Assembly: GCA_044892525.1 (NCBI GenBank) | Contig: CM097886.1 | Coordinates: 161,870,312-161,934,311, forward strand | From: Schmidtea polychroa | Lineage: Eukaryota | Direction: 5' to 3' | Length of the DNA: 64,000 nucleotides | Part shown: positions 1 to 64,000 of the stretch, piece by piece | How positions within the stretch are numbered: the first letter of the stretch is position 1 | Layout of the letters: the number at the start of each line of letters is the position of its first letter | Notes under the pieces: model-generated | Databases searched by the model: none | The model's input: only the letters and a program-made list of their open reading frames with translations | Told to the model about the DNA's origin: nothing | Position numbers and translations under genes: made by a program

Positions 1-1976
1 CTCTATTGCTTTCGCCATTTCTCTCAGATTGTGGATATTCTCTGATGTCTTTAAGATGATGTTAGCCAATGCTACTACTTGGCGTTTTTGCTTTTTCGCT
101 CCCATTGCTAAGATATCGCCTAATTGTTTATATCTTTCTTTCTCTTCTCGTTCTCTTGCTTCTATCGCTTCCTCGCCGTCCATATCGGCATATTCACGTT
201 CCTTTTTCCTCATTGCATGAATATGTCTGGCTTCATTTTCGCTTTCCGATGTGACATCCGTCTCGCTCTCGTCATCTGATGCCTGTCCCACTGCTTCCAC
301 TTCATATTCTGGAGGTTCCTCTTCTTCTTCCTCCGATTCACTTTCTGTCTCGCCAATGTCTGTTTCTACGAAGATTCCTTTCCGGATTTCCCATTCCTTA
401 TTTTCTGCATTCCACACTCTTTCCCATGGGGTTCGTCTGCAGGATCTGGTACTTAGTTTCGTGATTTTTCCTTGTAGTTCCTTTTCTTTTAATCATCGTT
501 GGTGAATTTCAATTATTTCTATAGATTTTCGATATAACGTTTTCATCCGGTTTCGTATTTCTTTTTGATGCGTTACATCTCTTGTTCGAAATTCATCCAT
601 TGGTACTATTTTGATTATCTGATGATCGTCCCACATACCCATTTCGCTCAACGAGGTGTCGTCCTCAGCTCGTAATATTATTTTATCGTACATCATGACT
701 ACATCATCTACCATACCATCGCTACTTTCGCTACGTACCTTTTCCGTTATCTCTTGGTTTATCTTTGATACCAAATCATCCACCGTACTCTGATTGCTCA
801 TTTTTATTCGTCGTTTCTCTTCGTTCGGTAACCATATGGTTATTTCTAACTTCTGTGGCTGGGTTTCTTTTAACCTTCCATATTTGTGGATCAAATTTAT
901 GGTTCTCCAATCACTCATCCGGAGCAATTCTGTATCTCGTAATCGGCTCATTAGTTCGTATATGGCTGGGGCTCGTCTGGCTATGAGTAAATCCCAGTTA
1001 TCTTCTACTTGTTCTTGAATTTGTTTGATCAGCTTGTCCAGGTTTCGTCTCAGAGTACATTGTTTTATTTGTTCTAATTTCAATTTGATACTAAAATCAT
1101 ATTCTGCCTTGGCATCTTTAGCCCAATCGTAAAGGTTGGCTGGTTGTTTTTCTTTGTGCAACTTTAGTATTTGCGTTTCTCCTGGCCATATTAGTGCGTC
1201 TACTGTGCATATCTAGTTTGATCTGTTCTCCTTGGTATTGATACAGATATTCTTTCTTTCTCGAACTTCCCAAATGTTCTGGTATCCAATCGAAAAGTTC
1301 GTCGGTGACTGTATTTTTAATCCACATTCTTTCAAGTCCTTTACTAGTTCCGATTTTTATTACATACCGCGTGGTATCGGCCTGCTTCATTTTTTCCATA
1401 TACTTTTTTATTATCAACTTTTCCTCGCTTGGTATTAAATCTTTCTCGTTTCTTTCCAGTTTCATCACTTTTTGCACGAATCGTCTGAATGGTATTACAT
1501 CGATGAACTCTTGATTTCTCACTACTACTGGGAGTATTTCCGTTACTTGTTTTATTGCCTCTTCTTTTTCTTTTCTCAATTTTATTTCGATATCTTCGTC
1601 TTCGTTTTCGCTGGATATCTCGCTTTTACTTTCGCTTTCGTCTTTCTCGATTATTAAGTTGTAATATTTCTCCCCCCAAACTGCTCACATAGTCTTCATC
1701 TGATGACGACGTACCTTTTGTCCTCTTCATCATGTTGATTCGCAAATTTCTCATCCTTGGTACTCTCTTTAGTTTCTTATTCTCGAATATCGTTGTTTCC
1801 TCAGATTCCAGTTCTTGTAGCATTTGGTGGTTTAGCTGACTGGTTTGTTCCTTGTTTCTGTTGTTTTCCTCCTCTACTTCTGTTTTTGTTTCCTCGTGTT
1901 TCTTTTCGATTTTATCTTTTATCTATTTCCAGAATATTTTCTGAATTCTCTGTTCTCATTTCCGTTGTCGTTTCTT
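1..1976 (-). pseudogene. Post-Gag polyprotein extension: charged coiled-coil, two ubiquitin-like domains, acidic tract
   Basis: ORF pieces 1626-1823, 1118-1579 and 493-1161 join through frameshifts. After a single TGA at 493-495 the frame stays open to base 1. Ubl-like patterns at about 1160-1370 and 601-849. Confidence 0.6.
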
Positions 1977-3335
1977 TTACTTTTTCTGGTTCAGTCTTGG
2001 GTTTTTCCCGTAATTGTAACAGTACTGGCTTTTCATGTCTTTTACTAACTTCATCATATTTATTCGCAATGGTTGTTCTTGTCGTTGTTGGTTGCGTTCT
2101 TGTTTTATCCTCTCTTCCTCGGCCTGTAATCTTTGCCATTCTTGTACATGTTGGTGTACTTCATAATTGTTGAGATTTTCGGTACTCCTCATCATACGTA
2201 TATTCTGAGTTTGTTGTGGTGCTGGTTCTTGTCTTGGTCTCATCATTTGTTGCATCATCTGTTTCATTTGCGAGATTTCTTGCATAACGTTCATTTGTTT
2301 TCCTTCACTGGGGTTACTTTGTCGTTGCGGATTCGCCATGTAATTAGTGTTTCGCTGTGGTGGTCGTTGTTGTTGGCCCCTTTCTCTGCAGTCTCTGGAG
2401 ATGTGACCTGGCTGACCACAGTTAAAACAACCTCTCAATTGGCATATATTTTCCGTATGCCCACGTCGTCCGCAACGATTACAATTTGCATTTCTATAAA
2501 AATCTCTGTCCCAGTGTCCTGGTTTACCGCATGTTCGGCACTGCTTGTTATCGTTCATATTTCGTCGATTATTAAAATTGTTCCCATTATTCAGGTTGTT
2601 ACGATCGTTGTTATTCCCATTTGCTCGTCCTTGTGGTGGTTTGAAAATTTGATGCGCTCCTGGTATAAATTGGTTCATTTTCGGTTCCTGATTGCTATTA
2701 TCCCCGTTATCCGCTTTCGCTATTGCTGTCGCTATCCTCCCATCCTCTTGCATAATATTCATTTGAGCTGGAAGGTGGAGCTCGCATCTTGTAGCCCAAT
2801 CTATGGCTTCCTCTAACGTTTTACACATTTGACAACCTACTGAGGCTCTTAGCTCTTCTCGGCGTAATCCCTCTATGAAATAGCCGATCAGATTTTCCTC
2901 TGGTAATTTTCCATTCATTGCTTTCTTCGCTAATCTCCGCAATTCACTGGCATATAATGTTATCGATTCGTTCGCTCTTTGTTTCCTATTTGCTAGTTCG
3001 CCCAACGCCTGGTTGATTGGCTTACTGGCTCCGAAGGTTTTCTTCAAAAATGTTTTGATATCTTCCCACTTCTCTAATTTCGTATCTCTCTCTTTAGCTT
3101 CTAAATATACTTCTAATGCACTATCGCACAAAAACAACGGCATCCTTTTACTAATTGCTTCGGGTGTCCATCCACACACAGTGATATAAACTTCAAAATT
3201 GGTTATAAACGCTGCTAACTTGTTTGCATTTCCATTGAACGGTTCTCCTCTGAACTTCTCTTTATACTCATCGGTTTTTACGACATTCGTCATGATTGGT
3301 GTTCTAGATTCGTCTGTCTCTTTTAGATTATCCAA
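1977..3335 (-). CDS. Retrotransposon Gag (capsid-like domain plus 3 CCHC zinc knuckles)
   Basis: Capsid-like motifs FNGNANKLAAFITNFE...WEDIKTFLKKTF...RKQRANESITLYASELRRLA...FIEGL. Knuckles CRTCGKPGHWDRDF (degenerate), CNRCGRRGHTENIC, CFNCGQPGHISRDC. Frame is open upstream to 3638, and with stops to a Met at 4013. Confidence 0.85.
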   Translation of the reverse strand: MDNLKETDESRTPIMTNVVKTDEYKEKFRGEPFNGNANKLAAFITNFEVYITVCGWTPEAISKRMPLFLCDSALEVYLEAKERDTKLEKWEDIKTFLKKTFGASKPINQALGELANRKQRANESITLYASELRRLAKKAMNGKLPEENLIGYFIEGLRREELRASVGCQMCKTLEEAIDWATRCELHLPAQMNIMQEDGRIATAIAKADNGDNSNQEPKMNQFIPGAHQIFKPPQGRANGNNNDRNNLNNGNNFNNRRNMNDNKQCRTCGKPGHWDRDFYRNANCNRCGRRGHTENICQLRGCFNCGQPGHISRDCRERGQQQRPPQRNTNYMANPQRQSNPSEGKQMNVMQEISQMKQMMQQMMRPRQEPAPQQTQNIRMMRSTENLNNYEVHQHVQEWQRLQAEEERIKQERNQQRQEQPLRINMMKLVKDMKSQYCYNYGKNPRLNQKK

Positions 3336-4349
3336 TGAGGTGACTAAACTTTGGGCTGATAGTTCTTCGGTTGACGTTGCTAAACTATTAGTGATGTCGG
3401 ACAGACTTTCTCTGCTTCGAGATCGACTAGGGGTGTATCCGAGATTTTCTTGGTCAAATATGGGTATTTGATTGGTTCTTCTTGCTCCTTGTGATACTCC
3501 TCTTTGCTGTTTTATGAATCGTCCTCTTCTAAGCTGTTCTAGTTCGTCTCCTGAAAATAATACGTCTCTTGTCTTACTTGACGATCTAAGATTGGGTTTA
3601 TCCGTGATTCTTTTCTTACGCTTCTTTGTAATTAGCGGCTACTGAATTGGACGAGTTCGGTTCTGATTGTGTTTCCTTAGAAAAGTATCCTGTGTGACTC
3701 TGCTACTGAGATCTTGAGGAGATTTACGAGTCCTTGGCAGATGGCTGCTAATATTATAAGACTAATTATATCGTGGATTCGTTCGAAGATGGGGATGTTG
3801 TTGTTGTTGTCGTCTTCCGTTTCTGGAGTCTTCCGGTTACTGTATCCTTCTGTGCGGGTTCTGAATGGATTTATTCTTGGTCGATTGTCGATTTCTTCGA
3901 ACTCCTTTTGTGCAGGTTCTGGATTGTCTTGGTTGATTGTCTTGATCGGCTTTCTAAAATGAAAAAATGAGATCGTGTTGCTTCTGCTTACACGACTCCA
4001 TCATTCTTTCCATATCGTTCAAATGCAGACACCGTTTTAGGGTCTGTTTGTGCTCCCCTTTTCTCTCATATTATTATTTCCGCGGATTATAATTTCCCAT
4101 TATCCCGTAATTTTTTCGTTGATTTTAAATTATCTATATGGGGTAGTAACAATTATCTATAAAGTCGTAATAATTATCTATTCATTATCAATTATAATAT
4201 AAATAGGTCGTTGTCGGTCTCTGCTTACTACCCCCTTTCATTTTCCTAATCCTTTTGCGCCATGGTCGCTCTTTTATTTAGCTTTATCTCACTCGGTTTC
4301 CTTCTGGGACAAGAAGTTGCATTTTCCTGGTTAAAACCAAAAAAAAATC

Positions 4350-5110
4350 TGTAGAGTTTCTTTCTCTACTTCACTGGGATCCCTTTATTCAGTTAATTAT
4401 TCTCCTAATCCTTTATTCTCGATTGCTTTTTATTTTCCTTATCTTTGATTCGTTTTCTATTCTCTTCCCACTAAAGTTTACTAACATCTATTACGAGCTC
4501 GTTTATTCCTCTCTAAATTCAAATTTCCATATTTAATTTCAATTCGTTTCTAGCTAGCTTTAATATTCTATCTTACTGTAACTTTAGCTTCGATATGTTA
4601 TCTCATTGTAGCTTAACTGCTATCTCTCGCTCTTCTAGGCCTTTACGACTGGCTGGCACTATTCAACAGCTCAATCTACTTTGTCCTGACCGGCTGGACT
4701 ATTTGACAACTCGGTCTTACGACTGGCTGGCACTATTCAACAGCTCAATCTTCTTTATCCTGACCGGCTGGACTATTCGACAACTCGGTCTTACGACTGG
4801 CTGGCACTATTCAACAGCTCAATCTTCTTTATCCTGACGGGCTGGACTATTCGACAACTCGGTCTTACGACTGGCTGGCACTATTCAACAGCTCAATCTT
4901 CTTTATCCTGACCGGCTGGACTATTCGACAACTCGGCCTTAATATTTCTTACTCTGCATGCTTCTGCTTCTCTTTTTCCTCTTTTACCCTAAATTGCCAT
5001 TTCTCTCTCTCTACTTTTAATTCTGTCGACTTAATCTTTACCGCTTGAGAGTGTTTCCCCTTTCTCCCCTTGCTCAAAACGCACGACGATCGCGATGATC
5101 CATTTCTACA
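4350..5110 (-). repeat. Candidate 5' LTR (761 bp)
   Basis: 6-bp inverted termini TGTAGA/TCTACA, upstream of gag. Followed on the minus strand by GATTTTTTTTTGGTTTTAACC (T-run then TGG). No partner LTR in the window. Confidence 0.55.
4643..4938. repeat. Tandem repeat, 4 x 74 bp, each unit a dimer of related subunits
   Basis: Units start at 4643, 4717, 4791 and 4865. Subunits are actggctggcactattcaacagctc and accggctggactattcgacaactc. Confidence 0.95.
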
Positions 5111-5477
5111 TTGGCATGGTGATCAGTCACGCCGCAGAAACTTCTCATCATATGCGATGGTACCCCGCCTTACGCTCCTTACTCAGGTTGATCATTTATC
5201 CCCTCCCAATGGGTTTTTCTTATGATAGAACGTACCGCCCGAAGGTGGCTCGGTTTATACCCCTGCAGCCTATATTGGGACTAACTCCACGTTACTTTCT
5301 TTTCATTTGATCCCAAAACAAAATAAACATAGAGACTAACAAAGATAACTACTCAATTCATAACCAGATTTTATTCAATCATAAAATAAATAACAACTAA
5401 GATTATCATGATATTTCACATCAAAATTACATTTGTTCATATCAGGTTGTCAGTAACAATTTGATGTTCATAACCGT

Positions 5478-5963
5478 TCATTCACCATTATAAACCATAT
5501 GGGTTTCCTTTATTTCATATTTGCACATCGTGCATCTTTTTAAGTCTTTTACGCACTCTTCACAGTGACTGAGGTGTCCACACGGCAAGAATAATACGCG
5601 AATAGGACGGAGTTTGCAGGCCATACAAGTTCGTAATTGGTTAACTTTTTCCTATATTTTTTGTTCGATTGCATTCGGTATTGTATTTAATGAATCTTTT
5701 AGACGCTGATAATCTAGATTTAATGTTGGGTGGTTCAATCTCTCTTGATACCACTGATATACGGTTTCGGGGTTTATTTTTCCATCTGGGCGACTTAGGC
5801 CTGTGGCTAATATCATATGATTAGGTACGACTGGTGTTTGTCCGATTGCTTGTAGTAATATCGTGTTGATTCTTTCTCTTTTTTGCGTCAGTGTTGTTAG
5901 GGGGTCGTTTTCTATATCGATAAACTTGAGCAATTGTTGAATTTGGTTCGCGAATTCTGTCAT
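5478..5963 (-). pseudogene. IAP-type C3HC4 RING-finger E3 ligase ORF (161 codons, one in-frame TAG at 5652-5654)
   Basis: Reading past the stop gives EKVNQLRT-CMACKLRPIRVLFLPCGHLSHCEECVKDLKRCTMC-KYEIKETHMVYNGE*. All 8 zinc ligands are present, with the C-terminal position and FxPCGH motif typical of IAP/MDM2/MGRN-type RING-HC domains. Confidence 0.85.
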
Positions 5964-6240
5964 AACTTATTACACTTCCACCTTTAACAAAATCAATGAA
6001 GAAAATCCTTACTATTGAGTTAGGCTGAATCGAAAACAATAACTAAATTTCGTCTTCAAAGTTTATCTGTGATGCTGGTTCTACGAACTCCTCTGATGTG
6101 GTCCTCGGTTAATAGTTGTATTAGTTTCTGAGTAGGTTCGGTTATCAGTTCGCTGATAGTTCTGAGTCTAATGAAAATTTTGGTTAACGGTCATATTAGA
6201 ATTGATGCTTACCTAATGAAAATTTTGGTAAACGGTAATT

Positions 6241-6293
6241 CTACTGATTTTTATGCTAGCTTATATAGCAAATTCTTATTTATGCGGACCAAT
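6241..6293 (-). promoter_or_regulatory. Putative core promoter of the RING ORF (inverted CCAAT, TATA, Inr)
   Basis: On the minus strand: ATTGG at 6293-6289, TATATAA at 6267-6261, TCAGT at about 6247-6243. If the candidate 45-bp intron 6168-6212 is spliced out, the first ATG is 5963. Confidence 0.45.
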
Positions 6294-6637
6294 CAAAATT
6301 GAGTACCGCTTATTTTATTAAATTAATTTGTTTTTTCCTATTTCTTTGGGTATTTTACTTATTTTTCCTATTTTTATTATATTTTTTATTTATTTCTTAA
6401 ATTCCTTATTATTTGTTGCGTTTTTTGATATCTTATTCATTATCTTATTACTTTACCTTTTAATTTTATCATTTTTATGTTTTGTTTTAATCTTTATATC
6501 TTATTTTATGGTTTATTTTATGCCTTGATTTATTTATTTTAGAATTTATTGTCTTATTTTATTTTATTCGTCTCCTTTCGATCTTACTTTCGACGACTGT
6601 GTTTTCGATTCAGCCCAACAGTATGGATGGGTATATG

Positions 6638-9600
6638 CAGGGCCGGCTTTAGTTGGAAGCGGTGGATGCAAAGCATCGGGGCGCCTCTCGGAAAGGGCGC
6701 TAAAAAATTTAGAATTTTAGTTTCTTTTTAATATTTAACAAAAAAACCATTAACAAATTTTTTTTTAATAAGAATTTTGTTTTTAAATAAAATTTCCTTG
6801 AAAAACTACTGGCCTACTAGTTTTCGAAGTGTTTAAGAATTGTTTAATTATTTCGCAAAACAAAATAAATTATACATGCATAAATTTATTTTGAAACGGC
6901 CTGCTATATTCGGTTTAGTTATTTCGATTAAAAAAATTAATGCTAAAAAAAATTATTTTAAAAGTCTACCAGTTCTATTCAGTTTTCAATCAGTTCAGTT
7001 GTTATTTGGTAAACTTTTTTCGCTAATAAAAGAAAAATTTAATATTAAAATTTTAATAGTAAAATAAAAAAGTGTTCAGTACAGTTTAATAGTAAAAAAG
7101 TGTTTTATTTCAGTACATTAGTTATTTTGCGGAATTGAATCATTGTACGGTGGTAGGTATTATTTAATTATTTTTATCTTTACTTCTAAAATTTATATTT
7201 TTTTAATTAAAAAAATTTTTATTAGCTTACCTATATCATAAAATATGAATTCAAAGACAAAATTATCCGGGTGTGAAAATCGAAAACGAAAGGCGAAGAG
7301 AGAGTTGGAGGAACAAAAAAATCAGGGAAGCCTTAACCAATATTTAAAAAAAGCTAATTTGACAATACCTACAATAACGTTAACGGATGATCAGATTATT
7401 CCAGAGGATAGCACAAATGGTGAAGTTAGAAATAATGCCACTAATGAGACACAATCTATAAATTTACAAACAGAAATAACATCTTCATCTAACAAAGAGC
7501 TTCAAACCATACATTTAACTGAAACTATAAGTAATAGTGCTGATTTTCATTCAATTGATCCCGCAACTTGGCCTAAATTTATTAATGATAAAATTAGAAA
7601 AATTATTATTGAGCAAGGACCAATGCAAATAAGGAAAGAAGTTTATCCCCGTGATGATGATGGACGAAGTTTTACTAATTATTATTACAATCGTAAATTA
7701 CCTAATAATGAAATTATACCAAGATCATGGTTAGTTTATTCAAGTTCAGTAAACCGTGTTTTCTGTTTTTGTTGTAAATTGTTTATAAATCAAATAGAAG
7801 GAAACCAGCATTTGATTATAAATGGTTTTAGTTGCTGGAGAAATTTGTCAAAAACACTTGCAGCTCATGAAGTTAGTACATTACATGTTAATTGTTTTTT
7901 AAAGTGGACTCAATTAAAAAAGAAAATGAACAACTTAACTACAATAGATGCTGAACTCGTAAAAGTATACGCAGTTGAAAAGAAACATTGGTACGCTGTT
8001 TTGGAGAGAATTGTCGAAATCATAAAATATCTTGCCAGACAATGCCTGTCTCTGTGTGGCTCGTCAGATACTATCTATGAAAAAAATAACGGTAACTTTT
8101 TAAAATTTGTAGAACTTTTTTCTAAATTTGACATAGTAATAGCAAATCATTTAGCAAAGATACAAAAAAAGGAGACACAAACAGTTCATTATTTAGGCAA
8201 AACTATACAAAATGAAATAATATCGTTGATCTCTTCGAAAATTTTGCAAAATATTTTTCAAATGATAATTAATGCCAAATATTTTTCTCTAATATTAGAT
8301 TGCACTCCTGATATTAGTCATAACGAACAAATAACATTTATAGCCAGATTTGTCAATAAAGATGAAAATAATGAAGTTGCAATAAGCGAACATTTTTTGG
8401 GATTTTTAAAAGTATCTGACTCCACAGGAAAAGGTTTAGCAACTTATCTTATTGACAACATTAAAGATTTAGGTTTGAATATTAATGATCTACGTGGACA
8501 AGGTTACGATAATGGCGCAAATATGCATGGGAAAAATAATGGGGTTCAAAAACGTATTTTAAATTTGAATTCTCGTGCATTTTTCGTCCCATGTGCTGCA
8601 CATACACTTAATTTAGTAGTGAATGATGCAGCCAAAATTAACACAGAATCATTTAGTTTCTTTTCCACTATTCAAACAATTTATAATTTCTTTAGCGCTT
8701 CAACAAAACGATGGGAGTTCTTAAAAAAAATACTAAAATTACAGTAAAACCTTTGTCAGCCACCAGGTGGGAATCAAGAGTCGATGCCCTTCGTCCACTT
8801 AGGTTTGAAATAGCTGAAATTTTAGATGCTTTAGTTGACATTTATGAAAACCTAGAAATAGATAATAATACAAAGCATGAAGCTAAGGCTGTGGCTTTCA
8901 AAATAAAAGAGTATGAATTTATATGTTCAGTGGTTATTTGGTACGATGTTTTAAGTAAAGTTAACGTTGTTAGTAAACTGCTCCAAAATCCAAATCAAAA
9001 CTTAAATGTTTCTTCAGTTGCGTTAAATAGTCTTATTAAATTTATTGAAGAATATAGATCCGATGAAAATTTTAGTCTTATTCTTCAAACGGCAGAAAAT
9101 ATAGCAGCTGATTTAGAAATACCTGCGAAATTCAAAGATAATACGTTACGAAGAAGAAAGAAAAAAATTTTTGGTTATGAATCTGTAGACGAAACGCCAG
9201 TTGATCCGATACTTAAATATAAAATATCATTTTTTCTGCCAATTTTAGATATTACTATCAATTCTTTAAAAGAAAGGTTTAATCTTTTCACAAAATATAG
9301 TGAAAAATTTGAATTTATACATAATATAAAAGAAATTAACAAAATGGATGATAATACATTAAAAAAACATTGTTCTGATTTAGAAATAATGCTAACCGAT
9401 GGCGAGAAAAAAGATATATCTGCAACAGAATTATTTAATGAAATAAAAATAGCAAAGGAATTTTTGAAAGACTTTGAAAACCCACTAAACATCTTGCAAT
9501 ATATATATATATATAAATCTACTGGATTCCATTTTTCCCAATTTTGTAATTGCTATTAAAATATTTTTAACTTTACCAGTTTCAGTTGCTAGCGGAGAAC

Positions 9601-10042
9601 GATCTTTTTCGAAGCTTAAACTAATTAAAAATTATTTAAGATCAACAATTTCACAAGAAAGATTAGTTGGTTTAGCAATGATATCGATTGAAAGTGATAT
9701 ATGCGACAAATTAGATATACATAATTTAATTGATGAATTTGCCAGTTTAAAAGCTAGAAAAGTAAATATCTAGAATAATAGTTTTGTCAATTTTTATACA
9801 AAATATATGTATGTTATGTAATTTTTGTATATTATAATATTGTTTCAATAAAATAAAAAAATATATAAACAAAATAAAACCTGTATTTCACTTGGAAAAG
9901 AATTATTATTAATTTTTTAATGTTTTTATTACAAATTTAATATTGCCAATTAAATTACGTTAATTCCAAAAAACCAATAAAATAAATGGGCGTCTAAAAT
10001 GAGTTTCGCATCGGGGCGCTACTAATGCTAGAGCCGGCGCTG
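6638..10042 (+). mobile_element. hAT DNA transposon (Ac-type, ZMYM1-like transposase)
   Basis: TIRs CAGGGCCGGCTTTAG / CAGCGCCGGCTCTAG (13/15). Perfect 8-bp TSD GGTATATG at 6630-6637 and 10043-10050. Confidence 0.95.
7245..9773 (+). pseudogene. hAT transposase with two frameshifts
   Basis: TTF-type zinc finger (VFCFCC...HVNC), LILDCTPD, GQGYDNGANM, CAAHTLNL, TRWESR and C-terminal LPVSVASGERSFSKLK. Frameshifts at the A8 run near 8723-8730 and the (TA)n run near 9500-9514. Confidence 0.92.
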
Positions 10043-10532
10043 GGTATATGCATGTTTTAATATATAATATTTGTATGGAATCATATAAAAGTACATTCAT
10101 ATGTAGAAATTATATTGACTCTATTTTAAGTGCAGTTTATATGCAAGAAATTAGGGTATCTAAATACAAGAACAAATTTATTAAAAGGAAACCATAGTTA
10201 TACACACTTATCATTGCTGGTCCTTGGTTGGTACCAATTTTCGAAGTATCTGGAACCTTGCTCGTTCCACTTTTCCAGTGCGTTTCTTTTTCTGTATCAC
10301 GGGTCGTAGTTTGGAAATTTCCAGAATTTTAGTTGTCACTGCTCGAATCTGTTTAGCCTGTTCCTGATCGTCGATGATCTGGATTACTTATGTCTCTAGC
10401 TATCGTGTTTGGAGCTTGAGCTCATTTATATCAACTTGGTTTTTAGTTTAATATTATTTAGATGTTTTTGATTTTTGTTTATTGATCTCTATTATCATTG
10501 TTTAATTGGTGTTTTTATATGTTATAATTTAA

Positions 10533-10753
10533 CTCTTTAACCACTAAAACTGTCTACAGCCGGTCATCCTAAAAACCTCATTTGATTCAAATCAAAATAT
10601 TTTCGCGTTCCAACCAGTAAGACCGTTTTTCGTCTGTAAAACTCCCGACCATAACTTGTAGGTTTCAACACGATCAAACACATAGTTTGCTTGTAAAGGT
10701 CAGTTTCGTTGAGAACTTTGGTTCCATGTAATTCTATTTCAGTGGTTTAAGGG
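10533..10753. mobile_element. piggyBac-type MITE
   Basis: TTAA at 10529-10532 and 10754-10757. TIRs CTCTTTAACCACTAAAA / CCCTTAAACCACTGAAA (14/17). Confidence 0.7.
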
Positions 10754-11535
10754 TTAAGTAAACTTAATGCTGGGTATGTGTGTTGTGTACCGACACATTT
10801 CATCACTATTCTGACTTGTGGGTCTAGAAATCAGTTCTAGCCCAACACTTGTAATTATAGTATACAAGCACCAACATCAGTAGATTGAAGTCATTTAATT
10901 TTATGTTTAAATGTTTTGAATGTATCAGATTTGAATGTATAATGTTGACTATTGTGTTAGAAATTGAAGTAATTTCAAAATAGATTTCTTGAATTAATGT
11001 ATTATTACATTGCAAATACAAGATGAACACTGCATATTATCTTAAACATGCGCTGCAGGTATTAGGTTCGTTGTTTATTCGAACTAACACAGATATCTCT
11101 GACTTTAAATTTATATTTATTACGTGTAAGGTTAATAAATAAATAACAAATATGTTTTATTCAAAGTTTTTCTTCAATCACACAAAAACAATTATACTTA
11201 TTAAAATATGCTACACAAACACTGTTACAACTAAAGGAAAATTGATCGGTTGTACAAAACCACATTAGATTGCTAAAGGCTGGCTTTAAAATGCGCCAAC
11301 AGCCCGATTAAGGTCACAAGTAAAGGTGAGAGAAATTTCCCGAATTTTAACAGCGATAGTTTTAGTCTAAGAAAATTGGACAATACTTTTCCTAATAATT
11401 GATTTTAAGCTTTTTTTATATTTAATAATTATACTTTGACGCGCCAAATTCCGTGGAACCTGATTTTAAGAAGAGTTAATAATTCCTCACAATAGACTAA
11501 ATTTTCCAAATAGCTTTTACTGCTAGAATGATTCC

Positions 11536-12404
11536 TGTAATGTACTGTTATATATTTTATTTATTTTTAAACAAGGTTTTGCGACGCCTTGTCATTTTAT
11601 CGAGGGTAGGCCGCAATGGCAAAAGAATAAAAAATACTATATAGCGATAATTTAGTATGGTAAATTATCGCTATAGAAATATCGATGAAAAGAAAAAAAA
11701 TCAATAGAAAAATTATATCAAAGTAAAAAAGAGTAATTTCGAAGAATAGAAAAAATTAACAGAAGAAAGTGAACGATTCAAAAGTTAAGCAGATCAATTC
11801 CTAAACATAATTTTAAGGAATAGCTGAAGATTATTTAAAAGAAACAAACGATTGAAAGGCCGAACAGTTCTATTCCCGAATATAATTTAAAGAACAAACC
11901 AAAAATTATCAGGAGAAAATATACGATTTATAAACTGAATCTTTCAACTTCTAAATATAATTTAAAAGAAAACTGAAATATTAGTGAAAGGACATAAACG
12001 CTTTAAAAGATAAATCATCCAGATCCTTCACTTATACCGAAATCGATTTCGATTGTGATCCTCAGTCCTAAATTGTTCTACGACGATCCACAAATCTACT
12101 TGATAAGAAAAGTTAGAATAAACTACCAAGAAAATAACAAAGGTTGCTTTAAATTTTTATTATTTAAATAAAGTTGTTATTGTTTGGTTATTATTCATTT
12201 TTATTTGTGTTGGGTAAGCACGCAGATACACACGCACCCCGGATTGTCCCGCCACAATTTTTAATGGAGACTGTCGGGTTCATCAAATTTCCTAACAGAC
12301 ACACGCACTCATCAACATAAATATAATACAGTCAATATATAAAACTAATATATTATACTATATATAACACTATATATTAAATAATACCACATCCTACCAT
12401 AATA
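11536..12404 (+). mobile_element. Solo LTR (family A, copy 1)
   Basis: Starts TGTAATG and ends cataata (CA>TA). 5-bp TSD ATTCC on both sides. Homologous to 15051-15751 in inverted orientation. Confidence 0.8.
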
Positions 12405-12479
12405 ATTCCAAACCCCCTTTAATAAAATAAATTTCCACAAGAGTTCTAATTGATACAACCAGTAATGGTTATTTCAACG

Positions 12480-12776
12480 AGTATCACGAAGTGGTTCATT
12501 GACTTATGGTTCATCGACAAATGGTCCACAACATTTGGTTCACGACAATTGGTTCACTATCTTTTCTCTGTGTTCTCGTAGACTGTGTAATCGATAGACT
12601 GTCAGATAGAGACAGAAATTATGACAATGTTACTAAATTGGATAAAATTAAGTTTGTCTGTGATCGCTATTTTCAAAATTGTTATTGCCACACAATAGTG
12701 AACCAAATGTCGTGAACCAATTGTCGTGAACCAAATGCCGTGAACCAATTGTCAGTGAACCAGTTGTCGTGGATCC
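12480..12776. mobile_element. Mutator-like MITE with tandemly repeated TIR subunits
   Basis: 9-bp TSD ATTTCAACG at 12471-12479 and 12777-12785. Inverted arrays of about 15-bp TGGTTCACGACAAT units at both ends. Confidence 0.75.
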
Positions 12777-13284
12777 ATTTCAACGATAATATTAGATCGA
12801 TTGATTTGTCAATACTATTTCTGTTCACTTAACACACTTTCTCTACTGTCAGATTTTTTCTCTACCTCTGCACAATTTGACGACGCTATTTATATTAATT
12901 CTATAAATACTAATTGTTCAATTACTATTTTTACTTATATGTAATTATTTAAATACTATTTTTATTTATTTGTATTCTAGTTCTAGTAATATTTTAATTT
13001 TTTATTTCTATAAATAGTAATATTTAATTACTGTTTATAATTTATTATTCTTATTATCTAAAAAATCTTATTTCTATTATTCTTCTTTCCCCTGGTTCCT
13101 AATGAACCGCAACACAGATATTAAAAGATTGAGAACCACTTCAACATTACTTGTGGATAATATCAGTCCCAAATTGTTATAGAATTTACCAATAATTAGT
13201 GGTCAGTAGAGTATATTGTAAACATTGAGCTAGTAACCGAACAAAGGTCACTCTTCATACGATAGTTTTAATGTTCATTTAATC

Positions 13285-13733
13285 CAGTGCTTTTAAACCT
13301 TTCTGTTATTGCGACCCAGTTTACCAATGTAAATATTCTCGCGCCCCCCTTTTTGATCTATCAAAAATTATAGTGTCATAATGAAAACAGTCCGATATTC
13401 GTACATTTAATTTTATTGGTTAAATGCGACTGTTTGCTTTAAATGCACAGTAATGTATACGTCTATCCCTACCCTTTATACCAACGCCTGCTAAAACACA
13501 GGCCTAACACAAGTACTGATATTTGTTTCATACTAATAAACTTATATAATAAATTATTTTTTGGTGATATGTAATTATAAACTGTATTCTTATTTTAATT
13601 ATATATAATTTTTTTATTTATATATATATATATATATAATTTATTTAATTATACAACTTCTTTTATTCAACCTTCAACAAAGTTTTAATTTTGTTGTTAA
13701 ATATACTGGCGCCCCGCAGGTTGAGAATCGCTG
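13285..13733. mobile_element. hAT MITE
   Basis: Ends CAGTGCTTTTAAACC / CAGCGATTCTCAACC. TSD ATTTAATC / ATTTAAAC (7/8). Confidence 0.7.
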
Positions 13734-15050
13734 ATTTAAACCATACGTTAGGTAGTAGAATACTATCTTGGAACCAATCAATATTATTCACACCAGGAAT
13801 CAATTGTTTTATTATTCGATTTTGAAATTCGATTGAGGAATTCTGAATCCGTATCAATAGTTCGAACAATTATTATTTCGACAACAGTAATGCTTTGTAA
13901 CTAACTAAACTTCTTTAAATTGGCCTTTCTCATCTTTTTCCCTTTTCGATGGTAATGTAATCATAAAGTTTTAGTAATCATTTTCGATAATTTTATCACA
14001 AAGTTTAAATGAGTCTTTTGAATGATTCATAATAATGATATTTTAGGAGGATTTCAACCACATTTCTCTTATTGTATGATATATGATAATTTCAATTTCA
14101 TATGCTTCATGAAGAATAGCGGTAGTGGTTGAAATTCCAGAATTTGTTAATATTCGAGGCTATCTCCGAATTGGCAATGACATTAGTGTAGCAATCGAGC
14201 GATAATTCAGGTAGAAACACTAGATAGAATTGATCGAGCTAACGCAGGAAGACTTTCAATTATTGAGTCGAGAGTACGATCGAGTAAGCATTAGAATCAG
14301 AAAATTCCACCGATCACAAATGCTCTTTAGACGATAGCTCCTATTTTAGATTTTGTTGAGAACCACCTAGCTGTAATGATCAGAAAACGATCTCTCGTGC
14401 ATATATCCGCTACATGAGACTAGACACATAATTTAAATTAGAGACAGAAAATGTCATATGGGTGAGTTCAATGGATAAAACTTACAATTAACGATATATC
14501 TAAATCTCGATGTGAGTAAATTGCATATAGAATTGAGGTGCAATTAAGATAAGGATTTTCAGTGACTAAATCAGCAGGCAATTTAATTATATACAAACAT
14601 GCGAATCAATAGATAACACCCAACACTCGGTAGACAATAAATTGATGGAAAATAATACTTGTACAAATAAAAATAATACCTTTAAATAAGATGAATACGC
14701 AAATGATAACATAGTGAAAAATCATATTTAATGAATTAGATTTTTAATGATTAAATTAAGTTAATATTTTCAAATTTTGTAGCAAGAAATTTTTTTGTAA
14801 TTGTTTTAAACATTATTTAACTGTGGCAGATTCCCATCCATGAACCGTAAATTTGATTGCATCTGTTCTGTTTGTAGAGTTGATTTGTTTCCTGTGACGA
14901 TTCATTCGATAGTACACTCTTGTTACAGTAAGTCTCTTTCGGGAACAAACTTTATTTATAAATATTTATAATTGTTTATTTATAAATATTCTTTCCTTTT
15001 ATTGTTATTCTCATTGATTCAGCATATGACTATCAATCCACCATACAAGC

Positions 15051-15751
15051 TGTTATGATTGTAGGTTTCGGTGGTATTATATTCTATATGTTATATTCTA
15101 TTATATTCTATGTATTCTATATGTGTTATAAATAGACTATATTATATTTGTGTTGGTAAGTGTGTGCGTGTGTGTGAGGAAATCTAGAGAGCCCGATAGA
15201 GTCACCGTTAAAAATGTGGCGGGACAATCGGAGTGCATGTTGTGTAGAGATTTTTGACAATGAGATCACAAAAATAATATTAAAGTAATATGATAATGAA
15301 TTGACAAAAGTAATATTAAAATAAAATTAATAGAACAAACCAACAAACAATTATAATTCCAACTTTTATTTAAAGAAAAAAATTCAAAAACCTTAGACAT
15401 GGTACGAAATTAGAATGTCAAACTTTTCAATTTCGGCGAATTTACTTTTATAAATCTGTTCAAAAATATTCTTTTCTACTTGGGGGAAATTTCCAATGAT
15501 TGATATCAAATTTCAGAATATTGTATAATAAATTTCTTTTGATTGTGGAATTGTGATAAGCTTTTAACTTTCAGTTTTATTATTGATTTTTTTATTTGTG
15601 TTCGATATTTGTATAGCGATAATTTACCATAGTAAATTATCGCTATATAGTCCCTTTATTCCTTTTTCAAGCGCGACATACGCTCAATGAAATAGCAAGA
15701 CGTCGCGTAACCTCGTTTGAAAAGAAATAAAATATATAACTATACATTACA
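15051..15751 (-). mobile_element. Solo LTR (family A, copy 2)
   Basis: On the minus strand TGTAATG...CATAACA. Perfect 5-bp TSD CAAGC at 15046-15050 and 15752-15756. Confidence 0.85.
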
Positions 15752-15759
15752 CAAGCCTT

Positions 15760-16494
15760 TCATCTAACCTTGTTTCTCTTGCGCAAACAAAAATACGGCT
15801 ACCAAAGGTTTACAGGCCCAGATGCTGCCGTTGAAATGATAGATTAATGTATTAGAAGGTACTTGGTTTACCCCAGCACAAAAGAAAGAAACGCAGAAAA
15901 ATCTATTTCGGAGTAAACATTACCTGGATAGCTTAATTGAAGAAAGTCGGTCACAACGTCTCCTTGCAAAGTGCAGTCGGAAGCTCTTCACAAAGTGTAC
16001 GTCCAGGTGACGGTGAAGAAGAATATTGTAAACATTCCAATGGCTGAAGAAGACAATGTTTTCCCCATTTACCATAGTCGATCAAATGTCATTCATCGAT
16101 CCACAAAAAAGTCCTGTCAAGGGTGTGTAGAGTTCGATTTTTCGCCTACCACCTCCAAAGTTGTCTTCACGGGCACTAGTAGGGTGAAGCGCAAGGCTAC
16201 CCAACCACCTACTGTATCCAATACTTCGGTACAATGGATAAAGCCCATGCGCCGGCAATTATCGGTAGCGCTTTACTTTTCCATAATTTAGATTTAACCA
16301 CATAACTGAGATTGTCATTTAGAGGAAAATGGATACAGTTAGGGATGGTATTCGTCGGGCGATGATCCGGCGTCTTTTAGCATAAAGATTTTTTAATTCG
16401 GGTTGAGAATTTTATTATTGTCACATCAACTACGTCGGTATTGAACTTATGATAATAAAATGAAGTCAATGATCAAAACCTCACAATAGTGGAA
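15760..16494 (-). mobile_element. Possible DIRS-like (tyrosine recombinase) retroelement relic, interrupted by the gypsy at 16500
   Basis: Degenerate frames resemble the DIRS methyltransferase-like region and YR N-terminus (CIHFP...KLWKSKALPIIAGAW; DVVTDFLQLSYPGNVYSEIDFSAFLS). No catalytic RHRY motif seen. Confidence 0.3.
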
Positions 16495-16499
16495 GCTAC

Positions 16500-16915
16500 T
16501 GTAGTGCCTCTGACTAGCACTTTTATCAATTTAATAATTGAACTAAAAAATTATTATTAAATTAATTAAATTAAAATTAAATTAAAAACGATTGTTTAAA
16601 TAATCCTGTCTTTTTCTAAAAGAAATCATCAAATTCAATATAGAAAAAAACAATGAATTATTTAACTTCGCAATCATCAAATCGAGTCAAAATCATTAAA
16701 TCAAATATGCCAGAAATTCAAGAAACAGAGACCTTAGTCTTATTAGCAATGATCTCTCTGATGATAGTTAATATCTTCAACAATCTCCATACAATCTCCA
16801 GATCAAGTGTTCGTGCTTTCGTCGTAATATTGACTAATGGCGAAGATATGACAATCATTTACTTCAATGTTAATTTGAATAAATTCTTTATTCGAATTAA
16901 TTGTATGTCTATACA
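16500..16915 (+). repeat. 5' LTR
   Basis: TGTAGT...TATACA, near-identical to 21277-21662. Confidence 0.95.
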
Positions 16916-16917
16916 AT

Positions 16918-16932
16918 TGGTGTCAGAAGTGA
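16918..16932 (+). promoter_or_regulatory. Primer binding site, tRNA-Leu type
   Basis: TGGTGTCAGAAGTG two bases after the LTR, complementary to the 3' end of eukaryotic tRNA-Leu. Confidence 0.8.
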
Positions 16933-17129
16933 CAAAAGTAAATGTTCTTCTTTCCTTAAAAACAGTAAAAATTGCATGTATAATTTTCAGATTTTTTAAG
17001 ACATTTTAATTTATTAAATTTATATATAATATATTAAAAATATTCAATTATTATGTTGCTATATTTTTTTTCACCAATCTCCCAAACCCAAAAACCCAAC
17101 TTTAATTAATAAGAAAACGCGCAACATTA

Positions 17130-20100
17130 TTGTCCGTCACAACAACATCTTGTTCCAAGTCCGCGTAACCCAAAATTTATGAAAGACCTATCGAAACATT
17201 TTGTAATGGACGAAAACGAGTTTTTTTACCTTAAATAACGGAGTCCCCATCGTCGACCCTTTTTCAATCTCGGAACAATCAATAGTCACACATTTTTTCA
17301 GTACAAGAGTTTGTGCCAAAACAAACATCGAACATCACTTATCTACCCCGATCGGTCGAACCCAATTAATATTTTTTGACTCAGATTGCACCCCATCATC
17401 TTGGTTCCGCAATTTTGAGTCGCGCACAAATGCCAACACCAAATCAAGACAAGACTCCTTGTTAGACGCGAAACCTGACGAATTAATGTCAGAATTAGGT
17501 TCTCAAATTTCTGACGCATTAGACTCCGTAAACCCTTACGAGTCCATCAAAACAGCGATACATAAGAAATACTCATCCACAAACACTTCATCAATAGAGA
17601 AACTATCAAAACCTATTCCATAACAGGCCCAGCACCATCATCATTTTTATCCCAACTCGTACGAGAACTAGAAAATGCTCATACCGGTCTATCTAAAGAA
17701 CACTGCTATCCTATTCCACTATTTTTTAACAGCGCTCCTACATCACGTCCAAACCTCCCAACTCGTCGTCGATTCAGTGGATACTATCCACCTGTCAAAA
17801 TCTCTGATAAACTGATCACCAGACCACCTATTCGTAACACAACCACCTCCATTTCATCTGTCTCCGACCCCTTACTTGAAGAACAGATATCCTACTTGAC
17901 AAAAGCTGTCACCACGTTAACTAACCCCCCTCGACAAATTCCATACTCCCAAAGAACTGACAGGTCGAACTCTTTTCCACCTCTGACTTGTTTTTTACAC
18001 AAAAAAGTTTTCATCGGACGCTAGAACATGTCACATAGGATGTTCTTGGCCAAACCCCCGTTAACCTTAAGAGTTATTCCCATATGCACTTACCACAACC
18101 TCTTCGGGTTACATGCACAGAAATGCCTTCCAGGCTGTACTTTTGAGAATCGTCACTCAAAAAAACCACAATACAATAAAACTACTCCAATAACCCCCAA
18201 AAGAAAAAACTAACTTCTCTTTCTAACTAACTCAAAACTAACTCAACTTTCACTCACAATTTCCACATAACAGACACAATTCATCCAATACTAGACTCCG
18301 ATTTCCTCAGCGAACAATCCCTCATGATAGACTGCAAAAATCGACGACTATTCACTATAAACAGACATCTCAATCCTATATCCACAAATATATCACCAAA
18401 CAGAACAACAATCTCTACACAGACATCTCCAACGACCCAACTCAGATTTATCCAATCTACTGACACAATAGAACGCAATAAACACATGTCAGATATCCAA
18501 CACTCACCTAATTCAGAGCCAATGCACGACATAAAAGAGACAATCTCAACCACATACCCAAACCTCATCACAAAATGCCCTATCATACCACCTACAACTC
18601 CATCGACTCATTATATTCCGACATTACCGTGCATACCACAACACAACCGAGCCAAACCCCTCCCACCCATCAAACTCGACGCAGTTAAAGCCGAATTCAC
18701 CAGTTTAGAAAATGCAGGCATTATACGCCGTTCTTCATCTTCATGGGCGTCGCCAATACAGATCACCAAGAAAGACGATTCATTCAGGCGTTGGGGCAAC
18801 TACCGTCAATTCAATCAAATGACTGTTCACGATGCATACACAATGTCACTTATCAAAGATTTAATAACCCGCTTTTCACAATCCACCATATTTTCAACTA
18901 TTGACCTTTCGAAAGCCTACCATTAGTTTCCTGTACATATCGATGACGTTCCCAAAACCGATGTAACCACACTATTTGGAAATTTCGAATACATTTACAT
19001 GCCTTTCGGCCTAAGGAATGCAGCTCAGTCTTTAGAACACTTCATGGACACAATTTTCCGGGAAGTCCACCACGCTTTTGCATACCTAGACGATATATTC
19101 AAATCATTACCCGACCGTGACACCCACAATAAAGACCTACACACTGTTCTTGACATATTGAACCGTTATAACTTACAGATCAATGTAAATAAATGCGATT
19201 TCTATCAAAAACGCGTAAGATTTCTTTGTCACATACTCTCATCTACGGGTTGCGAACCTTTTCCTGAATAACTTGACATAATCTGCAGCTTTCCATTACC
19301 CGCCACTGTAACACAATTACGTAGCTTTTTGGGCATTCTCAATTTCGGCATAGATTTATAAAAAACGCATCACACATAATGGCACCTCTTTCAACATTGA
19401 AAAAAGGAAAGAAAAACTCCACCAGTAACTGGTCCGAAACAACACGTGACGTATTCAACACAGTCAAAGACGCTCTATCCAAGATTACAACTCTTCACTA
19501 CCGGAGTCATGACCTCCCATTTACCCTCACAACAGATGCATCAAATATCGCCGCCGGCGCAGTCCTTCATCAAATTAAGAGCAATGTTTCACTCCCAATA
19601 GAATTTTTCTCTAGAAAATTTTCATCGGCGAAGTCAGAGTACAGTGCATTCGACAGAGAATTACTTGCTATTTTTCTAGCTGTTAAGCATTTTGGTCACA
19701 TTTTAGAATTTAGACAATTCACAGTCTAAACTGATCACAAACCTCTTATCCACTGCCTCACCATGAAAGACCCATCAAACAGGGTACATCGTCAGATAAC
19801 ATACCTATCATCTTTCGACATTAAGTTCGCCCATATATCCGGTAAAGATAATGTAATCGCTGACTATCTTTCCAGAAACATTTCAGCATCTATCTCATCA
19901 ACCCCAGTAATTACTCAAAATGTTCTCCGTTCAACCCCACCGACATCAGAAGATTTCGTCCATTTCAAAGACTCGCTACAGACAATAGACGGCATACATT
20001 ATGAAACAATGTATAAAAACATCCTCAGACCAATCCTACAGTCTTCGCTTCGGAAAAAAGCATTTCTCGCCATTCACAACTTGCACCACCCAGGAATTAA

Positions 20101-21100
20101 GTCCACATACCATCTCCTACGCCAAAAGGTCACATGGTTTTCATTATTCAAAGATGTAAAAATGTGGATCTCTGAATGTGAGGGCTGCCCAGCAACACAA
20201 AATGAACCGACACACTAAACAACCAATCACTCCTTTCCAAACGGGTTCGAGATTCGACACACTTCACATTGACCTAGTCAGTAAACTACCAGCAGTCGAC
20301 GGATTTTGTTACGTCCTGACAATGATTGATCGGAAAACACGATGGTTTGAGGCTGTTCCTGTCCGTGACATCACCACTCACACGGTTGCACAAATTTTAG
20401 TATCCACCTGGTTTTCACGTTATGGAATTCCAACCTCTAGCATCACTGACCAAGGTGCACAATTCGAATCGGATCTTTTTTAACATCTTACATCCAGCCT
20501 CGGCATAAAACATTTAAGAACCAGCTCTTACCATCCGCAAACAAACGGTCTCGTCGAACGCGCTCATCGGACTTTGAAAGCATCTCTCAGAATACTCTAA
20601 ACTTCAACTTCATGGGTCAAAGAGTTACCATTTGTTTTACTTGGATGGCACAGTACACCCAATCGTTCAAGCGGCGTGTCTCCTTCACAACCTTTGTTTG
20701 GATCTAACACTTTCATGTTCAATGAACTTATCGATCTTTACAAGGACTCACCATTAGACAAGATCAATCTAAGACGCAAGCATTTTTTGAGCTTAAGTAC
20801 TAATCCATCGTTCACATATTCCACGTCGTACAAGCCATATATACCACAGTCCCTTTCCTCAGCAACTTACGCATGGATGAGAACTATCGACTCATCAAAC
20901 TTCAAACCAGATATAAAGGTCCGTTTCGCAACATATAGCTGTACAAAAACAAGTAAAACTCGATATTGACAACAACCAAGTCATGATCAACCTTTCCAGA
21001 TTAAAACCAGCCTTTTGCACCCCTGAATACGACGAAATCCCAAACAACCATATCACAAAAGACTTGAACATAAACGGAGACATATTAGAAGACAACAACC
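17130..21100 (+). pseudogene. gag-pol pseudogene (RT, RNase H, integrase)
   Basis: SSSWASPI, GNYRQFN, FSTIDLSKAYH*, MPFGLRNAAQ, AYLDDI (RT). LTTDASN, YSAFDRELLAI, TDHKPL (RNase H). HNLHHPG...CEGC (IN zinc finger). HIDLV, ITDQGAQFES, YHPQTNGLVER (IN core). Many stops and frameshifts. Confidence 0.95.
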
Positions 21101-21276
21101 GACAACACTACCAGACACATCAAATGTTCAACTCCTCCAAAACAATCCACCATTCCCCTCCAGGCGAACACGTAAACTCCCTCAATACTTCTCGGATTAT
21201 GATCTTCAGTGACTGCTTCCACCATTATCGACGTCTTTGTCTTTTGATACGCTCTGCATACTTCGACGGGGGCTAT

Positions 21277-21662
21277 TGTAGTGCCTCTGACTAGCACTTT
21301 TATCAATTTAATAATTAAACTAAAAAATTATTATTAAATTAATTAAATTAAAATTAAATTAAAAACGATTGTTTAAATAATCCTGTCTTTTTCTAAAAGA
21401 AATCATCAAATTCAATATAGAAAGAAACAATGAATTATTTAACTTCGCAATCATCAAATCGAGTCAAAATCATTAAATCATATATGCCAGAAATTCAAGA
21501 AACAGAGACCTTAGTCTTATTAGCAATGATCTCTCTGATTATAGTTAATATCTTCAACAATCTCCATACAATCTCCAGATCAAGTGTTCGCGCTTTCGTC
21601 GTAATATTGACTAATGTTAATTTGAATAAATTCCCTATTCGAAATAATTGTATGTCTCTAAA
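21277..21662 (+). repeat. 3' LTR
   Basis: Copy of the 5' LTR with about 10 substitutions and a 30-bp deletion. Confidence 0.95.
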
Positions 21663-22296
21663 GCTACATAGCTCAAATTTGTTTAGTTCCAAAATCTAAT
21701 GTGCAGTTCTAATGTCAGTTTCTGGTGGATATAAATTTTACTAGTCAAATTACACTGTTTGGATCACAAGCGACTAAGTTGAAGTCACCAGCTCAACACC
21801 ACAATAATCACATCTTTGGTTCGATATTTAATTAGCATTTCTATTTCTTTTATTTATTAGAAAATTTTATAAAATTTACTTTATTTCACATAAGTTATTA
21901 TTATTCATTTTTAAAATTAATAAGTGTCACATCTTTGAAACAGCCTAGAATACAAATTTCTATTCTTTCATTACTACAACTCATATTTAGTAATAAATAA
22001 GCACACATGTCAACAGAATTCAAAAAGATTTTTAAAAATTGAATGTCCTTTTAAAAAATATAAAACATCAAACACGCATTTGTTTAAATTATTTTCCAAG
22101 GACAATCAAAACATTTAGTTTAGAAATTTATTGTAAACAATATTTTATTTATTACTTTCTGTAATCAAAAATTGTAAATATGTATTAAATATTTTGTAGT
22201 ATTGTATAATAAAATTTCTGATATGTTTAAAATCTTTTTAATTATTTTATTTCTAAATGTTATGTAAGTTAAATTTGAATTTATATGTTTAGAATC

Positions 22297-22665
22297 ATGA
22301 GCAAACAAGGGAAAGATGACGATAATCTATTTCCAATTGCTGTATTGATTGAAGAATTAAGAAATGACGATGTTCAAACACGTTTAATCAGTATAAAGAA
22401 ATTGCCAACTGTAGCTCTTGCGCTAGGAATGGAAAGAACTAGAAATGAATTGATTCCATTTTTAACAGACACTGTTTATGATGAAGATGAAGTTTTATTA
22501 GCTTTGGCTGAGCAGCTCGGTTCGTTTGTTCCTCTGGTTGGTGGCTCAGAATTTGCATATTGTTTGTTACTACCATTAGAGACCTTAGCAACTGTAGAAG
22601 AAACTGTTGTTAGAGATAAAGCAGTAGATTCTCTTAGAATTGTAGCTACCAGTCATTCTCCTCAA
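22297..22665 (+). CDS. PPP2R1A: PP2A-A coding exon 1
   Basis: [16 protein letters not shown]...TSHSPQ, donor GTAATC. Confidence 0.95.
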
Positions 22666-25651
22666 GTAATCTTAAGCTTAAATTTGATGTATTTTAAATA
22701 AATATTAAGGATCTTGAAAAACATTTTGTTCCATTAATTCGTAGATTAAGTAGTGGTGAATGGTTTACAAGTAGAACGTCTGCGTGTGGATTGTTTAGCT
22801 GCTGTTATGCTCGATTGTCCACTAATTTAAAAACCGAATTAAGAAGATTGTTTCGTCAATTGGCAACTGATGATACTCCCATGGTACGCAGAGCTGCTGC
22901 TTCTAGATTAGGCGAATTTGTAACGGTTATGGATTTGGAAGACGTTAAATCAGATTTACTTCTACTTTTACCAGTTGTAGTTCAGGTAGATTTATTTTAT
23001 GGCTTTATGAATTTAAACTTAAATACGAAAAATTTTGAATTTATTTTGCAATTACTTATAAATTTAATTATTCATTTTATGAATAAAATTCTAAATGTAT
23101 TACTAACCCTTCATATTTTCTATAACATTTAAATTGAAATTCTTGCAAAATATAATAAATTACAAAATTAAATATTATTAAAATGATAAATTGATGGAAA
23201 TTGAAATAATCTGACAATCTGTGAGGTTTTGTTTCACCAAAAATATTTTAAGTCTTTAAGGCCAGAATTTTGAAATTAGAGTTGTTTTTAATCATTAACT
23301 CTACAAACTCAACAGCAGAATTTAAAATGTTTTTTTAATTGGCTTGTACATATTTTAGTGGCAATTCCATTTAAAAAGTCTAAAAATAGAACTCTTGTAT
23401 TTATATATTTTATCCAATGATTTAGTAAGTTTGTCTTTACCGTCACTCATTTTGGTTCCCTAACGAATAGTGGACATTTGAAATGTAAATTATATAAAAT
23501 AATCAATACTACAGGTATTCCCCGGTCGTAAGTCGATTAAGTCGAATTTCATAAAAAAAAATTAAGAAAAAAATTACATACTGTACTACTAACTTTGAGG
23601 GTCTGGAGAACTACCCAAAATTCATATAATTCAAACTTTATTTAAAATAATAATAACACAAAAATACATATTGAATTAAAAACAACACATTAAATATATA
23701 ATAAAACAAAAATACATAATAAAAACTATATATAATTGAACAAAAATATATTATTTAATTTAGAGTTATTTAAATGTCTTCATCATCCGTACTTATTACA
23801 AGAGTGCAATGATTGCGTTGTCTTCAGAAACAGAATGTCCAGTGCTGGTTTTCTTAAAAAATTTGTCTAATGTCGTCTGAACAGTTTGAGCTTTCATTTC
23901 CCGGTAAATTTTATGATAACAAGCCAAATTTTCCTGAATCACCCTATTTATTTCTGAGAATCGCTCTTCATTTGCATCCATTTGTTGTGATTTTAGCATT
24001 CCCTTATTAATTTGGTGAAAAGCAGCACTCATTTCTTTTGTTGAGAATTTTTTTGTGGACTTTCTTCACCTGATTTGCTTTTATCTTCGTTTTCTGCAAC
24101 ACATTGTGCTTCAAATTCCTCCTTATGAATATACGTACGTTCAGACATCTTCCAATATAGACCAGTTTCATCTACATTAAATATTTGTTCCTTTGTATAA
24201 TAGTTTTCTTTTAGAAACTCGTCGAATTTAACTACAAATTCCTCAGCAGCTTTATAATCAGCACTAGCTGCCTCTCCACCAATTTCTACATTTTGAAAAT
24301 TAGCTCTCTTCCTAAATCTTTGAAACCAACCATGGCTTGCAGTAAAAGTCTGATCATAGTTTTTACCGTCCTTTAATTTTAACATATTGAAAAGACTACA
24401 TGCTTTGGTTTTGATAATTGCGAGACTTAGAGGAATTCGTTTTTGAATCAAATCCTCCATCCAAATCACTAATAGTTTTTCCATATCATGTATGGGACCT
24501 TGTCTATTTTTGGTTATTATTGTAGATTTCATAGATGTCGATTCTTTTACAGCTTCCAAAATTCGTTTTTTATCCTTTAAAATCGTCGATATTGTTGAAT
24601 GAGACCGTTTAAAATCATGTGCTATATCTTTCACTTTTTTACTTTTTTTCCCAAGTCTATAACATTTTCTTTTATTTTTACTAGTTTTACTAGTTCCAGC
24701 CATTTTTGGGATGATATAAAATTATTCACTTAAAAAAATTCCGACTTAGCTAATGTAATGTATTATTTGTACTTAAATATGTATGTAAATCGATTTTTTA
24801 AAAAGTTTTCTCAAATATTTTAGGGATTCCCCGTAACTACATATTTGTCTTCCTTGAGTATTTTCTATGAAAAAAATTGGAAAAAAAATGGTCGTAAGTN
24901 NNNNNNNNNNNNNNNNNNNNNNNNNNNNNNNNNNNNNNNNNNNNNNNNNNNNNNNNNNNNNNNNNNNNNNNNNNNNNNNNNNNNNNNNNNNNNNNNNNNN
25001 NNNNNNNNNNNNNNNNNNNNNNNNNNNNNNNNNNNNNNNNNNNNNNNNNNNNNNNNNNNNNNNNNNNNNNNNNNNNNNNNNNNNNNNNNNNNNNNNNNNN
25101 NNNNNNNNNNNNNNNNNNNNNNNNNNNNNNNNNNNNNNNNNNNNNNNNNNNNNNNNNNNNNNNNNNNNNNNNNNNNNNNNNNNNNNNNNNNNNNNNNNNN
25201 NNNNNNNNNNNNNNNNNNNNNNNNNNNNNNNNNNNNNNNNNNAATTGACACATTTATTGAAATATTTAAATAGCATATATAAGTAGTTATTGGAGGCTTT
25301 ATTTAAAATATTTTCAAATATTTTATTAGGCTTCTAGAAGCTAATTATAGAAGCTGTAAAAAAATTTAAAAATTTTTAGTTTGTGTCATTTTGAAATTTT
25401 AAATGTATAAAAAATTTTAAAAGTTTTTAGTAAAACAATTCATTATATTTACAACCAATGAGAATTAAGAGAAAGGAAATCAAAGAAAGATTGAAAGGTA
25501 TTTTGGGGAAGAACATTGCTAAATTCCAGGAGATTGACAAGGACTATCGTATAGTCGAAAATTCTTTCATTAAATACATTATTTGCAGCAAAAGGCTTAA
25601 ATTATCATTTTATTGTTTTAAATAATAAATGCTGCTACCAAGCAATCATCA

Positions 25652-25721
<70 letters not shown>

Positions 25722-28700
25722 GTTTCTAATTTTGTCCTATTCAATCTGGAATGTTTAATTTTGCTTCGGCTTTCTTTAAAATTCATTTCTTACGTTAGTT
25801 ATTGGTCATAAATCTGATTTAAATAAACTATAAAATAAAAATATAATTTATTATAATCTTGCTTCTATTCGATTATCTTTGTTTTCAACCCAACTTTAAT
25901 AAACATTAGATTTCAGAAACGTATTAACTGGTAACCGGGTTATAATCGGAATGGTATTTCCTAACGAAATGTTTGCTATTTTGACTTTCTAATTAACCGT
26001 TGTTTTAATGATTAAATATAATAGAAAGTAACAAAAGGTCTTTTTTAAACAATTTTTACTTGGTTTTAGGATGAACAGGATTCAGTACGCTTACTTGGTA
26101 TTGGCGCATGTGTCAGTTTTTGTAAAATACTTCCTAAAGATGATATAAAATCTTCTATTATCTCTTTAATTAGAGGAGGAGCAGAAGATAAATCTTGGAG
26201 GGTTCGTCATGCCGTGGCTGAAAATATATTAGAAATTGAAAAATTATCAATTGGTGATGTAACTCAAAGTGGTTTAGTTGATATCTATACGGTTACTAAC
26301 TTTACTAAAATATGTCGGCTATATTTGCAAGTTTTAGGTACTTTTAAAGGATTCTGAAGCTGAAGTAAAATCAGCAGCTGTGGGGAAATTAAAAGATTTC
26401 TGTGAAACACTTCTAAAGGATTCAAAAGAGTCAGTTACTGTGAAATCGTTTCTTCCTATTGTCAAAGAAATGATAAATGATCCAAATATTCAAGTTAAAA
26501 TAAGTCTTGCTGGTGTCTTAATGGGATTGTCACCGATCATTGGAAAAGCGAACACCACTGAACACCTCTTGCCAATTTTCCTTACCCAATTAAAAGATGA
26601 GAACGCTGAGGTAATAATAATAAGACAAAATAAAGAAATATTATTGGCTAGAAAACGACCAATCAACAATATTTTGAACACTTTAATGGCCACGCCCAAT
26701 TTATTACAATTCATATACTTTAAAACCCACACAAATATGCGCATATTTACGCTTAGTATCGATTTATTAGTTTGGGGAGTTTTGAAAGTCGGCCAATAGA
26801 ATGCTATATTATGTTGGTCAATAGTCGTTTGTGTGCGATAATAATTTGCACGGTGACGTAGGAATGGCTATTAAGGTGCATAAGATAACTATAAATGTGC
26901 TTCATAGTTTCATCAGATGTAAATCTAAGTTATTCTAATTATTCTTAGGAATTTTATTGATTTTATCTATCAATGGTTAAATGAAAATTATAAATTTTGT
27001 TTATTCAATAAATATGTGCAAAACTATTTCATAAATAGTTGACTGGTGATGGGAGCTATTATCAGGTTGAAGGTTTGTAAGCTATATTTGAAAATATGGA
27101 TTTGTATGAAATGATAACATATTATTATTATTATAGTTTGTATGTATTGAAATCACCATATGGTTTTTATCTATATTTTGCTCATTTTAGGTTCCCTAAT
27201 TGGAAATATCTCTTAACTCGATGAAATTCTTTACGAATTTCAATTTCGAAAAGAGTAATAAGTGTGGATTAACAGGTTTGACACCCATTGTATTCCTGTA
27301 TACGCGTTATCTTTTCTCTAAGACAGGGGTGGGCAAACCTTTTCTATAAAGGGCCACATAGATAACTTGATTGTTATCTGGGGCCGCATATATATTTTGT
27401 CTACTACTTTACTTTAGTTACAATTTTTACAACTTATGAAAATATGAATTGATGAGAATAGTCATGTATTTGTCAGTTTATTTCACATTCCCACTCTATT
27501 ACAAATGCACATTACATTTTCAAATAGGAACTAAACGAATTGCTAATTTGGGAATAAGATTTTACTATTCATAATTATTCCAACAAAAGTTTATTGTTAC
27601 ACATCATAATAATTATGAAGACAAAGAAACTTAATTTACATACAAGCCGACCACAATGTACAAATATAATTAATGAGAAGTATGTAACTGTTCACAATTT
27701 TGAATAATTTTCTTGAACTGTGGACATGTACATGCATACGGGCCGTAGTTTGCCCACCCCTGCTCTAAGAGTGTGTTGATATCTGATCTTATTGTTTCAA
27801 ATGAGTTGGTAAATTAAACAAAATGTCCGTTTGCGACGAGAGTTTCTAGTGGTTGTTAGTAGATGTAGTAACTAAGGTTTTTTTAGTTTACAAAGCGAAG
27901 AAAATGGTGAGTGTACGGGACACGTTACTATAGAGTCGTTCAATTCTTATAGAATATAGGTCTGTGTCAAGCGGGAGTGCACGGGACACGTTACTATAGA
28001 ATCGTTCAATTCTTATAGAATATAGGTCTGTGTCAAGGCGGAATGCACGGGACACGTTACTATTGAGTCGTTCAATTCTTCTGGTAAAACGGGAGTGCAC
28101 TGCACCAGAGCGCTGGCAGGAGGGAAATAGTTTAATGAAGAAATATTAATTATCCAATCTGTATTACGTTTATAATGGTAGAAACATACTTTTTATTAAC
28201 TAAATAGGTAAAACTCGTAAGTATATTATATAGTATATTATATACGTCATTCATAACATTTCTAGTGTTGCTCCTAAAAATATTAAATGTTGATTAATAT
28301 TATTATACGTTAAATATTAAATTTAAACTAAAATAATTTTAGGTTATTAGGATATATAAAGTTTTACCTATCTTACCTGTATTATTGATTTTGAGGAATA
28401 ATATTCTCGACTTTTGGATGACATATTGTAAATTATACTCATTAATAGCACACAATTGTTGGAATTTATAATTAGAGTTCACAAGTCGACATATTTTCAG
28501 AAAAAATTTTATTTGAGTTTGGAAAAATTTTAAAAATGATTTTATACAAAAATAAATTTCCGTCTCCTTTCTTTTGTAAGTACGAATGGTAAAACTCTAC
28601 TCATTTCAGACATAAGCCCTCGAAAACTAAGTCATCAATAAAATTTAAAGTCCATTAAATAAAGCAGAGCTTTCCAACCGGTGTGTCGCGACACTTAAGT

Positions 28701-31700
28701 GTGTCGGCAGCGCTGCATAGGTGTGTCGCGTGAACATAATGAAAAGCCAGAGTCCCTTAATTTTATAAACTTTTTAACGATTGTTAGACTGAAATACAAT
28801 ACACATATATAGTCCGTCGTGTTTTAGCTGCAAGAACGCCTGTTTACCCTATTTATTAGTTAATCGTTGGAATTCGATATTTATATTTAAATATGTTTCA
28901 TTGTCTCTTGTATAACGGTTTACCATATGGCGTAAGTTGTATGACGTCTGGTTTTCTGGTAAAACTGATTTTCTGTGTTGCGAAATGATGGAAGTCTAAA
29001 AAGTGTGTCACAAGCATGAAAAGGATGGAAAGCACTGAAATAAAGAAAGATGTATGGTACGAAATTCAGAACATAAAATTTATTTTTGAAACAAAGAAAC
29101 ATTTTTTAAATTTGTTTATATTCTATCTTTTAGAGCAGTGTCTGCCTAACTTCTTTCGTGGTAAACTAAGAAACGGCCTTTTGTTTTGCGGCACACTAAA
29201 TAAAAAATATCGGAAAAATTAAATATAACTTATCAATTTATGCAAAAATATACAAATTCTTTAGTGTAGTAATAACAAAAATCCTTATATTATTTTATTG
29301 AGATATATTGCACATACAGTCGAACTCGGTTACTACGAACAAAAAATATCGTGGTTTTTTGAAGCTATTTTAACATAGGATTATCCTGCTTACAACGAAC
29401 CAAAACCGGTTACAAAAAATATTCTAAATTAAGATTTTTTTTTCATTTTCGATTTAAAAGTTCAAATTAAAATATCAATTAATATATCAATTTTATTGTT
29501 AAACACAAAAAATATATTTTTTATTCAATCTCAACAATTTAATCTTAGGATTAAATTAAAATTTTAAACAATTGTGCCATTTTATTATATTCTCAAATCA
29601 ACTTATGTGAACATGGGTACAAACAACAGAAATATATCCTCTCAATTCATGAAAAAGTAGAAATGATTCATGAATTGGAAAGCGGAGATAAAAATTCACA
29701 GGTTTGTAAAAAATACAATCTTTCAAAATCAACAGTTTCAACATTTTGGAGAAATAAAGACACAATATTATTGGTATTAGAAATTAACGCTCCAAACTGC
29801 AAAAAAAATTAAAACTTGTGAAAAAGGTGATATTGATCGTGTATTAATTTTATGGTTTCAAGTGCAGAAAAGTTTGCCAAATAATTGGGTCATAAAAATT
29901 TTACTTGCAAAAATGGATTGTTAAATCGATTTAAAAACTGAAACAATATTTTTATGCAAAAATCAGCGGAGAAGCTTTGTCAGGAAATACAGATGCTGCA
30001 ATCAAGTGGTCAAAATCAGTTTGGTTAGAGCTAAAAAAGGGTTTTAAAAAAGAGGATATCTACAATGCAGATGAAACAGGCTTGTTTTATAACTTAACAC
30101 CTGAAATGACTTTCAAATTCAGGAATGATAAATGTGTTGGTGGGAAAAAAATTAGAAATCGTCTAACTGTTTTGGTTTGTGCGAACATGACTGGAACAGA
30201 CAAAAAGCAGCTTGTTGTCATCGGGAAATCTCTAATATTACGGTGCTTTAAAAATGTCAAAAAACTTCCTGTTGAATATACAGCAAACAAAAAGGCATGG
30301 ATGACATCTGAAATCTTTAAAAATTACTTGTTAAAGTGGAACAGAGATTTAATCACCAAAAAAGTGAAGATTTTACTGGTAATTGAAAACTGCCTAGCTC
30401 ATCCATAAATTCACAATCCAACCAACATTAAGTTGGTTTTTCTACCACCAAATGCAACATCAATCTTGCAGCCAATGGATATGGGGGTAATCAAAAATCT
30501 GAAAGATTATTTCCGAAGATTTCTTGTTTTGATGTTGATTGAAAGAAGAGAGAATGGCAAAGATGACAAAATAACTGTTCTGGATGCAATTCGCCTGATA
30601 AGGGATGCTTGTGACAGTGTCAAACCTTTAACTATCTCACACTGTTTTGATAAATCTGGTTTGAATGACGAGTCAGTTTCCACCTATCAATATTCTGAGG
30701 AGGAAGATCTTTCCTTGTCGCAATGGTTAAAGGTAAAAAGAATAAACAACTTGTCGCAATTTTTCTGGTGACATCTGGAATCCCCTCGGACGAAGACATC
30801 CTTCAAGTTGTTCTTCAACAAGAGGACAGTGAAGATGATGATGAAAGTGTCGAAGAAATACTACCTATTGTTGTGTATTCACAAGCTCAAGCAGATTTGA
30901 AGATTTTGACTCAATTTTCAGAGAACAACACACCGGAATCTGTTTTTACAGCACTCTGTCATTCGATGGCACATTAGAGACATCAAGTTGAATTTTATGA
31001 ACCAAACTAGTATTTTAAATTATATTAAAAAATGACCGAACAAAAAATAAAACAACAATAATAAAAACCCTTGCATATTTTAATAATTTAAAAAAAACGT
31101 TTTTTTGTACTTTTTTGTTTCTTGGTTATATCGAACCCCGGTTACAACGAACCAATTTTTCTGGTCCCAAGCAGTTCGTTATAACCAAGTTCGACTGTAT
31201 ATAGAAACTAGAATTTCGCAATCGAGCAATTTGTATAATTTCGCCCATATGTAATTTGTCTTATACATGGTAGTTTTCATATCTTTATGCTGGCTAGATT
31301 AAAACTATCCTAAATATTTCACTACACACTACTATTAAATTCTCTACAACATTACTGTTGACATCTTGTACATTGAATAATTTGTTCATGACGAAAAACT
31401 AATTAAAGATAAAATGGCTGTCATATAAAGAATTTAATTCACTACAACAATGTTTTCTTAATTATTTCCTTTTTGATATCTGGAGAAATGTTATTCTTTC
31501 TAAGAGTTTTTGCTTGTCTTTAAACACCAAAAAGAATCTTAAAATCATTTTACTATCAACGGTTTAAAATAAAATATCGGTTATTTAAAAATTATACCAG
31601 AAAAAAATACAAATTACCCGTTAAGCGACTTGCTTAAAATAATAATTTTGCAGGAAATCGCTGTAAAATGAGTTAATAATCTATTGATTTTAATTGCTCA

Positions 31701-32711
31701 GTTAGAATTTCTAATTTGTCTGACAGATTCGAATCATTATGTTTTTTGATTTTTTCTTCTAACACTAACTTTAAAAAATTAGGTTCGCCTGAATTTAATT
31801 TCGAAACTTGATTGTCTTTCTGAAGTTATTGGAGCAAAACAAGCAAGTCAAAATCTTATTCCAACAATAATTGAATTAGCCGATGATGCTAAATGGAGAG
31901 TCAGATTAGCATTAATGCAACATATTCCTCTTTTAGCTGGATTATTAGGTCCACAGGTATTTTCAGAAGATAAATTAACGACTCTTTGTTTGAGTTGGTT
32001 GGCAGATCCTGTTTATGCTGTTAGAGAAGCAGCTGCAAATAATCTTAAAACCTTAGTGGATAAATTCGGGAGCAATTGGTGTCAACAATATGTCTTAACA
32101 AAGGTTTGTCTATAGATCATTTTATTAGGAATATTATTAGATTTTAATATTACTTTAATATGTATTTAGAACAGTGTTTACTAATCGGTGTGTCGCAAGA
32201 TTAAAATAAGAAAAACGAACTCCTGCCCTTCAGGAGTGTTAATAATTTAAGTCTAATTGCTTAAAGATATATTCAAATATAAATTGATTGCGTAATCGAG
32301 TATTATTCAAACAACCGATTCAAATGGCGAATTAATTAATTAAATAATAATGATAACTATGCGTGCCAGCATTTATACTTATTATACTTTTACTATATAC
32401 ACTAGGGGCTCTGCCCCTGTTCGCTTCGCTTCACCAACCCCATTAAAACGTGGGGTTAATGTTAATATCCAGGGTATTCTTGGACAGGAGTAAGATTCAG
32501 TTTATTTATATGTTTACATAACTATGATAAAAGATAATAGCATAAACCCTTTCTAACTAATATAGAACGATAAGTACAAAAGAATAAATACTTCATAAAA
32601 AAAAATAAAAATTTTAAAAAAAATTAAAAAAGAAATAAATAAAGTAAAATTCGGATGGAGGGGACCCTTAGCTTTTTTATATATAGAGAGATAATATTTG
32701 TTATTTATATT

Positions 32712-32749
<38 letters not shown>

Positions 32750-35700
32750 CTCAATTAGTTATAGGGTTTTCCGACCTATTTAGACACTTTAACGATCAAA
32801 TTAGACATTTCAAAAAAGTGATATATATTTCACAATCAATTTAGACAATTTTCCAATCAATTTAGACAATAAGTTTGGCAAATCCACAACATTTTTATTC
32901 ATATATCAATTCCATATTTCTACTTCTTTCGATATAAGTTAACATTCTCCTGAAATACCCTCCACAATCTTCACTTGTTAGGATGTCAAATCCTGCCATA
33001 ATCAAATCATTTAATTCATTTTCGTTGTTTACATTACCTCTGAGCACATGATTCTTCCATTTACTGAAACAAGTCTCAATAATGTTAAGAAATGGAGAGT
33101 AGGGGGGTAGATATACAACTTTGATGTTTTCAGCTTCACATATGGAAATAAAACGAGCACAATGATGTATACGAGCGTTGTCGATGATAACAATTGGATC
33201 TGTAATTCCTTTGTTTATCGATAAATTGTTTAACTCTACCATATAACTCAAAAATTTCTCCCCGTTTATAGGTCCTGGATTTATTTCATACTTTAGAGTT
33301 CCATACTTTGATACTGCTGCAATAACGGAAATGTTGCGAGATCTTGTCGCCGGTGTATTTACAATGACACTTGTACCAACTAAACTCCTCCCCCGTTTGA
33401 CTCTTGTGCAAACCTGGAACCCAACTTCATCCACAAATACAAATGCTTTATCATCATTATTTAAAAGCATACTTAAAAATCTCTCAGCGTAGATACGTCT
33501 CTTCTCCAATGTCGTAGGATCGTTTCTCTTAACCGGTGAAAGTGTTACGCATTTCAAAGTATAATGGAAATTGCGTAAACAACGATCAATGGTGGGGATA
33601 GATACATTTTTCCCAATATTATTTATCGTCATCTCAACCAAGTTTTTCAGTGTCAGAATTGGGTTTTCATCAACCCATTCTTTAATAGTTTGTTTTTCAC
33701 TCGGAGTCAATTTCGATCTTTTATCGCCGCCCCTTTTCAGTGGTGTTATTCTTCCTTCAGATTCCCACCTTTTTACGATATTATATACACTTGTTCTTTT
33801 AATTGCGACCATTTCAGATATGCTGGAAATCGTAATGTTCTGAGAATAAAGCGAAATCACACGCTCTCTTGCGTGCTGGTCAATTGTATCATACTTTTTT
33901 ACATGCGAATCTACACTGACAGTCGTTTCCAATTCAACAGAGGCATTATTTGATTCGTCCCTCACATCATTCACCCCCGGGGATGATGGCTCGTTTGTGT
34001 CAATAACGTTATTGTTTATGTGCCGGTCATTTACGTCATTTACCGCTGTTTCTTCGTTATTATTCATGGGTATCAAATGCAGAGGGAATGTAGACATATT
34101 TTAAATTGTTTAATAAGTATTCTTTAATTGATTGTCTAAATTGATTGGAAAATTGTCTAAATTGATTGTGAAATATATATCACTTTTTTGAAATGTCTAA
34201 TTTGATCGTTAAAGTGTCTAAATAGGTCGGAAAACCCTATATTTAAATATCTCTAATATCTCCTTGTTTAAAAGGTTTTGGCCAATCAACGTTGCGAATT
34301 ATCATTTTTCCATCTCTGCTTCGTAATTCATAACTGTTTGCATGGATCTTTCTAACAACGACAAAAATTCCTGTATATCGATCTTCTTTTTTCCCTCACA
34401 TCTACTTTAACTAAAACTTCTTCATTTATATCGAATTCTCGGTGTATCCGGTTCTTATTTTTATAATTTAAATTTTTTTTGTTTTGATTGCACTTCCTCA
34501 ACTATTTTACTTCTATCGTTGTATATTCTTTTATTATGATTCCATATCCGTAAACCAAATACTGCTTCTGAGTGACTTTTTCCAATTGTACTTAGAATTT
34601 TTCTGGCAACTTATTGGCTGCATTTTCATCTTTAAATTATAATTTTTTGAATACCCCTTGTAATTTTTTTTCAATGATTGTTAAAAATATGAATTCAAAA
34701 TTTATATATTCATCTAAATGCGATAGTATATAAAATTTAAACTTTAGAAAGTAAAAAACTACATAATTTTTTGTTTAGGGGTGCCATGAAAAAACTCGAT
34801 TTTTTGGTGTTTAGTGGGCTAGAAAAGGTTGGGAATCACTGATTTAGAATATAAATTAATTTTAACAAAGGATGTTTAAAAATCAAATCTAGGATGTTAT
34901 AAAACTAGGACCCTGGACGTGATTTTGTTGAGTCTGATAAGTTTAATAAATTAAATAGTGTGAGTAAGGTTGATTATCCTAAATTTGTGTTGGTATTGCC
35001 GTAATCAGAAGGTTTTAAGGATTAAAAAAGGAAGATAAGAAAGCAGTTATATAATTTGTTTATTAATAAGTCTAGAACTCCGGTAGGACTATGTTCTGAT
35101 CTAGTTTTACAGTATACACCAAACACCACTGAGATACGTTTCCTATAATATTAAAAACTGCACACAAGCAAAACATACACTAAAAAACACATACAAACTT
35201 TCGATTCATAGAAATGCACCGCTGAGATACGTTTCTATAATAACTTTATTTTAGACAATTTTGAGAAAAAAATAATGGCAAAAAAAATTTTAAATATATT
35301 TTTAATGAAAATATCAAAAGCAGATGGATTTAATTCAATGTTTTTTCAATCTAGATTTGATTTCCTGAAAGAAGCCCCTTATATTGAGCTCAGAAAAAAA
35401 ATTACAAAAATTAAAAAATATATTTTTTTTATACTCGTCGATTTTTCCAAAAATGTTTTAGAAAAATACATATTTTTGGTGATTGATTTATTTATTTAAT
35501 TATAATTAAAAATATATTTTATTCACATTATATCGAAACAATTCCAAAATACTTAAAAATAAATGTCATAAAATTCCTAAAAAAACCCTGAAAATTAATT
35601 AAAAATAATTTATAATAGAAATGTTGATAAAAAAGTAATATTTAATCCTTTCCTGTCTGAATTAAGAGTTGAAAATGGCGTCCTAAAATCACTTGTTGCT

Positions 35701-38700
35701 TCTTTCAAATGACAAAAACAACAAAATATTTTGTAAAAGGCGGGATTAAATGATTTTACATTAAAAGTATAGATCTTCCTTATCGATCATAAATAAAAAT
35801 ATTATACCCACCAGTCCATAGATGTCTATACCTGTATGAAATATATCATGATTCCATATGTCATTATTAGCCAGGAAATGTTAAGAACTTGAATAATGAT
35901 CTCATGTCTATATGGATCAAAATTCAATCCTTAAAATTTACTTAAAATTAAACAACTTACCTGAAACCCAAGCCATTGCTGTACACGCCAACCACCACTA
36001 TAGAAAACGTATCTCAGTCGTTTTTGGTGTACTTGTAATGGGTGTAATACCACATACATTGGAGAGACTTCCCGTCATCTCTGTATTCGAGCTCGAGAGC
36101 ATTATAGACCGAAGGCATTGAGCACAATAAGGGCTGTAAGATTAAAATAGGTATGTCTGATTTTAAAATTTTATTTAAAAATTTCGATAATTATTGGGAA
36201 CGTGTAATTTATGAGGCGTTATTGATAAAGTCATTGAATCCGAAAATTAATGTGCAGAATGCAGTGAATACTTGTGTTTTAAATGTTTTTAAATAATTTT
36301 CTGAATATTGTATGTATCGATTTTTCATGTTAAATTAAATAATTAATAAATTATTAAATTAAATTCTAAATGTTAAAAATTAATATATTATAATTATAAT
36401 ATTTTAAAAGAATGAAATGTTTTTATATAATTAATTTTAACAAAGTTTTGTTATTTATAATTCGATAGATACGTATCAAATGCTTGTATTTACTGAGAAT
36501 TTCAATTTGTTTTGTGCACTCTAATACGAAATCCATAAAATTCACGAAAGAAATCAAAATATAGTTAAGATAAATAATTTAACAGTTTTGACATGTAATT
36601 CCACTTGCATCTCTTTTTTATATATTAACAAATTTTTCTCAATCTGAAATTCTGTTAATATTGTAGATTGTCGACATGTCACGAAGTCATAATTATTTGC
36701 ATAGAATGATTTGCTTACACAGTATTCAGAACCTCTCTGAAGTTCTTGCATCAGATATGATTCAAAAGCATTTCCTTCCTATTTTGAATACGCTTGTTTC
36801 TGATCCTGTTCCGAATGTTCGGTTTAAGGTAAATTATATCATTTTTATAATTTTATATTTGATGAAAAAAATAGCGTTTGTTACCTAAAATATCAGGAGG
36901 CAGAAACTTTGAATTAATTGTTTAAAATAAACATTTATTTTAAAAACTTTCTGTTTATTTATTTTTAAAAATCCATATACACCAGAGTCTCTTTTTACAG
37001 GTCTATTTTTACACGGTCTTACTTTAACACGGTTTTTTTACACGATTTATTTTAATTCACACGGTTTTTATAAAAATTAATTTTAACCAATTGCATCGTA
37101 AGTATGTGCCAACACTGTAAATTAAAACCATCAACTTTAAATGCGTGTTGGAAAGCGGTTTGGCCAGATTGTGTCAAAGATAAAAATTGCGTCCCTCCAA
37201 TTTCAACCAAATATTCCAACATTATAAATTTATCAATGGCAGTTGGTGGAATAGGGTTTGAAGATTTGGCTTTTGAAGATATTGAAGAAGTCATACTAGA
37301 TCCAGTTATTAGCGATGAGTCATTAATAGAAGTTGCTCTAGAGGGTACTGATTGCCGAGAAAAAAGTGGAATTGTGACGTCTGCTCCTCTCAGTGCCGGT
37401 TTAATTATAGAAGGATTGCAATTGGCAGAAAAGTTGGAAAATATTTTTATTGAAAACGAACCCAATTTTGAGCGAGGTTTGAAATTCCAAAAAGATCTGA
37501 AATTCTGTATGGCTCGTTATAAAGAATTATTGAAAGACATAAACAAGAGCGTACCTAACAATACGTCAACAGCAAAAAATTCTCGTGACTCGTGCACTTC
37601 ATTGACTTCACAGCTTCTGTATGAAAATACAGAACCTAATATTTCGAGCGAGGAATCTGAATGTGAAATCAATTTTAAACCAGTCTCAAGAAAGCGCATA
37701 CGTATTTCTTCAGACACTGACAGTGATTAAAAGATTATTTTTTGTTAAATTGTTAATTATAAATTTATTTTTTCGTAATGTCTATACATTTATACATTGA
37801 ATATGCTTATTTTTCTAAACTATTGTTATTGAATAAAAAAAAGTTCTTAATTCTGCTGTTATTGGATCTAATCTACGAAAATACTTTTTTTTTCTTTGTT
37901 AGTAATTTTTTTACATTATTTTTAACACGGTTTTTTTACACGGTTTTTTTTACACGGTACCTATCTACCGTGTAAAAAAAGACTTAGGTATATAGCTATA
38001 AATATATTTTTAAATAATCTGGCATAATTTCTAGTTATTTTTATTATACATTCTTTCCCACTAACAATTGGTTTGAATTGTACTTGATGTAATAAAAATA
38101 ATGTTAAATTTTTAATGTTTTGTAACAGTAAAAAGTACATTCATTTGCTTATAAAAGTACATATCATTAAATATATAAAAATTAAAATATCTATATTCAA
38201 TATTTAACGATTCTACTTTCGTACACCAATGATATTCCACATTTTCATTGCTGAGAAAATATTAAACCACTCATATCTAGTTTTAAAATAATTCGTTTAC
38301 TTGTCATTCTAAAAATGTAATAAATCATCATTGCCTTGAACTGATTTATATGCAGCATCACAATATGTTTCAGGTTTTTATTAAGTTCTCGAAGTATCAT
38401 AATCCTTTATTTGTTTTGCTTTTTTCAGAATTTGAAATTTTTTCAGGTTGCCGTTTACTGTCGTTATTATTACTTTATTACATTCTTTTAAAAAGCCATC
38501 TAAAAACTTAAATAAACATAACTCAAGTTAATTGAAAATTATCATACTTAACACGTTGCGTGCGACGTGACCCACTGGTGATCATCTCACTATAATATTA
38601 TGAATATCTGAATTCACATACAAGTGCCCCTAGGTGAAGCACAAGATTTTTATTACCCTAAGAGAGCTGAAAATTACGCACAATTTTCCACGAAGATATC

Positions 38701-40860
38701 TCAAGCAGAACTGAAGGGACGGAGCTTAGAAGTTTGCCGCAATATACCATATATAATGCCATCGCACAGAACGTGTTAAACATTCAATCCTTTTCACTTA
38801 ACTTCCATCGGTTCATGATTATTCGAATTATACAAATATACTTTTTGATATTTTAAAACACAACTTTTCACCATCAAAATATTTATATTTTTAAGTTCGT
38901 TTTACAGTCAAAATATCAAAATGAGAATTCCTTATTTTATTTTAAAAAAATCAACCATAAAAAACATGGTTTTTGAAACTCTTTATGAAGAAGATGAAAG
39001 ATTCTAATAATTTTAATTAGAAATTTTGTTAAATTTTAAAAATATATTAAAAAGAAGATTGAAATTTAGCATTTTTAAAAATATTTTTATCGTTTTTTTA
39101 ATGATGATTTGGATAAGTTCATTAGGAGATACGAGATTTATTTCGATGCTAAAGGCATCAATAAAAAAGAACAGGATAGATTGACTGCATGTATGATCGA
39201 AGAGGATCTATTGGAGAAATGGACAAAAACAATTAAAAATGCTGAAGGATTTCAAGCCAAGTTACGAATGGCATTTGATTACGAGTGACGTAATAAAAGA
39301 TATGGAAAGTTTATTGAATTATAAAAGAAGAGGCGAATAGATGACCAAACAAACTTACTATTTAGTTTTGAATTGTTAATAATTGTTACTACAGAAAACG
39401 GTTAACATGATTAATTAATTACCGAATTATTTATTATTTAGAATTTGTAATCAACTTTTTTCGGAATAATTAGCAGAAATAGGTGGTGTAAAAGTGGAGG
39501 ACATATTATCTATTACAAATGCATTAAATATAAGATGGATAATTGAGAGTCAAGATTCAGGATTCGATGAAACGGATCAGGAAGTGACTCGAGAAATTGA
39601 TGAACCTACCGATTGTATAGATCATGTCGTTGATAATATTATGAAATGTGGAGATAATGATTGTGAATGTGTTAATGAACGCTAAATTTAAAATTTTATT
39701 TTTATACATAAGAAATAATTAAAAAAATTAATATTTATTTAAATATTTAAAAAACTTATACAATAAAGCAACTCATGTTGTGAGTTTCATAAAGTTTTTC
39801 ATTTTGCTTTTGATTTCATCACTTTCTTTAGCATTGCGGACGAGTTGGATGATAGTAACCCATCCACCATTGTCCTCTATCCACGGTGAAAACATTGATT
39901 TAATTATCTAAAAAATGAATAAAAATAATATTTTTTAAAAAAATAAATAATTTACTTCTAAAGACCACTGATAATAGTATTCTGAGTCATGTTGGCTTTT
40001 GGCAATGATTATCTTCATGTAGGTGAACCCTGCAATTATCCTTGTCCATTTCATGTCTTCGTCGAAAAGTCATTGAAATATTCTGTTGAAGTAATACTTC
40101 TTGGTTTCCAGGTATTCCATCTCCATCATTTGCTGATATATTCATCTTCAATAATTTGTTCGGTAAGATTGTCCAGAAAAATTTTTAATATACTCCTATT
40201 TTTACTACTGTTTGTGTGTGTGCAATATGATTCTGATAGGTTAATATAGTATAAATGTAAAATAAAAGAGATTTGATTTGATACAACATGAATGTGTTAT
40301 TTCTATTGGTAATTAGTATTATAAGCGTGTGGTCCCACAATACAACAATAACTGAAATAAATCAATGTGTTTGTCCAAATACCGCCAAGTTGATAGAAAT
40401 TTTAACTAGTAATGATAGGTCAAACTGGTTAAAACCTCCAGAAAAAAGATTATTTAAAAGAATGGAGAATTTAGAAAACAGCCATGATTTATCATTTGAA
40501 TATATACAAAAGATAAAACTTAAATTAGATGATCATCTTGATGATTTCAAAAAATCAATTGTTGAAAATAAAAAGAATATTAAAATTATTAAGAACATGA
40601 TGATTTGTTAAAAAGATTGAATTAATAATATTCGAAACTCAAACAATGAAAGGATCGATAGGAAATCTGAAAACCAATTCAACGTCACCAATTTCAAACA
40701 ATGGTGCCGCAAATATCAGCACATCAATGTTTAGATTACCATTGTTACTTTTAAATTATTTTTTTGTTTAATAACTGTATTAATCTGGTTTATTGTTCTG
40801 TAATTTAAAATTTTGAACCTTGGACCCTTCATCATACTCGCCTCCCAAATATCTTTCGAA

Positions 40861-40906
<46 letters not shown>

Positions 40907-43900
40907 GTTTGAAAAAATTCGAAGGCCCTTGACCCTTTGAAGGTTCAGGACAGCTCTTCAAGACCTTTCGAATGAAATTTTTTGAAATGAGTCATACCGA
41001 TGAGTCATCAAAAATAAAAAAATTCTTGGGGGTGTTTTTCATATACACCCCACATAATGTCTTTGTTTAATGATGAGTCATGGAGCACACTTCCTTCTAC
41101 TTGTGGGAAAGAAGGTTATGTCAAGAAATACGGTTTAAAAGATGCAACAGAATTGGTCATAGATCTGAAAAATGTTATACAAAGTCGAGTTACAAGAAAA
41201 CGATAGAGAAACAAAGACCGACAGGAAATAGATACAGACGGATTAATGGAATCGAGGAATAGGAAATGGAATCGTGCTTAGAGACAGATGAAGATAATTT
41301 TAGTAGGATGTACTCAAACAAAATTATACTTATTTTGAGAAGAAATTGTTTGATTATAATTGTTTATTTCCTGCAATAAATTGTAGATGTAAATAGTAGA
41401 AATAGAAAATTAGACTAACACTAAATATTCTATTAAATTTGTAAAGCAAAGAAGTCTTGAAAGTTGTTGGGAGGAAACCGTTGATGGTATATATATTATA
41501 AGAACTTCTTTCAATTGTCACCTAATTTCTTTTCAATTGACGTATTTATTAAAAAATTGACTATGAATCAGTGAAGATATCGATGTTTTATTGATATGTT
41601 TACTGATTCAGTCAATTTTTAGATTTTTAATTGTAAATTTCAATTGTACATTTCATTCAATTTAAACAATAAACCTACAAATAACAATATCCAGAAATTA
41701 ACTACATATAATTTAATTTTTAATTACAACAATTCCCTTCGAAATTTGAAGAATTCGTTCCAAATTTTCATAACGTTAAGCGAAATGATGTTAAACAGAG
41801 TACGAACCCTTTTCCAAAATATGAGATCAATGAAAAATAAACAAATTTTATTACGATTTATGAAATTCATTTAATATATGTATGACTTAGAAATACATAA
41901 ATAAAACAAATTGTTAAAAATAAAATTAAATAAAACAAATAAATTTCAATCACAAAGGATACAAGGTCTTAAAAAATAGTTTTTTTTCAAATATATTTTC
42001 AGCCTGTCATAATAATTATTTCGCTTACAGGAATATTTCTTGCCTTCTAATCTTTAGTTGACATGTTTAAAATTCATTTCACTTTGATCATTTTTGTGTT
42101 ACAGTTAAAGATGTCGTTGATTGTGTGACTGTAAGGAAGACTAATCATAATCATGCAAGTTTGAATAAAAATTATCTAAAATTTGAATTATACTGAGTAA
42201 CGTTAAACGAGGTATTATTGTATAATATTAAAAAAATTATCAAAAATAAGTGACAGAATTGACATGCAATTCCAAAAAAATAAAATGGCAAAGGGGTAAA
42301 ACAACAGTTAAATTATATTTTATTCCACTAAGGAATTTCATAAAACAAGGTGACCTGAAAATCCAATAAGTTCGAAAGATTATTTAAAAATTAAATGATT
42401 TATAAACTAAAATTGATTAAAATGCCGTTTTAGTTCGAATGTAACGTGACCCCGAATTTAGAATACTCGTAAAAAAATTAAAATTAAGGGAAATCCAATC
42501 AGATAAGCGTTTGGTTAGATAATAAATTTAATTAATATAAATCAAAATTTAATAAAAATAAAATGTTAAAAATTGTCACGTTATATTCGGGCTAATACGG
42601 TAGTAAAATTGTTGAGCTCTTTGTATCGTAGTATTCGTAACACATTGAGAATCCTAAATTGGATATATTTATGAATAAACAACATTTTTTAAACTAGCTC
42701 TCATTCTTTAGGTATAGTGAATCGGGTTTTTCAAAATTAAAAGGTGTGTATTGTAAATGCGCCAATTTAATGAACTTGTCCTCAATTGTCAAATAAAATA
42801 ATAGTGCAAACTATAATTAGATAATTCATAACACGTAAATATGTGACAAAATTGAATTTATTATAAAACGCTGTAGTTTTAGATTAATTGCTTATGTTGA
42901 TTGTCAGGTTTACATTGTGTTAAATTCCGAGATTTTATATTTTGCAATGCAAATCTCGATTTGAAATGTGTGTTCCTTCTAATTATAATTAATTGTTTAA
43001 TTTCACTTATTAATTTATCCACTGATTTTTTTGTTTGTTTTAATTAAGCTTTGTTTATCCGATATTTTAGTTCACTTTCGATTTCGATTCCAAATTTCTA
43101 AAACTATTTTTTCCACTTAATTTAGTACTAATTTAATTCACACTACATATAATCTAATAATAAATGAAAATGTTGAGGATACCTAAATAATTAAATAAAA
43201 TAATTAATAAATTGTGTAAATTAATAGGGGAGGAATGTATAAAAGTAAAAGAATTCGCTGGAGTAGGAGTAAAAAATAAAAATAAAAAAGTGAGAAGACA
43301 ATAGCATAAGTCAAGTAAGTGAAATAATAAACTAATACAAGGTTATTATTAATTAATAAATACAAATTTAAAAGAAAAAACAAAAACAACTTGTAAAATG
43401 AAATTGTTTTATCTTCACAGCGTTTAAGAGATAACACGAGGATCAGTAGAGAAGTCGGATTTGTTTTTTGATGAATCAATTGTAGATTATCTGTAAATAT
43501 AATTAAATAACGGAGTATAAAAGTGAAACACAATTTAGAATAAATGTCACGAGAGAATAGGATTAGAAAACGAAATATTATATAAAATTACCGAATTAAA
43601 GTATTACCGGATCGAAGAAATAATTTCAAATCAGATTGTTATATTGAATATTTTTAATTTAAAGCAAAGAAAGCGATTAGATCAATTCTCCCTGTTATTG
43701 TAATCTTTTCGAAGTTGTAATAATCACTTAATCCACTGTTTCTATATTAACTCATTTTGTGTCATTGTAAAATTGTTATGAATTGTTCTGATCAATAAAT
43801 TCGTTATTGTTGTCAACCAAGACATGCTTTTTGGAGTTAGATCAATAATTCTAAATTTCACTTTTCATCGAAAACACCAACCAAAATATAATTAAAAATT

Positions 43901-45879
43901 AGATTCTTAGAAATTGCGCAAAAATTTACAATATAATAGACGCACATAAACACTGTCACCATAATAAATGGAAATTTTGTTATGTTACGAAACATTTGTC
44001 AGGATTTTTATTACACAATTTACTTATAAAATCAGTCAATTTTTTTATTAAATATTTTTTCAAAATTGGAAAAATTTGGCATGTTTAATATAAATTGTTT
44101 GTAAAAAATTAATGTATATTTTTAAATAATTTTTTTCCTGATCCTATCAATTATGTATTATGGTATCTCGTTGTGTGTAGCGGAGAAGATAGAAAATAGA
44201 AAAAAGGATAATTTCGAAATAAAGTTTTTGCCAGCATATGAAGATCTCAAAATAATCATCTGGAAAGTAATTGTGACCTCCTATGGCTTGTTAGGAGTGG
44301 TAGAATGATACGAAATCGGAAATGGCATGTTAGGGGTGGTTATGGGTATTTGAGAGCACTATAAGTCCGTAACCCTGAATTAATGTTTTTGACATGTCAC
44401 TGGTTTGAACTCAAGTTTCACAATCAGGTCTTCCTTACTCATTTCTTGGTTTGCTTTACGATATTTCGGAATGAACCCCAAATTCCTAAGAATTTCATTA
44501 ATAGCATCCCAAAAATAGAAAGCGTCAAGGCTTTTTGTGTGATGTTGATCTTTGAATTGGCATCTCTGAACAGTTTATTCTGTTGTAATAATAATTGTAG
44601 TTTGTTATTATTATTATTATGACTATTGTATAAAATAATTAAAAAACTATATAGTGTAATTCTCTATAGTAAATTATTACTATACAGAATTACAAATAAA
44701 TTAAAAAATACAACAAATAAGATAAAAATCGATTGGAAGAAAGTGAACTAAAGAAAATTGAAGTTGCAAATATTTTACTAAACAAAAACGATTATTTCGC
44801 AAAGATCTTTACCAAAATTGAACGAGAAAATATACTCTAAGTTCAGTCTCTTTCGGATGATTGAAAAACTAATTCCTTCCTATATCTGATGATCACCGCG
44901 TAACTAGGGTTGCCACCTTTTCGGGTTCCGGGTTTAACTATTATTTCTCAGGACGACGTAAGTAAAATTGAATATGCACTAAATTATGTCAGCTCCGTCT
45001 CGCGGCAGCCGTTACAACTAACACTCTTTCAATAGAAAACATCGCTACTGTAGAGACGATCGACGCGCACATTCGATTGCACCGTTTTTGCTTAAGCACG
45101 ACAATGGATAGAGAATCTCTTTTGTGTCTGTTCAGTCATTGCTAAATTGATGATAAATCTAGTCTAGTTTAATAATCCGTGATAAATGGTAAGTTATATC
45201 GATAGTTACTTTACACGCAATTAAATTGATTCTGATTTTAATAGGCTGATAGAAATTTTATTCCATTAATTATAGTGCAGAGAATAGGTTGCCATCTCTC
45301 TGGGTTTCAGTGAGTTATCTCCCGTTGAGACCCAGATATGAGGTGGCAACCCTGCGCGTAACCCGAATAGTTAAAATGCGTTACTTTTTGTTTTACAATA
45401 ATAAAATTTGTTACAATTTTATTATTTATTAATTATTTTTAGTAATTGTAATTTGTTGTAATTCATAATGGTGATTAATGCACATACACGCACCCCAGCA
45501 GTCCCGATACAACTTTTAAAGGAGACTCTGCTGGGCTAAACAGTTTCCCTATAGATATAAGAAATGACCTACAATTACCAATACATACATACAACAATAA
45601 TAGTACGACAAATAACATACAAATTCTTCGGAAACTCACAACAAAATGATTCGTTTTTTAATTTGGGAACCCACAAATCTCTCCCAGTAATCTCAATGGA
45701 TTGAATCATTTGTTAAACTGTAATCGTTTATTTAGACAGCTCAGACTTACGCAAAATTGTGTAAAAAATTGGATTCAAATTCTCAAGTGACAGTTAAAAA
45801 AGCTTTAGATAAAATGAAGGCTGACAGTGATAATGATGTAGTGTATTTTTCTCAGCAAGCCATCAAAGGACTTAAATGA
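22297..45879 (+). CDS. PPP2R1A: Serine/threonine-protein phosphatase 2A scaffold subunit A (PR65, HEAT repeats), complete 7-exon gene, 588 aa
   Basis: Exons 22297-22665, 22710-22985, 26070-26291, 26338-26610, 31783-32103, 36667-36828 and 45736-45879, all joined by GT-AG introns in one frame. Hallmark motifs [77 protein letters not shown]. Confidence 0.95.
22710..22985 (+). CDS. PPP2R1A: PP2A-A coding exon 2
   Basis: [13 protein letters not shown]...PVVVQ, after a 44-bp intron. Confidence 0.95.
23512..24899 (-). mobile_element. pogo/Tigger element (TIGD1-like), internally deleted
   Basis: TA|CAGGTATTCCCCG left end; GGTCGTAAGT right sub-terminus runs into the N gap. CENP-B HTH domains and NVDETGLYW are fused directly to the C-terminal QTTLDKFF region. 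Confidence 0.85.
24900..25242. other. Assembly gap
   Basis: 343 N bases. Confidence 1.
25654..25721. repeat. (ATT)n microsatellite
   Basis: About 22 perfect units. Confidence 0.95.
26070..26291 (+). CDS. PPP2R1A: PP2A-A coding exon 3
   Basis: [14 protein letters not shown]...LVDIYT. Confidence 0.93.
26338..26610 (+). CDS. PPP2R1A: PP2A-A coding exon 4
   Basis: [11 protein letters not shown]...LKDENAE, after a 46-bp intron. Confidence 0.93.
27324..27762. mobile_element. hAT (Buster/Charlie) MITE
   Basis: Perfect 15-bp TIR CAGGGGTGGGCAAAC and perfect TSD CTCTAAGA. Confidence 0.95.
27905..28100. repeat. 66-bp tandem repeat, about 2.7 copies
   Basis: Units at 27911, 27977 and 28043 (gtgcacgggacacgttactatagagtcgttcaattctt...). 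Confidence 0.9.
29317..31197 (+). mobile_element. pogo/Tigger element (TIGD4/6-like) with transposase pseudogene
   Basis: TA TSD. 24-bp TIRs CAGTCGAACTCGGTTACTACGAAC / CAGTCGAACTTGGTTATAACGAAC. Motifs [40 protein letters not shown]. Several frameshifts. Confidence 0.92.
31783..32103 (+). CDS. PPP2R1A: PP2A-A coding exon 5
   Basis: [11 protein letters not shown]...QYVLTK, with branch-like CACTAAC upstream. Confidence 0.95.
32402..32691 (-). mobile_element. Non-autonomous Helitron
   Basis: On the minus strand: A|TCTCTCTATATATAAAA start, GC-rich subterminal stem, CTAG|T end; inserted in an AT target. Confidence 0.8.
32762..34239 (-). mobile_element. Intact IS630-Tc1-mariner (DD34E) transposon
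   Basis: 109-bp TIRs (32762-32870 and 34131-34239) with no mismatch found by eye. TA (or TATA) TSD. Single intact ORF. Confidence 0.95.
32895..34097 (-). CDS. Tc1-like transposase, 400 aa
   Basis: Paired HTH region. Catalytic [15 protein letters not shown] and [12 protein letters not shown]; D-to-E spacing is 34. Confidence 0.95.
   Translation of the reverse strand: MSTFPLHLIPMNNNEETAVNDVNDRHINNNVIDTNEPSSPGVNDVRDESNNASVELETTVSVDSHVKKYDTIDQHARERVISLYSQNITISSISEMVAIKRTSVYNIVKRWESEGRITPLKRGGDKRSKLTPSEKQTIKEWVDENPILTLKNLVEMTINNIGKNVSIPTIDRCLRNFHYTLKCVTLSPVKRNDPTTLEKRRIYAERFLSMLLNNDDKAFVFVDEVGFQVCTRVKRGRSLVGTSVIVNTPATRSRNISVIAAVSKYGTLKYEINPGPINGEKFLSYMVELNNLSINKGITDPIVIIDNARIHHCARFISICEAENIKVVYLPPYSPFLNIIETCFSKWKNHVLRGNVNNENELNDLIMAGFDILTSEDCGGYFRRMLTYIERSRNMELIYE
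35117..36029. mobile_element. TA-flanked Tc1/mariner-type MITE (family B, copy 1)
   Basis: TA TSD. TIRs CACCAAACACCACTGAGATACGTTT / CACCAAAAACGACTGAGATACGTTT. AT-rich core homologous to 62204-62981. Confidence 0.8.
35646..35880. mobile_element. piggyBac-type MITE
   Basis: TTAA on both sides, CCTTTCCTG/CATTTCCTG ends. The homologous copy near 62725 has a single TTAA (empty site). Confidence 0.8.
36667..36828 (+). CDS. PPP2R1A: PP2A-A coding exon 6
   Basis: [14 protein letters not shown]...VPNVRFK. Confidence 0.93.
36980..37990 (+). mobile_element. pogo/Tigger deletion derivative
   Basis: TA-flanked ends CACCAGAGTCTCTTTTTAC / TACCTAAGTCTTTTTTTAC with repeated TTTTACACGG subterminal motifs. 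Confidence 0.75.
37104..37730 (+). CDS. C-terminal third of a TIGD1-like transposase (open, 208 aa)
   Basis: [13 protein letters not shown]...GGIGFEDL...DIEEVI...CMARYKELL; no HTH or DDE residues. Confidence 0.65.
   Translation: MCQHCKLKPSTLNACWKAVWPDCVKDKNCVPPISTKYSNIINLSMAVGGIGFEDLAFEDIEEVILDPVISDESLIEVALEGTDCREKSGIVTSAPLSAGLIIEGLQLAEKLENIFIENEPNFERGLKFQKDLKFCMARYKELLKDINKSVPNNTSTAKNSRDSCTSLTSQLLYENTEPNISSEESECEINFKPVSRKRIRISSDTDSD
38190..38510 (-). pseudogene. Relic of the N-terminus of a hAT transposase related to 56058-58223
   Basis: Nucleotide similarity to about 57920-58060 (atttaacgattctactttcg...ccactc.tat.tagttttaaaataatt). Confidence 0.7.
38552..38620 (+). mobile_element. Helitron 3' end followed by a Helitron 5' end
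   Basis: Hairpin CACGTTGC-GT-GCGACGTG, then CTGG|T at 38575-38579. Then A|TCTCACTATAATATTATGAAT from 38585. Confidence 0.5.
39100..39340 (+). pseudogene. Retrotransposon gag N-terminal relic
   Basis: [19 protein letters not shown]...KLRMAFD...[13 protein letters not shown]. Confidence 0.5.
39773..40232 (-). pseudogene. Bcl-2-family gene (spliced, decayed)
   Basis: BH1-like [15 protein letters not shown] and BH2 WIEDNGGW are joined in frame by a 48-bp GT-AG intron (39908-39955). One TGA at 40070-40072 and one frameshift near 40138. Stop at 39773-39775. Confidence 0.8.
40288..40771 (+). pseudogene. Putative secreted or GPI-anchored coiled-coil protein of unknown family
   Basis: Signal-peptide-like [19 protein letters not shown] runs to 40611. 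A frameshifted tail ends [31 protein letters not shown]. Confidence 0.45.
41090..41300 (+). pseudogene. gag zinc-knuckle relic
   Basis: Degenerate [10 protein letters not shown] and [12 protein letters not shown] knuckles. Confidence 0.5.
44584..45600 (+). mobile_element. Old solo LTR (family A, copy 3), approximate limits
   Basis: Degenerate versions of the family A palindrome (about 44650-44685) and of cacacgcacccc...gtcccg...tttaa.ggagact (45480-45530). No clear TSD. Confidence 0.5.
44905..45354. mobile_element. hAT MITE
   Basis: TIRs TAGGGTTGCCACCT / CAGGGTTGCCACCT, perfect TSD CGCGTAAC. Confidence 0.92.
45736..45879 (+). CDS. PPP2R1A: PP2A-A terminal coding exon 7
   Basis: [47 protein letters not shown], matching the last HEAT repeat (DxDxDVxYF). 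Confidence 0.9.
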   Translation, partial: TAQTYAKLCKKLDSNSQVTVKKALDKMKADSDNDVVYFSQQAIKGLK

Positions 45880-48258
45880 ATAGTTTCCTATTTATTGTTG
45901 TGTTTAACTTATCAGCATGATGACTTGCTCATGTGATTCTGTGGTTAAGATAATTTTTTGATTTAGTTTATATTTATGCTATATATAAATCAATAATCCC
46001 ATCAGAACGATGCATATGAAATTTATATTGTTTAGCATGTAAATTTTTAGATGCATTAGAGTCTCTCGTAGTTGGAGAAAATTTATGGTTTTGTGCAGAA
46101 GTTTTTGATTTATATACTGCATTTTTCAATATCGATTTTTGTTGTTATTATGGTGATCCATTAATAATTAAATCTCAATTACCTTTTGCTATTTGATTAT
46201 TATTGTGTTTAGTTTAAGTTTTCGTGTTGGGAGTCGTCGAACTTTGACTAATATATGAACTAATTTGTGCAAAACAATAATAAATTATTATTTAAATCTT
46301 CGGATTTTTTTTTTCGATAAAAAATAATATTTATAATTAAGAGGAATAAAGTCAAAAATTAATGGAAAAATTTTCTATGGAATAGAATTTATATTGAGGA
46401 TTGAAATGGATTAGAAACCAAGTTAAAATAGTAACTTTTAGGCAAAGTAATATCATGAAAATCTCCACAGGCCGTCAATATCGAGATTGCTCATAACATC
46501 TGTGTTTAAATAATCTTCAGAATATAAATGTTTTGGTGCTTATTCATTTTTATAATATAAACTATTTTTACAATTCTTGCACATTCGGAGGAAACGGCAT
46601 AAAGCACTTTTGAGGATGAGTCCACAAATACCTTCAAAGATTGTTAGCTCTTTTTTAAGAATAATTACCAAATTGTTTTACATTTTTAAGTTGACAGAAA
46701 TTTTGATTGAATACATATGATTAGTAATAACATAGAAATTAAAGAGTTTTACCGATTATTACCGATTTGCACTAATGTTGCTAATTAGATTTTTAATGCA
46801 TCATTAATTGTAAGATCTAGTGAAATAAAAAATTTAGATAAAAAATTTACTATTTAAAATTATTATTTATTGAATCTTAGCAAATTATAACGGATTCACC
46901 GTCGGGCTTGGCTTTTTGGGGAAATTTTTATCTATTTCTGTGAGAGAAAAAAATAATATATCTCGACAGATGTCAAAAGATAATATTGAAGTTAGAAATG
47001 TCCGGAAATGACCGGAAAACAAGAAAATTATCTACAAGTGTCAAGAGATGGCTAGGTGTAAAAGAAAGATACTAATTGGGTAAAGATAGAAAGTTATAGT
47101 AGAGACAGCACTGGAAACGAGAATATAAAAAAAACGGAATATTGAAAATTTGAAGGTTTAAAACGTAATATTGAAACCATACTTCAAAATAATAAAACGA
47201 AAAGGTTGAAAGAGTAACAGAAAAAGGAACGTGATCACTGAATCAATATGTATATTTTGCTCTCAATCGCTTTGTACTGGATAGTATGTAGATGTGATCC
47301 CCATGGACCACTGTCGATTATTTCGCATATACCCCCTCACCCCCTAGAAAATAGTACCAGTTTAGCGATTTCGCGAAATGAGTATCCGTCACTAATCGAA
47401 CGAGTTATCGCGCATTATTGATTTGTAAGTGTTGTTGACAATCAAATTATTATTTAGAGTGTTTAATCCAAGTACTACTATTTTCGTTTTGGAAAATAAA
47501 TTTTAAAAATATTAATAAATACGTATATGTATTGTTGCCATCTTCGATTTCGATATTATTAAAACCAAGAATCCCATCTGTAAATTAAGTGTGAAACATT
47601 TAGTTGCTAAATACTATATCTATACCGTCTACCAGATCTATCTTGTTATATATACAACTTTCAATTGAATGGATAGAGTATTATTCAAATCTAAATATAC
47701 AGTCTGTGAACCATTAATAAAAAAACTCAAAACACCATTTCTCAAATCAGTAATTGAATCAATCAATTGAATCGATTACTACTTGTGGAGAAGGACGATC
47801 AAAAATACACAATTCAGTTTTGTCGGACATCATCATTTTTAAATATTGTTCCACATCCTTTCCATCTATTGTTTATTCAAAATTCGTTGTAGTGTTTAGT
47901 ATAGTATATTCTAAAATCTCTGACATAACCGTTTTAGTATATATCCACTTAAGATCGAAGAATATTATTTAACAATGAACATGAAATATAAGTCGTTTCA
48001 AACATACACACATGCAACAAACAATTCACGATAATTATTAATTGTGTAATTTAATTATTAGATTACTTATAATGTTAGTTTCTGTGTTGGTGGTGGTGAA
48101 GGTTTTTTTAGTTTAGAACCTTTTGTTGTACTAGGCATCAATTTTCCAATTTCATTCATTGCATATGTTTTCAATTCTGGTAGTATATTTTGATCTTTCA
48201 TTATAATATCTATTGCTGTTTTCATGCAAATTATTAGAAGTGCAAACCTTCCAATTGT

Positions 48259-49575
48259 TTGCAACCATCAAGATCCATATTGCTTAGTGGAGCGATTTAT
48301 TTTGAACACGAGAACGACACAGTCCTAAAGAAGACAGTACAACTGACAACTGAGGAACTTAAAAGAACGGAACTTAATGTGATTAAAGAAGAGCAGGTGA
48401 GGTTTTTCTCTGAAGACCTGGCACGACTTATCAAGAATGAAAGGATAGATACCAGAAGCAGTCTGTTAAAGTTGACACCCGTTTTAGATGAGATGAAAGT
48501 GTTACGAAGTATTAGCCGCATAATTCATGCAAAGAATTTACCATGGGAGACAAAATATCCAATAATTTTATCTGAAAAGAGTTGGGTAACAAGACTAATC
48601 ATAAAATATGAAAGTTATTATATTATATGAAAGTTTGAGCCATTATGCAGGAACGCAACACGTCTTGAGTGCGTCGAACGATAAAAATATTGGATTTTGA
48701 TGGCCAAAGTAATGATCAATGCGCAATGTGTAGGAAAAGAAGAGCTAAAGGAATGAGTCAAATAATGGCACCGTTATCGGCGTTCAGGGTTTCAGAACCA
48801 TTTAGAGCTTTTTTTCACTCGGCAGTAGATTTTGCAGAACCGTTTAAAACTAAAGTAGGCAGAGGAAAAATGAGAAATTAAAGGTACATTTGCCTCTTCG
48901 TATGTTTAAAGTCATGGGCGGTACATATTGAAATGGCATATGGGTTGGATACAGATTCATTCATTCGAGCTTTTATGAGGTTTGCAGCGAGGTAAGGAAT
49001 GCCAAAATTGATGATTTCGGACAAAGGCACAAATTTTATAGGCATCACTTCTACAGTAAAGAATTTTGTAATCGACCACTTTAAAACTCAAAGAGAGTTG
49101 TCGAATCTTCAATGCAGTTGGATCTTCAATTCTCCTTCGGCACCGCATTTTGGGGAAGTTTTTGAGTCCATGATCAAATCGCCAGAGAGCAATGAATGCA
49201 ATACTGATAAGTGCAGATGTGACGGACGAAGAATTGAGAAATGTTTTGACAAGAGCTGAAATGTTGATAAATTCTCGGCCATTAGTGGTTCCAAATCATT
49301 TACTAATTGCCGGATAGAAATGAGAAGCTGTAGAAAATATAGAAGTGAAGAAAATTTCAAGTACGATGTTTCGGTGGAAATGAATTAAGGAGTTAACTCG
49401 ACACTTTTGGCGACGATGGATGAAAGAATTGGTTCCGTGCTGCAGACAAAGGGCAAAATGGAATAAGATAGTAGATGATGTTCAGGCAGGGTCAACAGTG
49501 TGGGTATTAGACAAAAAGAAAGAGTATGGAAAGTACCAAGGGGGAAGGTAATTGAATGATACCTGGAGAAAACGG
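48259..49575 (+). mobile_element. BEL/Pao retrotransposon integrase relic
   Basis: [72 protein letters not shown]. Confidence 0.88.
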
Positions 49576-51129
49576 AAAATTAATTTCAAAAAATTCACAA
49601 AACTTACAAAATTTAAACAAGTCCCCTTTTTAAAACAAACTTCCAAATTCACATAAAAATCCAAAAATTTTATAACCAAACAAAATCCAAAACCGATCTC
49701 TCCAAAAACTCGATTATTCAACTCGAAACAATTGTCCGCGTCTGTGTGCGCACACAAATTAATCCAATTTCAAAGAAAAATACGCACACAGACACGACAC
49801 TTCAACTCATGATTCACCATGTATGCTTTTAAAATTAAGTAAATATGAATGTATAAAGTGATGATTTCCTGGTAGCAGCATTAATTAAATGTTAAACAAT
49901 TAAATTATAATATAAGCTTTTTACCGCGAAGTATATATTCAAAAAAATGAAAAATTTTCGACTATAAAAATAATCATTATAAATTTCTTAGAATTTAGCT
50001 GCTTCAATTTTCAAATGCTTTTTGATCTTCTCATTTATTTCTCATTCTTTTAAAATTCAAAATAGAAATTTTAAATAAATAAGTTTTTAAGCTTTTATAA
50101 CTAGTTCTTAATTTTTTTAATAAATAATATTATAAAATATTTATTTATAAAATTTTTTTTAATAACTATATATATGCAATTTAGAAAATTTTAAACATAA
50201 TTATATTTTGATTTTGATTTCTAATGGTTCTTAAAAGCTCACTTCATCTCTTCGTTCGGCATCCGCCCATACTAGTTTCCCCCGGAAAATATTCCCCTTT
50301 AAAATTTTTGATTTTTAATTAATATTTTTGTAATTTAAATTATTATTGTGAATTTGATGTATTTATTGATTTGTACCTCTCTCCTCGAACCCCAACATAT
50401 CTATGTATTAAATGTACTAGGTGGATTTAATATCTTTTCTTAATTTTCTATATTTAAGGATGGCAGCCTTCTTTCAATAATTTTAAATGTTCCTAATTAA
50501 CGAAATTAAATTTCAAAACGTTTTGAAGTGAAATATATTTATCTACTAGACTTTATCCATAGGAATGTTTTTTCTTAAATTTCTTGGAAAATCCTCCTAA
50601 GCCCTGAAAATCAGGATATATAAAAATAATTTCACTTTTATTAAAATATCTTATTTTGAACTGTCACAAAGTTGAAAGCTCTGAAATTATGAAACTTGTT
50701 AAGTTTTAGCAACAAGTGAAAAGTATTCATTGCTAGATCCAATAAAGATAATTCGATTAAAATTTGAAGTCTTAAAAGATCATTTTCGATAGCTAGACCT
50801 TTTATAATATAACCAGTATTCTCTTATAATAAAAGATAATATTAGAATTAAAACAAAATAAAAGTCGAGTCCATTTTTATTTTTAGAACTATTTTACATT
50901 AAATTAAATAAATTTTGGTGTTCAATAATTTTTATATATTAAAATTTAAAGTGATAGCTTTTATAATAAATTATTTTGTATCATCTTAAATTTTTTTGAT
51001 TTAAACAATAAAAATACTTTTGGAAAAATTTTATTAACACATTGACTTTCATGTTTAAGGACGGTCTTAAGAAACAACAAAATTACGCCGGTAATTTTAA
51101 ATTAATTGAAAAATAATGCATTTTTGACA

Positions 51130-51438
51130 TTATTTTTCTGGTTTTTTTGATTTATTATCGTCTACTGATGATATTCTTGGATGATCTAATGCTCTTTCTA
51201 CATTTATATATGCCCCGGCTCCTTTGACAGTAATCGACACAGCTCCTTTATCAAATTCATCTTCATCATCAGAATCTGTCCTTGTCATGTTAGCTTTTTC
51301 AATGATTCTTTTCATTATTATATCATCAGATTTTGTTCTAGTAATTCTCCGATTTTCTACAATATTAGCTAAACTGACTCTTGGCCGATTTGTTCGAACT
51401 TCTGAATTAATGTTTATACCTTTATTTTGCTCAGTCAT
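51130..51438 (-). CDS. Hypothetical protein (102 aa), no recognisable domain
   Basis: ATG-initiated, protein-like composition within very AT-rich flanks; no homology recognised. Confidence 0.3.
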   Translation of the reverse strand: MTEQNKGININSEVRTNRPRVSLANIVENRRITRTKSDDIIMKRIIEKANMTRTDSDDEDEFDKGAVSITVKGAGAYINVERALDHPRISSVDDNKSKKPEK

Positions 51439-51608
51439 ATTTTGGATTAGATTATAAAATGAAGTTACTGAATGAAGTCATCAAAATTTTCATAGATAAT
51501 CAATAACTTTAATATATAAATTTGTATATTCATTAATTTTTATTAATAATATAAAGTAGAAGACATTTTTGTTTATTTTTACCTTCATTTTATAAAAATG
51601 TGTATCAA

Positions 51609-52126
51609 CAGTAATTCTCAGCCCGTGGGTTGTGAGCCCAATAGGGGTTGCCTGAGACATTCTGAAACTTAATTTTTTAAATAAAAAGCATTTATTGTAG
51701 AATTTGACAATTTAATTTGGAAGTTCATTTTCTAAAATATTGACCAAAATATATAACAAATTGTTGTGTTGATAAATTATTATGATTCAATTATATAAAA
51801 TTTGTAAATGATATTAAATTATTTATATGAATTTTTGTTTATTTCAATGTGTTAAAAATACATTAAAAACTAAATTTTATTTTTTATAATTATAATATTT
51901 ATAATTTTGTTTACAACTTATTAGTCAAGAGATAGTATTTTTATCGGATTCGCAAGTTCCTTGAGATGTCTCTTCTACCAAATCTAACTTAAAATCTTTG
52001 TGCAAAATAAAGCAAGCTCATCTCATTCATTAAAATTGAAAATTTTATTTGTAAATATTAACTTTAAAATACTTAACTGTTATTATAATAAAATAAAATA
52101 ATATTAAAACTTTCTTCAAACCACTG
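51609..52126 (+). mobile_element. Degraded hAT (Buster) deletion derivative
   Basis: CAGTAATTCTCAGCC start, KQAHLIH*-like transposase tail at about 52010, AAACCACTG end. TSD not matched. Confidence 0.4.
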
Positions 52127-52184
52127 CTGTAAAAAATATATTTAATTTTAACTGTAATATTTTGTTTACTTAATTGATTTATAA

Positions 52185-54382
52185 CAGGGGTGCCCACTAA
52201 TTTCTCTAGGAGAGCTACATTCACATCCAAAATGTGTATGCGATCTACTTTTTTAATACTTACATAATATTTACCTACAATGCAATAAATTCATCACAAT
52301 AAAACAAATATATGTCAAAATATGGAAAATTAAACTATATAACTATTTATTATAAAAAAATGTAACTTAGGAAATCAAATTTAATGAAAATTATTTTTAT
52401 ATAGAACTTTTCGATGTTGATGCTCTACATTGGGTTGAATCCACTAGATTTTTGTAGTTTGGGATATAAGTGCTAAGACAACTTCTTAGGCTGGATTCCA
52501 AATGGTCATCTGTTAATGTTGCTCGGTACTTTGACTTTATAATTTTCATATGTGAAAATGCAGACTCACATAAATAAGTTGAACCAAAAAATGATACTAA
52601 ATTTTCGAAGCATTTTTTCAAGTTTGAATATCTATCCTCTGATAGATATTTCCATACATTTGGTTCGGAAGATCTTGATTTAATGAAGATATCATTTTGA
52701 AGTGTGATTATTTCCATTTCAAGTATAGGGATATCCATTTTAAACAAAGTTGAAATTGAATCTGCAACAATTTCTGGTTTTATTTTTGGATTAAACGGAA
52801 AGGATATAAATGCAGCCACAATTTCAAGTTTCTTGAAGTCTTGAAAACGTCTCTCGAACTCTAAAACCAAAATTTTGATCTGTTCCGGATATCTCGTAAT
52901 ATTAAAGTTGACATTTTCAGATTCTTTTAATTGTGACAACATATTTGGAAAATAACTTAAATTTTTGTCTTCTATTTTGGTAATAAGTAAATGAAGCTTT
53001 TGTATAAATGCATTGATTGAACTTATCATATCGAATATCAATTTATCCTTACCTTGTAAGTCGAGATTTAATTTATTCAGAATTGCAGTAATATCTACTA
53101 AAAATGCCAAATCCAAGAGCCAAACATCATCTTCCAATTGCTTGAACTCATCACCTCTTGCGGCAAGGAACAACTTAATCTCAGAAAGCAAATCTCTAAA
53201 TCTTTGTAAGAATTTTCCTCTACTTAGCCACCTTACATCTGAATGCATCAGTAATTCAGCAGGACCTTCGCTATTACTTTCTTCAATTTGTAATTTGAAA
53301 AGTCGTCTCTGAAGACTTCTTGCACGAATCGAGTTAGCAATTTTGAATGTTATTTCCATAATATCTCTCATATTCAGAATTTTAGCACACAAGGCTTGTT
53401 GATGAATAATACAGTGATAGGAAAGAAAATCTGGGAATTCACAATCATTCCTACAATATGCTATAAATCCGTTGTGACGCCCTGTCATAGCTGGTGCGCC
53501 ATCTGTTGTTATTGATACAAGCTTACAAATTTGGAGCTGAATGCTGTTGGCATAAGCTTTAAAATTCTGAAATATATCCTCACCTCGAGTTTTACTTTTG
53601 AGTGGTATAATTGTTAATAATTCTTCCTTCGTAGAAAAATCTTTAAAGACCATTCGAATAAAAATTATAAGCTGCGAAATATCAGCCGCATCAGTTGATT
53701 CGTCTGCTTGCAATGAAAATGCGGTACAATTTCCTATGTCTAACATTAACTGATTTTTTAAATTGGTACTTATTTCTTGGACTCTCCGTGTAACTGTATT
53801 ACGGGACAATTGCATATCAGTAATAGCAGAAATTATATCTGATTTATTTTTAAAATCACAAAATAATGATTCTGCCGCTTCTAAAAATGCTTCTTTTACA
53901 ATTACTCCATCACTAAAAGATTTCTTATTTTTTGCCAGAATGTAGCTTACTCGGAAAGATGCAGCTGTAGCTGACTTTGATTTGGATGTTAGCTTCGTAA
54001 AAATGACTGTTGAAAAGAAATGCATGTTTTCAGTTCCATGATTTTAGACTTGCGTAGTTCACTGTCAAGTGGATAATCAACTGCAAAATTCTTATGAATT
54101 GTCTTGAAATGCCTTTCCAAATTCCCTCTTTTTGGTAATGAAATAGTAGCTTTACAAATTAAGCAACAACATTTACCTTTAATCATTACAAAAAAGTACT
54201 CCTTCTCCATTTCTTCGCTATAATGATAAGTCTTGGCTTTTTTATTTAGCATTTTTAAACAAAATTAATTTAACAAAAAAGCTTAAGAAAATTTTTCACT
54301 TTGTTATTTTTTTTATGAAGATCTACTAAAAAATCCTTCGCGATCTACCGGTAGATCGCGATCGACCTTATGGGCACCCCTG
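52185..54382 (-). mobile_element. hAT Buster/Charlie (SPIN/GTF2IRD2-like) transposon
   Basis: TIR CAGGGGTGCCCA, perfect TSD ATTTATAA. Confidence 0.95.
52397..54252 (-). pseudogene. SPIN-like hAT transposase with a single frameshift at about 54005
   Basis: BED finger (CLIC...RHFKTIH), LQADESTD, ITTDGAPAM, HCIIH, VRWLSRG, FGSTYLCESAFS. ORFs 53989-54252 and 52397-54025 differ by a 1-nt loss. Confidence 0.92.
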
Positions 54383-54836
54383 ATTTATAATATTATATAT
54401 AAACAAAAAAATTCTTCTTAATTCTGGTTCTTGGTGTCATAAAAATACTTAACAATTGTTTATAATAATTACAAACTATATTTTAAAATAATTTACTTTG
54501 AGGTGAAATAAATAAGTGTTAGTAACATTATTAGGAAAAATTTAAATATACACTATTTCAATGAGTCACGCACAAAATGACATTGAACAAAAGACAGATG
54601 TTTCAAATATTCATATTAAATTGTTTTAATTAAAACATGTAAATTACGAGTTTTAATTGAAACTATACCAGCATAATCTGCATGCTTATATACCCTTTCA
54701 AAATCCCTACTTTTAATTAGAAAATGAATCTTTCATTTATATTTGTAATTTTGGTAAAATTTCAATTTACATTTTCCGAAAAAGTAAAGAAAATTAGTAT
54801 AAACTGAAATTTTGTATTATTTGTTTTGAAAAAAAG

Positions 54837-55576
54837 GTTAGTAATGACTTTTCAAAATTGGAAAAAGAAGCGATTCGGCAAAGTTTACAAAAATTATTGC
54901 ATAAAATTGATAAAAATCGTGATTCCAAAATTGATAATTTCGAATTAGAAATTTGGATTAGAAATAATATGAGGTTTAATTTTTTTTGAATTTTCCACCT
55001 GGTTTTTAATTTTCTTAGAAATGCCGATTTAGAAGATTCAAAGCATCAGTTACGCTTACATGATGTCGACAATGACGGCCGAATTTCTTTGTCGGAATAC
55101 TTTATAAGTTCGTACAATTTTGACGAATCTAGCATTGAAAAAATGAGAAATTTCTCAACAGTTGATGATCACACTAAATTATTTTTAAAAGTTAATATTA
55201 TATTTTTTGCATAAATTATTTTATATAGGAAATTGATTTAATCAAAAGAAAATTTAATATGGCCGATGCGAATAAAGACGGAATACTTAACGAAGCAGAA
55301 TTTGTTAATTTTGAACATCCGGAACATTTCTTGTACATGGCACCAATAGTAATAGACACGGCGTTGAATAATTATGATAAAAACTCGGATGGATATATAA
55401 ATTTGAAGGAATATTTATATGAAAGTCCTTTATTTAACATGTTGATTTTTATTCAAATATTTTAGTTCACGATTCTATACTTAACAAGTCTGATGAAACA
55501 AATTATTTCAATTCTTTAGATAAAAATAGAGACGGTCAATTAGATAGATCAGAAATATGGCAATGGATGATGCCAG
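54837..55576 (+). CDS. CREC-family (calumenin/reticulocalbin-like) multi-EF-hand protein, internal exons
   Basis: Exons 54837-54973, 55019-55190, 55229-55424 and 55466-55576 (introns 45, 38, 41 bp). EF-hands DKNRDSKIDNFE, DVDNDGRISLSE, DANKDGILNEAE (followed by HPE), DKNSDGYINLKE, DKNRDGQLDRSE. 5' and 3' exons not located. Confidence 0.85.
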
Positions 55577-55875
55577 GTAATTGTGAATTAAAACAAAATT
55601 TTGTTAAATTACGTTGAAAATAAAAATTAAAATTCGAAATAAAATTTTTTAAATTTTCAAATCTTTAATAAAACAACTAACTTCAAATTTAATGCACATT
55701 GGGTTAATTTATATATTTTTATTGTTATAATTGAACAGGTATTTGTACTGTAAACATGTTCATATATTAATCACTTAATTAATTAATTCGTATTATTTAT
55801 ATTAATTTTTGAAATTTTTATTGATTCATTAACAACGACGCTAATAAAGTGGTTTTTCGGTAAACAATTTCGTAT

Positions 55876-55920
<45 letters not shown>

Positions 55921-55925
<5 letters not shown>

Positions 55926-58918
55926 GTGATATTCGAATTTTTTAACAACCGGTACGCATGGAAAAAAATCTATTGTAGGTTATATTTACTTCATAATAGT
56001 TATTTATTTACATATTTACATAAGAAATACATATATTATATATAATAGTATATAAAATTAATTAAATAATTTCCAAATTAAATTTTGGTTTTGGGACGGC
56101 AAATTAGGCGCGGCTGCTTTGACACGTCTGTCACTTGCCATATGATGCCCTTCTCGCAACCATAATTTAACATATGGTGTTGCATCAAAATCCTCAATTG
56201 ATTTTCCCATTAAATTTATTGTCATTAAATGACTTGTTGTTTCAATTAACAACGAATTTCTCTTATCATAAATGATATTGTTCATTGTGCTGAGTCCTCT
56301 TTCAGCTTCTGCGGAATTAACAGCAATTACATTTAAAATTCTTTTTGCTCTCAAAATAGTATTAATATTTTTAGATTCTCTATCTCGCACATCAACAAAA
56401 TCTCGAAAATCATTTACTGGAATGATGTTTTTGATTATTTTATTTAACTGCTCTAACCTATTTTCACCTTCAATCCATGGTGCTTCAAAAATATCACCCG
56501 GCCATGTTTCTGGATTTAATAAATTAAAGCAATTTAAGAGATTATTATAGTTTTCATTTTTATCGTCTAATAGCAAACGCGTTTTCATATGTTTTTCTAA
56601 ACAATCAAAAAATTTATCTCTCGAAACAACAATTGATGTTTTTTTTCTATTAATTTCAAATGGAATATTGTATTTTTTCGTTTTAATAATATCATCTGCT
56701 TCTTTTTCATATGTTCCTTTATTTAATTTTAAATGTTGGAATAGATTTATCGTTCGCCTTATCAAGCTTTCAGCTCTAATTAATGAAATATCTCTTTCTT
56801 GTAAAGCTGTAGACAGTAAAGAAATTTCTTCTAATATGTCGTTTATTAAACCTAAATCTTTTAAAAAGTTTTCATTTTTGAAATATGACATTATTCCAAT
56901 TTCTTTATTTTGACTAAAGTGAATATATAAGGCCTGATATGATTTCCAAACTGCTTTGGCGGTCCTAGCGCTACAGGCTGCCCATCGAGGACCAAATATT
57001 CTACCTATTTTGTGTACTTCAGTGCCAAGTTCTTTAGAAACATTATTTAATTCTCGTTGATGTTTATTTGAAGTATGATAATACGAATAAAGTTTATCGA
57101 GAAAATATCTAAAGTTATTTACTTCATTTACTTCTTTGATAACATCATCTAGAGTTAACTGAATACGATGAGCTAAACAGTGACAGATGCTAATACCTGG
57201 AAAATGTTCTAAAATTCTTGCAGAAACTCCAGCCTTTTTTCCTAACATTACACTAGCACCGTCTGAGCAAAATCCAATAAGATTTTCATGTAAATATTTT
57301 TCATTAAAACCATGTTTTTCAAGAACTGATATTAAGGTTTTAAAAATTATTTCTGATGTTGTTCCTTCTAATTCGACAAGATCAATAAAAACTGTTACAC
57401 TATCATCGGAATCTTGAATTTCAGATTTCAAATAAACTACTAAAACGCTTTTGTGTGAAACAGTTGAGGCTTCATCAATAATAATTGAAATTTTACAACC
57501 TGTATTTATCAGTTTTCCAAAAATAATTCTTCTTATTTCTGTAGATATAAGCTTTGCGACAAGTGGAACTATAAATCTGGAATGTAATGAAAATCCAAAA
57601 TCTACATTATTTTTTTTCTGTAAATCAATTAATTTTTTAAAATCACTGAATGGGTAATTGTTTTTAATTATGAAATAGATCGTATTAAAAATGTTTACTG
57701 TGCTGTTTAAATACTTTTCATTAGCCACATCGAAAGATTTGGAAATTATATTTGTTTCACCAATTTTTATTATTTCCCCAGCTTTTTTATGTGAAGCTGA
57801 TTCATTGTGTTCCTTCAATTTTTTTCTCATTGAATATTGTAAATTTTCTTTGTTCGAGCCATGAGCTTTGACAGAACATGATTTCCACTCCACAGAAATG
57901 TGTAAATGTTTAGCAGTTTCTAAATTTAACGATTCTACTTTCGAACACCACTGACATCCCACATTTTCATCGCTAACAACAATAAGCCACTCGTATTTAG
58001 TTTTAAAATAATTTAGTTGTTTATCATTCCAAAAATGTAGTAACGCAGCATCACGAGACGTTCCAGCTTTTTCCGATTGGTGTTGAACTTCAGAAGTATC
58101 ATCTTTTTCTTTTACCTGTTTTGTTTGATTAGAATTAGTAATATTCTCAGCTTGCTGTTCAGGGTTTTTGGTTATTTTTATAGATTTGCTAAAAAAGTCA
58201 TCCAAATTACCTTGCCTTTTCATTTTTAGGTTGAAACAAAGAAAATATTTAATAATTAATTAATAATTAATTAGAAATTTAAATCAATTTAAAATCTTCA
58301 TACTTGCACGTTAAAACTGAATTTAATAGAGATTAAAAGTAAGGGATAACCATTCACCATAAAAATATTTATACTACTAAACTTTTTATTTAGAGTAAAT
58401 ATATCAAAATAAAAATGTATTCAAAAAGGGAAATTCCCTTTTTATTAAAAGAAAAATATTTTTTTTTACAGAATTTTCCGTTAACCCTTTCAAGCTTAGT
58501 GGTTACGCAGTGAAACCACCTATTAAAATGCAACTTTACACATGCTCAGTAGGAATTTTTCAATTCCATAAATTTTGTTCTATAATTCAATGCTATCTCT
58601 TGGATTGTAGTGGAAATTAAAAGTACTAAAATTCAAATTAGACAGTTTTAAATAGATTTTTTTTTACTAAAACCGAAAAAAATTTTAAATCACAAATTTT
58701 TATTTTATTGTAAGATTTTTTGTATTTGATCGATAATGGCAGGTAAATATTTATATTTTTTTAGTAATTTAGAATGTTTTTATCAATACTTTTACTTTTA
58801 CATACTTTTACTTAAAAACATACTTTTTTTTAATATACAACAACCGGTACGGAAAATTTTAAAAATGTTAACAACCGGTACGAGCGTACCGCCCCGTACC
58901 GGCTGAATATCACCACTG
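55921..58918 (-). mobile_element. hAT transposon inserted in a (TA)n tract
   Basis: TIRs TAGTGGTGATATTC / CAGTGGTGATATTC, TATATATA on both sides, repeated subterminal ACAACCGGTACG. Confidence 0.92.
56058..58223 (-). CDS. Intact hAT transposase (KIAA1586/ZNF862-like), 721 aa
   Basis: Zinc finger CQWC...H...H, IIIDEAST, FCSDGASVM, HCLAH, PRWAA, VNSAEAERGLS; no stops. Confidence 0.92.
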   Translation of the reverse strand: MKRQGNLDDFFSKSIKITKNPEQQAENITNSNQTKQVKEKDDTSEVQHQSEKAGTSRDAALLHFWNDKQLNYFKTKYEWLIVVSDENVGCQWCSKVESLNLETAKHLHISVEWKSCSVKAHGSNKENLQYSMRKKLKEHNESASHKKAGEIIKIGETNIISKSFDVANEKYLNSTVNIFNTIYFIIKNNYPFSDFKKLIDLQKKNNVDFGFSLHSRFIVPLVAKLISTEIRRIIFGKLINTGCKISIIIDEASTVSHKSVLVVYLKSEIQDSDDSVTVFIDLVELEGTTSEIIFKTLISVLEKHGFNEKYLHENLIGFCSDGASVMLGKKAGVSARILEHFPGISICHCLAHRIQLTLDDVIKEVNEVNNFRYFLDKLYSYYHTSNKHQRELNNVSKELGTEVHKIGRIFGPRWAACSARTAKAVWKSYQALYIHFSQNKEIGIMSYFKNENFLKDLGLINDILEEISLLSTALQERDISLIRAESLIRRTINLFQHLKLNKGTYEKEADDIIKTKKYNIPFEINRKKTSIVVSRDKFFDCLEKHMKTRLLLDDKNENYNNLLNCFNLLNPETWPGDIFEAPWIEGENRLEQLNKIIKNIIPVNDFRDFVDVRDRESKNINTILRAKRILNVIAVNSAEAERGLSTMNNIIYDKRNSLLIETTSHLMTINLMGKSIEDFDATPYVKLWLREGHHMASDRRVKAAAPNLPSQNQNLIWKLFN

Positions 58919-58989
58919 TATATATATATATATTTATTATTAAAAAAATAAAATTATCTTTAGTACAGTAAAAAATCTTAGACTCGCGC

Positions 58990-61560
58990 GGAAATAATAA
59001 AGTTAGGGGAACTAAATTTTTTATTTAAAACATGACATATATGTAGGATATATTTCTCGACATTGCTTTCATTTATACTGACGCACTCTATCAACGATTC
59101 ACCATTGATTCAAAAACCATTTCGAAAAGTTCTTGTGCCTTCACCAAAAGCAATTTCGTTATATTTTTCATCAAATCATACTTTAATTAAAATATTTTAA
59201 TTTTCTGCGAATGATTGAACAATCAAAAATCACTAGGTGCAAGATCTTGGCAGTATGATGGATGGTCCAACTGCAAAAATCCACACTTGCTACTGTTTAT
59301 TGTGTGCAATAAGATGCGTGAACTGGAGCGTTGTTATGGAGCAAACAGAAGTCTTGATTTTGTGGGTTGTATCGTATGGTTCTGACTTCATTGATCAAAG
59401 TGGTGTAGTACTCTGAGTTGATGTTGTGGAACGCACTTTTTCAAGGTTAAATCAGGTATTTGAGGTGTCATCAATGTGAAACGAAGGCTTAACTTTACAA
59501 AGACTTATGTAGTTCGTTTACTATAATCGTTATGGTGCTATTTTATGGATGGGCTTTCACAAATTTGAAAGACCTACTATTCCGAGGTTGCAGAGAAGTT
59601 GGGCATTTTATTAACAACCAGACATATGATGCGCCAAGAAGATTATTTGGTATATAGATCTTTACATTTTCTGAAGAACGTGGCATGATATTAAGATTTT
59701 GAAAGTAATTTCGAACTGCTTTGAGGTATATGTCCTCTGATGGTGCGTCTGGGTAAAACAGATAGTAACATTTCCATTAATATTCGTTAACCACTTGCCG
59801 GGCGATTTTTTTTTCATGTTTTCGGTCAAAAAAAAACTATTTTTTTTTAAATCATTAATTAATAGTATATAATCAAAATATAACGTAAATATTTTTTTTT
59901 AATTTTCCGAGTTTGTATTCACTAATTATTAATTATTGTTATTATATAAAAAAAATAAGAGCCACTGTGTAGATATCATCTCTTAGGATATTAAATAAGA
60001 GTTCCATCATAAAATTAGTCAACTGTGAGGCTATAAATAATGAACCCGCTCGATGAACCCATTTTATAAATCAATAAAATATATTTTTAACAGTTAAAAA
60101 TGAAATAGTTTAAAGTACACACACATACACAAACAAAAAAACAGTTTGAAAAACACGAAATGTCCGAAGAACGAAGTGAAACAATTCAAAAACGATGCAG
60201 TCGCGCGCGTGGTTATTGGACAACTGATATTTTAGAAAATATGAAAAAAATACGAACCTGGAATTCATGTGTGTATAGCCGATAATTCACATGTGTTTAT
60301 AAAAAAAATGACCTATGAAATGGCAGTTTAGAACATAAATATCGTAAAATAATGTTGTTTGAAATATCGATCATATGTTAGTCCACGCCCGGGATCAGAT
60401 TTCTTATTCAAAGGACAATATTTTTTCTATATGAGTTTGCGCTCACATGTGAGCGCTCGCCCGAAATGGTACACATTTTTTGTACTAATATTTGGGCGCG
60501 CGCCCGGCAAGTGGTTAAATCTAACACTCTATTTCCAAATAATATATTTAATATAAAATCCGAATATTTATACAAAATAGCAGTTTAAATATCGTCACTC
60601 AGACCGTTCACTAAGGCAGTATTAGACCCAAAAAGAAGCTGGGCAGGCGATGAACGATAACGGCTACTGGTTATATTTCTCCAACCTAAAAGTATAAGTG
60701 AAGCTACACATGAACAATTGTTAGTTATTGAAAAGTGCTCGTAGAGTTTTTTTAGTGTTCTATGGAATCTTTCTACAAGGCCATTTGTTTGAGGGTGGTA
60801 TCCCGTTGTTCGCAGTTTCGGTTATTCCAATAATTTCATGATGGAACGAAATAGATTGGGTTCAAATTGTCTGCCTTAGCCAATTTTGATGTGTTTAGGT
60901 GTTCCAAAACGTGAAACCCAATTGTTAACAAAAATCTCGATAACTTTCTCTCTGTTGATTGAATAATGTATAGGAAACTTTTCTGGTGTTTCCATCAATC
61001 ATTGTCAAAATGTAAATATATGCTCGTGATGGTGGTAAGGGTCAAACAATATCAATATAGACTGTATCGAAGTGACTACTTGTTGGGTAATGTATAAGTG
61101 GGGGAATTGTATGTCAGGACATTTTGTTATTTTGGCAACTAAAACAGAATTTACACCATAGTTTTACGTATTTTAGCATGAAAGGCCATATAACTTTTGT
61201 TCTTAAAAGTTCATAGGTGGCCCGAATTTGAGAATGAGTATTTTCATGAACGGCCTTAAATGCTGAGTTCTGCGAACTTTTCCAAGAACTGAGTAGGTCA
61301 AATCAAAGTAAATGTCATGGCGCTAAGATGGTGCTGTTTTGATTAGTTTTAGCTCATTCAAATTTAATGAATTCTAATTGATCAAAAAGAAGTTCAAATG
61401 ATATGTTACATATCTCACCTCGTGAAAGGCAATACACTACTACGTTATTTGCAGCAGCAATGTATTCAATATTCAGATCAAATTCTGATAGATAATCAAT
61501 CGATCTTTGCCGTCATAGCAAGACAGTATAGCAGCGGTTTCTGATCTGTGATAACCAAAA
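58990..61560 (-). mobile_element. Heavily decayed Ty3/gypsy pol relic
   Basis: Integrase remnants FDTVYIDIV*PLPPSRAYIYILTMIDG near 60960-61090, related to the 16.5-21.7 kb family. Limits approximate. Confidence 0.6.
59791..60514. mobile_element. piggyBac-type non-autonomous element
   Basis: TTAA TSD and perfect 14-bp TIR CCACTTGCCGGGCG. Confidence 0.93.
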
Positions 61561-62203
61561 ACTTAATAGAAAGATGGACTCCTATGAGCTTCATGACCAA
61601 ATCTCAACTGTCTTTCTTCGATAATAAGGTTTTATGTTTGAATTCTATATTGTTATGTTAATTGCTAAGTATCCCTCAACATTGTTCATTATCGACGATG
61701 ATCAACAAAAGACTAAAATTATTAAATATATAGACAAAACTTGAAATAAATTTGTAATAACAGGATGAATAAAATTAATTATAATGAATAAAGAATGAGT
61801 TTGAATTTATCCATGATGATTCCAAGTATAGCTAGTTTAATATAAAATTTTAATTTAAAGATTAGGATTTCTTTCATATTTTATAAATAATTTAATTACA
61901 GAATAAATACGATTTGGCTTTCTAATGGTGAATACATTATCGAGGGGGACCGTTTATATTTTCTTATAAAACGTACGATAAATAAATATAGAACAACTTA
62001 AACTCCTTGATCTAGCTATATTAAATTTAATTTACCTTGCAATCTGAATTGTGTTATAACCTTAAAAGTTTAAAAATTTGGTCATTATAGTTAAAACTTG
62101 TAATTATCAAAAAATAAGAAATATTGTTTTTAAATTAATATTTTTCAAATTAATTTTACAAAATAATTACAACTCAATTTTACGTAATACCTTGAACATT
62201 ATA

Positions 62204-62981
62204 CGCCCGTTTTCACTGAATGAACGCATCTATAATGTAAAAATAAAATCAATGCGTGTATATTATGTAAACATACAAACTTACCTGTGTGTTGATTTTT
62301 AGCGTTGCAATGAATAAACGCATTTAATATAGAAAGTGAGAAAGTGGTAGAAAAAATAAACTGACACACAAAAACATAACACATAGTAAAAAATGAATGC
62401 AAATTTTCGATATGTAGAATCGTTGTAATGAATAAACGCACTATAATAAATCATTTACAGACATTTTTAGAAAATTTTAGAAAAAAATGACCGATAAAAT
62501 TTTGAGATTTATCTTCAATTTTTAATAATTTTAATATTAGTTTTTTTTAATTTGACTAATTAATCCCCTTAAAAATGTTTATTTTTATTTAAAAATATAT
62601 CTGACTTACATTATATCGAAATAATTCCAAATAACTTCATAAAATTTCATAAAAATCCTAAAGAAAATCCTGAAAAATTAATTAAAAATAATTTATAATA
62701 AAAAATGTTAATAAAAAATATCATTTAAGAGCTTGAATAATAATCTCATATCTATATGGATCAAAATTCAAACCTTAAAGTTTACTTTAAATAAAAAAAA
62801 TATTTCTAAAATGGCTAAATACAAATAGTTAAAATAGCTAAATAAGTAGTTACACCAACCGGCAATTGATTACTGAATTTATTACGGCACAAAAATTCTA
62901 TCACAAATAATGACACATCTATAATATAAGTTGTACATACCAGCCCATATTATATATGCGTTTATTCAGTGCAAACGGGTG
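62204..62981. mobile_element. TA-flanked MITE (family B, copy 2)
   Basis: TA TSD. TIRs CGCCCGTTTTCACTGAATGAACGCA / CACCCGTTTGCACTGAATAAACGCA. Core homologous to 35117-36029. Confidence 0.82.
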
Positions 62982-64000
62982 TATACTCTTTTTCAACTCA
63001 TTTTAGTTCGATAAAACGCTTTTTTACTTTATATTTCCAATTTTACGGTTCACGGGTAGATTATCTATTATTCATAATCTTTATTTATATATACTGACTA
63101 AAACAAGATAATATTGTGCAATATACAGCTATGAGTTTATTAAGTACCTGGTCTAGTTGTAAAACATCGGTAACGGTATATTTTAACATAAGGACAAGAG
63201 AATGTAAGCTTTATTTTTCAATATTGAACACATTGTTGGGTATATTGTAGTTTGTCGGGGATTGTTGAACTACCAATTACTGGTCTGACTCCGAGCGCGT
63301 TATTTAATAACTACAATGACAAATCCATCAACTACTTTTGATTTAATAATTCAATACACATTTTTTCTTTTTGTCTCTCTTTTAACTCTTTTCCAGGTTC
63401 TCAATAATTTATTTAAAAAGTCCTTACAACATTTTCTAGTCCCTCCCTAGTTTTTGTCCAGTTTTTACACCAAGCCATTTATTTCCATTTATTGATAATG
63501 CATTCATTTTATTCACCTGCTCCACTGGGTACTCTGTAATCTCAGACAGCTGTCGAGATGCTTTTGTGACGATCCCATTTTTCGGGTTCTCCATGTCCTG
63601 TCTTTTCTTTATCTCAAATAGGCCATCGAGATAACAAGATAAGTTTACCTTTGTTATTTCTTTTTGTTTTTCTTCTTTTGTACTTGTACATGTTAATTAA
63701 GAATGACCTTTTTTATTCAATAGTTTGTTTTATTGATTTTCTTCTATTCCCTTTTCATTTTCAATATCTCTTTTCCACTTCTATTTCACTGAGTTCCAGA
63801 ACAATACCCTATTCATTTATCATTATTTTACGCTTTTAATAATTTTTTTTATTATTTAGGTATCCTCAACAACATTCTGCTACTCACATTTTACCACCAT
63901 AAAATATCCTTGATAGTGATTTGGTATTCTTTCGTCACAATTTGGAAACATTCCTCTTCTTTTTGGTCAGAAATTTCAAAATGACGACTAACTTTCTCAT

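Follow-up and report, generated by a model that had tools for sequence, protein, structure and literature searches.

The window, a stretch of 64,000 nucleotides from Schmidtea polychroa (contig CM097886.1), contains, on the minus strand, the 5' portion of a Burro-type LTR element whose copy here is broken. This copy begins with a TG at position 6620 and ends with a CA that lies some 10 kb outside the window, past its start, and 4-base target-site duplications match at both of its ends. Internal deletions have shortened it to about 16.6 kb in total; most of the 5' LTR, the part of pol that follows integrase and the accessory ORFs are absent from it. Its decay is also visible in frameshifts between about 1630 and 2000 and at about 1205, and in two in-frame stops. 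What is left of the 5' LTR is, at 5985-6414, 96% identical to the 3' LTR of the same copy. The parts of the element that lie in the window are the following:

5985..6620, minus strand: remnant of the 5' LTR, with the TG start at 6620; the 4-base duplication is found again behind the CA that closes the 3' LTR (locus L031, position 53).
4643..4941, minus strand: 74-bp tandem repeat in four copies, in the 5' leader; full-length copies have a homologous stretch.
2769..3254, minus strand: Gag capsid domain (Retrotrans_gag, Pfam E 2e-10), inside a 553-codon open frame (3638-1980).
2388..2540, minus strand: three CCHC zinc knuckles (Pfam E 2.4e-10), the first lacking its last Cys in this copy.
1728..1739, minus strand: last of four candidate protease sites in the stretch from the knuckles to U1; the others would start at 2294, 2201 and 2063.
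1376..1650, minus strand: acidic, then predicted helical segment preceding U1, ending in a helix-end motif seen ahead of other units.
1150..1375, minus strand: U1, likely a beta-grasp domain of the ubiquitin-like kind; this copy is frameshifted at about 1205, and other copies have the frame open.
856..1149, minus strand: helical spacer between U1 and U2, conserved (dN/dS 0.030), with no family assigned.
595..855, minus strand: U2, for which a ubiquitin-like beta-grasp fold is predicted; its helix and loop are lengthened, and it has no Gly-Gly.
223..594, minus strand: post-U2 helix, predicted hairpin and acidic tract, with an in-frame stop in this copy.
211..222, minus strand: candidate protease site that would close the U1-U2 block.
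1..210, minus strand: helical segment leading to U3; U3 and the Bcl-2-like, Env, PR and RT-RH parts continue beyond the window's start (locus L031).

The original prediction had described two ubiquitin-like (Ubl) domains downstream of the gag knuckles, the second of them across a frameshift. The peptides that it quoted are present, on the minus strand, which it left unstated; its first segment is U2 (855-595) and its second is U1 (1375-1150). The Pfam matches to Retrotrans_gag and to the CCHC knuckles agree with the position that it gave them, and a frameshift does interrupt U1 in this copy.

Other copies of the element, which we call family A, were collected from the genome. A DNA search yielded 328 candidates, of which 40 were scored, all of them 95-100% identical; among 29 further loci that were retrieved, 17 have the whole 3.9 kb open. 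The search with the U1-U2 protein yielded 847 candidates, and the 145 that were scored are the best-scoring ones, so that intact copies are favoured among them. The query was covered at full length in all 145, with no internal stop in 140; 59 lie within a frame of 4,732 codons and 64 within frames of at least 4,700 codons. Thus, the whole polyprotein is a single ORF in many copies, a question that the original prediction had raised, and the region is not missing from the other scored copies, which it had named as the finding that would speak against it.

The order of parts in the frame is Gag, three knuckles, U1, U2, U3, Bcl-2-like domain, Env, PR-RT-RH-IN and ankyrins, and a TRAF protein with RING and MATH (Pfam E 6e-27) is encoded by a separate ORF downstream of ORF1. 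Pfam placed a Monjiviricetes_fusion glycoprotein (E 1e-70) between Gag and PR, and matched Ank_2 (E 2e-17); the Bcl-2 match is weak in family A (E 0.057, below the cut-off). No BIR match, and no dUTPase-like match between PR and RT, was obtained with Pfam on the scanned frames; the published dUTPase call used HHpred. The Pol order PR-RT-RH-IN (Pfam, loci L047 and L048) is that of Ty3/gypsy elements. Both full copies that were mapped, 33.1 and 30.3 kb from LTR to LTR, exceed the 30 kb of Burro/GYPSM1. In one full copy, the LTRs are 3.9 kb long and 99.7% identical, indicating that the family moved recently; TG..CA ends and 4-base duplications were present in 3/3 copies examined. To our knowledge, no LTR retroelements larger than those of the Burro type have been described. 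Family A has three CCHC knuckles after Retrotrans_gag, two or three being expected of Burro/GYPSM1, and the 4,732 codons of its ORF1 were counted as agreeing with the expected length of about 4,900-5,100 residues. Placed by its architecture against the published description, the element is very probably a Burro-type, envelope-carrying Ty3/gypsy element.

Four further envelope-carrying families (B, C, D and E) are present in the same genome, all with the order Gag, knuckles, Ubl, Bcl-2-like, Env and PR. Family B (4,791 codons) carries U1, U2, MATH and U3; families C (3,334 codons) and D carry two units each, and family E (about 3,050-3,090 codons) carries one. The Bcl-2-like domain occurs in all five families, with Pfam E values of 0.002 to 8e-5, below the cut-off, in C, D and E. 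Between A and B, the identity is 36% in U1-U2, 46% in U3, 35% in the Bcl-2-like domain, 51% in the capsid, 58% in Env and 89% in RT-RH. Word-indexed protein searches found no relatives, and a HMMER scan of 1.84 billion protein representatives gave only two matches outside the genome, P0002 and P0003. The former contains U1, U2 and MATH; its U1-U2 and that of family B are orthologous to the U1-U2 of family A at 33-36% identity, and MATH follows U2 in frame in both of them. In P0003, the post-U2 helix is joined to TRAF-type zinc fingers, with 35% identity to the TRAF ORF of family A; TRAF is a separate ORF in family B as well. Apart from these families, a BEL/Pao family in the same genome carries a GG-bearing di-ubiquitin fused to Gag.

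The clearest structural result was obtained for U2. The AlphaFold2 model, built from a 10-row alignment of orthologues only, gave U2 as beta-beta-alpha-beta-beta-beta, in the order of ubiquitin, with pLDDT values of 63-89 for the block. Comparison with 48,161 chains by VIA-align had its best match at Z 10.1 (rmsd 2.3 A, 76 residues), and all of the 50 rows listed cover U2; a second structural comparison reached up to Z 10.8 (rmsd 3.2, 81 aligned), and Foldseek on the orthologue model gave E values of 2e-5 to 3e-4. The leading VIA matches, to UBX, ubiquitin, SUMO, FERM F0 and ISG15, were tied within about 1 Z, so that they name no partner. Weak Pfam matches to beta-grasp families were also found, to UCH_UBL1 (E 0.017-0.1, with almost the full profile aligned), OTU1_UBXL (0.002), PI3K_rbd, NPL4 and UBX, mixed with unrelated weak ones and with none at the cut-off. 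The earlier reading of a ubiquitin beta-grasp thus stands for U2, which, as far as a predicted model can tell, almost certainly has the ubiquitin fold. The AlphaFold run on the single sequence of U1-U3 (563 residues) was uninformative, with a mean pLDDT of 38, only the beta-beta-alpha starts and no Foldseek match at E 0.001.

For U1, the orthologue model showed the same order of strands and helix as in U2, at pLDDT 37-57, and none of the listed VIA rows covers it. Several Foldseek rows span about 260-290 columns on tandem ubiquitin chains, which suggests that in the model both units match tandem ubiquitin. The ESM Atlas, considered for named clusters only, pointed to clusters of ubiquitin and of Rad60/SUMO (0.90-0.92, sharing 141-160 features), which is no more than a lead, and one obtained for U2 as well. 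It was through U1 that the profile of U1-U2 reached a redesigned ubiquitin, at E 1.4; profiles of U1 only and of U2 only found no ubiquitin in the PDB. Pfam assigned no beta-grasp family to U1; its matches were to Caulimovir_coat_dom (E 0.0009-0.06), NSUN5 and FN3. The first of these was rejected as the identity of U1, since the orthologues in family B do not show it.

A signal common to the units was sought with profiles built without U1 or U2, against 500 shuffles of each sequence. The scores of the three U1 orthologues were reached by 5, 0 and 0 of the 500 shuffles and those of the U2 orthologues by 3, 4 and 9, as compared with 22-356 for six helical controls. The profile of 12 units from the five families matched 406 PDB sequences at E 1 or lower; among the best 60 of these 406, almost every one is ubiquitin, ISG15, FAT10, ubiquilin or a related UBL, with single domains down to E 5e-10. 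None of the units reached the Pfam cut-off by itself, and when whole polyproteins were searched with HMMs made from subsets of the units, U1 and U2 scored no better than decoys. Taken together, the second beta-grasp unit of the original prediction survives in part: the order of strands and helix and the leave-out test (3/3 orthologues) speak for it, the low pLDDT and the missing Pfam family against it, and we regard U1 as likely to be a beta-grasp domain.

No C-terminal Gly-Gly was found in any of the 12 units checked, which bears out the view that these are integral, non-conjugatable domains. The third unit, U3, lies about 90 bases beyond the window's start; its Pfam match to ubiquitin (E 0.003, residues 1272-1306) is below the cut-off, and it is 43% identical to the family B unit that lies between MATH and the Bcl-2-like domain. 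The similar endings of U1 and U2 had been taken as a sign of internal duplication, which our comparisons do not support: U1 and U2 are 12-18% identical across three lineages, no more than either is to other units, and their profiles do not align (E 0.65, 1 column). The ending that they share is that of the common last strands of the fold. Each of them shows a weak alignment to the pooled other units (E 0.005; U1 0.0045), and a helical part together with its Ubl may have been repeated as a unit at a much earlier time. A similar helix end precedes 11 of the 12 units, as compared with a background of 6.9%, for a motif that was chosen after the fact; in profile searches, a helical segment from one position does not retrieve those from other positions above decoys. 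Two candidate identities for the helical parts were discarded, a TFIIS N-terminal domain for the segments that precede the units (no Pfam or PDB support) and a BTB domain between U1 and U2 (unsupported by the model, with only weak KCTD and phosphatase matches by phmmer against the PDB).

Selection on the units was estimated as dN/dS between two subfamilies of copies (9 x 5) that are about 17% apart in DNA. The values were 0.018 (0.004-0.045) for U1, 0.024 (0.008-0.053) for U2 and 0.047 for U3, next to 0.022 for the capsid, 0.005 for RT and 0.043 for Env; with dS at 1-2, near saturation, and most of the frame constrained, they do not rank the units above other domains. The flanking linkers gave 0.096 and 0.147, and the linker 1339-1505 gave 0.036. 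Indels were absent from U1, U2 and U3 in 24/24 copies and occurred in the upstream linker in 5/24. Clearly, the Ubl codons are under purifying selection, as would be expected if the original prediction was right, and the units are functional parts of the polyprotein, integral to it and fixed in the family, not a chance insertion.

The next question is whether they act as parts of Gag. U1 and U2 sit about 360 residues past the last knuckle, inside a Gag-accessory-Env-Pol polyprotein, and a four-residue motif recurs at the junctions of its domains. Retroelement proteases cut at such domain junctions. The motif has 8 matches in family A as compared with 1.6 in shuffles, and 7 as compared with 1.6 in family B (0 of 1000 shuffles); as it was picked by eye on family A, only B serves as a partly independent test. 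It occurs at matching places in both families, after the capsid, after the knuckles and after the U2 block, and in A also before PR and after IN; a looser form marks the RNase H-integrase junction in both. A site of this type is kept in 24-25 of 25 copies at each of 7 places. Families C, D and E show no enrichment (1, 0 and 0 matches, D and E being scanned over the first 1,867 and 2,158 residues), and the motif is absent after MATH in P0002. Between the knuckles and U1 of family A it appears four times, and these four candidate protease sites ahead of the units make it likely that the units end up in a separate product. The description of a Gag carrying Ubl domains is thus right as to the reading frame, which the units share with Gag, and less so as to the product, given the distance from the knuckles and the sites in between. 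We consider that the U1-U2 block is probably released from Gag.

If cuts occur near residues 651 and 1166, they would free a product of about 515 residues, composed of a helical segment, U1, a second helical segment, U2, a helix and an acidic tract; in family B and P0002 this product would carry MATH too. As the block precedes the first membrane segment, it would be cytosolic, and U3 and the Bcl-2-like domain would remain attached to the hydrophobic segment ahead of Env. The TRAF and Bcl-2-like company points to host ubiquitin and death signalling, as if the U1-U2 product could work with the TRAF and Bcl-2-like products of the element in keeping the producing cell alive or quiet, a role suggested by this company only. 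Judging from these neighbouring domains, we lean slightly towards a host-signalling role of the block. We give an even chance to the reading that it is an accessory protein, cut from Gag, which takes part in the ubiquitin and cell-death signalling of the host as a scaffold or mimic that cannot be conjugated.

The units might instead serve the element's own assembly, by binding Gag, nucleocapsid-RNA or the Env tail, or by stabilising the polyprotein, with no ubiquitin partner in the host. The integral Ubl1 of coronavirus nsp3, which binds the nucleocapsid protein, offers an analogy. The constraint on the units is as strong as on the capsid, acidic tracts flank them, they are only 9-25% identical to host ubiquitin, and Ile44 is lost in most of them, all of which would fit such a role. 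However, the number of units changes from 1 to 3 across families that have Gag, Env and Pol in common, U1-U2 has diverged between A and B far more than RT-RH and more than the capsid, and the neighbours are TRAF and Bcl-2-like domains. We regard self-assembly as a rather unlikely explanation.

The original prediction had suggested that a Gag carrying Ubl domains could dock on proteasome receptors or host E3/AAA machinery; in this reading, the units would remain part of Gag and bring the particle to proteasome receptors or to AAA machinery of the p97 type. UBLs of the Rad23/Dsk2 type dock on the proteasome through a Leu8-Ile44-Val70 hydrophobic patch and Gly47. By a register set by eye (the automatic alignment is one column off for U2), U2 has Met at the Ile44 position and Val, Leu or Ile at Val70 in A, B and P0002, which together with the shared frame with Gag, and with the FAF1 UBX, Ddi1 and Dsk2 UBLs among the tied top fold matches, would suit docking. 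These hydrophobic residues at 44 and 70 are, however, all that U2 keeps of the patch; Leu8, Gly47 and the Phe-Pro turn of UBX domains (in the loop of strands 3-4, named in the title of 3qca) are missing from it, the turn in A, B and P0002 alike. U1 keeps Gly47, its residue at 44 being Tyr and that at 70 polar, and U3 has Gln at 44. With no more than 1 Z unit between them, the fold matches single out no partner, and four candidate cleavage sites lie between the knuckles and U1. Docking of the Gag particle is therefore improbable. Still less probable, to the point that we would not expect it, is that the units mark places for processing by deubiquitinases of the host, as pestivirus inserts or the BEL/Pao di-ubiquitin spacer would: the viral fold matches include fragments of pestivirus polyproteins, and another element of this genome has the GG-bearing fusion to Gag, but GG is absent from 12/12 units, and the three of family A are 12-25% identical to host ubiquitin. 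The notion of a chance resemblance, or of an insertion peculiar to the decayed window copy, draws on the sub-threshold Pfam scores and the broken state of that copy, and can be dismissed, for U2 as refuted, in view of the full-length matches, nearly all without a stop, the orthologues in B and P0002, the predicted fold and the purifying selection.

Returning to a host-directed U1-U2 product, we would speculate further, and only tentatively, that Burro-type elements evolved a family of ubiquitin-mimic effectors, in which a repeated helical-domain-plus-Ubl unit (1-3 copies in five families), released by the protease, was wired to captured TRAF and Bcl-2 domains as a virus-like suite against host death and ubiquitin signalling. 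If the block is such an effector, it would be a retrotransposon accessory protein in the sense of complex viruses, in a regenerating animal. Independent of that, about half of the Burro-type polyprotein was previously unannotated, and two domains are added to it here, one well predicted and one likely; the number of Ubl units varies from one to three among five families of one genome, and the candidate sites provide a testable cleavage map.

Ubiquitin-fold domains in polyproteins are also known from RNA viruses, to which no relationship by sequence is established. Ubl1 and Ubl2 of coronavirus nsp3 are, as U1 and U2 would be, integral domains of a viral polyprotein and have no GG. The ubiquitin inserts of cytopathic pestiviruses keep GG and serve as cleavage signals for host deubiquitinases; in contrast, U1 and U2, having no GG, cannot serve as such signals. 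With type II UBLs (Dsk2, Ddi1, BAG1 and the UBX of FAF1), U2 has in common the predicted fold (Z 9-11, rmsd 2.1-3.2) and the absence of GG. It differs from them in sequence (7-21% identity) and in its longer helix and loop, and no UBA, BAG or UBX Phe-Pro signature was found.

The closest comparison is with the Burro elements themselves. A Ubl domain in a Ty3/gypsy polyprotein was implied by the original prediction to be new, and this basic surprise is already in print: the polyprotein of planarian Burro/GYPSM1 is listed with one 'Ubi2/SUMO-like (PF11976)' motif, between MATH and BCL-2 (PMC6431247, section 7). By its position, this motif would correspond to U3, not to U1 or U2; the latter two precede the place of MATH, and the text of that section does not mention them. 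Our literature search on several Ubl domains in Burro-type elements returned only this paper as relevant, naming one motif. U1 and U2 thus appear to be additional to the published Ubl, one well predicted and one likely, and what is new is detail on a known type of element. Giant Burro elements are also mentioned in PMC11410931, and, according to PMC8532177, BURRO1 transcripts rise after smedwi-2 knockdown, with the loss of PIWI silencing. The GAG-ENV-POL errantiviruses of Platyhelminthes, Nematoda and Bryozoa described in PMC13524379 have an HSV/gB-type Env between gag and pol, the position that Env occupies in family A; ubiquitin, SUMO and Bcl are absent from the main text of that source.

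Family A shares with Burro1/GYPSM1 of Schmidtea mediterranea a length of more than 30 kb with one ORF of nearly 5,000 residues, retrotrans_gag with three knuckles, the Ubi/SUMO-like motif, Bcl-2-like domain, ankyrins and MATH/TRAF, and an env in frame between gag and pol with matches to mononegavirus-type glycoproteins (PMC6431247). It differs in that ORF1 has no MATH, the TRAF gene being a downstream ORF, and in that the frames scanned gave no BIR match. An ORF1 without MATH, and a MATH/TRAF in an accessory ORF, are features that family A has in common with the Burro-like element of Dugesia tigrina; in the latter, the accessory ORF is upstream and ORF1 has 5,140 residues, two knuckles and a midasin-like region, whereas in family A TRAF is downstream and the knuckles are three (PMC6431247). 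Family B, with 4,791 residues and MATH in frame, has the exact published order of Burro1/GYPSM1 (PMC6431247).

The layout of family A, the giant Burro-type envelope-carrying Ty3/gypsy element, is common to four further envelope-carrying families of the S. polychroa genome (B to E; L100, L107, L118 and L124-L128), whose elements have one to three ubiquitin-like units each; within family E, a subfamily is set apart at about 76% protein identity. The comparison of the family A polyprotein frame (L047) with family B (L118/L119) showed 89% identity in RT-RH, but 35-58% in Gag, the accessory domains and Env. This difference may reflect either faster evolution of the accessory regions or recombination.

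Downstream of the giant polyprotein frame, ORF1, families A and B carry a TRAF-like accessory ORF, composed of a RING-like start, zinc fingers, a coiled coil and MATH:

L036:6823-8256, TRAF-like accessory ORF of family A
L119:7939-9399, TRAF-like accessory ORF of family B

In family B, this ORF brings the number of MATH domains to two. A further three accessory ORFs matched no Pfam family.

Just past window position 1, the family A copy encodes a Bcl-2-like domain that contains a BH2-like motif (L031; residues 1506-1735 of L047). The hydrophobic segment ahead of Env follows this domain directly, and could also serve as its membrane anchor. In many places in the genome (e.g., L132 and L133), there are also many short frames of 152-180 codons, present in multiple copies, that score as Bcl-2; they lie outside the long ORFs, and several of them have an internal stop.

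Copies L034-L037 and L039-L042 are similar in their coding regions, and their LTRs match well at the ends only, with 65-70% matching in the middles. Inside these LTRs, there are open frames of 200-400 codons.

The window also holds remains of other transposons:

7242-9559, 52397-54043 and 56058-58259, hAT-type DNA transposon (DUF4371, DUF659, Dimer_Tnp_hAT)
24029-24721, Tc5/CENP-B type DNA transposon
32895-34100, Tc1-like DDE_3 DNA transposon
18231-18926, weak RT fragment

Distinct from the Burro-type families is a multi-copy BEL/Pao-type element (L148:3674-7858 and L151-L153; C1, C2 and C3), in which two near-canonical ubiquitin units with GG are fused ahead of a DUF1759 Gag, and are preceded by host gene pieces that differ between copies (dual-specificity phosphatase; TCP-1 and Ras-family).

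Follow-up and report, generated by a model that had tools for sequence, protein, structure and literature searches.

Introduction

Burro/GYPSM1 elements of planarians are gypsy-like LTR retroelements of more than 30 kb in which a Gag with CCHC knuckles heads a huge polyprotein, env lies between gag and protease, and a PR-RT-RH-IN order is accompanied by ankyrins, TRAF/MATH cargo and tandem repeats (PMC6431247). The cargo of Burro concerns apoptosis and ubiquitin, and meddling with those host systems has already been suggested (PMC6431247). The B-IAP of Burro1, an element-borne RING of the IAP class, is reported by Lee et al. 2026 (PMC13465017) to support planarian stem cells. General background is given by PMC8532177, PMC11410931 and PMC13238120.

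Here we describe a further RING gene of such elements, found in a stretch of 64,000 nt of Schmidtea polychroa DNA (hereafter the window). We conclude, with a probability of about 0.95, that a giant Burro-like LTR retroelement, which bears env, carries this RING ORF as a conserved accessory gene at its 5' end, ~340 nt inside the 5' LTR and before a tandem array and gag, and that the copy in the window is dead and internally deleted. It represents a second, separately acquired RING gene of Burro-like elements, with a fixed pre-gag position and under purifying selection in two families. PMC6431247 makes no mention of a stand-alone RING ORF before gag, and a literature search returned no description of a BIR-less pre-gag RING ORF in Burro, although one may be annotated in Lee 2026 or Grohme 2018 or in the supplements to these papers.

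The RING ORF in the window

On the minus strand of the window, an ORF of 161 codons (5478..5963) runs from an ATG at 5963 to a terminal stop at 5480-5478 and encodes a helical N-terminal domain followed by a C-terminal RING. It is broken by a premature in-frame TAG at codon 104 (5652..5654, minus strand), before the RING. An initial annotation of this DNA had proposed that the frame continues past the TAG into a complete C-terminal RING, and both the translation and a Pfam scan bear this out: the C3HC4 RING is complete from its first Cys at 5627 to its last Cys at 5523, and matches zf-C3HC4_3 (PF13920) with E=3e-12 (46.6 bits, cut-off 27). Together with a dimer-type C-terminal tail carrying an invariant Tyr, this RING-HC occupies 5481..5627 (minus strand), as judged from Pfam, PDB matches, folds and column counts. 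The same annotation saw no BIR domain; the Pfam scan found none in the ORF, and the predicted model is all-helical before the RING. Its label 'IAP-type' is right for the class of the RING alone, given that a BIR is missing and that IDOL and BIRC7 tie as top folds; without a BIR, the 5' RING gene is no IAP. The N-terminal 110 aa, taken to be novel, proved so with respect to Pfam (the first 104 aa match no family) and the ESM Atlas, but have homologues in a sister element family and in one library protein. The A-rich composition said to be common to the ORF and the element is real, with a coding-strand A content of 0.40 in the RING ORF and 0.40 in gag, versus 0.35 in window 22001-64000.

Copies in the genome and anatomy of the element

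A DNA search of the species' own genome (781 Mb), in which the best 40 of 196 candidates were scored, returned copies at 96-100% identity. Among 29 further copies examined, 28 have an open frame that matches the RING pattern; the frame of the remaining copy is open as well and carries a His-to-Tyr change. In a protein search, all of the best 150 of 3,599 candidates cover residues 1-161 at 71-100% identity; 41 of these 150 are identical to the query, 144 are stop-free and six contain stops, the window copy being one of the six. Because the scored copies are the best scorers, this intact share is biased upwards. Twenty diverged copies were then picked by hand from the stop-free rows of the 150, spanning 71-88% identity. 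An LTR-borne ORF lies upstream in 20/20 of them, and gag downstream in 18/20. The suggestion that the RING gene is retroelement cargo is therefore strongly supported by at least 150 full-length copies and by this linkage in the diverged ones; the gene is neither single-copy nor separated from the LTR family, and copies that lack the TAG are the rule among those scored.

To define the layout of an intact element, one copy was mapped within 50 kb of sequence. This element measures 30,545 bp, with LTRs identical over 4,160 nt. Its RING ORF starts ~340 nt past the 5' LTR; next come the 74-bp array, two long ORFs (1,790 and 2,941 codons) and four 3' ORFs, giving the order LTR, RING ORF, array, gag, env, PR, RT, RH, IN, ankyrin, TRAF. 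Pfam matches comprise Retrotrans_gag, zf-CCHC, Monjiviricetes_fusion (1.4e-61), RVP, RVT_1, RT_RNaseH, rve and Ank_2, with env (a viral fusion protein) preceding the protease. A separate 3' ORF of 478 codons (L037:7399-8832) is a complete TRAF-like ORF that encodes a RING, zinc fingers and MATH (6.9e-27). A Pfam scan of nine ORF stretches of the mapped copy revealed no BIR, and a BIR-RING query matched only the 5' RING there. SUMO-like, BCL2-like and dUTPase-like domains, which PMC6431247 detected by profile-profile search, gave no Pfam match at E<=0.05.

The size, the CCHC-knuckle Gag at the head of a huge polyprotein, the position of env, the PR-RT-RH-IN order, the ankyrins, the TRAF/MATH cargo and the tandem repeats thus all agree with Burro/GYPSM1 (PMC6431247). 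Unlike Burro/GYPSM1, the studied family has no BIR gene, and its MATH is found solely in the separate 3' TRAF ORF. The element is Burro-like, as set against the named Burro1-4 by description; on account of the missing BIR and of MATH lying outside the polyprotein, we file it as Burro-like and not as Burro1. The 5' RING gene is hence present even in a family without a BIR gene.

The window copy and its LTR remnant

The window copy could be delimited by a 4-bp target-site duplication on its 5' side (6621..6624, minus strand), matched by four identical bases after the end of its 3' LTR, 9,948 nt to the left of position 1; a second element copy likewise has a 4-bp target-site duplication. Between these bounds lie the first 636 nt of the 5' LTR (5985..6620, minus strand; 97% to LTR starts elsewhere), the RING ORF, the 74-bp tandem array (4569..4938), whose copy number varies among elements, a truncated gag with capsid and CCHC knuckles that heads the giant polyprotein (1977..3638, minus strand; Pfam Retrotrans_gag 2e-10, zf-CCHC 2e-10), and broken polyprotein pieces (1..1684, minus strand). 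The element runs on for 9.9 kb to the left of the window, with internal deletions. Both gag and pol contain additional stops, frameshifts and deletions, and the insertion, as shortened by deletions, totals 16.6 kb. Since one 4-bp duplication surrounds both ends, the LTR remnant, RING ORF and gag form a single insertion and not tandem copies. The initial annotation placed the RING gene adjacent to and co-oriented with the retroelement: the shared strand is correct, but the gene sits within the same insertion as the window gag. Its further proposal, that the gene may be 3' cargo of another element copy lying upstream or in tandem, is contradicted by the mapped copy and by the target duplication; the gene is instead a 5' (pre-gag) gene of the same insertion.

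Several signals in the LTR remnant had been read as belonging to the RING gene. A promoter-like module identified by pattern (6261..6293, minus strand) combines an inverted CCAAT (6289-6293) with TATATAA (6267-6261), and CCAAT and TATA with the same spacing were found by pattern search in 11/20 diverged copies. About 55 nt past the TATA is a candidate splice donor, AG/GTAAG (6208..6214, minus strand; first intron base 6212), and a donor-like motif occurs within 5 kb upstream of the ATG in 16/20 diverged copies, mostly at 3.6-4.1 kb. The proposed but unproven 45-nt intron (6168..6212, minus strand) coincides with a direct repeat of 45-nt period in this LTR subfamily. By pattern, the repeat acceptor of the 45-nt piece is present in the window and its closest copy, with a similar repeat in one further copy, and was not found in the 20 diverged copies. 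The sole ATG between the TATA and 5963, at 6194, falls inside the proposed 45-nt piece.

Comparison with other copies explains this arrangement. Intact LTRs of the family are 3.8-4.2 kb long, and the distance from LTR start to ATG is 4,083 nt in the closest other copy versus ~658 nt in the window. The junction lies at 5973..5984 (minus strand), where 12 nt are absent from the closest copy and the alignments end at 5985 and 5972. About 3.4 kb, containing the remaining LTR, the primer-binding site, the leader and the splice acceptor, has been deleted, and from this difference in spacing the promoter-intron-ATG arrangement of the window follows as a deletion product. An upstream TATA exists, and ATG 5963 is the first start once the 45 bp are removed, as the initial annotation stated, but TATA and donor are parts of the LTR, within 5985-6620. 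We rejected a promoter of its own with a 45-bp intron as a chimera of LTR parts made by deletion. An independent gene with that promoter and intron, in the role of 3' accessory gene to a neighbouring upstream or tandem element, is accordingly very improbable. TATA, donor and an ATG-free path do exist in the window; however, they sit in an LTR remnant from which 3.4 kb is missing, LTR remnant, RING and gag all lie between the two sides of a single target duplication, and the neighbour upstream is a hAT-type transposase and not a second element copy. Any transcript of the fused form in the window would still run into the premature TAG ahead of the RING.

Taken together, the 5' RING is a real cargo gene of the retroelement, and it is the promoter of a dead copy that was earlier misread. 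The premature TAG and the ~3.4-kb deletion leave the window RING copy dead. Its LTR remnant matches the 3' LTR of its own insertion at 96.3% over 433 nt, making this pair older than the identical pair of the mapped 30,545-bp copy; in all, the window copy is an ordinary dead insertion.

Probable expression from the LTR

In all close (29/29) and diverged (20/20) copies, a YAG is found at positions -5 to -3 of the ATG, where the window has AAG; the native acceptor thus lies 2 nt ahead of the ATG in 49/49 copies and is lost in the window. Under a strict acceptor rule that includes a pyrimidine tract, 17/20 ORF starts pass, versus 26 of 3,542 ATGs in total, those 17 included. In intact copies, the LTR promoter would drive the RING gene through a short non-coding first exon, with the LTR donor, ~55 nt past the TATA, joined across ~3.7 kb to the acceptor 2 nt before the ATG. 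Judging by these motifs, we consider it probable that the RING gene of intact copies is expressed from the LTR promoter by this splice. Plant Ogre retrotransposons also have an extra ORF upstream of gag that is reached by splicing; we know of no RING cargo and no env in them. Ogre and the studied element are also alike in having long LTRs and additional ORFs whose function is unknown (PMC6431247).

Other features of the LTRs were observed. Each family LTR holds a 257-codon ORF without a Pfam family (for example L035:8355-9125), with an acceptor-like sequence before it. This ORF, which is the one upstream of the RING ORF in 20/20 diverged copies, is a candidate second spliced accessory gene. 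The first 20 nt of the LTR recur in inverted orientation ~600 nt inside it (window 6018-6037 and 6601-6620, 95%), the two framing the promoter region. Common to both families is a primer-binding-site-like motif only a few bases inside the 5' LTR (L134:785-830; L113-L129 leaders); it was found by pattern in 13/20 diverged copies, and may correspond to a proline-tRNA site, which it resembles. Five near-identical partial LTR starts (query 17-475) lie within 0.8 Mb at G000:C4:43072114-43895098, a cluster that suggests a large tandem repeat.

A sister family and the origin of the gene

To identify relatives, a protein library of 1.84 billion representatives was searched. The best match, P0001 (160 aa), aligns over its full length at 28% identity and is encoded in the same genome, where at least 150 copies exist. 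It belongs to a sister family, in which the P0001 ORF is placed before gag, 723 nt inside the LTR and ~19.5 kb upstream of a 392-aa BIR+RING ORF, which is located in the 3' region and is also present in at least 150 copies in the genome. The RT-RNase H of the two families is 87% identical; the 3' TRAF of the sister family is 29% identical to that of the studied family, and a second MATH is within its polyprotein. The Burro1 traits, a BIR gene and MATH in the main polyprotein, are thus found in the sister family. Its B-IAP-like ORF has a BIR, a 3' position and canonical RING residues, whereas the studied gene is 5' of gag and has no BIR, and the family that carries this ORF has its own separate 5' homologue of the studied gene. 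Because the BIR-bearing family carries both genes, the 5' RING bears on how B-IAP results are read.

We then asked how the two kinds of RING gene are related. Compared without its RING, the studied gene scores in its N-terminal region z 11.6 against the sister ORF and z 7.2 against P0021, a predicted library protein in which a homologous N-terminal domain and a partial RING are joined to a Gag; this Gag is 54-57% identical to its best matches in the genome, from which P0021 itself does not come. Against the BIR-RING ORF, the N-terminal region shows no similarity (z 0.0), and the identity of the 5' RING gene to that ORF is 31% over 84 aa around the RING. In a RING tree of 51 rows and 62 columns, in which 27 of 48 inner branches are open, the BIR-RING ORF is placed with three RING exons of the host (L160-L162, known as RING exons only) with support of 99/98. 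A branch with the four 5' RINGs on one side is present in 100% of 200 bootstrap trees, its branch support of 75/93 being weak, and the 62-column tree resolves no donor family for them. From the N-terminal z of 0.0 and the separation in the tree, it follows that the 5' gene was acquired separately and is not a cut-down B-IAP; a truncated B-IAP or degenerate UBA-RING was rejected on these grounds.

Sequence matches among solved structures are best to cIAP RINGs (cIAP2, 2e-10, and cIAP1), as would be expected if the element had merely landed next to a host IAP pseudogene unrelated to it. That the ORF is such a pseudogene is nonetheless as good as excluded by its copy number (at least 150), its fixed position in the element, purifying selection and the absence of a BIR, and the RING tree shows no grouping with host RING exons.

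Other candidate relatives gave little. BIR is present in 25 of the 83 library matches that were scanned, among 150 listed. For a viral origin via P0055 and P0019, which are of similar size with a terminal RING, N-terminal z values were 1.8 and 0.5, and no locus in viral contigs was confirmed. P0126 reached an N-terminal z of 5.5; as a kinase-RING protein, it was taken as a chance match and set aside. A word-index protein search returned nothing for the RING ORF and only two near relatives for P0001, while the ESM Atlas yielded no usable match for either N-terminal domain, a result that implies neither absence nor novelty.

Selection and RING residues

For 22 copies, mean dS is 0.83 and mean dN 0.095, giving a dN/dS of 0.11 by pairwise counts, the pairs not being independent. 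By part, dN/dS is 0.11 for the N-terminal region and 0.09 for the RING and tail; the capsid (16 of the 22 copies) gives 0.03. These values indicate that the entire ORF, and not the RING alone, is maintained as protein.

The predicted model shows four helices, a long helix at 79-110 and the RING. The best of five models has a mean pLDDT of 89, the other four having 80, 69, 65 and 58; as P0055, P0019 and P0152 make up three of the 15 rows in the fold alignment, confidence in the N-terminal part is to be read with care. The top fold matches are tied between IDOL (Z 8.9, 1.1 Å, 63 aa) and BIRC7 (Z 8.8, 0.9 Å, 57 aa). No informative fold match was obtained for the N-terminal bundle, compared as part of the full model (Z <=5.0), and viral matches cover the RING only. 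As a predicted model, the product resembles cIAP1/2, BIRC7, XIAP, IDOL/MYLIP and MDM2/MDMX in its C-terminal RING-HC, pre-RING helix and aromatic tail, with an rmsd of 0.8-1.2 Å. It differs from these dimeric C-terminal RING ligases in having no BIR, FERM or p53-binding domain, in its unrelated helical N-terminus and in the small residue at the main E2 contact.

Residues of known function were compared with those of cIAP1, in which, according to PMC6349121, V573 and M575 contact the E2, R606 is the linchpin and F616 is the tail residue needed in trans. The seven zinc-binding Cys are kept in 22/22 copies and the His in 21/22, and the F616-equivalent is Tyr in 22/22. At the linchpin, 17 copies have Lys, three Arg and two Thr (basic in 20/22). 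The V573-equivalent is Ala in 11 copies and Ser in the other 11, and the M575-equivalent is mostly Lys. Among RINGs of the library, Ala or Ser at the V573 site occurs in 8/211, versus V, I, L or M in 180/211, and in 0/34 RINGs of BIR-bearing matches. Lys is the second commonest linchpin (47/211 library RINGs). The loop-2 Pro is absent here; as only 107/211 library RINGs have it, this says little. The sister homologue has Ile at the V573 site with an Asp linchpin, and the B-IAP-like ORF of the sister family is canonical at both.

Possible modes of action

PMC6465955 describes MDMX as a RING protein that does not bind E2 and acts via its tail, and a Lys in place of the linchpin Arg as defective in MDM2. 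With this precedent, the conserved tail Tyr and the Ala or Ser at the V573 site lead us to prefer an MDMX-like mechanism, in which a tail-donating partner retargets a complete RING ligase; we put this at somewhat below even odds. The 161-aa product would then be a helical bundle with a dimer-type RING that by itself binds E2 poorly; its pre-RING helix and the Tyr tail at its C terminus would allow it to pair with a RING that is catalytically complete. As the studied family has no BIR gene, the RING partner must come from the host or from another family, and might be an IAP-class ligase of the host or the sister family's B-IAP. Pairing could redirect or tune the partner ligase, with the N-terminal bundle picking the target, so that the host cell is kept alive or a restriction factor kept down while the element replicates. 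If the product does pair with host ligases, this would be a new route by which a retroelement steers host ubiquitination. Some points weigh against the MDMX-like mechanism. The residue rules come from human cIAP1 and MDM2 with UBE2D, and another E2 might accept a small residue; the Lys linchpin is common in library RINGs, and XIAP is active despite a non-basic linchpin, as stated in PMC12326332.

The product might instead act as an autonomous homodimeric E3 ligase, its helical N-terminus recruiting a host death, immunity or silencing factor and its E2 being one other than UBE2D. Purifying selection has kept all zinc ligands, the His, the tail Tyr and a linchpin that is basic in most copies, the predicted model superposes on cIAP1-UbcH5B-Ub at 0.8 Å and on IDOL at ~1 Å, and large DNA viruses have BIR-less RING proteins of similar size. 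The small V573-equivalent of every copy, rare among relatives, and the acidic linchpin of the sister homologue argue against such activity, which we consider possible yet doubtful. Of the alternatives, this one is the closest to the function first proposed for the gene, the ubiquitination of host death or silencing factors.

A zinc-binding scaffold outside ubiquitin transfer, acting for example when particles assemble or as a leader that splicing joins to Gag, appears improbable. The fusion to Gag in P0021 and the degenerate E2-facing residues are consistent with such a role; however, P0021 is a predicted protein, the ubiquitin-contacting tail Tyr is invariant, and the ORF has its own stop right after a tail of conserved length in 20/20 diverged copies.

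The MDMX-like reading can be extended to the history of the gene. The BIR-less, E2-impaired RING might be a core accessory gene that Burro-like elements have had since their ancestor, predating the captured B-IAP and independent of it, kept before gag across families whose genes are 28% identical, LTR-spliced, and acting as an MDMX-like pseudo-ligase that hijacks host IAP-class ligases. Taken as a whole, this scenario seems to us rather unlikely.

Other features of the window

No tRNA genes were detected in the 64,000-nt window. A hAT-type DNA transposon remnant (6638-9559, plus strand) begins 14 nt from the 5' end of the retroelement and encodes a hAT-type transposase in two frames (7242-8747 and 8696-9559; DUF4371, 4e-19); its far end was not found by exact pattern. 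At 15732-16270 (plus strand) lies a broken remnant of an LTR-borne ORF from a distant subfamily, with 47-52% identity and one stop. A separate gypsy element of ~5 kb occupies 16495-21660, with LTRs that are 90-98% alike and a broken pol. A MITE-like feature at 32755-34246 has 121-nt inverted arms that are 97% complementary and 1,250 nt apart, and three tandem copies of 66 nt each are found at 27909-28106.

Follow-up and report, generated by a model that had tools for sequence, protein, structure and literature searches.

A decayed Polinton end in a planarian PP2A-A intron and the spliced Bcl-2-like gene carried by its intact relatives

The locus inside the last PP2A-A intron

The DNA analyzed here (the window) is a 64,000-nucleotide stretch of Schmidtea polychroa contig CM097886.1 (positions 161,870,312 to 161,934,311, forward strand). 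The last intron of a host PP2A A-subunit gene was placed by its flanking exons, which match residues 489-538 (E 9e-17) and 546-584 (E 0.06) of the 589 residues of human PP2A-A, and the antisense location of a Bcl-2-like gene in that intron, proposed in a first-pass annotation, was confirmed. The features are as follows.

36829..45735, plus strand: last intron of the host PP2A A-subunit gene, containing the nested relics
39103..39361, plus strand: Ty3/gypsy gag relic, 5' half, the insertion target (gag residues 39-123 of the L027 ORF)
39347..41101, minus strand: truncated left end of a Polinton/Maverick of subfamily B, the other ~14 kb absent
39479..39679, plus strand: remnant of the next accessory ORF (acidic, ~92 aa), convergent with the Bcl-2-like gene (tblastn 62%, E 1e-21)
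39728..39907, minus strand: Bcl-2-like exon 2, with BH2 and a hydrophobic C-terminal tail
39908..39955, minus strand: 48-bp phase-0 GT..AG intron, placed 16 codons upstream of where Bcl-2-family genes usually have their BH2 intron
39956..40180, minus strand: Bcl-2-like exon 1 remnant, holding the BH1-like KWTR
40282..40611, plus strand: 109-codon accessory ORF with a hydrophobic N-terminus, open, divergent in orientation from the Bcl-2-like gene
40841..41101, minus strand: terminal inverted repeat remnant, beginning with the terminal AGTAG at 41101 (inner border approximate)
41102..41322, plus strand: 3' (C-terminal) part of the same gag relic, 82% identity, resuming right past the terminus at 41101

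On the minus strand a BH1-like KWTR is followed by a BH2 W-x4-GGW motif, with the BH1 half at 40141-39956 and the BH2 half at 39907-39728, and the W-to-W distance is 39 codons without the intron (44 in human BCL2). Motif order, spacing, the change of NWGR to KWTR and the 48-bp phase-0 intron (GT..AG at 39955-39908) had all been described earlier and were seen again directly. A Bcl-2 profile search, suggested at the time as a check, placed the window copy above the Pfam cut-off for PF00452 (32.4 bits vs 31.4, E 1.4e-7, for 40141-39731 with stops read as X), and exon 1 by itself matched at E 5e-4. By its sequence this is a real Bcl-2-like gene.

The window copy is a dead fossil, in agreement with the earlier call of a pseudogene. 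Compared with relatives, its start codon was lost in an ~80-bp deletion near 40180, exon 1 has a frameshift near 40138 and a nonsense codon at 40072-40070, and exon 2 has a premature TGA at 39775-39773 ahead of the natural stop at 39730-39728. Past this TGA the frame extends to 39730 and encodes a hydrophobic tail, which relatives have open; the reported lack of a C-terminal anchor, and the likeness to anchorless viral and A1-like proteins drawn from it, rested on the premature stop and were dropped. Nothing in the relatives corresponds to the upstream acceptor suggested at 40233, and the N-terminus reconstructed with it begins with noncoding residues: relatives have two exons and start inside the stretch lost near 40180.

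Homology to intact elements ends at 39347 and 41101. The fragment between these positions is 89% identical to its nearest copy and 86% identical to a subfamily-B element holding core genes, its AGTAG terminus is that of the L002 context and of the subfamily-B element, and the accessory ORF at 40282..40611, which has no family match in Pfam, has an open homolog in the latter (62% identity). On the basis of the terminus and this 109-codon upstream ORF, the fragment was assigned to the older subfamily B. Gag relics do flank the gene, as first reported, and they are two halves of one interrupted gag rather than the gene's carrier; the 5' half is 84% and 76% identical to residues 39-123 of the unbroken L027 gag ORF, which has CCHC knuckles and an aspartic protease downstream. 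Each gag/Polinton junction is spanned by one of 40 scored matches, namely the window itself, and these unique junctions, with the split gag, point to one Polinton insertion into a gypsy relic and a later deletion of most of the insert. By this account an old Polinton copy landed in the gag, itself in the last intron of PP2A-A, and was then cut down to a small part and decayed; the antisense placement of the Bcl-2-like relic in this gene would be incidental. Retroelement cargo at the window locus was ruled out by the uniqueness of the junctions. A target duplication cannot be read here, since just one element end is present. At two further loci a Polinton element has the same gypsy family nearby, a proximity that cannot be told from chance because that family is abundant.

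Other decayed elements lie in the window. Pieces of another, more distant Polinton (capsid-region genes) were found at 47453-48285, downstream of PP2A-A, and decayed gypsy-like elements and long transposase-like ORFs, names that we assigned by resemblance, occur in and around PP2A-A at 493-3638 (minus strand), 17207-21294 (plus strand), 7242-9559, 32895-34100, 52397-54043 and 56058-58259.

The carrier element and its intact copies

The genome searched was a 781-Mb assembly with four large contigs. In a DNA search the best 40 of 1180 candidates were scored, most of them near-identical to each other. Intact carrier elements are 15-17 kb long with the Bcl-2 gene near one end, and two 80-kb contexts share a 15.4-kb element with ~700-bp inverted repeats and the Bcl-2 gene first. 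Ends of the form AGTAG..CTACT with 6-bp target duplications were found in 7 of the 8 elements with both ends visible (two read by eye). By Pfam, the carrier encodes a TBP-like protein, a Pox_A32 packaging ATPase and an adenain cysteine protease (Peptidase_C5) above cut-off, and an integrase just under it (rve 31.2 vs 32.6, E 2.7e-7) that also has a chromodomain. A 407-aa ORF without a Pfam match resembles double-jelly-roll clusters (0.97 by Atlas features), the minor capsid gene was named by position alone, and an ORF of ~1340 aa, whose motifs we take to be PolB-like, has an EndoVII match in Pfam and no PolB family at E <= 0.1. Core Polinton genes are present in 10 of 13 contexts of this family (family I), the other three holding neighboring accessory ORFs alone, cut back like the window. 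Inverted repeats, ends, target duplications and gene set together identify the carrier as a Polinton/Maverick (adintovirus-like element).

In a protein search the best 150 of 2400 candidates were scored, and all 150 are at least 97% identical to a young copy; 148 have no stop in exon 1, a count biased upward because ranking by score favors intact copies. The intact paralogs that the first annotation suggested looking for do exist: at least 150 near-identical copies are carried by elements that have terminal repeats and target duplications. Its proposal of a captured apoptosis regulator borne by a transposon or virus holds in outline, the gene being Polinton cargo, and fails in its link to the retroelement gag, which belongs to a unique nested insertion. 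The exon-intron pattern, for which GT..AG was required, fits 28 of 32 loci, with introns of 38-52 bp at the same site, several of them not multiples of three; both exons are open in 22 of these 28, and open relatives have two exons, the second being 59 codons long with a hydrophobic tail. For 12 distinct open copies compared by the Nei-Gojobori method, dN/dS was 0.06-0.26 in 36 of 66 pairs (those with >15 differences), a range to be read with some dS values near saturation and about three independent subfamilies. These codon comparisons show purifying selection on the Polinton Bcl-2 gene between subfamilies.

Exons of the young family are joined without their 46-nt GT..AG intron in two contigs, one from run X1 and one from run X2. 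These runs belong to one study and were taken to be RNA by guess, none of the runs listed with the sequence being recorded as RNA. No intron-skipping contig was found among 13,929 contigs of run X4, and run X7 does not cover the gene. The family-I intron thus shows splicing in two probable RNA runs from a single study. According to the available text of PMC8532177, planarian Polintons are piRNA-silenced and partly desilenced in differentiation, which would give the Polinton Bcl-2 gene an expression window.

Several structural variants were observed among the elements. The left end, including the Bcl-2 gene, is repeated inverted at the right end in three elements (L087-L092; G000:C1:224755239-224771426, C4:16006924-16023706 and C1:203692023-203701432, the repeats measuring 4.4, 1.5 and 3.2 kb); 6-bp target duplications remain at two of these elements, so they likely integrated already rearranged, and many similar inverted Bcl-2 pairs occur among the protein-search matches. 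At G000:C3:91747590-91778790 (L024-L027) one Polinton has landed in another member of its family, and a separate 6-bp target duplication marks each of the two. The integrase gene of a young element (L033:4266-4358, G000:C4 about 67128765) appears to be split by an intron that consists almost wholly of an (ATT)n microsatellite, bounded by GT and AG.

A second Polinton family and the host relatives

A genome-wide Pfam scan for Bcl-2 domains returned host-like genes, Burro-type long ORFs, the family-I Polintons and a second Polinton family (family II; L079-L084, L095-L100) of ~16.6-kb elements with 1.5-kb repeats, a 60% identical PolB-like protein and a different gene order. Its Bcl-2 gene is intronless, encodes 144 aa and adjoins the same accessory genes; PF00452 scores are 33.1 bits for family I and 32.7 for family II against the cut-off of 31.4. 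A TBP-like gene of 149-154 aa lies near the Bcl-2 gene in both families (L033:2099-2563, L080:274-723; PF00352 above cut-off), and a TBP-like ORF was also seen 0.8 kb from the host-like Bcl-2 locus L069.

Among host genes, P0007 (G000:C1:268544050) is a single-copy gene of two exons, the second ~3 kb downstream with a membrane tail. Its best matches are family-II copies (48% over ~109 aa, E 6e-20), with family I at 24%; it has a longer N-terminus than the Polinton genes and no intron at the family-I site, and no Polinton gene was found within 20 kb of it. The BH1 variants are KWTR in family I, CWSK in family II and RWSR in P0007, with canonical NWGR in none, and P0007 shares with the Polinton proteins the W-[ST]-[RK] form of BH1 and a Y-x2-W motif; as this form is common to a host gene, the altered BH1 is not a product of viral decay. 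An intron donor site right after BH2 is present at 5 of 9 host-like loci (P0007 and four paralogs) and in none of 3 Polinton copies. Elsewhere, at G000:C4:89.95-90.83 Mb (L057-L063), seven near-identical NWGR-type host-like Bcl-2 genes without the BH2 intron lie within 0.9 Mb.

A profile search of 1.84 billion proteins gave 53 matches, the best new one being P0010, 50% identical to P0007. In trees with intron codons masked, which are unrooted, both Polinton families, P0007, P0010, P0012 and P0013 group at 99/98 without Burro and at 89/95 with Burro included, and joining Burro Bcl-2 to the Polinton genes was not rejected (p-AU 0.09); earlier trees were weaker on the donor (SH-aLRT 81 with an incomplete tree search, and an open 12-row group in the other). 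The later trees were built without the window copy, without L069 and L071, and without 15-16 of the 26 outside proteins, which were short or had long branches, and at most 26 of 52 named profile-search matches were used. P0012 and P0013, intronless Bcl-2-family proteins from ENA/Logan records (contigs to 13.7 kb) that fall in this group, may be carried by related elements of other host species.

P0007 is the closest cellular relative by these comparisons and a candidate donor of the Polinton Bcl-2 gene. An ancestral Polinton would have taken up a processed copy of a host Bcl-2 gene, as suggested by the absence of the host BH2 intron from all element copies examined, and one Polinton lineage (family I) would afterwards have gained a new short intron. 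We infer this order, as the simplest reading, from unrooted trees and intron positions.

Proposed function, competing readings and significance

The C-terminal tail of open copies has a hydropathy of 1.6-1.9 over 15 residues, rather few for a complete membrane span. The BH1 arginine is retained in family I and absent from family II, and the BH1 glycine is replaced in both. In the available text of PMC9027176, this arginine pairs with the BH3 aspartate, canonical NWGR is not universal in viral Bcl-2 members, some of which have it altered as here, and ORFV125, with an altered motif, binds Puma ~250-fold more weakly. At the position aligned to the Gly-Asp of Bcl-xL, part of the BH3 motif L-x3-G-D that marks the pro-apoptotic Bax/Bak subgroup, family I, family II and P0007 have other residues. 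A family-II model (pLDDT 68) is an eight-helix bundle whose top Foldseek rows are all Bcl-2, Bcl-xL or Bcl-w (TM about 0.45-0.49, weak E >= 0.045), and in VIA Bcl-xL comes first (Z 6.6, rmsd 4.5, 106 aligned), with a score that unrelated helical proteins equal; a family-I model with intron residues left in (pLDDT 49) was too poor for use. The top Atlas cluster includes E1B-19K (20%) and Bcl-2 (16%), poxviral Bcl-2-like clusters follow at 0.87-0.88, and the best PDB sequence matches are Bcl-xL and Bax. A BFVD fold search returned nothing at E <= 0.001, an IMG/VR scan with alignment A1 gave 382 pattern matches and no confirmed one, and exon 1 against the 90% collection gave four candidates, of which three were intron-read-through gene calls.

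DNA viruses retain Bcl-2 genes to delay host death, and our best guess for the Polinton protein, which we consider probable, is an anti-apoptotic BH3 sink held in the membrane by its tail. With ~160 aa, it would be anchored to the outer membrane of mitochondria and would take up, in its groove, the BH3 helices of Bak/Bax-like or BH3-only proteins of the host, and mitochondrial cell death would be blocked during element replication, as with adenovirus E1B-19K and the herpes- and poxvirus Bcl-2 proteins. The reading that we favor, on somewhat better than even terms, is of a dead, truncated Polinton end at the window locus, whose intact copies carry a spliced Bcl-2 gene likely captured from the host and likely blocking mitochondrial death.

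With the same carrier and origin, the fold might instead damp autophagy or innate antiviral signaling, or decoy a host paralog. Several poxviral Bcl-2-fold proteins do such non-apoptotic jobs, the poxviral Atlas clusters fit, BH1 departs from the canonical form in the two families and their host relative, and the host subfamily has diverged from NWGR-bearing host genes; yet BH2 and the membrane tail are retained, as suits a mitochondrial or ER Bcl-2, and the best PDB sequence matches are those given above, which leaves this unlikely, if the most serious of the competitors. Much less likely is a protein that promotes cell death or membrane leakage and so releases element particles: the element carries virion-type genes and Bax and Bak appear among the weaker sequence and fold matches, but neither Polinton family nor P0007 has Gly-Asp at the BH3 position, and hundreds of transcribable killer copies would be costly.

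The direction of capture could also be reversed, with P0007 a domesticated Polinton gene, since its nearest relatives are Polinton copies (48%, E 6e-20), ahead of any other host Bcl-2, and the trees have no root; the post-BH2 intron that P0007 has in common with four other host paralogs, its 3-kb intron, its short branch and the lack of a Polinton gene within 20 kb make this equally improbable. That the gene is cargo of the flanking gypsy, or a piece of a giant Burro retrotransposon, is suggested by gag relics on both sides, by the same gypsy family near a Polinton at two other loci and by the published Burro BCL2 (PMC6431247, available text); against it, both gag/Polinton junctions are confined to the window (1 of 40 scored matches each), the gene is a stand-alone two-exon unit with its intron kept in 28 of 32 loci, and the Burro-type domains belong to ORFs as long as about 3000 aa and are marginally similar, so we give it a very small chance. 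A plain host gene or processed pseudogene, unconnected with mobile elements, would account for a spliceosomal intron and a host-gene location, and is refuted by the dispersal of at least 150 near-identical copies in elements that have terminal repeats and target duplications; its probability is negligible.

No description of a planarian Polinton Bcl-2 was found in the literature searched, which took in few subscription journals and not Repbase Reports, the place of annotation for planarian Polintons. Flatworm Maverick expansion and insertions are described, with Bcl-2 unmentioned in the text available (10.64898/2025.12.11.693146, 10.1101/2025.04.19.649669). Bcl-2 cargo of such elements has been reported from other animals: Bcl2 and IAP homologs were noted in adintoviruses (Starrett et al. 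2021, PMC8502044), and UniProt A0A5H3CWZ2 is named 'Bcl2, Branchiostoma lancelet adintovirus'. There, too, Bcl2 is an accessory gene beside integrase, packaging ATPase and adenain, and beside capsid genes and PolB, for which the planarian elements have candidates. The available part of PMC8502044 reports no planarian example, donor, splicing, selection or copy number, whereas the planarian gene has a candidate donor in the host, a spliced intron and carriers of two families. What is new is the candidate donor gene, the proposed intron loss and gain, and the two carrier families. Adenovirus E1B-19K and the herpes- and poxviral Bcl-2 proteins likewise have BH1/BH2 and a tail, in a short Bcl-2 fold of the kind predicted here; they are tested inhibitors of free viruses, whereas the planarian gene is known from sequence, has an intron and resides in a germline-integrating, high-copy element, and no close sequence relative of it was found among viral Bcl-2 proteins. 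In planarians, a BCL2-like domain is described in Burro/GYPSM1 LTR retrotransposons (PMC6431247, in part) and an IAP function of Burro1 B-IAP is cited in the available part of PMC13465017. That is anti-death cargo of a giant mobile element in the same kind of host, as the Polinton gene would be, but the Burro domain is part of a retrotransposon polyprotein, whereas the Polinton gene is stand-alone, two-exon and in a DNA element, with marginal similarity.

A bolder interpretation, which we regard as doubtful, is that hundreds of intact spliced Polinton Bcl-2 genes form a second mobile-element anti-death system beside the Burro1 IAP, that a germline virus-like element would partly set the death threshold of its regenerating flatworm host, and that Polintons, and perhaps Burro too, took genes from a divergent Bcl-2 subfamily of that host. 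The candidate donor in the same genome, the ancestral intron loss and the new intron make for an unusually readable capture history. Polintons carry virus-like genes, and there has been hardly any experimental work on what they do in animals; a putative anti-death gene, spliced and under selection, in at least 150 near-identical copies makes it a testable question whether Polintons manipulate host cell death.
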